NCBI GenBank assembly: GCA_030704615.1
Contig: CM060733.1
Coordinates: 18,662,001 to 18,726,000 of the forward strand
Origin: Takakia lepidozioides
Lineage: Eukaryota; Plantae; Bryophyta
Direction: 5' to 3'
DNA: 64,000 bases
In this document: piece after piece, positions 1-64,000 of the stretch
Layout: the number at the start of each line of letters is the position of its first letter
Position numbering within the stretch: the first letter of the stretch is position 1
Translations under genes and position numbers: made by a program
The notes under the pieces: generated by a model
Database searches by the model: none
What the model saw: the letters and a program-made list of their open reading frames with translations, nothing else
Told to the model about the DNA's origin: nothing

Positions 1-307
1 TCCAATATTCTGTCCCTCCCATCTGTAGTCTCTCATTAGCTCCATGCTGATTCTGGCAAGTTACACATAGAAGTGGTAACCATGGGAGGAAGGGGGCTAT
101 GGTAGTTTCAGTTGTGGATAGTTTAACAGTCCACTGGACTTAAGGTTGGCTATGTCTAGATTACATACCATTGCATGCTGCAGTTGGATATATGGGCTGT
201 TGCTTGTCAACGTAAGTATCTAGAGCTCTTATAAATGTAGTCAAAAGCCTGTATTAAAGATATGCATGAAATTGTAAGTCTTAAAGCTGTAGACTTAGCT
301 GTGGAGC

Positions 308-616
308 TATTGTACAAAGCTTACACCAGAATGTAGTTCTTCATTGCAAGGAAAAAAAACGAATACACGGGAGCACAGAAGAGATATACATGGCTCTACA
401 CCAGCCGATATACTCGGCAGAAGGACTATGTATGGCGGGAGCACCAAGTTCAAACTCCACTGCCAGGCTGTAACAAATACTCCACTGCCAGCTATAACTA
501 ATATGGACGTGAATGTCAAAGTCCTAGATACTATACCGCAGATATAAAGAAGTAATCTGATCTGAAAGTGGAACTATCACTTACATTGATCATTCTTGAA
601 TCTAGATATTACAACA
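308..616 (-). repeat. 3' LTR of copia element
   Basis: Near-identical to 4517-4826; adjacent to the PPT. Confidence 0.93.
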
Positions 617-1379
617 CTCCCACTAAGAATGATCAATGTAATAGTATCCTCCCACTCATTGATCTGTAATCGGGGGGCCTGCAACAAGAGAAAGCATGCT
701 GCAGAAACGTCGAAACTTATCAGGTACCAGCGCCTTGGTGAGTATGTCTGCAACTTGATCATTCGTATTGATGTACACAACTCGAATGAATCCACGATGC
801 TGGAAGTCTCTCACTATGTGGTATTGTATATCAATGTGCTTGGTTCTGCGATGGTACTCTGGATTGAGTATGAGCTTTATCGCACTTTGATTGTCTCCAT
901 GAAGTTGAGTTGGTTCTTGCCTGAGAAGTTGTCTCAACCATACAACCTCTTTGCTAGTAACGCACGCTGCAATATACTCCGCCTCCATGGTAGAACCTGC
1001 CACACATTGTTGTTTTCGACTTACCCAAGTCACGGGTCCACCATTGAGAAAAACCAAGCACCCACTGCGAGATTTACGGTCATCTCCAGCGTAGTCCGCA
1101 TCTGCAAATGCGGTGAGTATGTTGTTGCAGTCTCCAGCAAAGTAACAGAGTTTGTAATGCACTGTACCCTTCAGATACTTCATAATCCGCCGAACAGCAT
1201 TACAATGAACATGCTTTGGCTTGGTAGAAAACTTTGCCACACAATAGAGTAATCTATATCCACTGCAATCATCTTTGAAAGATACAAAATAAAAGGCTCC
1301 CCCAAGCGAGGCAACACTCATGGGACCACACAAGTCAGAGTGATAAAATTGACTAGGCTTTTCAGCTTTCTTTCTATCT

Positions 1380-1471
1380 GGGCCCTCGATGGCCTGTGTG
1401 TTGAGCAGTAGGCTCAGTAAATTCACTGGACGTTAAAGAAACTTTATCTTTATCTTTATCCTTTATCTTTG
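1380..1471 (+). mobile_element. Very short 5'-truncated LINE/SINE 3' end with (CTTTAT)n tail
   Basis: 8-bp TSD TTCTATCT (1372-1379, 1472-1479); ends GGACGTTAAAG followed by a tandem CTTTAT tail. Confidence 0.7.
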
Positions 1472-1482
1472 TTCTATCTTTG

Positions 1483-2667
1483 ATTCAGCTTCAACCAGCA
1501 GGAAATTGAGATTGTGAAATCATACCGGTACCTGGGTATGGTTATCCACTCCCCCAAGTTTCACTTTGCAGCCACTGCCCTGGACAGATTGACTAAAGGT
1601 AAGGCGGCCTCCGTCCGCCTTCAGGCCAAATGCAAGCAAATACATCTGCGTCATCCCCCAACCAAAAAGTGGCTGTTTGACACCGTCGTCAGCCCTGCTA
1701 CCATCTATGGTTGTGAGTTCTGGGCACCTGGCGTCCCTGTCTCCTGGTGGGAAAAGAATTTGGAACCATTCCAGTCATCTTTTCTCCAAGCAATGCTTGG
1801 CGCCAGGAGCACAACTCCATCTCAGATCCTAGGTGCAGAGTTCGCATGTGTACCATTGCAATCCGAGGCCCTCTTCCGGCTTACAATCTTTCTCCATAGA
1901 TTACAGGCCCTTCCACCCAAGGGGCTCGTGGCAAGGGCCCTCACATGTACAACATCTATGAGGCTCAAAGCTGCAGGTTTCAGGAACTCCTGGTATGCTC
2001 GAGTGGACAGTTTATTTCAACGTAACGGACTTTCTACTGCTTTCCTATTACCAATGAATCCAGATGAGGTGGACATCACATCCACACATGACCGTAACAG
2101 ACTCATTAGGAGAGAGCTTATGGAATTACATGTCAAGAGAACTTGGAAGCTACCCAATCTCACGACAAAGCTCCACTTCTATCGAGAGACATTCTTGGTG
2201 CTCCGCGATGATAGAATCTTGAGACCAAATTACCTTTCAGCATCCTTATCTCCTTCCCTCCTGAGGGCATTGGGGCGGTTCAGGGTGGGTTCCCACAACC
2301 TACGGATAGAGACTGGCAGATGGGAAAACCTGCAACGGGAGGACCGCCTATGTCCAGCTTGCATAGGGCGCAGCAAGGAAATTGAAACTGAAGAACACTT
2401 CTTCTTCTACTGCCCTTTATACTACGAGAGATCCGTGGGAGATTCCACTGTTTATTCAGTGGAACCCAAACTCTCACTGATGTCTTCCACTATGAGGATA
2501 AAAAATGCTTGGCAGCATACCTGCACGAGGCCTTCACCCTTAGACAATCGCTAGAACATTAATTGTGGTTTCTGGATTTTGTTCCTCTCTCATGTTGTCT
2601 TCCATTTTGTCCCATAAGCTCTATGAGCTTTCCGCGGACGTTATAAAGCATCATTTCATTTCATTTC
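1483..2667 (+). mobile_element. 5'-truncated LINE (RT thumb plus C-terminal CCHC zinc finger), (CATTT)n tail
   Basis: ORF 1514-2554 with YRYLG, IYGCEFW and RFRVGSHNLRIETGRW..RLCPAC..ETEEHFFFYC; tail CATTTCATTTCATTTC; TSD CTTTG (1478-1482, 2668-2672). Removing both inserts restores copia integrase PVNKDRKKAEKP. Confidence 0.9.
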
Positions 2668-4503
2668 CTTTGTTGACAGGAAAAGACTGACGCTGATTTT
2701 TGCCATGCGCACAACCAAGATAGAACTGATCAATATTTGCATCTTGGTTCTTTATACTTAGACCTGTGACCATCCTTTCATGCTCCATTCGTCTAATCAT
2801 GTCTGTATGCACATGTCCTAGTCGAGCATGCCACTTCTCTAGGGTTTCTTTACCTTGATTAGACCCTGAACTCTCATGACAGTGTCTGTTGTTGCTGAGC
2901 TTTTTGCTAGTATCAAAGCCTGAACTCTCATGACAATCTCTCTTGCTTTCGTTATCATTATCAGACACTGAGCTCTCACGAGGAATTTTGTCTGTAACTA
3001 TGGAGTGGGCTTCATCAATAGGAATGACTACCTTAAATTGCATTCTGTCCTTCTTTAATACCAACCATGGCAAGTCTCTCTTGACCGTGCTGAGAATACA
3101 TTCGACAAGAATCCTTATCATAGACTGCTACTATCCCTTTGTCTGTCATCTGACCAACTGATAGCAGATTCTTTCTCAAATCAGGAACGTAGAGAGCATT
3201 ACGGATAACTCCCTTTGGCCATTTGCCATTGACCAGAGACAATATGTCAATGTCTCCAATACCTCCAACCCAAACACTAGAGTCTGTAGCAATTCGGACT
3301 CCCCAAGTACCATGCCTCATAGGCTTTAAAGTCTGAAACCATTGTTTTATGTCTGTCATGTGGTGCGACGCGGCGGTATCAGCAAACCAAGCATCAGCAT
3401 CCGAAGTTATGTGTGCATAACACACTTGACTCTCAAAAGGTAAAACCAAGGCGTCTCCCCTATTAACTTCAGATGTTGGATTTATTACAACAGGATCCTC
3501 ACTGGTTTCAACAATACCACCAACATCAGTAATGGTGACAAATGCATCAGACTCAATGACATTTGCTTCACTCCTTTTTTTCTCGCCCTTCTTCGGCGGA
3601 TGATGACATTCCTTTGCCCAATGGCCTGTCTCTCCCCAGTTATAGCACTATGTCTTCTTCTTGAGTTCTGTTAAACGGTGTGCTCTCTCCTTACGCTGCT
3701 CGGGAGTAAGCTCTCTTCTCTTGCCGGCAAAAAACGGATTGCTACTACTACTACTACCTCCGGCAAAGAACTGCTCGATCACTCTCTTCATCTATAATAG
3801 CAGTTCTATTCCTGATGGCTGACTCTCTCTTCATTAGCCTTGCATGAAACGACTTTAGCGTTTGTTCCGATGCAGGTACACTATCCCAAGCTAAAAGTAG
3901 TGGCTCATAGCTAGGTGGAAGACCGACCTTCATCTTTGTCAACAACTGCCTCTCGCTGATTTTCTCTCCAAGATCATTCAGCTTCCTACCAAGAGCAGAG
4001 ATGGTACTGCATTAGGTAGAAATTGAATCAGTCTCCTGCATATGATACTTGTAAAAAATTTCTTGGAGACGCGTTATGTTTTCTTCTGCAGTCTGCTCAT
4101 GAGTCATGTTTAGCATCTCCCACATCTCTGCTGCCGTCATGCAATTAATCAATTGCTCCATGTGCTCTCTGTCAATTGAATGCAATATGGTCACTGCTGC
4201 TTTATTATCACGCAGCTCCCATGCATCCTTGTTCTCAGCATCACTCCGCTTATCCTTTCCATTGACCACATTCCAAAGATCTAATGCCTTGAAGATGAAT
4301 TCCATCTAAATTTCCATAAGTGGAAGTTATTTCCATTAAACTTCTCCACACCTGCCAACTCTTTGGCCTCTTCTTTCGAACTCATGCTTCCTTAGCATTC
4401 AAGATCTCTCCAAACTATTCAACTCAAAGTCTCCTTGCTCTAGTTTTTAAAAAAAATACACTTCTATGGCACAGCTTTCACGCACAGCTTCACGACAACG
4501 CTG

Positions 4504-4516
4504 TGGGCCCATAACC
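4504..4516 (-). other. Primer-binding site, half-tRNA-iMet type (GGTTATGGGCCCA)
   Basis: Minus-strand GGTTATGGGCCCA abuts the 5' LTR; this is the known internal tRNA-iMet priming motif of Drosophila copia, Ty5 and Osser-type elements. Confidence 0.85.
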
Positions 4517-4826
4517 TATTGTAATCAGTCTAATCAAAGTTTACACCAGAATGTAGTTCTTTATTGCAAGGAAAAAAAACGAATACACGGGAGCACAGAA
4601 AAGATATACATGGCCCTGTACACCAGCCTGTATACTCGGCAGGAAGGACTATGTATGGCGGGAGCACTCCGGGAGCACCAAGTTCAAACTCCACTGCCAG
4701 GCTGTAACTAATATGGACGTGAATGTCAAAGTCCTAGATACTATACCGCAGATATAAAGAAGTAATCTGACCTGAAAGTGGAACTATCACTTACATTGAT
4801 CATTCTTGAATCTAGATATTACAACA
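4517..4826 (-). repeat. 5' LTR of copia element
   Basis: Near-identical to 308-616; directly followed on the minus strand by the PBS. Confidence 0.93.
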
Positions 4827-5175
4827 GGAGCTTCAAAGCCAGTGAGCTAAGTTCTGAAAGGGTCATCTGTTGTTGTGTTTAGCTTCTCTCGCATATGTAG
4901 TGACCGAGTCAAATGTTATGGAAAAGTGCGTTTCCAGATTAAAAGATATGTAGCACGTACATGATAATTCCGTGATTGCTGGAAAAATAACTCATTTGGA
5001 AACATACGATTTCTGCATGTGATGACAGAAATATGTAATCATATTTCAAGAATCATGTTACAAAACAGAATCGAGTGCTGAAAGTTCTCACCGCTGATTC
5101 AAATCTGGACTACATGCTACAGTGTTCTGTTCAAGTATTTACAATCTACACAGCTTTGCTAGTGGTACTCTCAAA

Positions 5176-6192
5176 CTAGTGGAAGACCGGTGCATGACGG
5201 AACATTTCCGTGACGATGAGAGAGAAGAAGCCCAGCATGGCCAGGCGTCCGTTCCAGCGCTCAGCCATGGCTGTGAAAGGGCCCCAGCTGCGAGCGTCTG
5301 TGGACTCCCCATTCATGATGGGCACCAGCGAAGCATATGTGAACAATTGCACGGCACCAATGAAGAAGGGCAGGCCAGTGCTGCCAGGGCTGAAAAGTTG
5401 TTCCATTACTGTCAACCCGGTCATCTTCTCAGCCACAAAAGCCCACACAATACCCAGCATTGCCTGTCCATGAACAGTTATTGTGTCAGAATTTGCCCCA
5501 TGCGCAAGAACATATCTCAATTGAAAGAGTTACATGCTCAATTACACACCAGTTACATATACTGCAATGCGAACGAAGATTTTGCGTACAAACTTTGGTG
5601 GTGGTATTTAAGCAACCGTAAATCTCCAAATGGCGCATGTGATTGCACCGAGAAAAATTGTGCATACATAAATTACATTAGTGTCTTGGTTGTCAAACTC
5701 TTGAACCAACAGGAAATCAATTGGCTTCAAGTACAGTTATCTTCAGCTACGCATTTCTGAGAATTAGGGCAGAGAATGCCAGCTTACAAGTCGGCAGTTG
5801 ATCGTCTCAGGTGCAGCACCATCGAAGGCAAACACGCCCCAGAAGGACTGGTCACCAGTCTCAGGTCTTCGCTCAACTTCAGGGCGAGGGTAGAATGATC
5901 CTGAGTTTGGCTTGGCACCAAATACAGAGCGCTGCTCAGACTCATTGGTTTCCTGGTTCTTGAGAATGGCATCCCTGGTTATCTCCTTCTTGGTGCTCTG
6001 GTCAACAGCTTCTTGTACACTTGTCAAGTTCCCCCTTCCATTATCGCTGGCTTCACACCTCACCCTGCCTGCCAAAGATGTCAACAGTCTTGGGGTTGAG
6101 CTAAATCCAGTGATGGGCCGCTGGACAGGCAGAGCCTGCAAGCCTCCAAGCTTAGCTGCAGATGTAGACATGCACGACAGTGTAGCTGCCAT
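5176..6192 (-). CDS. ELIP: Early light-induced protein (LHC-like family), 2 exons: 6192-5788, 5463-5176 (230 aa)
   Basis: Transit-peptide-like N-terminus; motifs FAFDGAAPETINCRL/AMLG and AERWNGRLAMLGF; GT-AG intron 5464-5787 in phase 0; TAG stop. Confidence 0.93.
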
Positions 6193-6363
6193 CTTTGTAC
6201 GATTCTACTTGTTGAAGTGAATATGCAGGTGGAGTTGAACGAGTCGCAATCTAAACAACGATGCTCAAGGCAGACTTGAAGCGACCTTGAAGGTGGACGA
6301 AGTACTCAGTGCAATCAGCAAATGAAAACTCTTCACTTCGAATGTTGTAGCAGATGTTTACCA

Positions 6364-6576
6364 TTTATACTGTGAGGCGTATGCGCTCTGGTACGCTCCT
6401 CGTGTCGCCTGCATTACAACTCATGCAACTACGTGTCGAAGGTCTCGTTGAATGTCACTTCCTTGGCCACAAGCGAGACGGGTGGGTGGGCGATTCTCGC
6501 TGAGTATCTTCGTCTCTCTGTCGCTCATCACAAAGCCCATGCCAAGTGGATGGAAAAGAAACGAGACAGACGTGGC
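6364..6576 (-). promoter_or_regulatory. ELIP promoter: TATA box and ABRE/G-box-like motifs
   Basis: TATAAA on the minus strand at 6364-6369; ACGTGTC at 6431-6437 and ACGTGGC at 6570-6576, upstream of the ELIP start. Confidence 0.55.
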
Positions 6577-7000
6577 CGCCTCCTTCCCTGCCCAGATGGA
6601 CATCTTTATTCTTCAAAAGAGCGCGCCAAGTGGAGTTGCCACGCACCTCGATGCAACAAACATGACCTTTTACTGTGTTCTCACAGTTGCCAAGACTTCG
6701 GGATCCTTTGAAGCTGGTCACGATTGTTGGCCACATACACGAGGGAAGATGCAGATCGAAATTAGAATGGAAAGGGAAGAAGGGGTTGATTTAGCTAGTC
6801 TAAAGTCACCTCACCGCGCAGAAAATTGGGTAGCTGAAATCAAAGTCATTACAACGTTACGGTTGATGGGGAACAGAAAGAAAACTTACTCTTATTTGCA
6901 TTATAGATCTTCTGAAATCATTCATACTTAGTAACGTCATGTCAAGCACTGGTCAACCTATAAGCTATGGGGATGGGGATGTGTGGCAAATGATGTGCAG

Positions 7001-7087
7001 GCAATGCTAGGCATTGCGTGGGCATTTGTGGGCGAGAAGATGACCTGGCTTACAGTGCTGGAGCAACTCTTCAACCCTGGTGCAAGC
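7001..7087 (+). pseudogene. ELIP exon-2 fragment, inverted relative to the intact gene
   Basis: After an acceptor (gtgcag) it reads AMLGIAWAFVGEKMTWLTVLEQLFNPGAS, matching AMLGIVWAFVAEKMTGLTVMEQLFSPGST of the intact ELIP. Confidence 0.85.
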
Positions 7088-7254
7088 CGGCAACATCGAC
7101 AGCTTTAAGAACTCGAATATCACCAGGATGCAAACATGGATTCTTGGTTACCACCACCAATCCTGTCAAAAGTACATGTGCCACAAGTCCTTGCTCGGAA
7201 TCACCAAAATTATACTTTGAGAAAGCTTGAAGCCCCAAGAAAGACTGATTTGAG

Positions 7255-7360
7255 ATGAGATTGTGGAAGCAATTGAGTGCTTAAACGAATATAAAGCGGG
7301 TGGACCTGATGGCAATATAGTTGACCAATTACCTTATCAAGCATGGTGGCGACCCCTTTC
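7255..7360 (+). mobile_element. LINE RT N-terminal remnant
   Basis: Reads EIVEAIECLNEYKAGGPDG; similar to the fragment at 8790-9150. Confidence 0.6.
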
Positions 7361-8014
7361 GGGAGTAGAGCCTAACGTCAGTAAATGCACAGCGGCGGCA
7401 TTCAGCGACAGAGGGGAGGGAGGAGGCGATCTGAAGTAGCAGGGAAGCCGATGGTTCACAGGTTTTTGTGCAAAACTGAGGAATCATTCTACTTTCAGGA
7501 TCGCTCACCCGCGGCTTTGAAGGAAAGTGATGCCTCTCCTCTGGCCCAAACCTTCAGGCACAATCAGAAAGGGGGCTTTGCAATTCGTGAATAACCTGCT
7601 TCACCCTGGAGTTGCCACTTTGCCTAAGTGAGTGTGGCACTTGGGATGTGTATATCCTTCATCTTTAGCAACCCCATTGTTTAGATGACATGCACATGAA
7701 TTCAGTGCATTTGACAGTGCAGATCATTGTGTATCTGCTCAAGGAGTGCTTTTCAATTACTGACTTGCTTTGGGCCTCAAGTTATACCAACTTCCACGTA
7801 CAAAACTGTTCAGACAACTGAAAAATGACGGGCATTCGCACCCGTTACGATATATTTGTGAGTACCCTTTTGTACTCTCACTCTCTATCTTTCCATTTTT
7901 CTCTCCCTCTGAAATTCAAACTCGGGTCGGGAAGCCTACATTTGAACAGCAAACAGAAGCAGAGAGGAAAGGGGGATTGCCAATCATCCCACCTGCCAGC
8001 TGCAGCATAGATGT

Positions 8015-8410
8015 TTGAGAGCAACATATAAGTTGTGTGGGCAACCTCAAGACAATCTTCACTTTCTGATTCTTTGTCCTGGGTACTCTCACCAGAGAGA
8101 CGTCCTCTTCAAATCCATCAAGAAAATTGTGCCTGTACTTCTGTTTACCAACTCAGAAAGTCTTGGGGCTGAGCCAAAAGCCCAGGCCCTTTTAGGGCCT
8201 AGTTGTTGGGCAAACCACACTCAGCAGATTGACGCTTGTGTAAAGGAATGTCTAGAGGATATCTCAAAAACTCGGATCAATTGTCTATTCCAAGGTAAGT
8301 CATACTACCAGTGTCAGCCCCTGACAAAGGTAGTTTCTGTCCCAAGTTTCTGTTCCGCTCAAACTGAGCGTGGGGTCAATGGCCACAAGGCTACAGCAAA
8401 CAACGTCTTA
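8015..8410 (+). mobile_element. LINE 3'-terminal remnant (zinc-finger region)
   Basis: LCGQPQDNLHFLILCPGYSHQR resembles the degenerate C-terminal CCHC of LINE ORF2. Confidence 0.55.
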
Positions 8411-8467
8411 TGAGTACATTCTCTCCCTCTTTCTTCCTCTGTTCCCAAATTTTCCCAGATCCACAGA

Positions 8468-11400
8468 TTACCTCATCCAACTGGGTCGAGTTTCCCTGTT
8501 CAATCTTTGGAAAGAGAACAGATCAATGGGCTGAATCTCTCGAGCAAAGGCCGTGGGATTTCTATCCCACTCCAGAACCGAATTTCTTCCATCAAGGTCA
8601 TCTGCCAGCCGAAGGGCCTGCCTTTGTAAAAGCATCACCACAAACCGTAGGGCAGCTGCAGTGACTCCTGGAAGTAAGCGGCGCAGTAGTGGAGTAATGT
8701 CTTGGACAACTTCTGCCACCTCTGCGACATGACACATTTACGTTGCATCAAACTCAAAACCAGAGGAACAAAAGGATTCGTTAGACTTCATTTTACACCC
8801 CACATTGTGGAAAGCACAGAAAAGGGTGGGAGAGTCCTGGCCTCCTGAAAACCACCTCTAGACTCCAGATCAACCTCGAGACGGGTGTTTATAATCCTAC
8901 AAAATAGCTTGCCAACTGCGCTAAGAAGCGTGATAGTTTCCAGGCTCTTCTCTGTCACCTTTCTTATACAGGTTGACAAAGACTCCCAGTCTGGGGATCA
9001 CTTTGGTCTGCCAAATAAGGTTAAAGAGAAGGGCACACCACTGTACTTAATTAGCTCATTGACAATGCCATCAAGTCCCCCTGCTTTATAGCTGCTTAGA
9101 TGCTTTACAGCTTCCACGACCTCAGAAGAACTAATGGGTGCATTGTAACCCTTTGGGAGAGAAAGAGAGAGAGAGACAGAAGCCCACCTTGTCATGCAGT
9201 AGATCAGTTTGACATACCTGCAGCAGAGCTCCGTTGGTTGAAATTAGGCTCAGCCAGTACCCATAGCCTTCTCACAGTCTCAAGGGAATTATGGTCCTCA
9301 TCAGAGAGTTTAGCCATAGGACTGAGTCCCAGCACAAGTCCCGGCAGCGGTAACGGCCAGGACCCTGGTTCGATGAGTGACGAGGGGAAAGGTATGCGAA
9401 CTACAAAATAGCGCCATAGCTCTGCTAAGGCCTCCCGAGAAAGAGCGTCCACTGCTCGGACAAGCTGTGAGATCAGACGCAAGATCCATCAGAAAATTTT
9501 AGCATGACACTTCATTTATCCAACAGCAAAACCTGTCAAGAAAATAGTTATTACACTTTGCTTGGCATAGCCTTGCTGCACAAACCCCTGAGCCCATCTT
9601 GGACAACCTAGAATAGAGGGGGAAGAAAACATGTAGAGGGAGAAAAAGGCAGAGGAAGAAGAAAGAAGGAGACCTCAGTAAGAAGTAACTCCTGGACATA
9701 ACTGCCTTGAGGAGCAAAAAGCAACAGCAAAGCTTCTTTGGTTGCAGGGTCCACAGGCTTTAATTTCGATGAAGGCCCATCCTTGGTATTGATGGGAACC
9801 ATGAGCTCTCGGAAGTTTTGAAACCCAGCAGTTATTTCCTCAACCCTCTGGATGTCCAGTTGGGTCTTGCTGCCATACAGGAAGTACTTCAGGGCCGTAC
9901 GTGTTCGAGGGCTGGAACACGACCATTTGCCACTATATTAGATAACTACATCTCTCCTTGTGGCACCCCTCTTTCAGCAGACCAGCATTGTCAAGGTCAA
10001 AATGGCTGGAAAAAATGCTTAGAATGCAAATAGTCTACCTATTATCAGTGAGCAGTCGCTTGGAGATGTAGGGGTAGCACTCATCCACAATAGTGTAATC
10101 AGGATCCGCATCCAGGCCAATGCCCTCTAACACTGAAAAGGCACGCAGTATCAGGGCAAAGTAGGGTGGGATCACAAATACATAGTCTTTTGAGATGTTG
10201 GCAAGGTCATCTGTTACCTGTACAAACATACAACAACCTTGGTCAGACAACCAGGGGATTATGCATAGAAGCTGCAACGGTGTGCTTGTGATTTGTCATC
10301 TGTGAATTTACTCAAGAACCAGTCAAATTGCTGTATGTACCACCTTGGTTGCTTGCATTATCTATGATACAAAAATTCTCATAGCTCCACACCTGCTGGA
10401 TGTTGACCTTTCGGGCTCCGCCTCCTTTAACTAGCTGGCCCAACACCCGACTCAGTTGTGGTACCACTGCAGCCGTCTTCTCGGGATCTACAAACTCTGG
10501 GGGCACAAACCCAAGCCTCACCAGATCCTCAGCAACACGGGCGTAATCAGAGTTTACCAGATGTGAGATGTACTCTATCAGAGTGTAACGCTGATCTTCT
10601 GTTACCTGCCAACAGTACCCTAGTCTTTTGCATCACGGGCAATTAACTGGCACATAATCACTTGTACAGACAGAGCACAGAGACACCATGCTGATCAAAG
10701 TAGTACATTCGAGATTTTGAAGGTTTTATGTAGAATAGTCTCTTAACATGAAAACACCAGCATGAAATAGCTTACACAGTACGAATCAAAACTTAGTGCT
10801 TGCCGTAATGGGAGAGGGAGGGGGAGAGATGTACTCATTAACCCTTCCCTGTGATGATTGACTACTTAACACATAGTCCCGCCAGCTAATAAGCCTCCTG
10901 GGGTTGCAGCTCACTGGAGTATACGATACTCAACCAGAAAGTGCCAAAGCTGGCAGAGAGAGAGAGGAAATTAGGATGTTAATGTAGAAACTGGCATGAG
11001 GTCAATGCCAGCGCTGCTGTTCTAGCCCATGGGGCCAAAAGAGTGAAAAAAGAAAGAGCTGGACAATTTGGATGAGGAATCCAAACAAGTAAGGGACACA
11101 GCGAAGACGGAAAGGGGCAGACGCACAGGGTACCTCAGTCATGAGTCCAAAGTCAAGGACACACAGACGGCCATCAGGTGTGCGAAGGAGGTTGCCAGGA
11201 TGGGGATCTGCATGAAGAAAGCCAGTCTCTAGCAGCTGCATTAGGTAGCAATTTAGGGCAGTGTTGATCAGTGGTAACAAGTCAGCTGCTTTGCTCTCTG
11301 ATAGCTTCTCTCCATTTATCCAGGCGCTTGTTAACACCTGCAGACCAGCGAAGATCACTTACTCGAAATATTTACTCAGATATGCAACAGTTGGCTTCCT

Positions 11401-14400
11401 TCACAGAAAGACATATCATACAAGAGTACTAATCTCTCTATTCACAAGGGTTAAAAACTTTTGTATTTGGTATTCAGTACACACCCTACCTTATGAACAT
11501 ATGTTTGAGCACCAGGGGCAATGTGGTATTTACCTTCCGGGAGGTATAGGAGACGTACACATCGGGAACTGTGATATTTGGCAACGATTTCATGTCCTCT
11601 GAGAACCGGATCGCATTCTTGGCCTGTACAGCCACCAACATTCTGATTGAGTGGCAGAAGGTAGTTTCCTATAGAGAGAGCCCAAAAGTGAAGTTTCTTC
11701 TCTACTATGATACTGCTCAACCTCTGATTGGGGATGGCCCCTTTTGCTAGACACTATGACGCTTAAGATTTGCTTTGCTTGGAAAGCGTTCTTCCGACAG
11801 TACCTCTATGGCACTCCATTCCTGGTAAGAACAGATCCCAAACCTTTAGAAGCAGAAATTTCATTTCGTATGTTAAGGGCTTTACTGAGGGTCTAGCTCC
11901 TAGTTTTCTCACTTTCTCAGAGGTATGGATTGGGGGGGGTGCAGGGCATGGGTGGAGCAGAGAGGGACAGGCAACCTCTTGCACATAGTCGAGCTCATCA
12001 AAGAAGCGGATAGCCCAGGTGTCAAGAAGAGCAACCAAGTCTGACTGACTGAATGGCAGGGCTTGAAATGCCCTTGCACCTGTTCGTAGCAGAAAAAGAT
12101 CTCGAGAAATCCCCTCCAGCACACCTGGTCTTTGCACTTTGATTGCAACCATCTCCCCTGTCTCTTGTAGACGTGCCTTATATACCTGCAAAATGACATC
12201 TCGCATTAACCATACTAAATCTGTAATGACTACCCCTTTTCTCTATGGTGGGGACGAAATCTGTGCATAATGGGGGGAGGTGCTACTGTCCAGAAAAGTT
12301 TGACGTTTACTTTCAAGATGGACTTGGTATTCCTGCATTGATCTAGTTGATTCTCTGTATACATTAAGGTCCCCTAAGCTCTTGGATTTTTGAAGTATTC
12401 ATATTACACAACCACTCCATGCACATCTTACTTTTATGACTGCAGCAATATTTAAACTGGTGTTTGCATTGCAATCTGAAGTTCCCAGATGTCACTAAGT
12501 GTTTCAGACCAGTTACTGGGAAATTTGCTGAACAGAATAACTATGGCATAGCAAACAACTGTCTGTCTGTGCTAGAAATTACCCTGCAAGAAGGCACGAA
12601 AGAATGTCCCAACCTGCCCCAGAGATGCTGCAGCAACTGGCTCCACTGAAATCTCTGAGAAAATCTCCTCAGCTGGTTTGCCTAGACCCTCCAGAATCAA
12701 CTGCTTGGCCTCAGCAGTTGAGAAAGGCGGGACGCGGTCTTGCAGCTTTTGCAACTCCTCCAAGTATACCACTGACAATATGTCTGGCCTTATACTCAGT
12801 GCCTGCCCTATCTGATCATGCACAGAAATGGATTGAAGGTTTGACACCAAAAATTTGAAATATTAGGAGACAAGTGGTTGGTAACATGCTCTGCTGGCTC
12901 TAATGACCCTCCTTCTGGAATGGTGCAACTTTACCCTCCACGAACTAGATGTTTGGTTATTTGAGTTTCTTACCCAGCCTGTTGTACTCTGCTTTCACAG
13001 TCTGCTCTTTGCTATTCACAGCTCTTCCTCTTGCAATGCTAGAGTATTACTACATGGTTGGAAAGAGGTAGAAGTTGGCAGATGTGTCTATGACTCCCCT
13101 CCTGTCCCTTCTCAGCTAGGGGCCCACTTGCTGCGTGGCTTCAATGTGAGGCTTCAGGCACAAAAACCTCCTACAATGACAATATTGGAGCAGACTGTCC
13201 TGACTAACAGACTTACTTCCGGTACTTCCGGTACTCCACTTTTCGCACCCCAATTCGAAATGTGAGGTCCAGTTTCCATGTTCGTTTGTGGAAGTTTGGG
13301 ATTTTAGAAGTTTAGGAGGTCCTTACCTTGATAGCAGTAGGTCCAAGCCGGGTTATCAACTCCACCAGCTGAGTAGCACGCAACTTTTCCTTCTCTTGTT
13401 CCCTTCCTACGTACTTGTCAATGAGAATGCTGGCTGTCAATGTTGAGCATTCAAACGTTATTTTGGCGGATCGCAAGATGATGTCCGCTCGTCTTCTTTT
13501 GAAGTAAGCAGCAATTTTGTCAGCATCGTATCTCAAAGGTAAATCTTCCCCCTCTATAAATATCTTTTTACTTCCATTTAAGCTTAAAAATGATACAACG
13601 AAAGCAGATGTGGCTATGGTCGCAAGAACAGCAGTTGTGGTCATCGGAGGGGCAAGTATGCCAAGCCCTCCAACGGCAGTTCCAACTTGAGACACTAAGC
13701 TCTCAGCGGAAGAGGCCAGCATGGATGTGTCCAATCCCAAGCCCCCGAATGCGAAATGACCGACTCTGGATCCTAGCTCCGAAGTCAAGGCCCCTGCATT
13801 ATGCAACACCCTCGACGCTGCATGGGTCAGACGCTCCAAACTCGGCGCTGCTTCTTCTTGCCAGATACTCGTAGGAGATCTCCAAAAAAAATCCAGGCTC
13901 TCCGAAGGCTTAGGCCAGTTAGATGAACTAGCATCTGGAAATTGTGCTACTTTCTCGACAATCGAAGCCACATATTGCCTGAAATTGCTGTACACTTCAT
14001 CTGAAGACTGGCCTAGTTGATCTGCTACATGCGATGACCCTAGTAGAAAACTCACGGGTGTAAGAGACAAGTAACGAGTGTTGTTCTTCCGACGTTTGTA
14101 AGGCATGGAAATTTTCAATTGAATACAGAGCGACCCGCCTGATAGTGAAATAACGTCCTTCATAAAAAACATTTCTAATTGCCTGTGGCGGATGCGGAGC
14201 CCTTTTCTCCCATTTTCTCCTGCACGGACTGAAAAGTGTTGCTCAAACCCACGCCCCTCCCTTCCAGCTGACTGAATCCCTTTTAAACTGGCATGATCCT
14301 GGATACTGCTTGGCCTCTTCACCTCGGTGAAAATCTTGGAGCCATCGTTGCCCAATCCGGGAATGTGATAGTGACACAGGCTGGCCTGTGCCACAGCCAT

Positions 14401-14403
14401 CAT
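8468..14403 (-). CDS. ABC1/UbiB-family atypical protein kinase (likely plastid-targeted), multi-exon. Exons approx. 14403-13327 (may hide an intron), 12811-12614, 12185-11976, 11623-11534, 11337-11134, 10605-10393, 10217-10039, 9911-9674, 9464-9218, 8721-8468
   Basis: Motifs LGPTAIK/IGQALSIRPD, LQDRVPPF, PVAAASLGQ/VYKA, VAIKVQRP, ELDY, HADPHPGN, LDFGL and IPPYFALILRAFSVLEGIGL; GT-AG junctions keep frame. The 5' exon structure and last exon are uncertain. Confidence 0.9.
8790..9150 (-). mobile_element. LINE RT remnant within an ABC1K intron
   Basis: ISSSEVVEAVKHLSSYKAGGLDGIVNELIK and ITLLSAVGKLFCRIINTRL (RT domain 0/1-2 motifs), frameshifted. Confidence 0.75.
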
Positions 14404-14763
14404 CTTACTCGACAACACACGTCGGAGAAGTGTAAAACCAAATCACATCCCGAAAACTCCAACAAAACTACGAGGAAGTCTCTTACAATGTTTTGAAGTA
14501 GTGCTCGGGATCGACAGGGATCACACAGATCAAACACACTCTCCAGTTACACGGGATCCGTGAGAGAAAGAGTGCAAAGGCAGTACCGTACAGGCTGCCT
14601 GCGGTTGTGACGGTCGTAGGAACCCACGTCGCGCATTGTTGGGCACGTGGATGCATGAACCAAGTCCACGTAGCCCTATATCTTCACATTGGTTACTTCT
14701 TTCCTACGTTCTATTGCCGTAGTAAAGGGCTCTATGCCCCTGTTATTTCCAGGGAAAGGGGAG

Positions 14764-16570
14764 TACATAGAAGCCCTAAATTCATGTTGAAAGCAGCCAT
14801 ATGCGTGCGAATATTTGACATACTTTGGTCGGATTTATGATGAAACCCTATAAAACTTTATTGACAAGATGTACAATTGGCCCTCGATATGTGTTAATCT
14901 TTAGGAGTAAGAAAAACTGTAACACTTAAAGGATTGTAACACTTTAATAGATACAAATTTAGGATCAATGAAAAATAACATTTATAAAGTTCACGCTTAC
15001 ATGGGGAGCCCTAAAAAAAGTTCATGTTGATAGAACGAAAAATCGCCATCAGAGCTCATGATCTACAGGCAGTGAAGTTTGGAAGAAAGATTCTATGAGG
15101 GTCTGATGTGACTGTGCCATTCTCAATATCTCTACACCTTTTGCAAATTTCTCTAATTTGTCTACCAAGTGCATAACATCTCTAAGAAATGATGCAATGT
15201 TTCAAGCGCAACCTTTGCATCTTTAAAACCTACTGGGGTTACATTTTGATCAGAAACTATGCATTCACTCTCGTCTTCCTCTTCTATGACAGTGGCCCGA
15301 GCATCTCCAGTATCTCTTCATCTGTTGGTTGGTATGGGTTGTTCAAATCGAATTCTGCCTCATAATAGGTGTACTCGTGAGTATCCATATTTGATGGCAG
15401 TTGCGAATTTTCGGCACATACTACAGTGAGCTGCTCTAATAAACTTGTAATGTCTCCAATCTCTGTCATTTGAGCCTCATTAAGTGCTTGGGTTGTATTC
15501 AAAGTGGAAATGATCCCTGTATGATTCCAACAATTCTCAATTGACGCACGAGTCACAGCTTGCCGCCAAGCTTGGATAAGCATTGTGACTCCTTGATACA
15601 CATCAATTTTTGGATCTCTCTTTGATATCAAACAATCAATCTGATATTGAATCATCCTCTTTCGGTATTGAGCCTTGAATGAAGGAATGATTCCAACATC
15701 CAGAGGTTGAAATCTACTTGTGGTATTATGAGGCAGAAACTCAAGCTGTGTGACACGCAGTCTGCATGTCATGTTGGGAAGTTGATGCCTAGAGAAGTTG
15801 TCAACCAGTAACAGTGTTTTCTCTTTGCCAAGTGCACCATCGTTTTAGAATCCGTCTTGAACCTTTCAAATAAGACCGTTGTCATCCATGTCTTCTTGTT
15901 GGCTGCCCACATAATCCCAAGATTTTGGGGATTAACGATGTTCCTCACTGTAAAAGGTCTAGGTTTCAGGAACTTGTTATGACAAATGGGAGAAGCATAA
16001 CAGTACCATCGGCATTGCTACAGAGTGCAACGGTGAGTTTTTCTTTTTGTTTCTTTCGACCAGAAAGATGTTGCGTAGCCAAAGTACGATTGGGCTCCAA
16101 TCTATAAAATATGTCTATTTCATCCATGTTATATATGTCAAAGAGACATGGTACCTTGAGCAAATGGTTTTGATTTCCTCCATGCGATGCAATACTTCTG
16201 GTGAGTTATCTGAAGATGCATCCTCGCCATGTCGTATAAATCCTCTGATCCCAAACCGCTTCTTAAAACCATCCAACCATCCGTGAGAGAACTGCAGCTG
16301 CTTCTCAGTGGACTACTCGTTCTCATATTATAAAAACGCTTCGCAACTGCTATGAGGAGGTCATCCGATAATTTAGCACCTTGTCCCTGCATCACTGTGA
16401 ACCAAGAAAATGTTGCTTCTTCAACCTCTGGATACCACGCTTTCATCGCTCTCTTTTGGATTGCTGACTTATGATCAACCTCTAACAAATCTTTTCTCTT
16501 CAGTAGCCTAGATATGCTCATTTCAGATGATGAAGTTTAAAACTTATCATTTGTCCACTTTGTCAATGCT
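14764..16570 (-). mobile_element. pogo/Tigger-type Tc1/mariner DNA transposon, decayed
   Basis: CENP-B-type HTH (YPEVEEATFSWF..GWLDGFKKRFGI), DIYNMDE, KLTVALCSNADGT, LLVDNF and FLPHNTTSRFQPLDVGII; frameshifts. Candidate TA+TIR TACATAGAAGCCC at 14764 with a related copy at ~14998; the other end was not found. Confidence 0.85.
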
Positions 16571-16649
16571 CTGTTAACAAGAAGTAGGAGGAAACAAAAG
16601 CTATAGTAAGCTACTCAACTAGAACAACCCCAAGCCAACAGGGTGGAAG

Positions 16650-18059
16650 AGATTAGGTAAAGAGATAGGCAAAGAGTCAAGCATAGGCGGAAGATGAAAT
16701 GATGCGAAGCCAGTCACATCAGTCCGATGCAAAATAGATGTTTTGCTTTCTGCAGCGCAACTAAAACACGAGTATGTCATAAGGATGGAGACATGCAGAA
16801 TACCACTGGACTTATTTTACGCTGCATGATGTGCACATGTCCGAAGGAAATTGTCGAAGTGTCTATGCAAGGAGCCAAATATCTTGACCGCCAGCCAAAA
16901 AAATCTGACGGTAGGGTGACAATCTCTGTAGTCGGGCTCCTTGGTTTGAACTGCAACAGCGGCTGCCGTGCCCGGTGTGCTAGCTGCGCAGGGTAGCAGA
17001 TCATCCGCTCGAATGGGATCGGCGAGAACGACATCCCACTACAACAGATCGCGGTAGTTATGACTGCCAAACCGTGGTAGTCATGGTTTTCATGACTTTG
17101 ACCATGACTGCACCATGTTTTTATATGAAATTGACCTCCCGCAGTCGTTTATATGACTGTAGTCATATGAACGACTATCTAAATAGTCGTCTGTATGACT
17201 ACATGGCTTCGGAATGGGCGGAAGGTTGGTCAACGGCAATTAACCAGATTTAGCTCACTATTCATAGTCATTTCCATGACTACAGTGTACATGGATGAGG
17301 TTACATAGTCATGATGACTACTGGGGATTTTGTAATTTGGTGTGTATAATACAATTAAAACACCATATGATTATATGAATGACTAATGGGTGTATTGGTT
17401 AACAGGTAGTGAACTATAATTCTTATAGTAAAGAGGTTGTAGGTTCAAACTCCTCTAAATACAATCAAATGGATAAGATGGCCCTAGGGTTAGTAGACGA
17501 GCTAGGGATAGCACGTGGTATCCTAGATGGACTGCCACGTGGTTTTTTCATTATTATAAAATGCATTATGCCACGTGGCACAATGCGGTGCGACGCGGCG
17601 TTTGACATATGTTTTTATTTTTTATTTTTTTATTTTTTATTTAATTTTTTAAATCAATTGCGTCTCGCCACGTGGCGTGGCAACGGCGGCTGCAGTATGG
17701 TATATATGACTGCAGTGAGAGACATCACTTGGTTCATATGACTGTAGTCATCCGGACCGTACCATCCTCTACTCATTGTATTGACTTGGTTTGCACGACT
17801 TACAGTCATAGAAGTCATATGTGTCGTTTATGACTACAGAATAGTCATATATACAGTCATAAATACCGCGATCTGTTGTAGTGTCCGCAAGGGTACGAAA
17901 CCATCTCTAGAGAGAATGATGTTGACACGTCGACGTGTAGATGAGGTTGTTGACGCAATACATGATACCGAGCCTCCCGAGCGGCAGATGTCACCGTGTC
18001 ACAAACCACATCATGAGTTTGTCACCGCATGGGCAGCAGAGGAGGTGGATGGCAAGGTC
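16650..18059 (-). mobile_element. CRE-like non-LTR retrotransposon, 3' part (zinc finger and restriction-like endonuclease)
   Basis: With the CACTA insert removed it reads IDDLAIHLLCC..RRRVNIILSRDG..RTLADVVLADP..AAAVAVQTKE..FFWLAVKIFGSLH, an RLE PD-(D/E)xK-type C-terminus. It continues across the gypsy TSD from 44347. Confidence 0.8.
17037..17883. mobile_element. Non-autonomous CACTA (En/Spm) element
   Basis: 20-bp TIR CACTACAACAGATCGCGGTA at both ends, 3-bp TSD TCC (17034-17036, 17884-17886), many subterminal ATGACT/AGTCAT repeats. Confidence 0.95.
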
Positions 18060-18981
18060 ATCGATATCACGGACATAGCCCAGAGGAACTTACCAGGAGT
18101 AAATATCCGAAGTTACCAAGTTATCATGTTATCGGAAGTTACCATGACTTTATCGTGATTTACCATGATCTATTATTACTTACCATGTTACCGAAAGTTT
18201 ACCAAATTACCAAGAGTAACTTGGGAAACTACTCATGAAGCTTCATTTGGAGGAAACTTCTCCATCAAGATACCTCTTGTGTTTAAGGAAGCTGCTCCAT
18301 CAAAAAACCTCCATAGGGAAGTTTCTTAGGTTTAACTAATTCCGGACTTTGAATAAGTCCGGATTTAATGAAAATACGGATCTATTTACTAAATACATAA
18401 TAAAATTTAATACATATACACCTATATATAATAATATCATTTTAATTTAAGTATCTAAACTAATACTGAAAACCATTTTTATATTCAATTTCCACTTTGA
18501 ATGTGAATACAAACTTGTTCATATCACTCTTTTGTAGAAAACATCACTACAATTTTAGTTTTTTCCACTTTGAGTGGCGAAAGATATTGGCATCAACGCA
18601 TTGTCGTTTATATATGGATTTATCGACTTCAGGATTGAACTCAAAGTATTGATTCACATCTACATATACATATAATGACATATCAATATATGAAGCGAGA
18701 CATTTGTTTTGTTTTGTAGCGTCGTTGAGATCTCCCAAACCGCGGGGGCCCAACGCAAGTGCTTGGTGCTGTTGGAAAGCCCTCGATGTGGAATTTCAAG
18801 TACTTTTGGTCGCTGAAAATTTGTGAAAAATAGGCTTTCATGGGACAATGATTGGAGCATCGACATCAAGGGAAAGGTCTCTGGTCCAAATCTGGTTGTA
18901 GGCTTTGTGGAAAAGAAATGCATTTGGACTTAGATGGAAATGATTGGAGCCTCGAGGGGAGATATATCAATAATGAATTGG

Positions 18982-19505
18982 GCCTTGACATTGGAGACGT
19001 AGTGGGATACATAGGAAATTGCATTCGAGCTTAGATGACACTAGACACTTGGCCCTCTACATGGGAGATGCACTTGGATACATGAATAGAATATTGCACT
19101 TGGGCTTAGATAGGCCTCGACAAAAGAGACACACTTGGATACATAGGAAATTGCATTCGGTCTTGGATTTCAAATCTTCACACATGGGCCAACGGCACAA
19201 GCTACACTAAAGGTCGCACTTGGGCCTCGACATAGGAGACGCACTAGGATACATAGGAAATTGCACTCGGTTTTGCGTTCCAATTCTTTAGACATGGGCC
19301 GATGGCACAGGCTACCCTAGAGGTCGCATTTGGGCCTCGACATAGGAAACGCACTGGGATACATAGGAGATCTTGCACTTGGGCTTAGATGACACAAGAC
19401 ACTTGGGCCAACGGCACAAGCTATCCCAGAGGTCGCATCCGGGGTTGGACATAGGAGACGCATTTGGATACATAAGGGACTTAGATGATACTCGACACTT
19501 GGCCA
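18982..19505 (-). repeat. Six-copy imperfect tandem repeat (60-111 bp units); minus-strand core reads PMYPSASPMSRP
   Basis: Core GGCCTCGACATAGGAGACGCACTNGGATACATAGGA at ~18982, 19052, 19112, 19223, 19333 and 19441. Confidence 0.85.
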
Positions 19506-20224
19506 ACGGCTGCCCTAGTCTTTCTTGAATATGACATTTTGTTGATCCAAAGTACCAGATAGAAAAAATATATCCATGTATTACCAAAAATATATTATTC
19601 AAAAAAATGAATCCATGTCTGATAGTGACACATTGTGTTTTGTACCATTGAGACGAATATCCAAAAGAAGCTGAAGATGAACCTCCTTGCAATGATGATT
19701 CGTTTGCAAAACGACTACCTTGCAAGAGATGCATAACTCTACGTCGTCGTTTACTTATACCATGTTTCATTGTCTTCCTGGTGTGCAGACGGTTCAACAT
19801 AATCTGAACATGACTCTCAACACTAGTGGACATGGTTCTATTCTGGCTGTGGTTGAACATATCATCGGAATTCACGCTTGCAACCACACTGCGTGACGTT
19901 GAAGATCCAAATTTGCGGGACTCTGATTCCAACAGTCGAGTTGGGGCCTTCTCTTGTCGAATTATATTTCGCAACTCCTCCTCATGATTCACTGAACAAA
20001 AAGTACACAATGAGACACTTCGAAATCCATGCCGAAGTACCATGGAGCCACGGATGAACAACAATTTAGAAATTTAAAATAATTAAAAAAAAGAATTGTC
20101 ATCATCACCGAAATTTTTTTGGCGTACCAAGATAATCAGGTTGAAGAAGGCGAGGGTGACGAATAGATGGATCAATATATCTCCCGAACCAAATCCAATG
20201 CGGATGGTCACGTTTGATGGAAGG

Positions 20225-21656
20225 TCATGTTCTCTTTACACAGTTTTCACTGACATAGTCCACCACACTAGAGGCTCCAATCATCTTGTGCATGAACGGC
20301 CAAACCGTCATCACCATATCACTCACGTTTTGGTCCATAGAGGCATTTTTTCCTGAAGATAAAACCTTGAAAAGAAGAGGGAAAAACCCTGTATTCTCTG
20401 GGTTCCTTAGTGCTTTGGAAGGCTCATCATCAACTAAGAGAATCTGACCTTGTTTTGCGAATGGCTTGTCTGCAAACTTTATTAAAACTTTGTCAATATT
20501 TTTGAGCACGTACTTCATTTCATACTTGATATAGCCAGACGTAATTGTACAATGCTCAGCCAACCAAATGAAACAAAATTGTTTGATGATCTCCGGTGGA
20601 ACAAAAGCCTCCAGCATTATGAAAAGAACATCTTTCTGGGCGCATGACCAAATAGAGACATGAAAATTTGTCGTCAACAACTTCAAAAATTCAATCACAC
20701 CTGGACGAGGAATTACAAATGGTGTCTCTAGCACTTGAAGTTTTATGCGTCGTCCGGGATATTTAGCTCTCAACAACTCCAACCCACTTGGAGGGGGTCT
20801 GAAGCAGTGTTGGCTGGGTATGGCATCTTGACATGCATATCCGGCGGTTATTTGCCGGTTATACACATGTGCATAACCAGAAAGTGCAGCCCCCGCAGGA
20901 ACCGGCTATGGAAGGGAACCGGAAAAAAAAATCGAGCTTCCTAACCGGCTAGAGAACCGGCATGGTGATTATAAGAATGTTATACCCGGAGCAAGATCCG
21001 GAGCAAATGTGGATGGCGTAGAGGCAGTTCTAGATAATACAAGTGTAAGGGTTAGTGATGGTAGTTATGAAATTACAATGTTGGGGAGATTAGGTGCACA
21101 ACATTAATGAGAATGTCCAAGTAGGAAATTAATTAGTTGGGCATTTGGCATTTGGCTAAGACGATAGTTGTAAGTTGTAAGCTTAGTGTATTAAAGGGGC
21201 AGAGAGATAGATGACAGGGTTGAACGTTTGAACTTTGAACCCGAGACCCACAACTAATACTCTAGTGGCTTATCACCAGGCCATAGCCCTTTTGTGTATA
21301 GTTTTACACACATACACAAAAATGCTAGAAAAAGTAAAAATAAATCAAAGTGGATGAATCCCATAACCGGTACCATGGAACCGGCAATTTTTAAGATGGC
21401 ATAACCGGTAGATTGAGAACCGGACAAAAAAAAAATCCATGTGTTTATTGAGAACCTGTAACCGAGATGTTTTTCAAACCTATTGGTATACCCTGCCCCG
21501 GCCATCCATTTTTTTCAAAGAGTACGCCATAACCGGGACCGGGAGAGGGCTCAAAACATGGTACCCGGCCAACACTGGTCTGAAGCACAAAAGACCGTTG
21601 ACGCTTAATATGACAAGCATTCGTTTTTTCTGACCCGAGATGATTTGGGTGTTTAC
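20225..21656 (-). pseudogene. FCP1/SCP (NIF) HAD phosphatase-like domain #1, disrupted by hAT MITEs
   Basis: With MITE 20805-21577 removed it reads KKRMLVILSVNGLLCFRPPPSG..PFVIPRPGVIEFL..VSIWSCAQ..LKNIDKV..ILLVDDEPSKALRNP. Confidence 0.8.
20805..21577. mobile_element. hAT-type MITE
   Basis: TIR CAGTGTTGGC..GCCAACACTG; 8-bp TSD GTCTGAAG (20797-20804, 21578-21585); subterminal ACCGG repeats. Confidence 0.93.
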
Positions 21657-22524
21657 CAGTGTTGGGTGGTTCTTGCATTTGTGAAAGAACCTTCGGTTCT
21701 GGTTCCACAATTATTTCAAGAGACGGTTCTGGATCCAGTTCCAGTTTTTTTTTATTGAGCCGGTTCCGGTCTGGTTCCGGATCCAACTTTTAAACATGGG
21801 GGCGGTCCCGGTTACCGGTTAGTTGCTGATAAAAACCATCGGTTCCGGTTAGGTTCCGGTTCTATTTTAAGAATATATTTGTTTAATTTAATTAGATTTA
21901 AAATATTTTATCAGTCCGGTAGATTAAATAGCAGTGTATTCACATATTTGAACTAAAATCCAACGATGTTGTTAGTTTTCACTAACACCAAAAAACAAAC
22001 AAAAATACTCTAAATATACTGGTAGAAGAAAATGGGTAAAATTTTTATGGGTTGAAAGTACTATTCAGCTACCTGGCAAGTATTGGCATCTTCAAACATT
22101 TTATTAATGAACTTAGCCAAGATATCAATCATGGAGCTGGAGATTGAACCCAAGGTCATGGCGCTGAAGCATTGAACATAGAATCTCATGGCCTTCAAGC
22201 ATTGAACCCAGGATAGGATCTCAGGAGCTTGAGAGCATTAAAGAAGTTTTGCCCTGGGCCCACCAGCTCTCTAGTGTTATGCCATGTTGCCAAGGCCCAC
22301 CAAGGGTTCAAGAACCAGAACCTGTTTTTATCCCTATGCGCCCCGGTTCTCGGGTTCTCACACCCAGCAGGAACCGCCGGTTTGGTTCTGCGCCGATCCC
22401 CATTGGTAGGTTCCGGTTCCGGGTCAGGTTATGTAGGAATGGGCCCGGTTCCGGTCCGGTTCCGGTTAACTTGAACCTGAACCGGCGGTTAACCTGGGTC
22501 CCGGCGGGTAACCGCCCAACACTG
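21657..22524. mobile_element. hAT-type MITE
   Basis: TIR CAGTGTTGGG..CCCAACACTG; 8-bp TSD GTGTTTAC (21649-21656, 22525-22532); GGTTCC/AACCGG subterminal repeats. Confidence 0.93.
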
Positions 22525-22532
22525 GTGTTTAC

Positions 22533-24900
22533 GCTCTTAGAGGTGGTCACCTAGAAATAAAAATGAAATATCATTAGTACTGCCAAAGAACAGAACATAA
22601 AATAAAAATTCACAAAAGAAATATCACTTCGGACCATATGTCGAAGTGCATTGGGTATCTATAAGAGAGAGGCCCCATTGGCTAGTAACATAGTTCATCT
22701 TCTGGCAACAACATCAAAAGACATAACCAGTGCAACGCCGAAAAGAAAAAAACTCATATTCTTCAACAAAACATATAAAGATAACAAGAAATGAGAATAA
22801 TGCGAAAATATTTGATACCATTTTAGGCAAATCGCTTAAAGACTTCTTTTTTAGGCTTTGTGAGTCTTTTTGAGTCTTTTTGGATATTGGGAGCTGCAAT
22901 GATGATGACAAATCAGCTTCTCGACCTCCATCAGCAGTCGAACACTTCAATTTTGATCTTGGGAAAATATGCCATTTATCTTGAGATATATCCGTTTTCT
23001 CACTTGCATTCGATGACTCGGATCCTGTCGATCTACGAACCGAATTGGAGAATCTTTGAATGGAGATTCCACCAGTATTTTTTGTTGCGGACCTCACTTT
23101 GCATGGTATTTTCTCAGATTGAGAGGATGTTGTAACAAAAGAGTTTTCATTGTGTAGATCTGAAGTTATCCCTCTTGAGACCACGAAACAATCAGACGAA
23201 TGCTCGGACATGCTCGGCTCAACTGAAACATATACAAGGTCATGCTCGCAAAATGAAGTTTTAGTACATTTACCAAAAACATAAAGAACAAACATAAATC
23301 ACATTATGTATGTTATAATAGTAACTTACCTTCGCTTCTCGTACTCTCGGCTTTGAGAGATCCATAAACTTCCCTTGCCTCGCCAAGAAATGTGGATTTA
23401 TCCATTCTAAAATACTACATTTTGGACTTGCAGCAATTGATTCCGAAAGATCCATGAATTGTCCATGCCTTGCCAAGAAGTGTGGATTGATCCACTCCAA
23501 AATACTACGTTTTGGACTCGCAGCTATCGGTAATTCAGATGATGCATCTCCACAGGGCAATTCAGATTGGGGTGGAATACTCTCCATTATAAGTCGTCTT
23601 CATGCACATGGATCCATTCTTGTATGTCCCGATATCTGAAAGAACAAAAATAAAGATACATTCTTAACCATGACATCCAACCAATTCATATGAATGGGGA
23701 TCATGGATAAAACAAACTTCCAAATATACCTCTCTCTCCGAGATCCGTAGTTGATTGTAAGAAGCAGATATAACATCGGTATCTTGAATTGAGCCAATCA
23801 TTGACAATTTCGGAAGACCCGTGCTACAGTTTAGGTCCATCTGTATAGCTTCCAAATTAGCTGATTCCAGTAGTGGAGCAATCTGTGAAAATGCATGAAC
23901 ACTTAATGTCAAAGAAAAAAAAACACAAACATATATGGGAAACTTTGCACCTCATGCCAAAGTGAAATGAAGTGAAGTGAAGATAATGATTGAGATGAGG
24001 CATGCATACAAATCATTGAATCAATTTTGATAGGTTGATTGCAAAAAAATGGGAATGAATGTCAGGAACGAACTTACAATATCGAAAACTTGGTGTAACT
24101 GACTAGGTGAAATATGAGGACGGCGGTCAAAATTTACAAGTCATCTGGTTCTTTTCTTAGAGAAGATAATATGGGCATTGTTATATGTACTTAAGGTCTT
24201 TCCATGCTTTGTGGAACAAGTCCCTACTAATGGTACATTGATTGAGAAGGAAGGACTTCGAAACAGAGGCTGAAGTGACCTCAAGTATAATAAAAAGAGA
24301 AATGTTTGGAGAGTGGTTGGGCTTAATACCTCCATGCCCACTACAGTAGCCATTTCATGCGGAAGTATATGAGCGTGAAAGCTTTGGTTGTCCATATCTG
24401 TAATATGATAACAGTTGTTTTGTGTGATAGTTGGGACCGAATTATCCTTCAACTCCTCGGTGGCCTGCATACAGTCAAGGGATACACACCTAAAACTAAC
24501 ACCATAAAATCTAGAAGATTATGAAGAGACATGGAATGTTTAAATCTTTAAATGAATGTGAAATGCAAGACATGGATGATGGTACCAGTGTATTGTCGAT
24601 GTGGACATGAGTTTGTGGTAACACATTTGATGAACCCATTCTCCCGCTATCATATAATTTTTCATCTCCAATTGATGGATAAGAAAATTGAGCCAATGTT
24701 TTCTCCATAAGCACATTGGAGTCGACTTGAATGCAGTAAGCATCCTCAATGGTGCAACTAAGAGAGACAATGTCTAGCTGAAGACTAATATTCGAAGGAG
24801 TCGGAATCCGTTCGGCGATGTTGTGTTGTGCGACGAAATGCTCCGGAGATTGAATGAATGTTGATTCGATTGCAGTTGGAGTGCTATCAATTGCAGGCTG
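22533..24900 (-). pseudogene. Multi-exon, Ser-rich cargo ORF of unknown function, probably the N-terminal part of the FCP1-like gene #1
   Basis: Open stretches bounded by AG/GT sites (about 22814-23230, 23330-23635, 23730-23885, 24340-24465, 24585-24895); internal duplication IAASPK(R/C)SILEWINPHFLAR. Confidence 0.45.
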
Positions 24901-25210
24901 ACAAGATCCAATGGAAAGAAACGAGGGACCAAATCAATAGCAATTGTGAAATATGATGTCAAAAATATCCATCAAGTGATTAATGCCACACACAAGTAAG
25001 GGAACCCTATTACTTCGGAGATGAGACATTCAAATGGAGTAAATTATATGAATATTTGTAATCTATATATGCATAAAATAGTTTGGTGTTCGAAAACATC
25101 ATATTTTAACATCATTAGTAACCAAATAATCAAAGATAAAAAAAATAAAAAAATGTACACGATAGAGAAGAACAAAGATGAAATTTATTTGATTTTCATA
25201 AATACTATCA

Positions 25211-25920
25211 TCAACGACTTTTCTTGTACGCATTCTTATCAAGATAGTTCATCAGTTTTCGAAACTTTGGATCCTCCATATTCTCTAGTGGAGCCCCGAA
25301 TCTCTCCGAACCAACATATGTGGCAACGGACATTGCTCGCGACAATCCGAGGAGATATTTCTCAAGTTTCTTCAATAAGCATTTGTCCTTTGCAATTGTT
25401 TCAAAGGTTGGAGGGTAAATGCATGACCACGTGGGATTAACAACACACTTTGTTGGACTATCATCAACAAGGAGAGTATTGACCTCATCATATCGACCTG
25501 GGTACTTCTCCCACACTTTCCTACGAGGCTTAAGAAACATAGATGAATGATCTGTTTGATTTTGTCTTGCCTTGTACTAAGGATCAGTATTTGGGGGGCA
25601 GACTATGCAGTCGTTCTGAGTCATAACAAAAACAGGTTGTGGCAGACCTTCAAAAAGTCTCTTAACAATAGGCATGAGGTTTCAGAGCATCATGCAACTC
25701 CAGATAGCTAGATCAAATGAACCACTTAATGAACGCCAGACTTGATCATAACGTTCACGTCAATAGACCAATTTCTTGCCAATAACTAAGGGCTGTTTGA
25801 AATGTTTGCTTGCACTGGAATGTTTCTTCACAACAATACCCTCCTCAATTTTCTCTGTGCGGCAAAGCACACCGTTCAAGTCAAATATAATCAACATTTA
25901 TTTTTGGACACTCTGTATCT
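25211..25920 (-). pseudogene. FCP1/SCP (NIF) HAD phosphatase-like domain #2
   Basis: MLIIFDLNGVLCRT..FDLAIWSCM..MFLKPRRKVWEKY..NTLLVDDSPTKCVVNP..IYPPTF; in-frame stops present. Confidence 0.82.
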
Positions 25921-26330
25921 CGCCAAGAGGTCGCTGAGGCTCATTCTGGTGAAATCAGAGAGTTGCAACCCCGAAACAAACGAGTTAGCAAGAAGATACA
26001 CAATTATTGTAATAACCATTCAATAATACGAAGGCAACTAAGCACAATTATTTATACTGTACATATACACACATGGGTCTGGCTCCGAAATCAAAGAACC
26101 ACAACATAATATAATGTTCTTGAATCATTGGGGCCAATGGACAAAATGTTATAGTTTTGGGTCTCACTGCTATATCAAGAGTGGATAAAAGATGACACTA
26201 AAGAGTTATCCATAAGTGTACGTATCACATTGGGTCATATGATGTAATTAACTTTGTTATGTGTTTGAGAATTCAATACTTCGGAACATGTTTTGAAGTC
26301 CACACATCTAGAAAAATTGTAGAGTGAAGT

Positions 26331-29300
26331 TCATATAGTGTAGTAGCACTTTACCATATTTGGAGATGTTTCACCCTGCTCATTGCTCATCTCCTTGATC
26401 TGCTGCTGTTGAGGTTGATTTGGAATGATTGGGGGAATTCCCTGCTCCTGGAGCCTTTTTTGTGTTATCTCTTGGATCTGTGACAACATCTGCAGTGCAT
26501 GTGCTGCTCCAGTGCTGTGTGTCTGTAGTGACAACGGGCTAAGGACTGCGTTGGAGCTTGATTAACGTTGGTAATCACAGCATGACTTGTCACTTCCACT
26601 TGGGTCTGAGTTGTCTGATGTAACTCTGAGGGTGATTGCGACATAGTGATCTCCCTCGTTTCTTAGAGTTGAACGTAGAACACACAATTATATTCATGAA
26701 GATTAATAGTTACAAAAGATGGATATCAAACATGTAATCAAATAGTTTACCAAGGAATGTACTATTCAAATTTATTGCAGACATTCATATCAACGGTTTT
26801 CAACAATGTCTCATCATCTACCCATTCATAGTGTTTCCCGATCAGAGATGTTACGTACTTCATTCACTTTCCCAGTAGACGATCATTCTCTACGCCTCTT
26901 CGTGGGGATGGGAGATTGAAAATCCAGAGGCCTATCACTAGCTGCAGGAACAAAACCCCTATCATCTTGCTCAGCCTCTACATCATCTAAGGCATTTGTT
27001 TCCTCTGGACGTGGGGATATTAGACCCCTCCCAAGTACCGCACCCATTATTGACTGGACACGATAAGTCGGAATGGCATGTGGGACAGGCTCAAGAAACT
27101 GCACTGTTGGTGGGCGATCACCATCATCATTGTGAAGAGCCACATCCAAGACATCAACAAACTCTGTCATGGTATTTTCCGGGACCTGCACATCAGACGC
27201 AATTGGATCTACCAGATTCACCAGATTGGCCTAATGACCCGTGGCATCGTAATCCAGCATCAGATTCATAGACCCAAGTTTCAAATTCCTCTCAAACGAC
27301 AATAATTTCTCGTTATTTTCCTCGTTATGAGGACTACTAGTACCATCACCAATACCACCAATACTTGGACCTCGGGTGGCACTGTCTTCTGTGATTTGAG
27401 CTGAGACTCTTCTGACCACATCGTCTTGTGGTTCCTTACTATTAGTCATATGTTGATTGTCTTCGTCTGACACGCTGGAATCTGAAACATCCACTATGGG
27501 ATTGATTGTGCTAAGGATAATAGGGTTCAGTGGTGGATCACGCCCTCCATGTTGACTCCCAGCGGTGCTATGTTGGCCTTCAGTTGGACCTTTCCCTTTC
27601 TCTTGAAGCGTTAAGTAACGAAACTCTGCCTCTACCTTCTGTTTGCATACCACCTTTTGGTCGTGGGAGTTGAAGTCAAGAACGCGTACTTGAAGAGCCT
27701 GGTGACATGATGATTAACCGTGTCAGACAAAAGATACAAGCTAGAGACAGTGGAAAAATATTAAACATCCTACGCATGAATTATAAAATGACTTCGGACC
27801 TTGTTTCAAAGTCATCAACTAACAAAAATGAGATAAGTGAAAGAGAGCAAATATATAAAAATAAAGTGAAGAGATATAAAAAAAACTGTAACTCAGAATA
27901 TATTTATAATGACGCTAGCACTTACATGGAGATGACAAGAAAGTGCATGTCCTCCAAAAATATTGACCGCTGCCATTCCTGCCATGCAAAACGAAGAGGC
28001 GATGTACGCATAGGCAGAGCTGCGAAGCTCATGAGTGTAGGACTTCAAATTCAGCTCGCGGTCTGTAAATTCGTCATTTGTACCCCTCAAGACAGTCTGA
28101 ATTGGTTTGACTCTCAGACATCTGTCAATGTGCTCCTCTGGATGCACAAACTCTGTAGATGAGACCGGAAACACATAGTCCAGACAAAGATATGGTTCCG
28201 ACTTGCGTAATGACCCAAACTGGACTTTGTCAATCCTGTATTTCTTCTTGACCTCAAGCCATTTTTCTCTTTTATAGGGATTTGTATTGTCCTTTGTCCG
28301 CAATGGAAAACCAAAAACGTGCATGATGTCGTCAATTATAAACCTCATTTTCTTCATGTGCTCAATATAATTGGTCATGCTCTGAATAGACTTGTCTTGG
28401 CCCTTATAAAGGTGGCGAACAGTCAGCTTGCAACTGAGAAGCTTTTCCGCAATTTTCCCCAACTGCCGCCCAGATAGCCCCTGAATAGTCCTTAGCTGAG
28501 ACCTAGTCATTGGAACCTGTACACCTTTGCAAGGCTTCCCAATGTTATCGATAAGGCGTCCATCCTCCCATTTTTGGAATACCATTTTCCACTTCTCCCA
28601 CACTTCTTCCTCTGATAGAATGAGGACCATGGCCTCCTTCACAGAAATCTGCTCCATGATAACATGGACAGCTTGCATAAAATCCTGCGAGATGAACCAT
28701 ATTGTAAGGACACATCTCTACCATGTTCGATGAGCATTTGAAAAAACATAAGGTCAATGTTTTGCTTCTTACCACCCATTGAGCGCTTTCCGAGTGGCAG
28801 TGGGAATCATTATATTTTTTGGGTATGTTTTGTAGCTCATAAAATAATCTGCAATGTGTCACCTTCTCTGGAAATGTGATATTAAATTTTTGTGCCTTGT
28901 TTGGATCGTTTAGGAGTTTGGATATCTTCACTAGCCTCAGGACATCATTTGACCAAATGATCTTGGCCGGCCAAGTACTGTAGTATGTCTTCAACTCATC
29001 ATTGTCAACCTCATGAATAAGCTCCTGTAACCAACTCTAGAATGTTAGATCATGGACTTCGAAACAGAGGCCGAAGTGGGTGACTCAAAGACTTTGGAGG
29101 GGGAGGGTAACCGTACCTTGGCAGCAATTATGGTGTGTTGCCCACCAATCACAAAGAATTTTGCATTCTTCATCTCGTCCCAAGACTGTGGTTTGTTGGC
29201 CCAAACTTGACCGTCATTAGTATATTGGGGTAATGTAGACGGGATGCTTGGAATCGAGGACTCGGAGCTGGAACAATCTAGCCTTTACTTCATCCTTGTG

Positions 29301-30170
29301 CTTAAATGTTTAGTGGCCGATAAACCATTTGCCTCGGTGCTTGCTCCATGCTCAATATGGGAATATCATGGATTTCGTCAGACCCAAATGGAAACAAATC
29401 CCTGTAAAATTTGTTGAGCTCTTTTTCCATTTGCTCACATTTGTTTTTGTTGAAAATTTCACCAGGTTTTGGCTTCTTGTCGGTTGCAAATACATGGTCG
29501 AGTGGGGCTCTGGACTTTCTCTTAGACTTTGATGGTGTTTTTTCATCATCATCGTCTTCAATGGATGCTTCAGTGGTCGACTTTTTTTTTCGAGTGGTTT
29601 TTTTTTTCCTTTTGAGTTTGTTCGGGCTCCTGCTCATCTCTTTTCTTCTCATTCTCTTTTCCTAGAATAAAGAGGTGTCCCTGAAATCTGGACCACTCCA
29701 AAGTGAAAGTAGACTCACTTGGAACTGTTCCATCGCGTGGGAACTTAAACCCAGATTCCAACAACCCAGCCATGAGGCCTTTGTCCACATTTGTCGTCTT
29801 TGACGCATACCCAATGGTTCGTCCTTTCTGGTCCTCTTCTTGAAGAAATACCACCACATACGGATTATCAACATTAGGCTGGATCTCCACACCCAAAACA
29901 TGTGCGCATTCCATCTCCAAAGCCCCAGGCTCATCTTGTTCCGTATACATGAATCGAAAAACATGGGCCGGAGGATTTCCTCGCATATTAATTCCCCAAG
30001 AGGACACTTTGTCTGATAGATAGAATATTGAGTTATGCTCGGTTTGATATTATGGAGACTGTTCAAAAATAAACTCCCCAGCGATGTCATAAGTCATGAT
30101 GGGTTTGCATGCATCCGGACATTTCTTCCTGCAACATATCAAATAATTCTTTAAGCCACCAAGATTGAAC
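26331..30170 (-). pseudogene. Large multi-exon cargo gene: ParB/Srx-like domain plus degenerate amino-methyltransferase-like C-terminal segment
   Basis: IPILSM..VYRPLN..KPQSWDEMKNAKFFVIGGQHTIIAAK (29117-29158) resembles the ParB GxHR signature. YTHELRSSAYAYIASSFCMAGMAAVNIFGG (~27950-28040) resembles a beta-class N4/N6-MTase motif X/I. GT-AG introns at 29025-29116 and 27699-27925; several frameshifts and stops. Confidence 0.55.
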
Positions 30171-30444
30171 TGAAGGACTTCGAAACAGGGTCCGAAGTTG
30201 TTTCCATGTATTACAAATGGTGGGTACGAAATTCCAACTAATGAAAGAAGAATGAAACACCGTAATAGACACAAGAGTTAGGGGAGATCAAAATTGTTAT
30301 TTTGTGACATATGAAACATTTAATTCGATAATAACATCACATACAACATTGACATGTTGAGTAAACCCTCTCTGCAAATGTGAAAAGGTCTTTATCACTA
30401 ATGATGTACACTGGATGATGGCGACGTGGGTGGTGGCTATGAGT

Positions 30445-30810
30445 ATGGACTTCGTAACAGGGTCCGAAGTCCACCTCGTCAGAGATCTAACAGTAAAAAT
30501 GTTTAAGTTTAAAGTTATTGCGGATATATATGGATGATCTCCAAGTCCCTGTATATACAAAAAATACAAATACTTAACATGAATAAGAACGAGGATTCTA
30601 TAGATGTATCATCTGGTGGGGACTTCGTAACAGGGTCCGAAGTCCACCTCGTCAGAGATCTAACAGTAAAAATGTTAAGTTTAAAGTTATTGCGGATATA
30701 TATGGATGATCTCCAAGTCCCTGTAAATATAAAAAATACAAATACTTAACATGAATATTCAGTAGATGTATCATCTGGTGGGGACTTCGTAACAGGGTCC
30801 GAAGTCCAGA
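30445..30810. repeat. Tandem repeat (~162-173 bp period), each unit containing GGACTTCG-N10-CGAAGTCC
   Basis: Palindromes at 30449, 30622 and 30784, with near-identical flanks. Confidence 0.92.
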
Positions 30811-31139
30811 CAACTCAATTAACGATTGTAGGAACACTACATTTAGATATACAAGAACATTTGAATGCAATCTCTATAATATCTATAGATAGACTTGGAT
30901 ATAGGGTTTGAGGTCCATCACAAAAAGAGAGACAGGTAAACATAGGATCTCAGGACCTCTATAAATAAATATAAATATTTAGTCTGACCAAATTGCACCA
31001 ACTTATATATGAGTTTGCATTATGACATGACAACTATTAGTGATGGCAAGGTGGTGGTTCTGGTTCTCAGAATGGACTTCGTGACAGGGTCCGAAGTCCA
31101 CCGAGTCAGAGATCCGACTTGAAAATTTACTTCATTCCC

Positions 31140-31400
31140 TATATATATATATATATATATATCACATATTATTTTAAATATAATATAATATTTTTATGAA
31201 TTTAATATGAATAAATATGTATTATATAATATATGTACACATAAACAATATATACTGCATATATAATATATAATCTACATTATATATAACAGATAATATT
31301 TTAAAAATATGTATATATATATTTGATATTGATGTACATGATATATATATATATATTATGTTTTTAATATATTTATAAATATATAATTAACATTCTATTT
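31140..31400. repeat. (AT)n-rich low-complexity tract
   Basis: TA dinucleotide runs in a very AT-rich block. Confidence 0.9.
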
Positions 31401-33399
31401 AGAACTAGTATATGAGATCCCAATCCGAATGTTGAATGTGCTCCAAGAGCCATTGATATCTATGTTTCAATATAAATTCGATATGTAGATTTGTTCTTGA
31501 ATTCGGGGTTTCAAGGTTTCAGACCAAATTCATGCCACAACATGTATATGAAACAGTGATCGTGTGCTAAATGCCACACCGTTTCAGACTGTGTTATGAT
31601 ACAGAAAGAATTAACAAACTTGAATCATGTATTTGTTCTGCGGGAGATGTTGTATTTGCTTAGACCATCCGCACTGTGTTCACAAACATAGATATCTGTG
31701 AATATTATTTGTATATGCCATCACCAATGTTGGTGTTCAATGATGGAGAAAGAGCCTCAAGGTATTTGACAAAGAAAAAGAGATTCTGAAGAGAAAGAGG
31801 ATTGAGAGAGGGAGAGAGAGAGAGATAGCACGAACCTAAGCTGAAAATCGTTAAAAAAAATTATAAACAGAGAATTTCTCACCTACTTGAGCTACTGGAG
31901 CCCGTCATGCTTGCGGGCTGGTCCCCGCTCCTCCCTACTCGCAGCTATGTCTGCTGGGGTTCCTGAAACCAAACTTACCCTCCCAAGTACGTTGTAAACA
32001 CCTAGTCCAAGAAATACCAAATCGTCATAGCCAAATCGTGACATCTACAAGAAGAGTCATAGCCCGCAGCTGCTTTGAGGTTGATGGCTACGGCTGCTGG
32101 CCATGGCTGCTGGCCATGGGTTGCTGCTCTTCTAAGACCAAGTTGAACTTCTCAATACCTTGTAAACAACAAGGAAAAACCACATTGTGATACCTACATG
32201 AAGAGCCAAAAACCGCAACTTGCTTCCTCCGGCAAGCTGCTGGCTGCAACTGCTGGTCTAATCTCCTAATACCAACTTGACCCTAACTTAGAAACACCAA
32301 GCTTGACACCGCTCCCAAGTACCTTGTAAACGCCAAGCTCGTGAAATACCAAGCACGCCAAGCACGCCAAACGACACGGTCCAGCCAACTTATTAATCGT
32401 TCGAAACAGGAAGAGTCATCTTTAACCCGCCGCTGGTTTTCATCGTTGTTCGCAGGCTGGTTGCAGCTCGTCTCTATAACATAAGGAACATTCAAACTAA
32501 CACTAACAATCTCTAACAAATAAATTTCATTTGGATCATGACCTGAAACAAAATTTCTCTCTAACGCTAATTCTCCACCCTATAAATCTCTCTAACACTA
32601 ATACTCCAGACTTGCCTTGCAAATCTAAGGTACTCTCCTTGCTCACAAAGATTCTACGCTCACATTTCGCTCGCTCCACGCTCTCACTGTCTCCCTCACA
32701 CAGCCCGATCGAGCAGCTTGGCTGAAAACAAAAACCAAGAGAGAGAGAGAGAGAGAGAGCTCTCTCTTTCACGATATAGACTTGGCAAATCGCTCCTCTT
32801 CCTCACCATCGGATCGGTTGTGGCATTTTTCCTTGGATGGAAAGAATGGATGTAGGGTGGATAGTCCATCCATCCAAATCCATAACTAGCTACTTTGGGG
32901 GCCCTGCAAAATCCATTATGGCGGGTAAGCAGCGCCTCCAAAAACACATTATGGGTCCATTAATGTGAGGATAAAGTGCAGATCTTGCCCCCCTAGTGGT
33001 TTGGGGCTCAATTCCTTTTGGCATGCACTCAATGGACATGGGTCGGGATCGTGCACATTAAGAGGATAAAAAATGGACCTCCACACATCCGCGGATTTTG
33101 ATTGGGCCGTCATCTATACATGGCCGAATTCATCCATCATGACCAATATTTCATCCAGGTTATGGTGAAGTAATCACCATTTTGACCTTGATTAGTTTGA
33201 TTAGTTCAATAAATTCGATCCCCATTAGGCTAGATAAATTTGATTAAATGTGGTATATGCATAAAGATCATATTCTCAAATTCATTTTATTTTCTTCTTT
33301 GAAAACAAAAAGATGAAGTGGCAGAGCTCAAAATTGAGGCTCTTTACAAGGGGCGGGGGAAGTAGGGGAGGGGATAAAATTGACCCTTAGTGACCGATC

Positions 33400-34050
33400 A
33401 GGATTTGAGCCTCAGACCATTGGCGTGACGTGCACCATATACTCAATTGTGTCACTTACCATTATGGCGGGCCCCCACGAGTAGTTATGGCGGACAAGGG
33501 GGTGGCTGCGTGGCGAGTTGAAGGGCATGTGGGGTCTTTCTAAATGTCTGCGCACACGTGGTAGCCTCATAATGGCCCAAATATGGATTCATATCTACTT
33601 TGCATGTGTAGGCCACATGGACACCTCATGATTTGAGCCTCAGACCAGTGGCCTGATGTGCACAATATATTGAATTGTGTCACTTACCATTATGGCGGGC
33701 CCCCACGAGTAGTTATGGCGGACAAGGGGGTGGCTGCGTGGTGAGCTGAAGGGCATGTGGGGTCTTTCTAAATGAATGTGCACACGTGGTAGCCTCATAA
33801 TGGCCCAAATATGGATTCATATCTACTTTGCATATGTAGGCCACATCGACACTTCAGGATTTGAGCCTCAGTGGCCTGATGTGCGCAATATATTGAGTCA
33901 TTTACCATTATGGCACGCCCCCATGAGTAATTATGGTGGACAAGGGCATGACTGCGCACACGTGGTAGCCTCATGTGGCCAAAATCCACATGCGCACATG
34001 TCGTAGCCTCATAATGGCCAAAATCCACTTTGCTTTGCATATGTAGGCTC
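33400..34050. repeat. 228-bp tandem repeat (about 3 units) in the divergent promoter region, each with a CACGTG G-box
   Basis: GATTTGAGCCTCAG at 33402, 33630 and 33858; CACACGTGGTAGCCTCA occurs three times. Confidence 0.9.
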
Positions 34051-34579
34051 TTTCATAATGTGCTCAAGATTGATTGAGCTAAAGGGGAGGTTGCAAACTC
34101 TCATATGTTTGCAACCGTGTGATCATGATTCTCCAACAATCGACGGCTAACATAGGTTGATCCCCGTCATAGCGTCCCCCACCTCTCTTGAAAGAACACG
34201 TTGTGACCTACACCAAACATCCCACATGTATAAATAAGAGGTCTCAGCTCATTTGCTTCTTTTCTTGCTCATCTTGTAATCATCCCGGAGCGCTCTCTCA
34301 TTCCCTCTTTCCACCCCACCCCTCTTCTCTTTGGTTCTCTTCATGGTCTCGCTCATTACTAGTGAGTGCTCTTTCCACCCCACCCTCTCTTCAGAATCGT
34401 CTCTCACTCCCCTCTCTTCAGACATTTCCTCACCCAATTACCCATTTTAAACTCTAGGAAGGTTCGTACCCTGTGCCGAAGTATCGCAGTGAAGAGAGAT
34501 TTAAATCTAGTATTCTTCATATAGTGTGTCATACTTCATCCATATTTATTAATCATCCATATTATTCCATCCATCCATT

Positions 34580-34760
34580 TGTTATCCATCTGGTAGCATT
34601 TCGTAATATGTTTCGAAGTTTAGTTTGAATAAATTTGTTAGTCGATCCATCCGGAGGTACTTCGTAACATGTTTCGAAGTTTGATATGAATATATTTGTT
34701 AGACGATCCATCCAGTGGTACTTCGTAACATGTTTCGAAGTTCAGTGTGAAAGACCTTGT
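34580..34760. repeat. 61-bp tandem repeat (3 units), each with A(C/T)TTCG-N10-CGAAGT
   Basis: Palindromes at 34598, 34659 and 34720. Confidence 0.9.
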
Positions 34761-35008
34761 TAGTTGACGATCCATCCGATGGATTTGTTGGTCATTGGTC
34801 ATTAGTTGTACTGAAGCTGTCACTGTTTGTGAACACTGATTGTCTAGACGAATCTCGAGGTAGGGCATTTGGGATTCCAATATTCACATTAATGTGTCCA
34901 AATATACCATCAAATAAAAATATCTAGTTCGGGAAGTTTACAAGGTGGAAGTTCGGACTGTGTTTCGAAGTCATTGTCATCCGTGAGAAGATTCTTGGTT
35001 CAGTCGAC

Positions 35009-38000
35009 ATGACTCTATTTAAAAGCGGAGATAGGGTGTCTCTATATCCTCGAGGGGGTGGTCAAGTTGTCGCTCTCGGTGATTGTTTAAATGTGTCTGG
35101 TAGTGGATCATGCCATGGCCTCCAGCTTACTTCATCGACAATTAGTGTCATTATTGTCAGCTGCTCAAACACAAATGATAGGACAAATCTCACATATCCT
35201 CATATGGGAGCAGATACGATTGAGGAGGCAATTGGAACGCCGGTTTGCTGGGATGTCCGAGATATTAAGCTTACCCAAGTCGACATTCAAATTGAATCTG
35301 AGTCTGGTGATGGAGTTCCTCGGAGACCTCAGACGGATAAGACAGACATGAAGAAGCTTGAAGAGGCCATGGGTCATCGTGGGAAACAAGATAGTTCTAC
35401 TCATGATTCATTTCCAAATGATCATATTTTGGGAAGAGACAAGTGGAGGAATATGATGTGTTGTCTTTTGGATAGAGAATCTGATTATCTCTATGAAGGG
35501 AGAATTCAAGTGTATTTTCCTGACGAAGTCGAGAGGACCATGTTGGTGTTATCATCACACGAGTTATAGGAGGGGATTCCGGATTGCTCATGTCAATTGT
35601 AAAGTGGCCTCTGAATCGGACAAAGTTGGTAGAGATAGGGATTATGCTCTCTGAGGCTCTTGAGCACTTTTATAGCTCCAACATTGATTCTGCGAATAAT
35701 GATGACTCTGCTCCAGGAATCCAAAAAGGTCCATATCGACTCTTCACCAGAATTGCCAGAGAGCCGGGATTACAGAATTCGAGGAAGTCCAAACGATTGT
35801 TGTCCCTTGAATCTGTTCGACAAGTGAATAGTAAGCCATGTTGTAAGCTAAAGTGTTGCCAACATTTTGATTGGAAAAAAACTCTTGCACTAAGGACAAC
35901 TTTATGGGCGTCAACGTTTGATTCTAGAAGAGAACTTGGATTTGATATTCCAAGGTGTCTTCACATTGTTCAGGGTTGCAAACGGAGGAGCTACATAACA
36001 ATCAGCGAAAAAGCATGGTGGACCATTTTTGGGTTTGGCCGTTCAACATAGATGAAGTACAAGAAGCTGAACAAAGAGGGTGTTATTACATCATTTCATG
36101 GGAACTCGGGGATGAAAAGGCCACGATCAAATACCCTCCAGGCTGAGGGAAACATTCTTTCAATCGTTAATGGGAATAGTGACTGCATGCCCCATAAATT
36201 GAGGAGCATTGGCAATGGGAGACGAGACACTTTGAGGATGCTTCCAGCTGATTTGAATTGGAGGAAAGTTCGTGTTCAGTCCAATGAGGTAAGTTTATTG
36301 AGCTCTCATTTGCTATCATTGACATTCTATATATACTACCACTTCCAACTTCGTTTCGATGTGACTGTCTTTCTCGATTTTCTTTCCCACACTACGTTAT
36401 GTTTCGGGATAATACTTAGAACATGTCGGCTCTATGTGAGTCCACGAGACGTAGGCGCCGGAACTTCTGTTTACTTTCTACCCGTTGGAGTCCCTTGACT
36501 CTTCTCATTCTGTTGTGCACTATTTCGGTACCAGATTAGGTGTTTTATCTCGTGGATTTAAAGTCATTCATCATATTTTATGTATTGATTCATTACCATT
36601 TTGGATGTAGGTCAATGGTATCCTTGGTCTTGCACCTGTTTCTAGTTTGACCATAAGTCGGATTCGAAAATGAGTTTTTTCAAATGTTGAAGTACGTAAG
36701 TGTGGGAGTACTTTTGCAAAATGCGCAGAGTGTGAGATGTTGAAGGATCTTATCAAAAAGTTTGTGAAGGAAAGTGATGATCAACTCAGCCATAAAAAAA
36801 CTTTAGACAAACATTTGAAGCATCAAGAGTCTTGTCGGAGGCTTTATCACAGCTGGAGAAATGAATCCGCTATGATGGGAAATGAATTTCTTTGCATCAT
36901 CCATGATAAAATGGATCACCGAAAGACGACTCTTCCACGTCTATAAACCACAAACAAGATGATATCAGGATTGGGTCAACTTCCAATTTCTTTGACTGGG
37001 ATGGTAACTCATGGACACGGAGATGGAGCATATGCCCAGTACTCGGTCGATTTGTGGCCTGGAGATCCGAATTTCACTATTGGTTCTGTTGCAAGATGTC
37101 TCCGCCAACTTGAGAAACCTACTTGCAAAAAATCAAGGAATATTTTGACCATCCATTCCAAAATGATTTTTTTGAGCAATTAATGTGGGGAAAGTCCAGA
37201 TGCGTAGATGCGTTGAAGCCGTTACATCCAGAAGCCCAAAAGGGACCGCGGCCATTGCCTCAGAGATTATATTTGCAGATGGATAATTGTGTGAAGGACA
37301 ACAAGAATAGGTGGATGTTGGCATTTCTTTCTTTGCTCACAACAAGGGGTGTATTCAAAGAAGTTCAATTGGGATTTCTGATGGTTGGTCATACGCACGA
37401 AGATATAGATGGATTTTTCAGCTATCTTTCAAAAAAATTGAAAGAGAATAGCACTTATGTCCTCTCAGATTTAATGAGACATTTCATGGTTTCTCAGGAA
37501 TTGCAGTTTATTCCACAAATCATTCAAGAAGTTCCTGACTTCAAGGAGTTTGTACATGGTCATATTATTGATGGAAAGGAGGCTCTTGTTGGAGCTACTT
37601 ATATGCATGTTTTTGGGTTTTACATGGATTCAGAAAATTGGCCTGTCATGCAATACAAGAAATCCGCGACCGATTCTGATTGGCTTCCAAAACAAGGTGC
37701 AATTAAAATGTGGAAAACTCTTGACGATAGATCTCCTTCACTCCCCGTGGGTGAGCCCAAGTCAGTGCCCATGAGACCAATTTGGGGAGACAACGAAGAT
37801 GCGGTGCAGAAGCAATCTATCATAAAATCCGGACTAAAAAAATATCTGGAGTTTTGGAGAAAGGGAATGAATATTGATGAGCACTATGGAACTGTCATGA
37901 AAAAGTATGATCAATATTGGACTAATATTCTGGAGGAGCTAGAGCTTCCACTTGAGGACCCAAAAGATACTGGTATTCTAGAAGGATTTTGGCCCTCTAC

Positions 38001-38562
38001 AAAATGGCGAGAAAGTCACATGAGAGATGGATTTAATGCTCACTCTGACGAATCAAGTGATCATGAAGTTGAGGAAATTGTTCCTTATTGTGGGCCAAGG
38101 TGTGATCGTCCAAAATAAGGTCTAAATCCGTACAAAGACATTGAAAAATGATTTTTTATCCTTGTTCGCCCTCATGATCCTAATACATATCCAGTTTGGT
38201 TGGGAATGCCATCATCCGATGTAGTTCGTGATAGAAAGAATATCAATTACAAAAAGGTCTTTGTTGAGTGGTGGAGACCAAAGAAGGGAGGTAATCCATC
38301 TGATTCGGAAAGGTACAGGGATTGTTGGATAAAGACTTGGGAATTCAACCCCGAAGATCCTCCACAGTGGATCCATGTTGACACCGTTGTTTGGACCATG
38401 CCCGCGAGAAAGAATACTACGAGGTCAAGCACAAAGCGGATAAGTGTCAAAGAGGCAGAGAAAGCGAAAGCTAATATCGATAAAGCGAATTTCCAATGCG
38501 ACGCGGAAACAAGTTCTTTGCGTAATTTCAAACAATCTGAAGACATTAACCATGATGTATGA
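35009..38562 (+). pseudogene. Sola-like (DUF7869-type) DDE transposase, decayed, intron 36289-36610
   Basis: CCKLKCC, HGNSG, FAKCAEC, CIIHDKMD, LYLQMDNCVKDNKNRW and FLMVGHTHEDIDGFFS; GT-AG intron; multiple stops and frameshifts. The superfamily assignment rests on recalled motifs. Confidence 0.8.
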
Positions 38563-39179
38563 TATGTTAACAATGACACATTAACGTCAATTCAATCAAA
38601 GTTTGATTTTAATAATAAGATTTGTGTCACCAATTTTTTTTTTATCAGATTCAGTAGTTGTATGTTTATTTATTTTTATCTTGATGTTGTTTTTGCTACA
38701 ATGTGATAGTGATTTGAAGGGTATGACATATCATTTTGTACTTTGGAAATCTTCCTCAAGTGTTAATTAATTATTGAAACAACCATAAAATATTGTTTTA
38801 GGCATTATGTGTATATTAATTGTAGGAATTATGATAGGTGAACTCAACATATCATTATAGTGGGCATGATAAGATGGACATGTTTGTATTTAACGGGCGT
38901 CATTATTAGAAATGTAGGTAAGACTTCTGCCCTAGTGGATAAGTTATATATATACGTGTATGTTGCGAATTATTTTTGTCAAGAACACACATTGGTGTAA
39001 CTAATTAATTGTATGAACGACAAGAAAACATTGTATTGGGCATTAGGTGGTTAGTGTGTGCATACGATCTGAGCATCGGTAAATATGTATTGACAATATC
39101 TATCAATAATACACTAATCAATTATATAACATGGTGGATATAATGTACTAATATGCTAATAAGTGTGTGTTGACAATTA

Positions 39180-39500
39180 TCTTTTGAAGGTTTACTAATG
39201 TATATTTAAATATGTTTTTTTGTTTTTACATCAGGGTTTAGGGTTTCTAGGGTATTGGTACTAGATTAGGGCACTGTAACTTATTTCATGAATAGAAATG
39301 TTTGTTCCTTTTGAAGCTTACTAATATGTTACCTTAAATCTATTAAATTTCTCTTCACATCACATATAGGGTTTAGGGTTTCTAGGATATTATGTACTAT
39401 TATTAGTGCACTCTAAATAAAATGAGAAATTGAAAAGCTTACTAATATTTACTCAAATCTGTTTTTATTCTTATTACATTATAGTTAGGGTTATGTTGAC
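39180..39500. repeat. ~125-bp subterminal repeats with telomere-like AGGGTTTAGGGTTT
   Basis: AAG(G/C)TT(T)ACTAAT at ~39187, 39314 and 39435; AGGGTTTAGGGTTT at 39233 and 39368. Confidence 0.7.
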
Positions 39501-40339
39501 AAATGATGTCAATTCTGCATAAAAGATTTCATGAAGTTAACATCAATGAATATTCTATATTATCAAAGTTTTCAATGCAATTCACTTTGATATATTGGAC
39601 TATGATATCATGCAAATATTATAGAGTCCGACGGTATGTCTTTCGTTAAGAGTCTTGACTCTTTCTCTCTCCTTGTGTGAAGGGCTTTATAGGGGACCCA
39701 TTTATCAAAGTTGAACACGTGAATTAAATTGACTTCATTGACTAAACTAAATAGCATTGTCATCAAATTTGTTCCAAAGATTTCTCATTTGTATTACAAA
39801 CTTTCAAGAATTAGAATTTTTAATAGTTCAACTTCAATTTCGAAGTGAAATAATTAAATATAATTATTTCACATGTTATTTGTTAAATTAAATTGTCACA
39901 TATACTAAGTTTGGTCCGGAATTAACGAAAAAATCCGGAATTAGTTAAAATTGAGTTTAGACTTCTTAGTAGCCAGTATATATAGGAGGCGAGATTGGAC
40001 ACTCTTCAATCTCGCCAACACCAGTTCAAGCTACTCTTGTTTCCAGTTTCCAGTACTCTAGCCCAGTTTCCAGTACTCTAGCCCAGTTTCCAGTATCTGG
40101 TACTCCAGTCCAGTTTCCAGCAATCCAGTATTCTAGTCGTGTTCCAATATCTTGTACTCTTGTTCATTGTTATAAAGATCGTCTTGATTCATATTTACTC
40201 ATCGTGCATACGGCCACGCCGACCTTGACTTCTTGTCTAGTCTTGTACCTCTAGTCTGATATCTTGTTTGTGTTTAGTCATGTTCTTGTCCTTGACAGTT
40301 TAGCGAGACTCAAGCTTGTTCCTTAGTTAGTTAAGTTGG

Positions 40340-43300
40340 AAGACACATTTGCGGAAATGAGACGAGATCAAAATTTCGCGATTTTGTTTAACAAGTACGA
40401 TTGTTCCTACGACTACATCCACAACGATACCCTGATGAAGGTATTCAAGTGGGATTCGTGGGCACCCTTCTATCAGGCACTGCCCTATCTTGGTTTGCAC
40501 CACTATTAGAGAAAAATTTGCATTTACTATACAATTTTGAAGTGTTCATGTCCGAGTTCACTGCAACGTTTGGAGAGAATGATAGAGAGAGAATTGCAGA
40601 GACAAAGATGCAAAATCTTCGACAAGGAGCACGTCCAGCTTCCGTTTATACTGCTGAATTTCGACAACTTGCGTGCGACCTCGACTGGAATGAAAAGAGC
40701 ATCATTAGTCAGTTTCTATGTGGCCTAAAAGAGGATGTAAAAAATTTATTGCTGACAATGTCAAACGTGAGTACACTGAGCGAATTCATTACCCAAGTCA
40801 TTGCATGCGATAATCGTTTGTTCGAAAGACGTCAAGAGAAGCGATCTGGATGGTTAACGACGCACCATGCAGCTGCTACTACGGCACCAAACACAACGAT
40901 CCATCAGACATCCGGTAATGATCATATGTAGATTGATGCTGTCCGATTCAAACCATTGATGCCACAAAAGAAACAAAGACGGCGCTCGAATGTATTACGC
41001 GTTTATTGCGGAAAAGATGATCACATAGCATTAAACTGCCCCAACAAGAGAAGATTCAAAGCCGGGGTACAACTCAAGTGTTCGATACGCCTCGGAAAAC
41101 GAAGATGTCCAGTCATAGTAGGGACCATGCGGCTGGACATCCCAAATTTCTCACCAAAAAAATGTCTTTTTCTACCTCCAGACCCTGTACCTTGTTTCAC
41201 AGTTCCAGTAAAAATCAGGATGCAAAATCAAAATATCTCCGTAGAAGCACTTTTGTACTCGGGCGCTTCAACGTGTTTTATTGACAAAGACTTTGCGAAA
41301 CAACACAATTTAACGCTCGTAAGAAAGAAATTCTCGACCCCTGTTGAAGTCATCTAGACGACCGTTAGCATCAGGAAATATTGACCATGAAACTCGACCC
41401 CTTGAAGTGAAGCTTAAAAATTGTTTTCAATGTTATCCAGTCTCCAACGAATCTTGTGATCCTTGGACTTCCCTGGTTTGCACTTCATAATCCTGACATC
41501 GACTGACGATCACGAAAAATTTCGGCAAGACAAAAATGCAAAAGTACCAAAGGTATTCAACCCTGTTTCTTGGAGCTAGAACCTTCATGAGAGCTACGAA
41601 GAAAGATGCGACATTTGTACTTTATGCGACTCCAATCAAAACCACAACAGACCAAGGTACTTCGACATTACCCACTCAATATCAAGATTTCAAGGATGTC
41701 TTCGAGAAGGAAAATGCAGACATGTTGCCAGAACATCGACCTTATGATTGTGCAATTGAGTTGCAATAAAGAGCTCAACAACCATTCGGCCCGATCTACA
41801 ATTTATCTCAGACGGAGCTGGCTGCTTTACGCGAATACATTGATGAAAATTTGTCAAAGAATTTCATTCGACATTCAAAATCACCCGCGAGAGCACCTAT
41901 CATATTTGAGAAGAAGAAGGACGGATTGTTACGCATGTGTGTGGACTATCGTGGGCTCAACAAAGTCACTATAAAAAATCGTTACCCACTACCATTGATT
42001 TTCGGACTCCTGGAACAACTTGGACGAGCAATTTTTTTCATAAAGATCGACTTGAGAGGAGCTTACAATCTTGTACGAATAAGAGAAGGAGACGAATGGA
42101 AGACTGTTTTTTGTACAAGGTACGGACATTTCGAATACAATGTTATGTTTTTCGGTCTTACAAATGCTCCAGCAAATTTTCAACACATGATGAATGACAT
42201 TTTTTGAGAATTTTTAGATGACTTTGTAGTCATCTATTTGGACGACATTTTGATATTTTCACAGAATGAAGAAGAACATGGTCGCCATATACGCCTTGTG
42301 CTTGATAAATTGAGGGAAAAAAGACTATATGTCAAGTTGGAAAAATGTCTTTTCCACCAATCTGAAGTCGAATTTTTGGGCTACATTATTTCCGACAAAT
42401 GAGTCTTTATGGATCAGAAGAAAATACAAACCATTATCGAGTGAATTAAACCAACTTCGGTCCGAGATGTACAATATTTTGTAGGATTTGCAAATTTCTA
42501 TAGAATCTTCATCAAGGACTACTCCAAAATTGCTGTACCATTGACACGACTCACATGGAAGGACAAATTTGTATGGGACGAGAAGACTGACCAAGCATTT
42601 GAAAGGCTGAAGCAAGCATTTAGAACGGCTCCAATACTGGTACATGCAGACCCATCTAAACTATTCTTTTTGAAAGAAGATGCATCGGACTTTGCACTTG
42701 GCGCGGTACACTCTCAACACGGTGCAGATGGCCGACTTCACCCTGTTGGTTTTCGTTCTCGCAAATTTTTCGCTGCGGAGATCAATTATGAAATCCATGA
42801 CAAAGAACTTCTAGCGATTATCGATGCTTTTGAGGAGTGACGTCATCTATTGGAGGGAACTAAACATCAGGTCATTGTCTATACCGAAAAACCTTGAGTA
42901 TGTTATGAGTGCTCCAAGAAGCTTCCCCTATGGAGGTTTCTTATTGGAGAAGTTTTCAAAATTAAACAAAGGTTTCTTGATGAAGAAGTTTCCTTAAACA
43001 AAGGAGGTATCTTGATGGAGAAGTTTCTTCCAAAGGAAGCTTCCTGAGTAGTTTCCCAAGTTACTCTTGATAATTTGGTAAACTCCCGGTAACTTGGTAA
43101 ATAATTGTAAATAATGGTAAATCATGGTAAATCATTGCTGAGTTTGCCTACAACAACACTATACATTCTTCGACCAAGCAAACTACTCATCTTGCTATGA
43201 TTCACAAGGAGCTTACATTCCACCTCGCAGAAGCTCAAAAACAATACAAGGAGTATGCAGATCAACGTCGCCAACTCCAACCCCAGTTCAAGGTCAGAGA

Positions 43301-43765
43301 TCGTGTGTGGCTTCTTCGACGGGATATACAAACCTCGCGACCATCAAAGAAGTTGGATTATCAACGCCTGGGACCATTCAAAATTATTCGACAAATAAAT
43401 CCGGTCAGTTTTTGGCTTGAACTCCCACGAAGTATACGCATCCATCCAGTCTTTTATGTTTCATTATTGGAGTTGTATCATCCATCGAATATTCCATGGA
43501 GAGTCTCCGTACCACCTCCGCCAATCGAAGTCAATCAGGAAATTGAGTATGAAGTCGACGAAGTCCTAGACTCTCGCATCAAGTATTGTCAGATGCATTG
43601 GCGAGGTTGGATGAAGGTTCTCACGTTCGTTCGCTGATGTGAGTCAAGAACGAAGCGCCAAATACTTGACAAGTACCATTCGCCAGATTTTGGATTTTCT
43701 CCAACTTTAAGCAAGTCCAAGATTTCACCGCTTCTCGAGGAACTCGGTGCTAGAGGAGGGGGTGA
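40340..43765 (+). pseudogene. gypsy gag-pol pseudogene (gag, protease, RT, RNase H, integrase C-terminus, chromodomain)
   Basis: gag LSGTALSW..LRQG, YCGKDDHIALNCP; protease ALLYSGAS; [29 protein letters not shown]; RNase [22 protein letters not shown]; GPFKI; chromodomain EYEVDEVLDSR. Many stops, and the integrase core is missing. Confidence 0.92.
42913..43135 (-). repeat. Inverted LTR (U3) fragment replacing the integrase core
   Basis: Reverse complement matches LTR positions ~43830-44020 and carries one extra internal sub-repeat. Confidence 0.85.
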
Positions 43766-44341
43766 TGTCATAGACATAGCCCAGAGAAACTTACCAGGAG
43801 TAAATACCACAAGTTACCAAGTTACCATGACTTACCATGATTTATCATAATCTATATGATTTACCATTACTTACCATGTTATCGGAAGTTTACCAAATTA
43901 CCAAGAGTAACTTGGGAAACTGCTCATGAAGCTTCCTTTGGAGGAAACTTCTCCATCAAGATACCTCTTTTGTTTAAGGAAGCTTCTCCATCAAGAAACC
44001 TCCATAGGGGAAGCTTCTTATGAGACTTCTTAGTAGCCAGTATATATAAGAGGCGAGACTGGACACTCTTCAATCTTGCCAATACCAGTTCAAACTACTT
44101 TTGTTTCCAGTTTCCAGTACTCTAGCCCAGTTTCCAGTATCTGATACTCCAGTCCAGTTTCCAGCAATCTAGTATTCAAGTCGTGTTCCAATATCTTGTA
44201 CTCTTGTTCATTGTTATAAAGATCGTCTTGATTCCTATTTACTCATCGTGCATACGGCCACGCCGACCTTGATTTCTTGTCTAGTCTTGTACCTCTAGTC
44301 TGATCTCTTGTTTGAGTTTAGTCATGTTCTTGTCTTTGACA
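43766..44341 (+). repeat. 3' LTR of chromovirus (TG...CA, 576 bp)
   Basis: Matches 18065-18329 followed by 39957-40297. Confidence 0.95.
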
Positions 44342-44346
44342 ATCGA

Positions 44347-46600
44347 TGGACTGACGACAGATGCACCGTTGAAGGCCTAATGCCGAAGGATGAGGCAAAC
44401 AACGGCGGAGCGCAGTAGTAAAAATAGGGGATAAGATGCGGAAATGCGCGATAGTAGGTCGTGTTGCCAACCACGCCTCTGCTCCAAGTCCTACGCATGA
44501 TAGAAGTTGCTCCTAATGCAAATCGCAAGCAGTATTTGAGAGCATGCCGAAAAATGAATGACGATCCCGTGCAGAGCGGAGATGTTGCTGGAAGGGTAAA
44601 TTGTCACTATCGACATGCGCAATAACGTCCATAATGAGGAACGATGGTTGCAGAGAAATCGTGAAACGTGAATAATCGAACAAACGGACTGAGCTAATGG
44701 AAATCTCCCTCGACTAAACGGAGCTCCTGAAAGGCCAACCGTGACACAGAATTAAAACCTTGGTGACGTCGACCTGAAGAACAACCCAATCCGAATTAAG
44801 ATCGAGAGCGACACAAATTCCCTGAACCACCGCCTCGCAGGGGTGGCGCCCCCAAACTGGTGGGGAAAGAGGTGGACGGAGAATGCATCTCGAAACTGAA
44901 GGCAAAGCGAGCGGTTGACAAGGCGGTAAAGAACCTCTCCAAATGCGACGGGGTGGATCTCAGGACCTGAGGGCTTACTCATAGCCAACAATCTGGAGGC
45001 CCCAAGGAGATGGACCACTGGGGCAGGGATATGTCCGGCAGCTATACATGAGCAAACTTGAAATAGCTGAGAGAAGCCACTGGCAGAGTCCTATGGAGAG
45101 AAGCAGTCGCGTAAGTGCTCATACAAGAGATCGGAAGGACCTGCGCTGCAAGATGAGAACTGCACGTGAAGGCTTGAGTGAAGACCTCCCGAGCTAGCTC
45201 GAGATCTTGGTCTGGCTCAAAGTCCTCGACAAAAAGCGGAATGATATCCTCAGCTGATGGGTGTAGGGCTTTAAGGGTAGTAATGGCTGGTGTGAAGGGT
45301 GTTAAGACACTCGCCGCACATGAGTATTCGCCAACACTGCCTAACATGAGACTATGACGAAATCGCGTGTGAGCCGATGAGGGTGGCTACGTAGAAGAAG
45401 CCGGAAGGACGCGCGCTCACAAGAGCTTGTGCTCGTAATTGATGCTCATCTTGAAGACTCTCCCAATTTCCAGATAAGAAACGGCGAACGAATGTGTGTC
45501 TCTCTGAGACCCAACTTGCCGCCACGAGAGAGCAAAACCAAACACCAATGGAGAAATAACAATAAAAGAGACCATGCAGTCGGTATATTAACAGGATCAC
45601 GAGCTAGTATGTCTAAGGGCAGACGGAATGCCAAGTGGACTTAATCATGACGAGTGACACCGGGATCCTTGTATAAAGACGAGGCTTTGGCAGTCCTACT
45701 AAAATGCGCTCAATACATCCAAAGTTGAAAGCCAATGCCATGCAGAGGCAGGAGACCGTGGCGCGTGCAAGACAAATAGAGGAGTACCATCTATGTGGGA
45801 CTGATGAAGAGCCGCACACGTGTCACGCAAGCCCTCTAATGCGCGCAAAAAGACGGCCGCAAGCTGGGCACGAGGTACGGTCTGCAGGGATAGTGCCTGC
45901 TGTTGGGGGAAGAGCGAGGGGGTCGTCAATGCAGGCTACACAGCTGGTGGAGAAGTTGGCGCGTAAAGAGGCTCATGACCAAGAAAAGTTGGGACACCTT
46001 GGAGCCGCTGCCGAGAATGGGATGGAGAACCCGGAGAAGAAGTGACTGGCGTGAGACCTCAGACCCTACCTGAGAGGGGCAATGGGGGAGGGCTTAACAG
46101 AGGGCTTAACAGACACGGTGCAAGTTCTTCAGTTGGTGTGACACGGGCGAAGAACCTAGAATCCGTTGTGGAGAAGACCATTGTAAAGAAAACGAATCTT
46201 GTTGAACTTGTCTGGAGCTTGGCCTATGGTAGTGCGCATCAGGAATATGTGATATAGGGTAGGAGTACTCTGGCCTTTGGGCCTTCCAATAGGAGCAGTC
46301 GCTGCCGTGTCTAACACCTCTCGTTGCTATGGGGAGCCAATTGCACAGATGGTGGAATAGGCCATAAGGTGGTTGTCGGAGGGGTTGTCTTACTCGTCTG
46401 GGTTCAAGCGCTGTCTGGATCAAGACGTCAGGGCTGAACTAGTAGAGGGAGCCCACCGTGGCCTCCTGAGCCCACTGTTGGGGCCCACTGTTGCAGAGGC
46501 ATGAGTGGGGCGCTGGCCTGTCTGCTGCCGCTGTCGCCACCGCCAACACTTCCACCATCTTGGGGGCGCTGCACACCTTGCCTGGCTTCCCTGATTGTTC
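44347..46600 (-). mobile_element. CRE-like non-LTR retrotransposon, 5' part (RT), decayed
   Basis: LGASRLLAMSKPSG..PVAFGEVLYRLV..HLFPHQFG..CEAVVQGI..VVLQVDV. Ends LPHPSALGLQRCICRQSID, which joins DDLAIHLLCC at 18064. 5' boundary approximate. Confidence 0.8.
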
Positions 46601-49015
46601 AAGAGTTCTTTTCAGTCAGTCGTCCCCCATCTTTGAACTCCAAAATGCAGCAGAAATGAGTGGATGGGCCTCTAAAGGCCTTTTGTGTCAACGACCCTCT
46701 AACTCGACCAATTCTAAGTCCCAACAATTCTAAACCCTTCATTCAAAATTTAGAGGTCCTCCTACAGCGCATCCAAAGATAAGAGAAGAAATCATGTGTG
46801 TCACGCAGTGACACTCTGTTAGATGCCATTCTCCTGAAATGAGACCGAGATTTGGATATCACCAAGTTACGTACACTAGCTTCAACATATCGTTGGTGGG
46901 AAATTGCATATGAAACTAGTAGTACTGGTGGCCATTGATTTTTCTTCAAGAAGTGTACGTGCCTGATAGCGCAGCACAAGTTGAGGTGGAGGCACTGAAT
47001 GACATGAGAAGCTGGTCAAAAAGTACATGGTATATATAGCCAGAGAAAGCAAGGCAGCTTGGCTCTCCTGTCTCTTAAATGATTTCACTCTAAGGTTTGG
47101 CCAAAGCAGGTTTGTGAAATCCAATGCAAGTTTCTAATCAGATATAACACGGGTGAATGGCGGAAGTGCAGCAAAGATACCAACAGTTGTTGATTAACTT
47201 CCTGTAATGAAATTACATTAATGCTCAACTCCTAAGCAAAAGCATACGAGCAGTCCCTGCTCAGTGAGTCCCAAAGAAGGAACTTCGGTATGATTCCAGC
47301 CCTCTTTATACAGAGAAGAACCTGTAGGAAAAGATCCTTCAATCTGCCTTTCATATACCTCACTTCAATTTACTTGTGATCGTTTGTATCTTGGGTTGGC
47401 AAGCAGATCCTCTGGAAGTGTCATCTCTGCTGCCAGGCTGGCTGCTGACCCCTCCTGCACAATTCAACAAACTTTAAAACGCTGCTGCTACCATTCAATA
47501 TTAGGACCCCAAAACAAACAGATTATTAGGGGTTGTGTGTGAATTGTACATGGTGTTGACCATCAAATGTTACCAATATGGCCACAGTGGGTCATGACGG
47601 TGTGGATTAGCTGCTGCTAATTTGCAAGACGATGATCTGTGTAGGCAGATCAGATGGTCAGAACTCCCAGGATACCATGTGATTGTCATGAACAAAAGCA
47701 TTAAGAAGAACATAGGCATCGAGTCGCTTACCAGATGAGGACTCCACAACAGTATCAAGGTTTCTGAGCTCCCATCACACAAGGCTGCTTCACTGGTTGC
47801 TCCATACTCATGCAAACCCCTTGCTTCTGGCTCAAATTCAGCAGGTCACGTGTGACTTGTCAATTGATTCACAACAGATTTGAAGGGGGCCCGGCCAGGA
47901 AAATGAAAGCCATAAGAAGGTTAAAACTGCAGCTCCTAACTCAAATTAGAGTAATATGTGCCGCTTTCACATAGCTCAGTAAGTGAGTGCAAAACATACT
48001 TCTGCTCTGTAATTAGAGCTGGTGTTCTCACATGGCTATGATCATGCAACCTGGTCTTAGAAGGCCACAGTGAGTAATGGTATGAAGAAGGCATATAAGC
48101 TCTATAGAAGGGAATTGACATGGAGCCTGTTGTCCCTGTCTTAGAGTAGCTCATCACATAAAAACGCAGATGATGCAATCCTATGCACGTAGATGGGTCA
48201 TTAAACTCTCGCTTGAACTGCACAATTCAATGTTAGCTTGCACGTGTTGAGCTTTGAACAAGAATTCTGCCCCATAGAAAGACATACTACAACTACTCAG
48301 GGAAAACCACACTGATAATTGACCTAATAGTTTCAATACTCTAGTAATTAAGCATAGAAAGAGGAAATTTCACTGCTTTGTACTGTCCTATCTCTTTGTA
48401 CCTCATATATCTTCTACATGGCCCCTCCAGCATGAGGGCAGAGTCGAAGTTAGAATTACATGTTACAAATTTCTGGGACACCACTCATCAAACGAGCTAA
48501 AGATTTGGGGGGGAACATGGGTCTTGAGAAGAGAAATTCCTCTGACATTTATGATCATCCACCATATAGAATAAAATGTACCTCCAAAACCTCTCAACAA
48601 CTACCAGGAACTCCCAGACATTGCGAGATTGACTAAACTCAATGCTTCCCTTTATTAGGGAACTAGGTTCTATCTTGAACCACTGCGGCTAAATTTATGG
48701 ATATACATGTATTCTACTGGGACATAAGAAGTATGAAACTTGCTATTTTCCTGTGTATTTTACATACTCTATTTCAATTGTAGATTCTTTGTGTAAGTTA
48801 ATGGGCACACATAGGCGCTTGGTTCTACCCTCTTGGACATGACAAACATGACAGCTGCAATTGCAGCCAAGATGGGTAGATTTATGGTCCCCCAATGAAG
48901 ACATTGTCGCTCTCTCTGGGGAACAAAAATCGCAGGAGTTTCTCTTGTGATGGCAAAAAGTGTATACACAGAAAAAGCAGATCCTTGAACTCTGGAAAAT
49001 CTGGTGCATTTGACC

Positions 49016-51213
49016 TTACCCACCCCACGAATGGTGACACTCACGTGGGGCCCGCCAAAAGACTCTTTTCTGCTGTTTCTCTGGTGCGGACATGGATTTA
49101 AATTGCTCCCAATCCTCCATCACCAAGCGTAGATCTTGGAGCTTGCGCTCAAGTCCTGTGCAACAGTTTGCATGCATGGTGCAGACCTTCTCCAGATTGT
49201 TGCTTACCTGGATAAGATGGGGAGAGGGAGGGAGACATACCTGTTAAAATGTTCTATCCATAGACATGTACAGCATGCTGTATTAATAAATAAGCAGGAA
49301 GATTTTCTGTGGTGCAAATGTATGGCAGCTCATATGCTGTAAATTTGGTAGCAAAACTTTAAACCCAGCTGGTTCTATTATTGTACCAAGGATTAAACTT
49401 TCAAAAGCTGGTTACCATTCATGTCACCATGAATCAAGATGTGTCGAAGATTCCTTTGGTTTCTCTTTTTGTGTTTTGGGTTGTGTGTTGGGGATAAAGA
49501 TAAGGCTCAGAAAAGATACCATGATGTTTTAAGGCTGTACAGTTTTCATACACACAGCTTGACATGGCTTTCCTTGCAAAGAGAGAGAAAGAGAGCAACA
49601 GGTAGAGGACTCTTATAGGTATTTAATGTACCTTACTGAGAAAACCCCATGTGGTGAGTATTAGATTAGATAGAAGATGGTCAGTGATTTTCTCGGGCAT
49701 TTCTTACAAACTATGGAAATCCAATGCTGCTTACCTCACAGAAACCAGAAAAGTGGAGGGTGTTCAAGAATTTGAGCTTCAATCTGATGTCCAGAAAGTC
49801 TGGTTCTCGTTTAATATCATTGAGGACATCTTGGTCATGCTTTCCTGGATGTCGTTCCCTGGATATATACCAATACTTGTAAAAGTCAATGGTGCGGTTG
49901 TTGGGTCGTGCATACACAAATCCCCCGTTAGGTCTGTTGTTCACATCATGAGGATTTCCATTGAACTTGTCGCAGGCTATTTGGAAGTCAGCCTCGTCAT
50001 CCAATATTGGAAAAGGACTGCGAAACCACATTATGTCTGCATCCTGCACACAGAGCAATTACAACACTCAGAATCTAGTTGATCATTACCACTTCAAACC
50101 CGTCACTCAGTCACCCACCCAACACTCAGCTTTTTGGATTTTCGGGCTTCAATTCTAAATAGAAGACTATGACACAATTGATGATGACTGAGCTGCATTG
50201 CATACACTCCAATAACATTAACCAAGCAAAGTGCTCAAGAACGAAATTCGCAGCTCCTTCTTGAGGGGAATTGAGTTCAACTCTTGCCATTGTCGAATGC
50301 TCTTATGACTCTGATGTCTTCACTTCTGTTCATTAATCATGTAACTCCCAAAGACCTCTTGAATGCAACAGCATGACTGAGTGCTTGGGGTAAATTTAGT
50401 GGGTTCCAACTTCGTATGATTTGCAGAAGGGAGAGACGTTCCAAACCGATATAGACAGTAGTGTGCCTGTGTCCCTCACCGAAAAAAGAAAGGTGTAACC
50501 CAACTGCAGGACGATCCTCAGAAAATCGATCCTCCTCCACATCATCTTCAAATAGTCGTGAGACATGAAAAACTTCTCCCCAGAGAAATCAACTCCCTCT
50601 GTCTTCAACATAAAGCAAAAGTTGTGAAGCTTCATGCAGCGATCATAGGCTATTTGATCCAGTGCAATGATGACCAGGTGGTTGAGAAGATGACTGATGT
50701 CCTCCCCCTTCCGAAAGCTATCCAAGAAGAGATCTATCATAGTACCTTCAGCTGCCCATGCTCCATTGAGCGTTGTTATAATCACAGTATTATTTTCCAT
50801 TGCAGCCCTTGCCAATACATCTTGCAGACCTGGAAAGTCCTCCTGTATCTGAAAATTTTCTAAGACATTCAGAACAACCGGGATATAGGGAAGAATGTGA
50901 AAATTGCAACCATAGCTGGATAAATTGAAAGTGAAACAGATCGAAATTATGAAATATCACTACTTCTATACTACAGTAATAATTAAGGATCAGAACTCAC
51001 AACGGGTAAATTCTGCTTCCAGAACTGCTTCCAGAACGGCGTCTCTCTCTTAGCTTCCTCCCTCTGGAGCAAGGAGTTGAATCGGCGAGAAAGCTCTGAT
51101 TGGAGCCGAAGCGCAGTAGGTTTGTGAAACGTAACTATGTATGGTATTCCTATGAAAGCCATAAGCAGTGTCAAAATTGTCATCTCTCTGATCCTTAGTT
51201 TGTGGAAAGCCAT
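49016..51213 (-). CDS. Nucleotide-diphospho-sugar transferase (GT77 / Nucleotid_trans), 4 exons: 51213-51001, 50848-50480, 50043-49735, 49207-49016 (~360 aa)
   Basis: N-terminal TM helix; TVIITTLNGAWA, MIDLFLDSFRKG, YLKMMWRRIDFL, DADIMWFRSPF, FQIACD, NGGF, HDQDVLN and CTMHANCC; phase-0 GT-AG introns. Confidence 0.93.
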
Positions 51214-52659
51214 CTCTCTCTGACACAACAGACAGCCTGCGCCCCACCTCCTACGAACCTGTACTTCTAAGGCGAATAAACTCCAGTCATATCTTCTCCC
51301 TGTTATCGTTATCTCTTTCTGTCGGTCTCTCCATCTCTTTTTATGAAGTGCTAAGTAACAGGCGGTACTTTTCTCATTTGGCAATGTGTAATCTTAAATC
51401 GCGAATTCCAGGTTGCTGCATCCTTCCTTTCTCGTGCGCTCATATCTAATTGCTATACAAGTTTCGCAGAGCATGTCTTCATTGCGACCATTGCAATTGC
51501 TGAGAAAATTTCCTTTATCTGCTTACACAAAGGCATGTATTAAGATATATGTGTCTCTCTTGCTACGTATGTGCATTCAGTTTCCTTCGTCACCTATTCT
51601 TGTGCTACTTTCATAAGAAGCATCGTTGAAATTCTTTCTCTGGATGTTTACTTCCAGCGTTTTCCTTGTGAGGCTCTCTGTTCCCCTCTCTCCTCTTCAA
51701 CAAAATGACTCGGGACAGAGAAAGAATTCAAAATGATTTAAAGTATTCCCTGCTCTTCTAGTCCTTTGACGATATGTCGAAAGAACTCACATCCCTCTAT
51801 CTCTCCGCGTCTTAGTGCCGCATCGACACACGGAAAACTCTCAAGCACAGGTAGAAATTGCCACTACAGCCCGCCCTCCCCTCTTTCCCTGTCACCAGTA
51901 GGGTCTTCTGCTAAATTCCACATTGGCTCTTCGACTGCGCTATTGAATTCTCCGAAATGAACACAACGACAGAATTCAGCACCTCTACAAAACGCGCCAA
52001 GTCCACAATTCTCCCCCCCCCTATTGCACACGTTGACTTCGAGTTACTACTTGTCTCTCTCTCCTCTCTCTTTCCAAATTCCCTTGCGAAATCCGCACAC
52101 ACTCCGTCCAATACCACCTCAGCCTCTCCCTGCCTTTCTGTCTCCAGCAACAATTCTAGTCTGCCTCCCGCCTCCAATCGCGCCAATTAACCAAGAGATT
52201 TCTCATTTCCAAACTCCACAGTCTCCCTTCTCACCACCTTCCTTCCTCTCTCCACCTAATACCTTCCTCCAGCACTTTCTTCTTTTTCCAAGATCGTCCT
52301 CAGTACATGAAGGCGGCAGAGAAAGAAATCGCGTGTCTCACTTAAGTATCCTGCTAGAGGCTACCAAACGCACTCTCTGTTCACGCTCGAAGCTGCTTCC
52401 AGGCTAGCCGCTAAACAAACTCAAGCTTCCACGTGCATCGCCTGGACCACCCCATCGTCTTCTTGTTCGCTTTTCCCAACGCAGTCGTGGGGTGACATCA
52501 GTCAGACGTTACAACGACTTTGTGCAATCCTCCCTCCTCCTTCCAACGTGACACTGTGCCTCATTCTTTCCTTCCTATATTTGAGCACCTTCTTCTTCTT
52601 CTTTCTTTTTTTTTTCTTAATTTCCTTCTTCTTATCTCTAGTTGGGGCCCCAATTTGCC

Positions 52660-53250
52660 TTATTCTGCCTTATTTTTAAGACCGGACAGGGCTACCTTCA
52701 AGTTCATGCCTCCGGGATTTGAAATAACAGCAAACATGGAATGGATACTATCCATTGCAAAGATCGGTTCTGACTCTACTACCGGCATTATTCCGGCAGC
52801 CTCCTGTCGAATAGCAGGGGCAAGTTGTAATACTACAATGAAGAAATGGATGCAATTATCTCTTAAAAACTTTCTCATTATATTGAACCAACTCATTAGC
52901 GCATTATAATGCAAGACTCTCTATCCATATCCATCATAGGGATAATAAGAAGTTTAAGAGGTAAACCAAGTGTTTTCCCGGAACGAATTGCGGCCCAAGG
53001 GGAGGAGCCCATCAGAAATCCGGAAAAACACGATACCCTTCATAATAAGAAACATTCTGCCACTGATGCCTTGTGGCAAAAGCTGTTCAATCGTATTCCC
53101 TAAGGCAAAAAAATCCATGGAGTCGGAAAGCCCACGTCGTTTTCCGGACAGGAAGATCACACTCAAATTTACAAAGGAAATTTTCCGCCAGGCTCTTAAG
53201 ATGCACACACAGGCTTGAATTTTTATGTCGTCTAACGATTCTCCAATTCG
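52660..53250 (-). pseudogene. Possible degenerate UV-damage endonuclease (UvdE)-like fragment
   Basis: Weak collinear resemblance only: ACVC..RRGLSDSMDFFALGN..GIVFFRISDGLLP..YPYDGY..NPGG; frameshifted. Confidence 0.25.
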
Positions 53251-53906
53251 GCACGATGGTGCGGGGTGGCTGTTTGAACTGGAGAAGTAGCGGAAGGTGG
53301 CAACCAAATGTCATTAGAGCCAAAGTACCCCCAAAAGGAAGAGGCTCTTATTTATGCTAACTTTAAAAAAATAAAAATAAAGGGGATGAAGCCCCGATAT
53401 GCTAACTTCGCTTGCCGTCATGCCTTTATCCTAAAGCTATGTCAGGATTTTCGCCTTTGCATTTTAGCGACACTTCTGACTCCTGAGGCACGTCTCACGT
53501 AACAGGATCTTTGCAAACGACTTGATGTCATATCTTCGCACCGGGTAGGACACCAATCATCGGGTTCGAACCCAAGACCTCAGGTAAACCCAATCTCTCG
53601 GGTCCGAATCCAGTGTTAAAGGCCTAAGGATCGTGCCTTACCCTATACAAAAAGTATATGTATGTACCGTGCCTGCCTACGTTATAAAACCACTCCTCTA
53701 CCGGTATCTCTATCTCTGCTTTGCTGTTTCCTAAGCTGCACGCCCCTAACTTAAGCGAAGACTTGTGAGGAAAGGCAACCCTCATGGAGGCACATTTTGT
53801 GTGTCTCACATGCCTCTACAAAGTGTACCATATCTGGCAAGTAAGGACAAGCAGAAGGACACAAGTCTGCAAATAGTGGATTCTGCGTAACCATCAAAGT
53901 GTGAAC

Positions 53907-54688
53907 CAGTGTTGTGCGGGTTCTGCCTTTTTAAGGAACAGGGTTCGGTTTGTTTTTTGGAGCCAAGTCCGGGTCTGGATCCGGGTTTTTGAAATTTGGA
54001 AAATCCGGGTCCGGGTTTGTCAACACGGACTCGGGTTAGGGTCCGGGTAGTTGCTGGGAAAAATAATATTAATTAGGGATAAAAATATTTATGGCTGGAA
54101 AAAAATTTAAATCCTATTAATGAATTTTATTTTAAGAGAAAATATACCATGAATATGTATTGCTCATTTAACACAAGAATTAAAATAGAAGTTTGAGTTC
54201 CATTTTCTAGTTTTTAATATCAATTCTTTAAACATGTTAAGAATAGTAATATGCCTCAAGGATAGATCATTATAGCATGGATGTGTAGGATCTGGCCTAA
54301 TAAACAATACAAGATGCCTCCTTTGGGAGGTGTAAATTATGGTCCCATAGGGCACAACTTTGTGACACCACGCAGTGGATTGAACCCACAACCGCTTTTG
54401 AGGTGGTAAGTAGCCATTACCACTGGGCTACATGGTGGGGCTGGCTGCTGCAGTGGCCTGTTGCTGCTCGTCCCCTCTCCTACCAGATCTAAGGTGGACC
54501 CCGCATGCCCCATCTAAAATTAAGACTCCGCTACATTGGTCCACGGGTAGCGGGTTTAACGGGTTCTGGACCCAGCAGGCGGGTTCGGACCCGGGTCAGG
54601 GTCCAGGTTTTTTGTGTCCGGGTTGGGATAACCCGGATCCTAACCCGCCTGGTACCCGCCTTCAAAAACCGAGACCCGCACAACACTG
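53907..54688. mobile_element. hAT-type MITE
   Basis: 15-bp TIR CAGTGTTGTGCGGGT; 8-bp TSD GTGTGAAC/GTTTGAAC (one mismatch); CCGGGT subterminal repeats. Confidence 0.92.
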
Positions 54689-54972
54689 GTTTGAACCCTT
54701 GTTGGCAACCAGTTGCTTATCCATCAGGGGCTAATCCACAAAAACTTTGATACATTGGCCACCCAATTCCTCCATCATGTCATTTTGAATATTTCATGCG
54801 GGTGGACCCAACCATGTAGGACCATGATGCCCACTTAGATCCATCTGGAAGACCAAGAGGAAGAAGGCCGGTTGGTCGAACGTGAGCACATGCACGCTGC
54901 TCATGTGAGCATAGAAAAATGAAAAATGGAGGCGTGAGCCCTAAAATTTATACGATAAATACACATATATTA

Positions 54973-55878
54973 GGGTAGGACAATAGGAATAATGTAAGAA
55001 ATGTACCGGCGATCTCAGACAGCACGACGGTCACTCAGGCTAATTCCCACTTGTGGTGTCACGAGTTTAATTCATTGAGTCCACATTGTTGAGCATTAGG
55101 TGTATTTAATATTAAATGTTGGTTTAAATATTGCATGCTATTTTGTCTTATTGATAATGAAGATTGTGCATATCCTAACGAATATGAAATCGAATAAAAA
55201 AGACAATCACCAATGATATAGGTATTAGATTATTTTTCAAACAAAATAAACAAATATTTAATTGAAAACATATATATTACCTCTCTTGTTGTGCTGAAGC
55301 TTGTGTACTGCAGTCCAACGTAGCAGCGCATCGGCGTTTGGTGCAGGAGTTAAAATAATCGAGCTCTGCGTTGTTGTGAGAATACTTGATCCGGTGGTTG
55401 TGCACACATCATTTTTGACAAGAGCAGTGGTAGGTCTCCCGGTTCCAATTGCTGATACATAGAATAGAATTCTCGGTAGAATGACGGAACTTGACTATCT
55501 TCAGATCTGTCCCCATCAGCAACCAACAATTCGTATCAACTTCTGTTTACAGGACCAATCATAGCTTGAACGACTACAACAAATGCTCCAATTTTGAATC
55601 AAGACACATTCAACATAAACTCTGAAATAGTATCCTGATGGATGAAGTGAAGGGTAATCGGATATTTAGGAATTTCTTGGATCTTTGCTGTGGAAGTTTC
55701 AATCTTGATGACGCGAGGTGAGTCTCTTGTTTGATTTCTTTCCCAATAGAAAATTGGAAATCTTGACATAGTTTCCGGACAAAGAATGTTCCCATTTTGT
55801 AGAATTAAGAAAGTTCTGTTTAGGTTTCGATGATGGTAACGCGTCCATTAAGTTCTTACATTATTCCTATTATCTTCC
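54973..55878. mobile_element. PIF/Harbinger-like non-autonomous TIR element
   Basis: Perfect 19-bp inverted repeat AATAGGAATAATGTAAGAA (54982-55000, 55853-55871) within ~28-bp imperfect TIRs beginning GGG; TTA on both flanks (54970-54972, 55879-55881). Confidence 0.7.
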
Positions 55879-55945
55879 TTAATATTACTTAATATTACAT
55901 ATTTATGGTTTGAAGTTTATGTTACTAACGTGAAATTCTTAACTA

Positions 55946-56171
55946 AGAGCACATTAGCTGGTAAGTGCACTGGGTGTCACCCTGGTGGTTCGGGGTTCAA
56001 ACCCGTGCCTGGAGTGTGGATTGTTCGTGACCGGTCGGTCCTGGTGGTGACGTTTCCACCTGTGTGCCTAATGGCTTATCTGAAAGGGGGTTAATTTTTC
56101 CCCCTCCTCAAGGGCCTGAGTTGTGAGCAGTCGCTCCCAGGTTTCCTCTTAGAAAAAAAAAAAAAAAAAAA
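55946..56171 (+). mobile_element. tRNA-derived SINE
   Basis: A-box-like TAGCTGGT, B-box GGTTCAAACCC (~55994-56004), poly(A) tail 56153-56171; no TSD found. Confidence 0.7.
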
Positions 56172-58669
56172 GTAACATATTCAGAATCTAAATTAAAATC
56201 TTCAAGGCAAATTTCACCATTGTTTGTCACCAAAATATCATAAATTGATCCATCAAAACTGTCACAACAATTCCTCTATACATGTTTCCTCTATACATGT
56301 CCCTCTGTACATGTACAAATTGGGGGAGATTATTTTATTACAGTCTCCGAAATGCAATGGTCAAATTGACTACACTTTTCACAGGTTATGGATGTACTAG
56401 ATATGCACATAAAGTATTAAGGTTCATCCCTAAGGATGATTCGGGGTAAGCAATTACACCATTATCCATGAGGGTATGCACTATTTTTTAATGGGCCCGT
56501 GCTCGTCCTTCTTAAACCTTCTTAAACCATAAGCCCTGCTCATATGCAATATAAATGCAAGCTGTAAAACTCGGAAAATATTACCAGCTACTGGCTATTA
56601 GTGAGCACAGACTGATTCAACCTAACCTTGTGCGGGAATCTCTACACTTGCCGGCTACCGTAAAAAACACTTGTGAATTCGCCTCAACCCACATTCGAAC
56701 ACTTACGTGCATTATTTGAGTGCTTCTTAAATGTTTCTTCATCGCACGTTAGCTCGACGGTCCATCCACCTTTTTTTTTTTTTTTTTTTTTTAGGTCCAG
56801 TTTGTCTCGTTTGTCCCTTTGTGCTTTTTCCGACGGATCTGCTTAGCTCAATGTTCGTCCTAGTCAACGAACTGACGTCGGGATATCGTAGCCAGGTTTC
56901 TGTCGGTCTCTGTTGTCGTTCGTTCGTTCAAGCATTGTGTGCATCGTGTTACCACCAAAGTGGTCGCAGTTGCAAACACGAATGCGAAGGAATTTCGTAG
57001 CAAACTGAAATCATACAAGGATTTCTCTGCTTGCAAGATCATAGGGCTAAGGAGGCCGATGTTTATTCCGTTCTGTTTGAGCTTCGGAAGGGGGAGATGT
57101 ATGAGGGTCGACTGGCGGCCATCCGTTATTGAAAGTGGAATCAATGTGGATAGGGAGTTGTTTTATTAACTTGGTTACGCCAAATCTCAGTATCCTACGA
57201 AGGGAAGGATTCCGGTCCAAATTGGTGCTTTTGTGTAGTCTGCTGTACTCTCTACGTAATGTGTGAATACTTGCTTTTCAGTTCTGTTTATTGAATACAG
57301 ACCATGAACCTCTGTCTACATTGGGACGTCTATGACACTATGGCTGCAGAATTAACATGTACGTCTCTTCCTAGTGGGGCACGAAGTTGCGATTGGCTGC
57401 TCCCTCCGACCAGTCACCTGCCACCAGCTTGAGAGCAGTTCAGATCGAAAGTAACACTCCTTGCAGATCTCAAGCAGGTGACTTCAAAGCTTGCAAGACT
57501 GGAAAAAACAGAACCAATTCAGATCATCTCGATACTCTGGAGAAAGAACCCAGATTTACGAGAATTTAACGAATTACAACCAAGTTCAACCAAGACTACT
57601 TCACCACCGGAGGAGTAACCAGTAAACCCACTCCACCAAAACTCAGCAGTAGAAAGACAGACAGTCAGTGATATTGGAACCAAGGACAGAGAAACCCACA
57701 TCAGAAACACCCCCCTGCTGGGATCTGCTCCCCCACCTTTACGACTACCCACGGACCAGGGCAGAGAAGAGTGGTGGGACTAGAGGACCAAAACATTTGT
57801 GAGGCAGATAGACAGACGCGACACTAGCCTCCATGTCTCAGCCAAGTCCAAGTTGTCCAAAGCTGTCACTGCCCGACTACAAGTTCAAGGGGAAAAGTCC
57901 AAATTGTTGTGTGAGTTGTCCTTGCGATGATCCATGTGACGTTTCTGAGATTCATCACAAAATGGGAAACATTTTCAACCAAGATCACCTATTCTCCGGA
58001 CCACGCAAATGCACCATTTTGCCCCCTAAGTGGCTTTCTCTTCCACTCTACTCTTGTTCTTCTGTCTTTGGGTTAACAATGTTCTAAGGTCAGGGAGGGG
58101 AGGATTGTCCAGGTTTCGAATGATGTATGCCCAAAACTAGAAGTTCATCTGTACTCCCAAAACCTTCCTAGTTCAGAGGGCAACAGTGGAACAGACAGCA
58201 GGTATACTGTGTTCTGAGTCCATGGTAGCATGGACTGTCAATCTAGTATGTGTGTTCCTCTCTTGTTGAGCCAGACTAAGAAAGCAATTGCTACTTATCA
58301 CCATCAACTAATGGAGATACCCGCACTCTTCTTTTTCTCTTAAATTCTCATGAACTGAAGTGAGGGTACTGTGACATCCACTTCTCATTCGCATTCCACT
58401 ATCAAGTATGAAACAACTGATGTGCAAATTTGTGTTCCAACTCCAGTAGTTCTGGATGTTCAACAAGTTTTATTCTTCACAAAAGGCCGTAATAATAGAC
58501 CATGCTAAATCCTAAAAAATTGGTAAGACTATGTTGGGAAAATTTAGAAAAGAGGTTTGAGCAAGTCTACCAACAATGGGACTTGCAAGAAACCTGAAAT
58601 GTGTGGCTAAATATTTCATAGGAATGCTATCATTCCTTCAAATGGGATTAACTCAAATATCTGATCACA

Positions 58670-61600
58670 TTATACAACAATGGGGTCCACATAACACTTT
58701 GTTCTATCCACACCCATATAACTCTCAGTCTCATAATTATCCATGTGCCTTTTGATGTATTTGTCGATTCCCTGGCACTTGTTACCAGTTAAGGCAGTCA
58801 GGACTGAGAGCGCAGCCTGGTCTTGGCGGTGGTTCCAGCGGTCAGACCCATCCGGGCCTATGCATTGCCTAGTGATGGAGCACTCGTACCAAGGCCGGAC
58901 AAGCTCTGTGTATTTGTGTAAGGTAAATCCAAAAACTGAAGCATCACAATTTCTTTGTTTTTTGATGCCTTCAGTATTAGCACGAAAATACTTCAGCTGG
59001 GCAGGGTGAGTCCACCTTTGTATGTCATCCTCTGAATTTCGGCACCCGAACCCACGAGCTGAGATCCAGTCTAGACTGTTAGATAAACCTGTTGGCTTGG
59101 CAATTCGACCACCCGCATCTATCCAGAGGACAAGGCCACGCTCCCTCACAACTGTGTTTGTGATTACTGCTTTCCAGGAATACTCCCCTGAAATCCAGCG
59201 CAAAACAACCATCTGGTCATTGCTTTTGTTTTCATGTCCAATCCGCATACATTTACAATGCTCTTTACAGGGAAACGTAGTATCCCAACCCAAACAACTT
59301 GATTCCACACATGGAGAAGGGCAACTTAATCAACAGAATTAACTCTTCAAGATCTCTGAATAAACTCTCCAGTCTATGCTCTCTTTCTTTCTCATACTAC
59401 CATTGTTGATACTTTGGTGACTATTTTCTTGGAGAAGATGCTCTGAATACTGGACAAGGCTTAAGTGATGGTGTGCAGGACCTGATCTAGTCCTAACCCT
59501 TTGTGCCCTCTCCTGCCTTGTCCCAACAGGTGCCGAGTCCATGGCCACAAATCTACAGCCAGCATGATCTAATTAATGATCACGTATTTCAACTAAACTG
59601 CCAACGCCTGCAAAGGTTTTTGCAGGCTGGGCGTATACTCTTGCCCTCTTATCTCTCTCAAGGTGGAAGCTGGAATCAGCAGCATGCCTTCTATTATGTC
59701 TGCAATAACAGGCCTTAACTCAACCTCAGTCAACACTCCAGTCAGACCGTAACTGGCTGTGCAGGACAAGCATTAGATTGAGATCGAATTTCAACCCCAT
59801 GACTGGCTCCAGCAGGGTTAATATCCCAAGATACCATGCCCCTCCAATGCACACCACAGCTCGTACTTGCAGGGGGTCTGTCTCTCTCTCTCTGTCGCTC
59901 TGTCTCTGTGTATGGCAACAAGGCTACGGCAGACAACATCTGGTGAGCACAATCTCTCTGTCTCCCCCTTGAAGCCCTCAGGGACATTCTTTCCTTCAAG
60001 GTCTATGGCAATTTTGGGTTGGATCTCATAACCCCTGGTAGGCTGAAACCCACCACAGGCTCCAGAGTAGTATCCTATAGGAACAATGCTCGGTGAGAGT
60101 ACGTCATAGCCAGAGTTTGAAGGAAATGGCAATGTGTACATTCTGTCTCAGATGCACTACGCCTTCTGGCCACATTTGAGTAGTTCTTTTGTTCTTTTTG
60201 TTTTGATGGTTCTCAAACCCTGCGGTTTGAGACAGGACTTTGGAGTGATAGACCAAATAATGCTAGACTGTCTGTACTCCCAATCTTTGGCAGGAGCTAA
60301 ATGTCTGGCAGCCTACCTGCACATCTTCCGGCATCATTTGATCTATTCTGAAGTGGTTTCTTGTAGATCTACTAGTTTTCTGCCCCTGAGGCCCCCCTGC
60401 GTACAATATGAAGTATCTTTCATTCTTCACTGTGGGCTTTCCTCGGCCCTTGTATAGGATATTTCATTTCTTTCCTCTTTTCTTTGTGTGTGCGTATGTG
60501 TGCATAGATGGGCTATTAATGTGCCAGATCAGTTAATGAAAGAGAGACATAAAGGAGAGAAGATAGTGCCCTTACCTTTGCCACCATCGTGGAATTGGAT
60601 CAAACTTGCATTGATCCGCATCCATACTGGGTAGGCTGAAAGATTGTATTGGCGAACTTCAGCAGGAACATGATACAAGTCATTAAGCTCCTGGATCACA
60701 CAGTTGAGGTGGTTGGTTTCGGCTGGTGTGAAGTCCTCCAAAGCCCAAACAACCACTGAGATCTTGTGTTTTGCCACACTTCTGTGTAACGCTGCCTTCC
60801 CTATAGACCTCAGAAGGAGAAGGCCCACTCTGTAATGATTTCTGCTAAAGCCTGTCACTATTGTTGGTTGCCATTTGGAAACCACCAGGACCTGCGCAGC
60901 GGGGTCATTGCCGTCCAAGTCCACCAAATGCAGACGGTCCCAAAACATTTTCTTTGTCCATTCTGAGGAAGCCTGCTGGATGTGGTTTGATGTCTGGCCA
61001 ACAACTAGTGTTCCACACTTCACCTACAACAGATTTGCACCCACAATGCTGTTACTCCTTCCCATTCACCACTCAACTCCAAGATTCATGCGCCTGATAG
61101 GCTTAAGTGACTGGGGTAACTCATGAATGCATTCAAGTGTTCAATCCAAGCAATGCATGATGGCCGTAATGTCTCTTGTTTGAACCAGTGCCTCCCATCA
61201 CCTAAGATGTCAAAGCCCCATACAAATTATTGAACTTCCATCAATTATATCTGCAATTCATCACCTGCTCAGGACTTAATCAGTTAATAAAGCAAACCAT
61301 GACCTTGACTCGAGTGTACCAAACATGGTGAACTTAACCGATTCCATGAGTTATCCAACACTCTATCACCAACATCGCCATCTCTCTCTCTCTCTCCCTC
61401 CGTCTCTCCCTCTCTCTTCAGTGTAGTTTTTCCTTTATCCACCTGACCGTCCTCAGTTTTTCCCTTATTCAGATGAACAGATAGATGGCATTAAATGGAA
61501 TGCTTTGACTAAAGGACACAATCCCTGGGAATTAGGGATCTGGTTTTTAAAGCTTCATTGACTGTAAGACCTTCCTCATGCCAACCTGAGACCTCTCTCA

Positions 61601-63139
61601 ATTCTGAGGGCTCTAGAAGGTGCCACCACATGCCAACTTGACTTCAATAAAAGGCTTGAGTTGGTGGCTCTTTAGTGTGCATGACCTCTTCACCTACACC
61701 TTTCCATGAAGGTGTGGGATGGACAGCCATGGCCTCTTCCTCAAGCAACACTCAGGTAGCTGATGGGTTTTCCTTACTACCTCATGCATTGATCTATATG
61801 CTAGAGCTTTGCAAGGCTCTTATGTTTGAGTGTCATTAAACTTTGCTCCACTTGGCTCCGGATGGGATCGGAGCAGGTGAGGCTTCATTTCTGCCTTGAT
61901 AGCTAGAGCCTAGGAGTGCCAACTGTCTAATGAATTTCTTCTCCCAGCCCTGTGAATGAGGTTTGGTTGCACAGCCTAGAGTTTGGAAACCACACGAGAC
62001 GTATCCTTTCAATACACTGGCTGATTCTTCTATAATATGGTGTTAATATCTATCATAGCTCTGAAATGCATGTGCTCAGCAGCTTTGGCTTTGGCTTGGT
62101 AGTATCTGATGTGGTAGTCTTGTTTATCTAGTGCCGCACGAGGTGGTGTTAAACTTCTCTGGCTGTTGGAGCCAAAAGGACTTAGTCTCTACTTCCCACC
62201 GACTCCCTGGCACGAAAGGTAAGCTGAAAATAAAGAAGAGACTGTAAAAGTATGATGGAGCCTGTTTCAGACAGCTGCTGTCATTAAAATTATTGGGTGA
62301 TTTTGTATGAATCAGACATATTATGTCTTGACATGACAACAGTAACGTCTCTCTCTGTGGACGCTTGTTGTTTCTCTTTGAACAATGTGTCCCGACTTTG
62401 AGAGGGCATGTAACAAGAGAGACAATACCTTCTCAGAGGCAGGCGCATCTCGAAAGCTTCGGCACTCCGCAGATGGCCCGAGCGAATCCCTCACCATTTT
62501 GCACACAAGTGAGGTGTAATCGACCCCCACAAAAGCTCCTGGCAAATCAGGCTCGACTTCAGCGTCCCTCCCTGCCACCTTCAACACTGCCTGGAAGAGT
62601 CTGTGAATAAGTGTGAAAGGAAGGGCCCCAGCGTTCGGCAAGTCAGTATCATCTCCAATTGTCACCAACAGACAGACTGCATACGATTTTATGCTTGAAT
62701 TCACTCCCTTCAGTCCCACTGTAGCTGGCTTGTGGAAAATTTTGGTCAGAGGAAGCTCAACTTCAGAAAAGAATTGTGGGTCACGCAGGCCAACGACCGA
62801 GAGCCTTTCTCCCCATGATTGTGCCGAAAAGGCGGTTTTACTTAAAACAACAAGTGCCAAAACTACAAACATCAACAGTATGGTAGCCCGCGCCGGCGTG
62901 AAGAAGGCCTTCCCGAACGTTCTGGCTATGGTGGAACCCCCTGTAACTTTCGCCCACACTGAATTCGAAAGATTGTTGGCCACGGTGGAAGCCGTCGTAA
63001 ATCTTGCCCACGCATCCTTCGCAAAGCTGGCGGTCATGGTGGAACCCTCTCTGTGTGGGTCTAAGGTTGCAGTCCATCTCAGTGGCACTGCTGGCCTGGG
63101 GTCATTCCGTCCCCCGCAAGTCTCCCTCTCTTCACCCAT
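58670..63139 (-). CDS. DUF1647-like type II membrane protein (putative GT-A glycosyltransferase). Exons approx. 63139-62429, possible ~62260-62130, 61023-60576, 59187-58670
   Basis: TM helix ILLMFVVLALVVL; TIVTGFSRNHY, YPVWM, G/EYSWKAVI, VLWIDAG, WTHP, WYECS..CIGPDGS..NHRQDQAALSVL. The 60576/59187 junction is in frame; the middle exon is uncertain. Confidence 0.78.
59340..60400 (-). mobile_element. Highly decayed LINE remnant in an intron
   Basis: Fragmentary ICGHGL..QERAQRV resembling the LINE ORF2 C-terminus; many stops. Confidence 0.35.
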
Positions 63140-64000
63140 AAAGAAAAATTCAAGAGAACCAGGGATTTGTTTTACTCACCCTTCCTCATGTCAATCTTGA
63201 AAAACCCACAAGTCTAAACTTCTCAGCCTCTTCTCAGTCAGACTGTTTGCAACCCCACAGCGCCATAGCTGATCATCCCTCGCTAAATGCGACTGCACTG
63301 AAAAATCTAAAAATTGAAACATCGAACTACATCAACTCAAATTCCACTCCAATGCAAAACTCACAGCATCGCAGTGAGCAACCACAGATTGAATCACCAC
63401 ATGGAGTCCGAGAAACGTAGCAAAGACCAGAATGAACTGGAAGATCTCCACACATTCAAGCTCTTGGGAACTTGAAACGAGTATTGCCAGATGGCCAGCT
63501 TGACTGCTAGGACGGGAAACAGTTTTCCACGCGTGCTGATTCTTCTTTCAACGAAAGCCCCGCTTTGAATATTGTACGCGCCCACCCATGCCCTGTCGGA
63601 TCCTCGGATAAATCTGGCCATGGCAGCTGTTCCCATGATTAGTGTTAGTGGCCATGAACACAATACATGCCGTAAGCAGGTCGAGAAGTCCAACGTTCGA
63701 CGTATTAACACGCTGATTCATACACATCATGCGAGTCAGCAAATCTGTTCTTTGTTGGAGGCAGGCGAGTCAATACCCACTATCTATGAGACAACTAAGA
63801 TTCTGCATATTCTCGTAGGTGTATTCTCATATTCTCTTTGAAATTAAGATGGGCCTTAATTTTGGAGTTTCGATTCTTCAGCCGCTTCGTGCACTTACCC
63901 TTTGGCACATTTGGAAAGTAAGATGTGCATCATGGTTTGAAGGTAAGTTCCGGTAGGGAGTATGGCTGAAGGCTATAGATGAAGCCGCACTTGGTTTTTG

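Follow-up and report, generated by a model that had tools for sequence, protein, structure and literature searches.

In Arabidopsis, the transposon VANDAL21 encodes an accessory protein, VANC, which recognises its own family by short motifs in the non-coding DNA. Among the cases named in the literature that we surveyed, only VANDAL/VANC has been characterised functionally. Two papers from 2025 concern algal transposons. Sola1-1_Ec32 of Ectocarpus, 21.5 kb long, carries on the opposite strand a gene with ParB and DNA methyltransferase domains (Genome Biol 2025, PMC12477816), and the authors suggest that such ParB proteins bind and modify their own transposon (PMC12477816). In the Bostrychia paper, inverted-repeat arrays adjoin a ParB-domain accessory gene, PAG3, of red-algal Plavaka elements (EnSpm/CACTA lineage); the authors propose that it binds its own transposon, and they draw the comparison with VANDAL (bioRxiv 10.1101/2025.02.11.637652; Curr Biol 2025). 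Bacterial ParB-methyltransferase fusions have also been described, as cited in the Ectocarpus paper (Iyer, Abhiman and Aravind 2011, PMID 21507349, cited in PMC12477816), and Sola-type transposons are already catalogued in mosses, a Physcomitrella Sola1 from Repbase being listed in Table 1 of PMC9033089. A design in which a ParB accessory gene accompanies the element's own inverted repeats had thus already been proposed for brown and red algal transposons in 2025, and the suggestion of an earlier note on this DNA, that the combination had not been described, fails in the light of the Ectocarpus (PMC12477816) and Bostrychia (bioRxiv 10.1101/2025.02.11.637652) papers.

The locus considered here lies in a window of 64,000 nucleotides, the whole stretch of Takakia DNA that was analysed. 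We think it probable, at roughly 60%, that it is a decayed giant cut-and-paste transposon of the DUF7869 (Sola-like) kind with an accessory arm, in which a dimer encoded by the element would read its palindromes. Its features, by position in the window, are the following.

18326-18329, unstranded: left target-site duplication TTAG, from the junctions compared with the intact LTR copy at 43980-44060
18330-39956, plus strand: whole element, from the break in the LTR and the junctions
18331-18363, plus strand: left terminal inverted repeat TTTAACTAATTCCGGA (18331-18346), then a second, degenerate copy (18348-18363)
18981-19500, unstranded: subterminal tandem repeats of about 110 bp
20017-29077, unstranded: six single palindromes between cargo coding pieces, at 20017, 22626, 24255, 26278, 27791 and 29056
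20228-21700, minus strand: NIF/FCP1-like domain 2, with a motif-I exon (LVILSVNGLL, near 21614) and a main exon (20228-20905)
25214-25960, minus strand: single-frame NIF/FCP1-like domain 1, a pseudogene whose motif I is IIFDLNGVL
26334-30049, minus strand: putative ParB-like accessory gene of several predicted exons, from its motif and matches to P0077 (E 2.3e-9) and P0080 (E 2.7e-4)
30177-31097, unstranded: five palindromes in repeats of roughly 170 bp, directly upstream of the ParB-like gene
33398-34050, unstranded: tandem repeats of 228 bp, within the intergenic region from which the two arms diverge
34598-34971, unstranded: four palindromes, three of them in 61-bp repeats, directly upstream of the transposase gene
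35536-38475, plus strand: Sola-like (DUF7869) transposase gene, broken, from Pfam and homology to relatives
39915-39949, minus strand: right terminal inverted repeat (39934-39949) and a second, degenerate copy (39915-39930)
39957-39960, unstranded: right target-site duplication TTAG, from the junctions read directly

The junctions, read directly, place the element (21,627 bp) inside an LTR of a Ty3/gypsy retrotransposon whose gag, protease, RT and integrase SH3 domains are found in 40.4-43.6 kb. The two LTR halves (18063-18328 and 39959-40297) jointly match a continuous copy at 43764-44341 and rejoin as one, so that the single insertion into an LTR claimed by the earlier note holds at exactly its coordinates, as do the 16-bp inverted repeats that it saw at the ends. 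These are perfect over 16 bp and 95% identical over 20 bp; TTTAACTAATTCCGGA recurs nowhere else in the window at up to 2 mismatches, and no copy of the end motif was found in the element's interior at up to 3 mismatches. At the right end, 7 extra bases separate the inverted repeat from the duplication, and to read TTAG as a 4-bp duplication one must allow for an indel of 3 bp between the LTR copies, of which the intact one reads cttcttaTGAgacttc. The 21.6-kb stretch is supported as one insertion bounded by terminal inverted repeats. Bao et al. in 2009 reportedly gave a 4-bp target-site duplication for the Sola superfamily, and the element shows two of the traits by which we judged membership of Sola, this duplication and terminal inverted repeats.

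The plus-strand gene matches Pfam DUF7869 (E 3.9e-39), a type of transposase which we take to be that of Sola1 and of which our literature search found no mention; the Sola-like DDE transposase proposed earlier for this strand is borne out at the level of that kind. Its translation shows the catalytic-type motifs IIHDKMD, LQMDNC and GHTHEDID, the triad (DDD/DDE) being assigned by eye, and its 76 homologues include plant (among them the liverworts Riccia and Calypogeia), mollusc and cnidarian proteins. The gene is interrupted by three in-frame stops (36049, 36671 and 36944), and its frame changes near 37115. One related transposase locus, L008, also holds a plant xyloglucan fucosyltransferase (XG_FTase) gene.

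On the minus strand, the predicted exons of the cargo may belong to three genes or to one long gene. The accessory gene contains a ParB/DndB-like motif, VIGGQHTIIAAK, at about 29120-29155, a conserved middle domain (28208-28591) and a low-complexity tail (26334-27713). The pattern (F/Y/L)(V/I)I(G/N)GGQH(T/I)xxA is kept in the window and in the related loci L003, L012/13 and L017, and the Arg of the ParB GxxRxxA or DGQHR box is replaced in the element and its relatives by Thr or Ile (GGQHT or GGQHI). The best profile match of the 79-aa exon in Pfam is DUF6551 (E 0.12); no exon gave a significant ParB-type match in Pfam, NCBIfam or PDB, and the relative's piece L003:1-417 gave nothing in these collections for a ParB/Srx-fold domain. 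AlphaFold2 models were of low confidence (pLDDT 40 for L003:1-417 and 33 for P0080). The language-model features of L003:1-417 lie nearest to DUF3723 (0.93), ParB_N (0.92) and DUF6551 (0.90), and the same lookup with the window's own ParB-like piece returned no usable match. For an N4/N6 DNA methyltransferase tail (PF01555), judged by a profile match or by DPPY / FxGxG motifs, there was no Pfam match on 27896-28717, 27234-27713, 26886-27230 or P0080. The ParB-like protein of the earlier note is weakly supported: the conserved motif, the DUF6551 match and the lookup hint at such a protein, but no HMM match reached significance and neither model gave a fold that could be used.

The phosphatase-like cargo expected on the same strand is present as two NIF/FCP1-like domains. 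Domain 2 matches Pfam NIF (PF03031) with E 2.3e-9 and 37.6 bits, against a cut-off of 21.8, and is homologous to 9026-9388 of L012 and 15719-15889 of L017. Domain 1 falls just under the cut-off (E 6e-4, 19.9 bits) and has four in-frame stops, three of them within the domain; the homologue in L003 scores 28.2 bits. None of the three has the catalytic DxDx(T/V), reading instead FDLNGVL (domain 1), LSVNGLL (domain 2) and FDMNGLL (L003). The second Asp is Asn in all of them, so the chemistry would be altered or lost.

What joins the two arms is a palindrome. ACTTCG-N10-CGAAGT has 15 matches in the window at up to one mismatch, all of them at 20017-34971, where 0.06 would be expected by chance; at up to two mismatches, 21 of the 24 window matches fall within the element. 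In full it is a family-specific 22-bp palindrome, ACTTCGTAACATGTTTCGAAGT / ACTTCGWAACATGTTWCGAAGT, with about 20 copies in the element, and the copies nearest the full ACTTCGTAACATGTTTCGAAGT are those directly upstream of the transposase gene. Eleven of the 15 lie within the cargo arm or immediately upstream of it, and the copy at 29056 occupies the short interval that separates the exon with the ParB motif from the exon after it. Both the recurrence of one palindrome family along the element, linking transposase promoter and cargo region, and the repeat-rich divergent region (30.1-35.0 kb) were anticipated and are confirmed. Since one palindrome is common to the transposase start and the cargo, whereas those of related families differ, we read the whole as one co-evolved element. 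This copy is dead: stops interrupt the transposase and NIF domain 1, there are frame changes in the coding regions, and of 15 mismatches in the arms of the palindromes 8 are CpG transitions.

In the mechanism that we favour, the transposon entered the LTR of the Ty3/gypsy element and made the 4-bp TTAG duplication. Two predicted divergent transcription units would face away from a repeat-rich region of 5 kb, the plus-strand one being the transposase and the minus-strand one an accessory arm with a putative ParB/DndB-like GGQH domain, a middle domain and two presumed HAD domains of NIF/FCP1-like type, in which DLNG or SVNG takes the place of the catalytic DxDxT. The 22-bp palindrome ACTTCGWAACATGTTWCGAAGT, in arrays ahead of both predicted units and singly between cargo exons, would be read by a dimeric DNA-binding protein of the element, the first candidate being the ParB-like accessory protein and the second the N-terminal part of the transposase. 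This would let the family recognise copies of itself and keep their expression under control or protection; the phosphatase-like domains would perhaps be the effector or adaptor.

Relatives in other genomes bear on the identity of that reader. The transposase-only relatives L001 and L005, of about 5-6 kb, carry a 20-bp palindrome of their own, CATCTGGAGATCTCCAGATG, in 7-8 copies, and the transposase-only L008 has 8 copies of another, TATCGGGTGATCACCCGATA. In such relatives the palindromes form arrays upstream of the transposase, with one between its N-terminal and catalytic parts and one downstream, and the 7-10 kb flanks of all three loci contain no GGQH/ParB motif. These 20-bp palindromes without a ParB motif are new here. 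They imply that the palindromes need no ParB gene in cis and weaken the candidate recognition by the ParB-like protein; because transposase-only relatives keep palindromes of their own, the ParB-like domain and the transposase N-terminus are both candidate binders. It is possible, if rather unlikely, that the palindromes belong to the Sola-like lineage itself as cis elements, bound by the N-terminal domain of the transposase (for autoregulation or synapsis) or by a host factor, and that the ParB-like/NIF arm is a later passenger. Their matching places in the three transposase-only loci would agree with this, as would the cargo-only loci, which show no recurrent palindrome in L010-L016 and only three copies in L017. 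Nevertheless, in L003 some 28 copies of a palindrome of its own, GATGGACGGGCCGTCCATC, crowd around the ParB-like and NIF genes, the window's sites likewise concentrate within the cargo arm or just ahead of it, the algal inverted-repeat arrays adjoin ParB-domain accessory genes in unrelated transposase superfamilies, and the transposase-only copies could have arisen by deletion and be served in trans.

A broader reading, which we regard as improbable, would make palindromes of roughly 20-22 bp a general, undescribed internal "operator" system of the entire DUF7869/Sola-like lineage, even of transposase-only elements, with a sequence that varies by family. On this view the ParB-like/NIF arm would have been added to the system and would tie a module resembling a Pol II CTD phosphatase, in altered form, to the palindromes. 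If true, the transposon would encode a regulator of its own transcription that is targeted by sequence and differs from the effectors proposed for algae, which are methyltransferases or oxygenases.

The cargo itself recurs elsewhere. The order GGQH exon, middle domain, NIF domain, on one strand, is found again in L003, L012 and L017/L018, with amino-acid identities of 28-54% across the module, and its preservation in other genomes is new here; by this comparison the cargo would be an old conserved module. Among the cargo loci L010-L018 there are several paralogous, partly broken copies per sample. It is very unlikely that the ParB-like and NIF-like sequences were captured, in the manner of Pack-type elements, as fragments of host genes and have no role for the element. 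In the nine external cargo loci, which could represent host genes, no transposase lies in the 3-9 kb upstream, and the catalytic motif is non-canonical in both NIF domains of the window, one of which is full of stops. Against this, order and orientation are kept across several genomes at such low identity and the copies are paralogous and partly broken, so a mobile family fits better than a single host gene; moreover, the non-coding parts of the cargo carry the element's own palindrome, and ParB-domain accessory genes recur in algal transposons. A chance nest, in which a short transposase-only Sola-like element and an unrelated cargo element lie nested or adjacent and the 21.6 kb does not move as a unit, is the hardest of all to credit. 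In its favour, no examined locus of other genomes holds both parts (the six external transposase loci have no cargo within 7-10 kb), and transposase-only relatives of the size of L001 and L005 exist. Against it, there is one pair of ends with one 4-bp duplication and no interior end motif, the 22-bp palindrome of the cargo also stands directly upstream of the transposase (34598-34971) although each family has a different one, and the Sola1 element already published matches this one in size and layout.

If a protein of the element does read the palindromes, DNA transposons would have a second way of marking and controlling their own copies, and a bacterial partition-type DNA-binding domain would have been re-used in plant mobile DNA. 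With bacterial ParB-parS the element would share a palindrome of 16-22 bp, expected to be read by a dimer, and a motif at the position of GxxRxxA or the DndB DGQHR; it differs in the missing Arg, in having no ParB_N HMM match and no ParA partner, and in being eukaryotic, spliced and transposon-borne. The likeness to VANDAL21/VANC is one of concept alone, that of an accessory protein which would read the motifs of its own family: VANC is not ParB-like and has no sequence relationship to the present protein, and its motifs are short non-palindromic repeats.

The algal giants are closer. As in these, a transposase and an opposite-strand, weakly ParB-like accessory gene lie within one pair of ends, and family-specific inverted-repeat arrays stand beside the accessory gene (five at 30177-31097, others between exons); L003 also shows palindromes beside its accessory gene, of a different sequence. 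Plavaka/PAG3 shares the N-terminal ParB-like domain, with weak HHpred E-values there too, and the inverted-repeat arrays beside the gene, but it has a transposase of another superfamily, a 2OG-dependent oxygenase effector rather than a NIF-like one, and tandem arrays beside the gene where the sites here are spread over 15-21 kb. Sola1-1_Ec32, likened here by its description, is likewise a giant Sola-type DNA transposon with an opposite-strand ParB-type gene; it has a methyltransferase, none being detectable in the Takakia copy, and the passage on its gene names only ParB-like and DNA methyltransferase domains (PMC12477816), whereas the present element has two NIF/FCP1-like domains and a host of land-plant type. 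To these algal elements the window adds a member of land-plant type whose effector is different, consisting of NIF/FCP1-like domains in which the active site is altered.

A giant Sola-like transposon is present at 18330-39956 as a dead copy that carries a conserved ParB-like/NIF accessory arm and a palindrome specific to its family. The segments at 18063-18328 and 39959-40297 jointly align to a single uninterrupted repeat at 43764-44341 (87-90% identity). Coding sequence for gag, protease, reverse transcriptase and an integrase SH3 domain occupies 40.4-43.6 kb, between the repeats, so that the host is an internally shortened Ty3/gypsy element whose upstream LTR contains the 21.6 kb. The left junction reads ...tttcTTAG|g-TTTAACTAATTCCGGA... 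and the right one ...TCCGGAATTAGTTAAA-attgagt|TTAGacttc..., the corresponding site in the intact LTR copy being cttcttaTGAgacttc. Provided that a 3-bp indel separates the two LTR copies, a 4-bp TTAG duplication flanks 18330-39956, in agreement with the 4-bp target-site duplication that characterizes Sola elements. The boundaries proposed in the earlier note are thus borne out by the junctions, the duplication and the LTR halves, and the exact ends and target-site duplication are new to the present analysis. The 16-bp ends match each other perfectly and are found nowhere else in the window, and at each end the motif is repeated once more in degenerate form (18348 and 39915). A scan of the interior found no copy of the end motif, and a nested second member of this family was rejected on that ground; nothing found within the element indicates another pair of ends.

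The host itself has just ~3.5 kb between its LTRs (40300-43760), holding gag, protease, a partial reverse transcriptase and the integrase SH3 domain, as well as an inverted partial LTR copy (42970-43135) that matches 18144-18310; it is internally deleted or rearranged. Near the start of the window, a direct repeat of 126 bp occurs twice (491-616 and 4701-4826; 98% identity, spacing 4.2 kb); the pair probably represents the LTRs of another short retroelement.

The ORF at 37123-38118 matches Pfam DUF7869 (E 3.9e-39) and has 76 homologues, the best 44-66% identical, in ENA and JGI assembly contigs, liverworts (Riccia, Calypogeia), molluscs and a coral. DUF7869 went unmentioned in the literature searched, and its link to Sola1/2/3 is a tentative one. 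Similarity to six related transposase loci (L001, L002 and L005-L008) covers 35536-38475, and one of these, L008, additionally bears a plant xyloglucan fucosyltransferase (XG_FTase) gene; in the ORFs around the transposase-only relatives, Pfam revealed no other accessory gene that might take the place of the arm. The window gene is broken by in-frame stops at 36049, 36671 and 36944, and its reading frame shifts near 37115; together with the stops in NIF domain 1, this confirms that the copy is decayed, as had been claimed. In L002, the main DUF7869 gene is followed, 2-3 kb downstream, by a second, inverted partial transposase copy (12977-13756), which corresponds to window 36013-36264 and 36812-37114 in opposite orientation and is a second element, either nested or head-to-head.

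The cargo lies on the minus strand throughout:

Cargo features of the element
20228-20905, minus strand: main exon of NIF domain 2 (Pfam NIF, 37.6 bits, E 2.3e-9)
25960 to 25214, minus strand: NIF domain 1 in a single frame, with 4 in-frame stops, 3 of them within the domain
~30049-26334, minus strand: 'ParB-like' gene in several pieces, upstream of the NIF domains

The pieces of the ParB-like gene were queried one by one, with no spliced join and no read-through of stops. The sole piece to give any profile hint was one of 79 aa containing FFVIGGQHTIIAAK (DUF6551, E 0.12), and the weak scores are probably due to this procedure, because the domain is divided over three pieces, each searched alone. 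Exhaustive HMMER with the 274-aa piece at 27896-28717 recovered two genuine relatives, P0077 (E 2.3e-9) and P0080 (E 2.7e-4). Two matches of the representative search, P0078 and P0079, were dismissed as spurious (bacterial surface and repeat proteins), and phmmer matches in the PDB (Pol gamma B, fascin and ribosomal L4) were discarded as noise. A homologous-protein search with 27893-28678 (minus strand) and with L003:1-417, from the related ParB-like/NIF locus, returned nothing, and the AlphaFold2 models of L003:1-417 (pLDDT 40) and of P0080 from a 3-row alignment (pLDDT 33) were too low in confidence for a fold search. A language-model (Atlas) lookup with L003:1-417 gave DUF3723 (0.93), ParB_N (0.92) and DUF6551 (0.90); with the window's own piece 28548-29036, it gave no usable match. 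The conserved box GGQH(T/I)xxA occupies the position of ParB GxxRxxA and DndB DGQHR, and the surrounding residues (RPLN..., then ...WPAKIIW...) resemble ParB when judged by eye. The GGQH box and the L003:1-417 lookup speak for the label 'ParB-like' of the earlier note; against it, the Arg of the ParB/DndB box is absent and Pfam, NCBIfam and the PDB gave no significant match for the pieces. We regard a ParB-like identity of the accessory gene as probable, at roughly two chances in three, and much of this rating is owed to the published algal cases, which also show the domain only weakly.

Motif I of both window NIF domains and of the L003 homologue reads D/S-x-N-G in place of DxDx(T/V), which suggests that their phosphatase chemistry is altered or lost; a putative NIF-type effector with such an altered active site is a new contribution of this analysis. 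A GC-rich low-complexity stretch (21200-22600) is situated between the NIF domain 2 exon pair and the palindrome next to it; several of its reading frames, on both strands, are open (PEPEP and GSGSG-type translations).

The cargo genes recur together elsewhere. On L003, which carries P0080, one strand holds a YVIGGQHTVLA exon, then P0080 and then an ORF with a NIF domain (28.2 bits), an order shared with the window. JGI metagenome contigs, when scanned, yielded nine further loci, and in L012 and L017/L018 the order of GGQH exon, middle domain and NIF domain is kept. This shared order shows the accessory arm to be a conserved module of long standing, not one assembled by chance. In their 3-9 kb of available upstream sequence, all nine JGI loci lack a transposase, and the GGQH motif and NIF similarity are absent within 7-10 kb from all six transposase loci; among the loci examined, therefore, none outside the window's genome holds transposase and cargo together.

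What ties the two halves of the element together is the palindrome. ACTTCG-N10-CGAAGT has 15 matches at ≤1 mismatch, all within 20017-34971 (0.06 expected), and 21 of the 24 window matches at ≤2 mismatches fall inside the element; the 2-mismatch-level sites at 18626, 36341 and 39825 lie near or within its remaining parts. The best copies (34659 and 34720) extend to a full 22-bp palindrome, ACTTCGTAACA|TGTTTCGAAGT, a site first defined here, and its half-sites, 11 bp apart, would suit a dimeric DNA-binding protein. Five palindromes precede the ParB-like gene and four precede the transposase, and the others stand singly between coding pieces, for instance in the short gap that follows the GGQH exon. 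CpG transitions make up 8 of the 15 arm mismatches, as would be expected of a methylated copy of some age. Related families carry similar palindromes that differ in sequence:

Palindromes of the element and its relatives
Window element, 22 bp: ACTTCGTAACATGTTTCGAAGT
L003, ~28 copies: GATGGACGGGCCGTCCATC
L001 and L005 (transposase-only loci), 7-8 copies: CATCTGGAGATCTCCAGATG
L008 (transposase-only locus), 8 copies: TATCGGGTGATCACCCGATA

Since the palindromes are family-specific and one motif stands both before the transposase and throughout the cargo, the two halves belong together. That transposase-only relatives keep palindromes of their own, a further new contribution, shows that a ParB-like gene in cis is not required; either the N-terminus of the transposase or an accessory protein acting in trans may be the binder. 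Three of these relatives also have one palindrome within the transposase gene, between its N-terminal and catalytic parts (L001:8527, L001:9567, L005:9492 and L008:4549), and the sole window candidate at the matching place is 36341. In L017, a 35-kb cargo-only contig, an 18-bp palindrome, GCCTAGTGGCCACTAGGC, occurs three times (4754-4771, 4972-4989 and 15187-15204): the ParB-like gene is preceded by two copies and the NIF exon by one. It could be the site proper to this family, although three copies are too few to judge.

The earlier note knew of no description of this combination, but its kind has already been reported in algae (PMC12477816; bioRxiv 10.1101/2025.02.11.637652). Sola1-1_Ec32 of Ectocarpus, 21.5 kb long (PMC12477816, 2025), encodes on the opposite strand a protein of 1104 aa with ParB-like and N4C/N6A DNA methyltransferase domains (PMC12477816); no methyltransferase-like tail was recovered from the window copy of the ParB-like gene. 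Among mosses, Sola1 is listed in Physcomitrella (PMC9033089). The PAG3 genes of the Bostrychia paper combine ParB with a 2OG-oxygenase and have tandem inverted-repeat arrays alongside, and the comparison with VANDAL elements is stated there explicitly (bioRxiv 10.1101/2025.02.11.637652). Their ParB domain was likewise detected only weakly (HHpred E 0.29; bioRxiv 10.1101/2025.02.11.637652), a likeness to the window gene.
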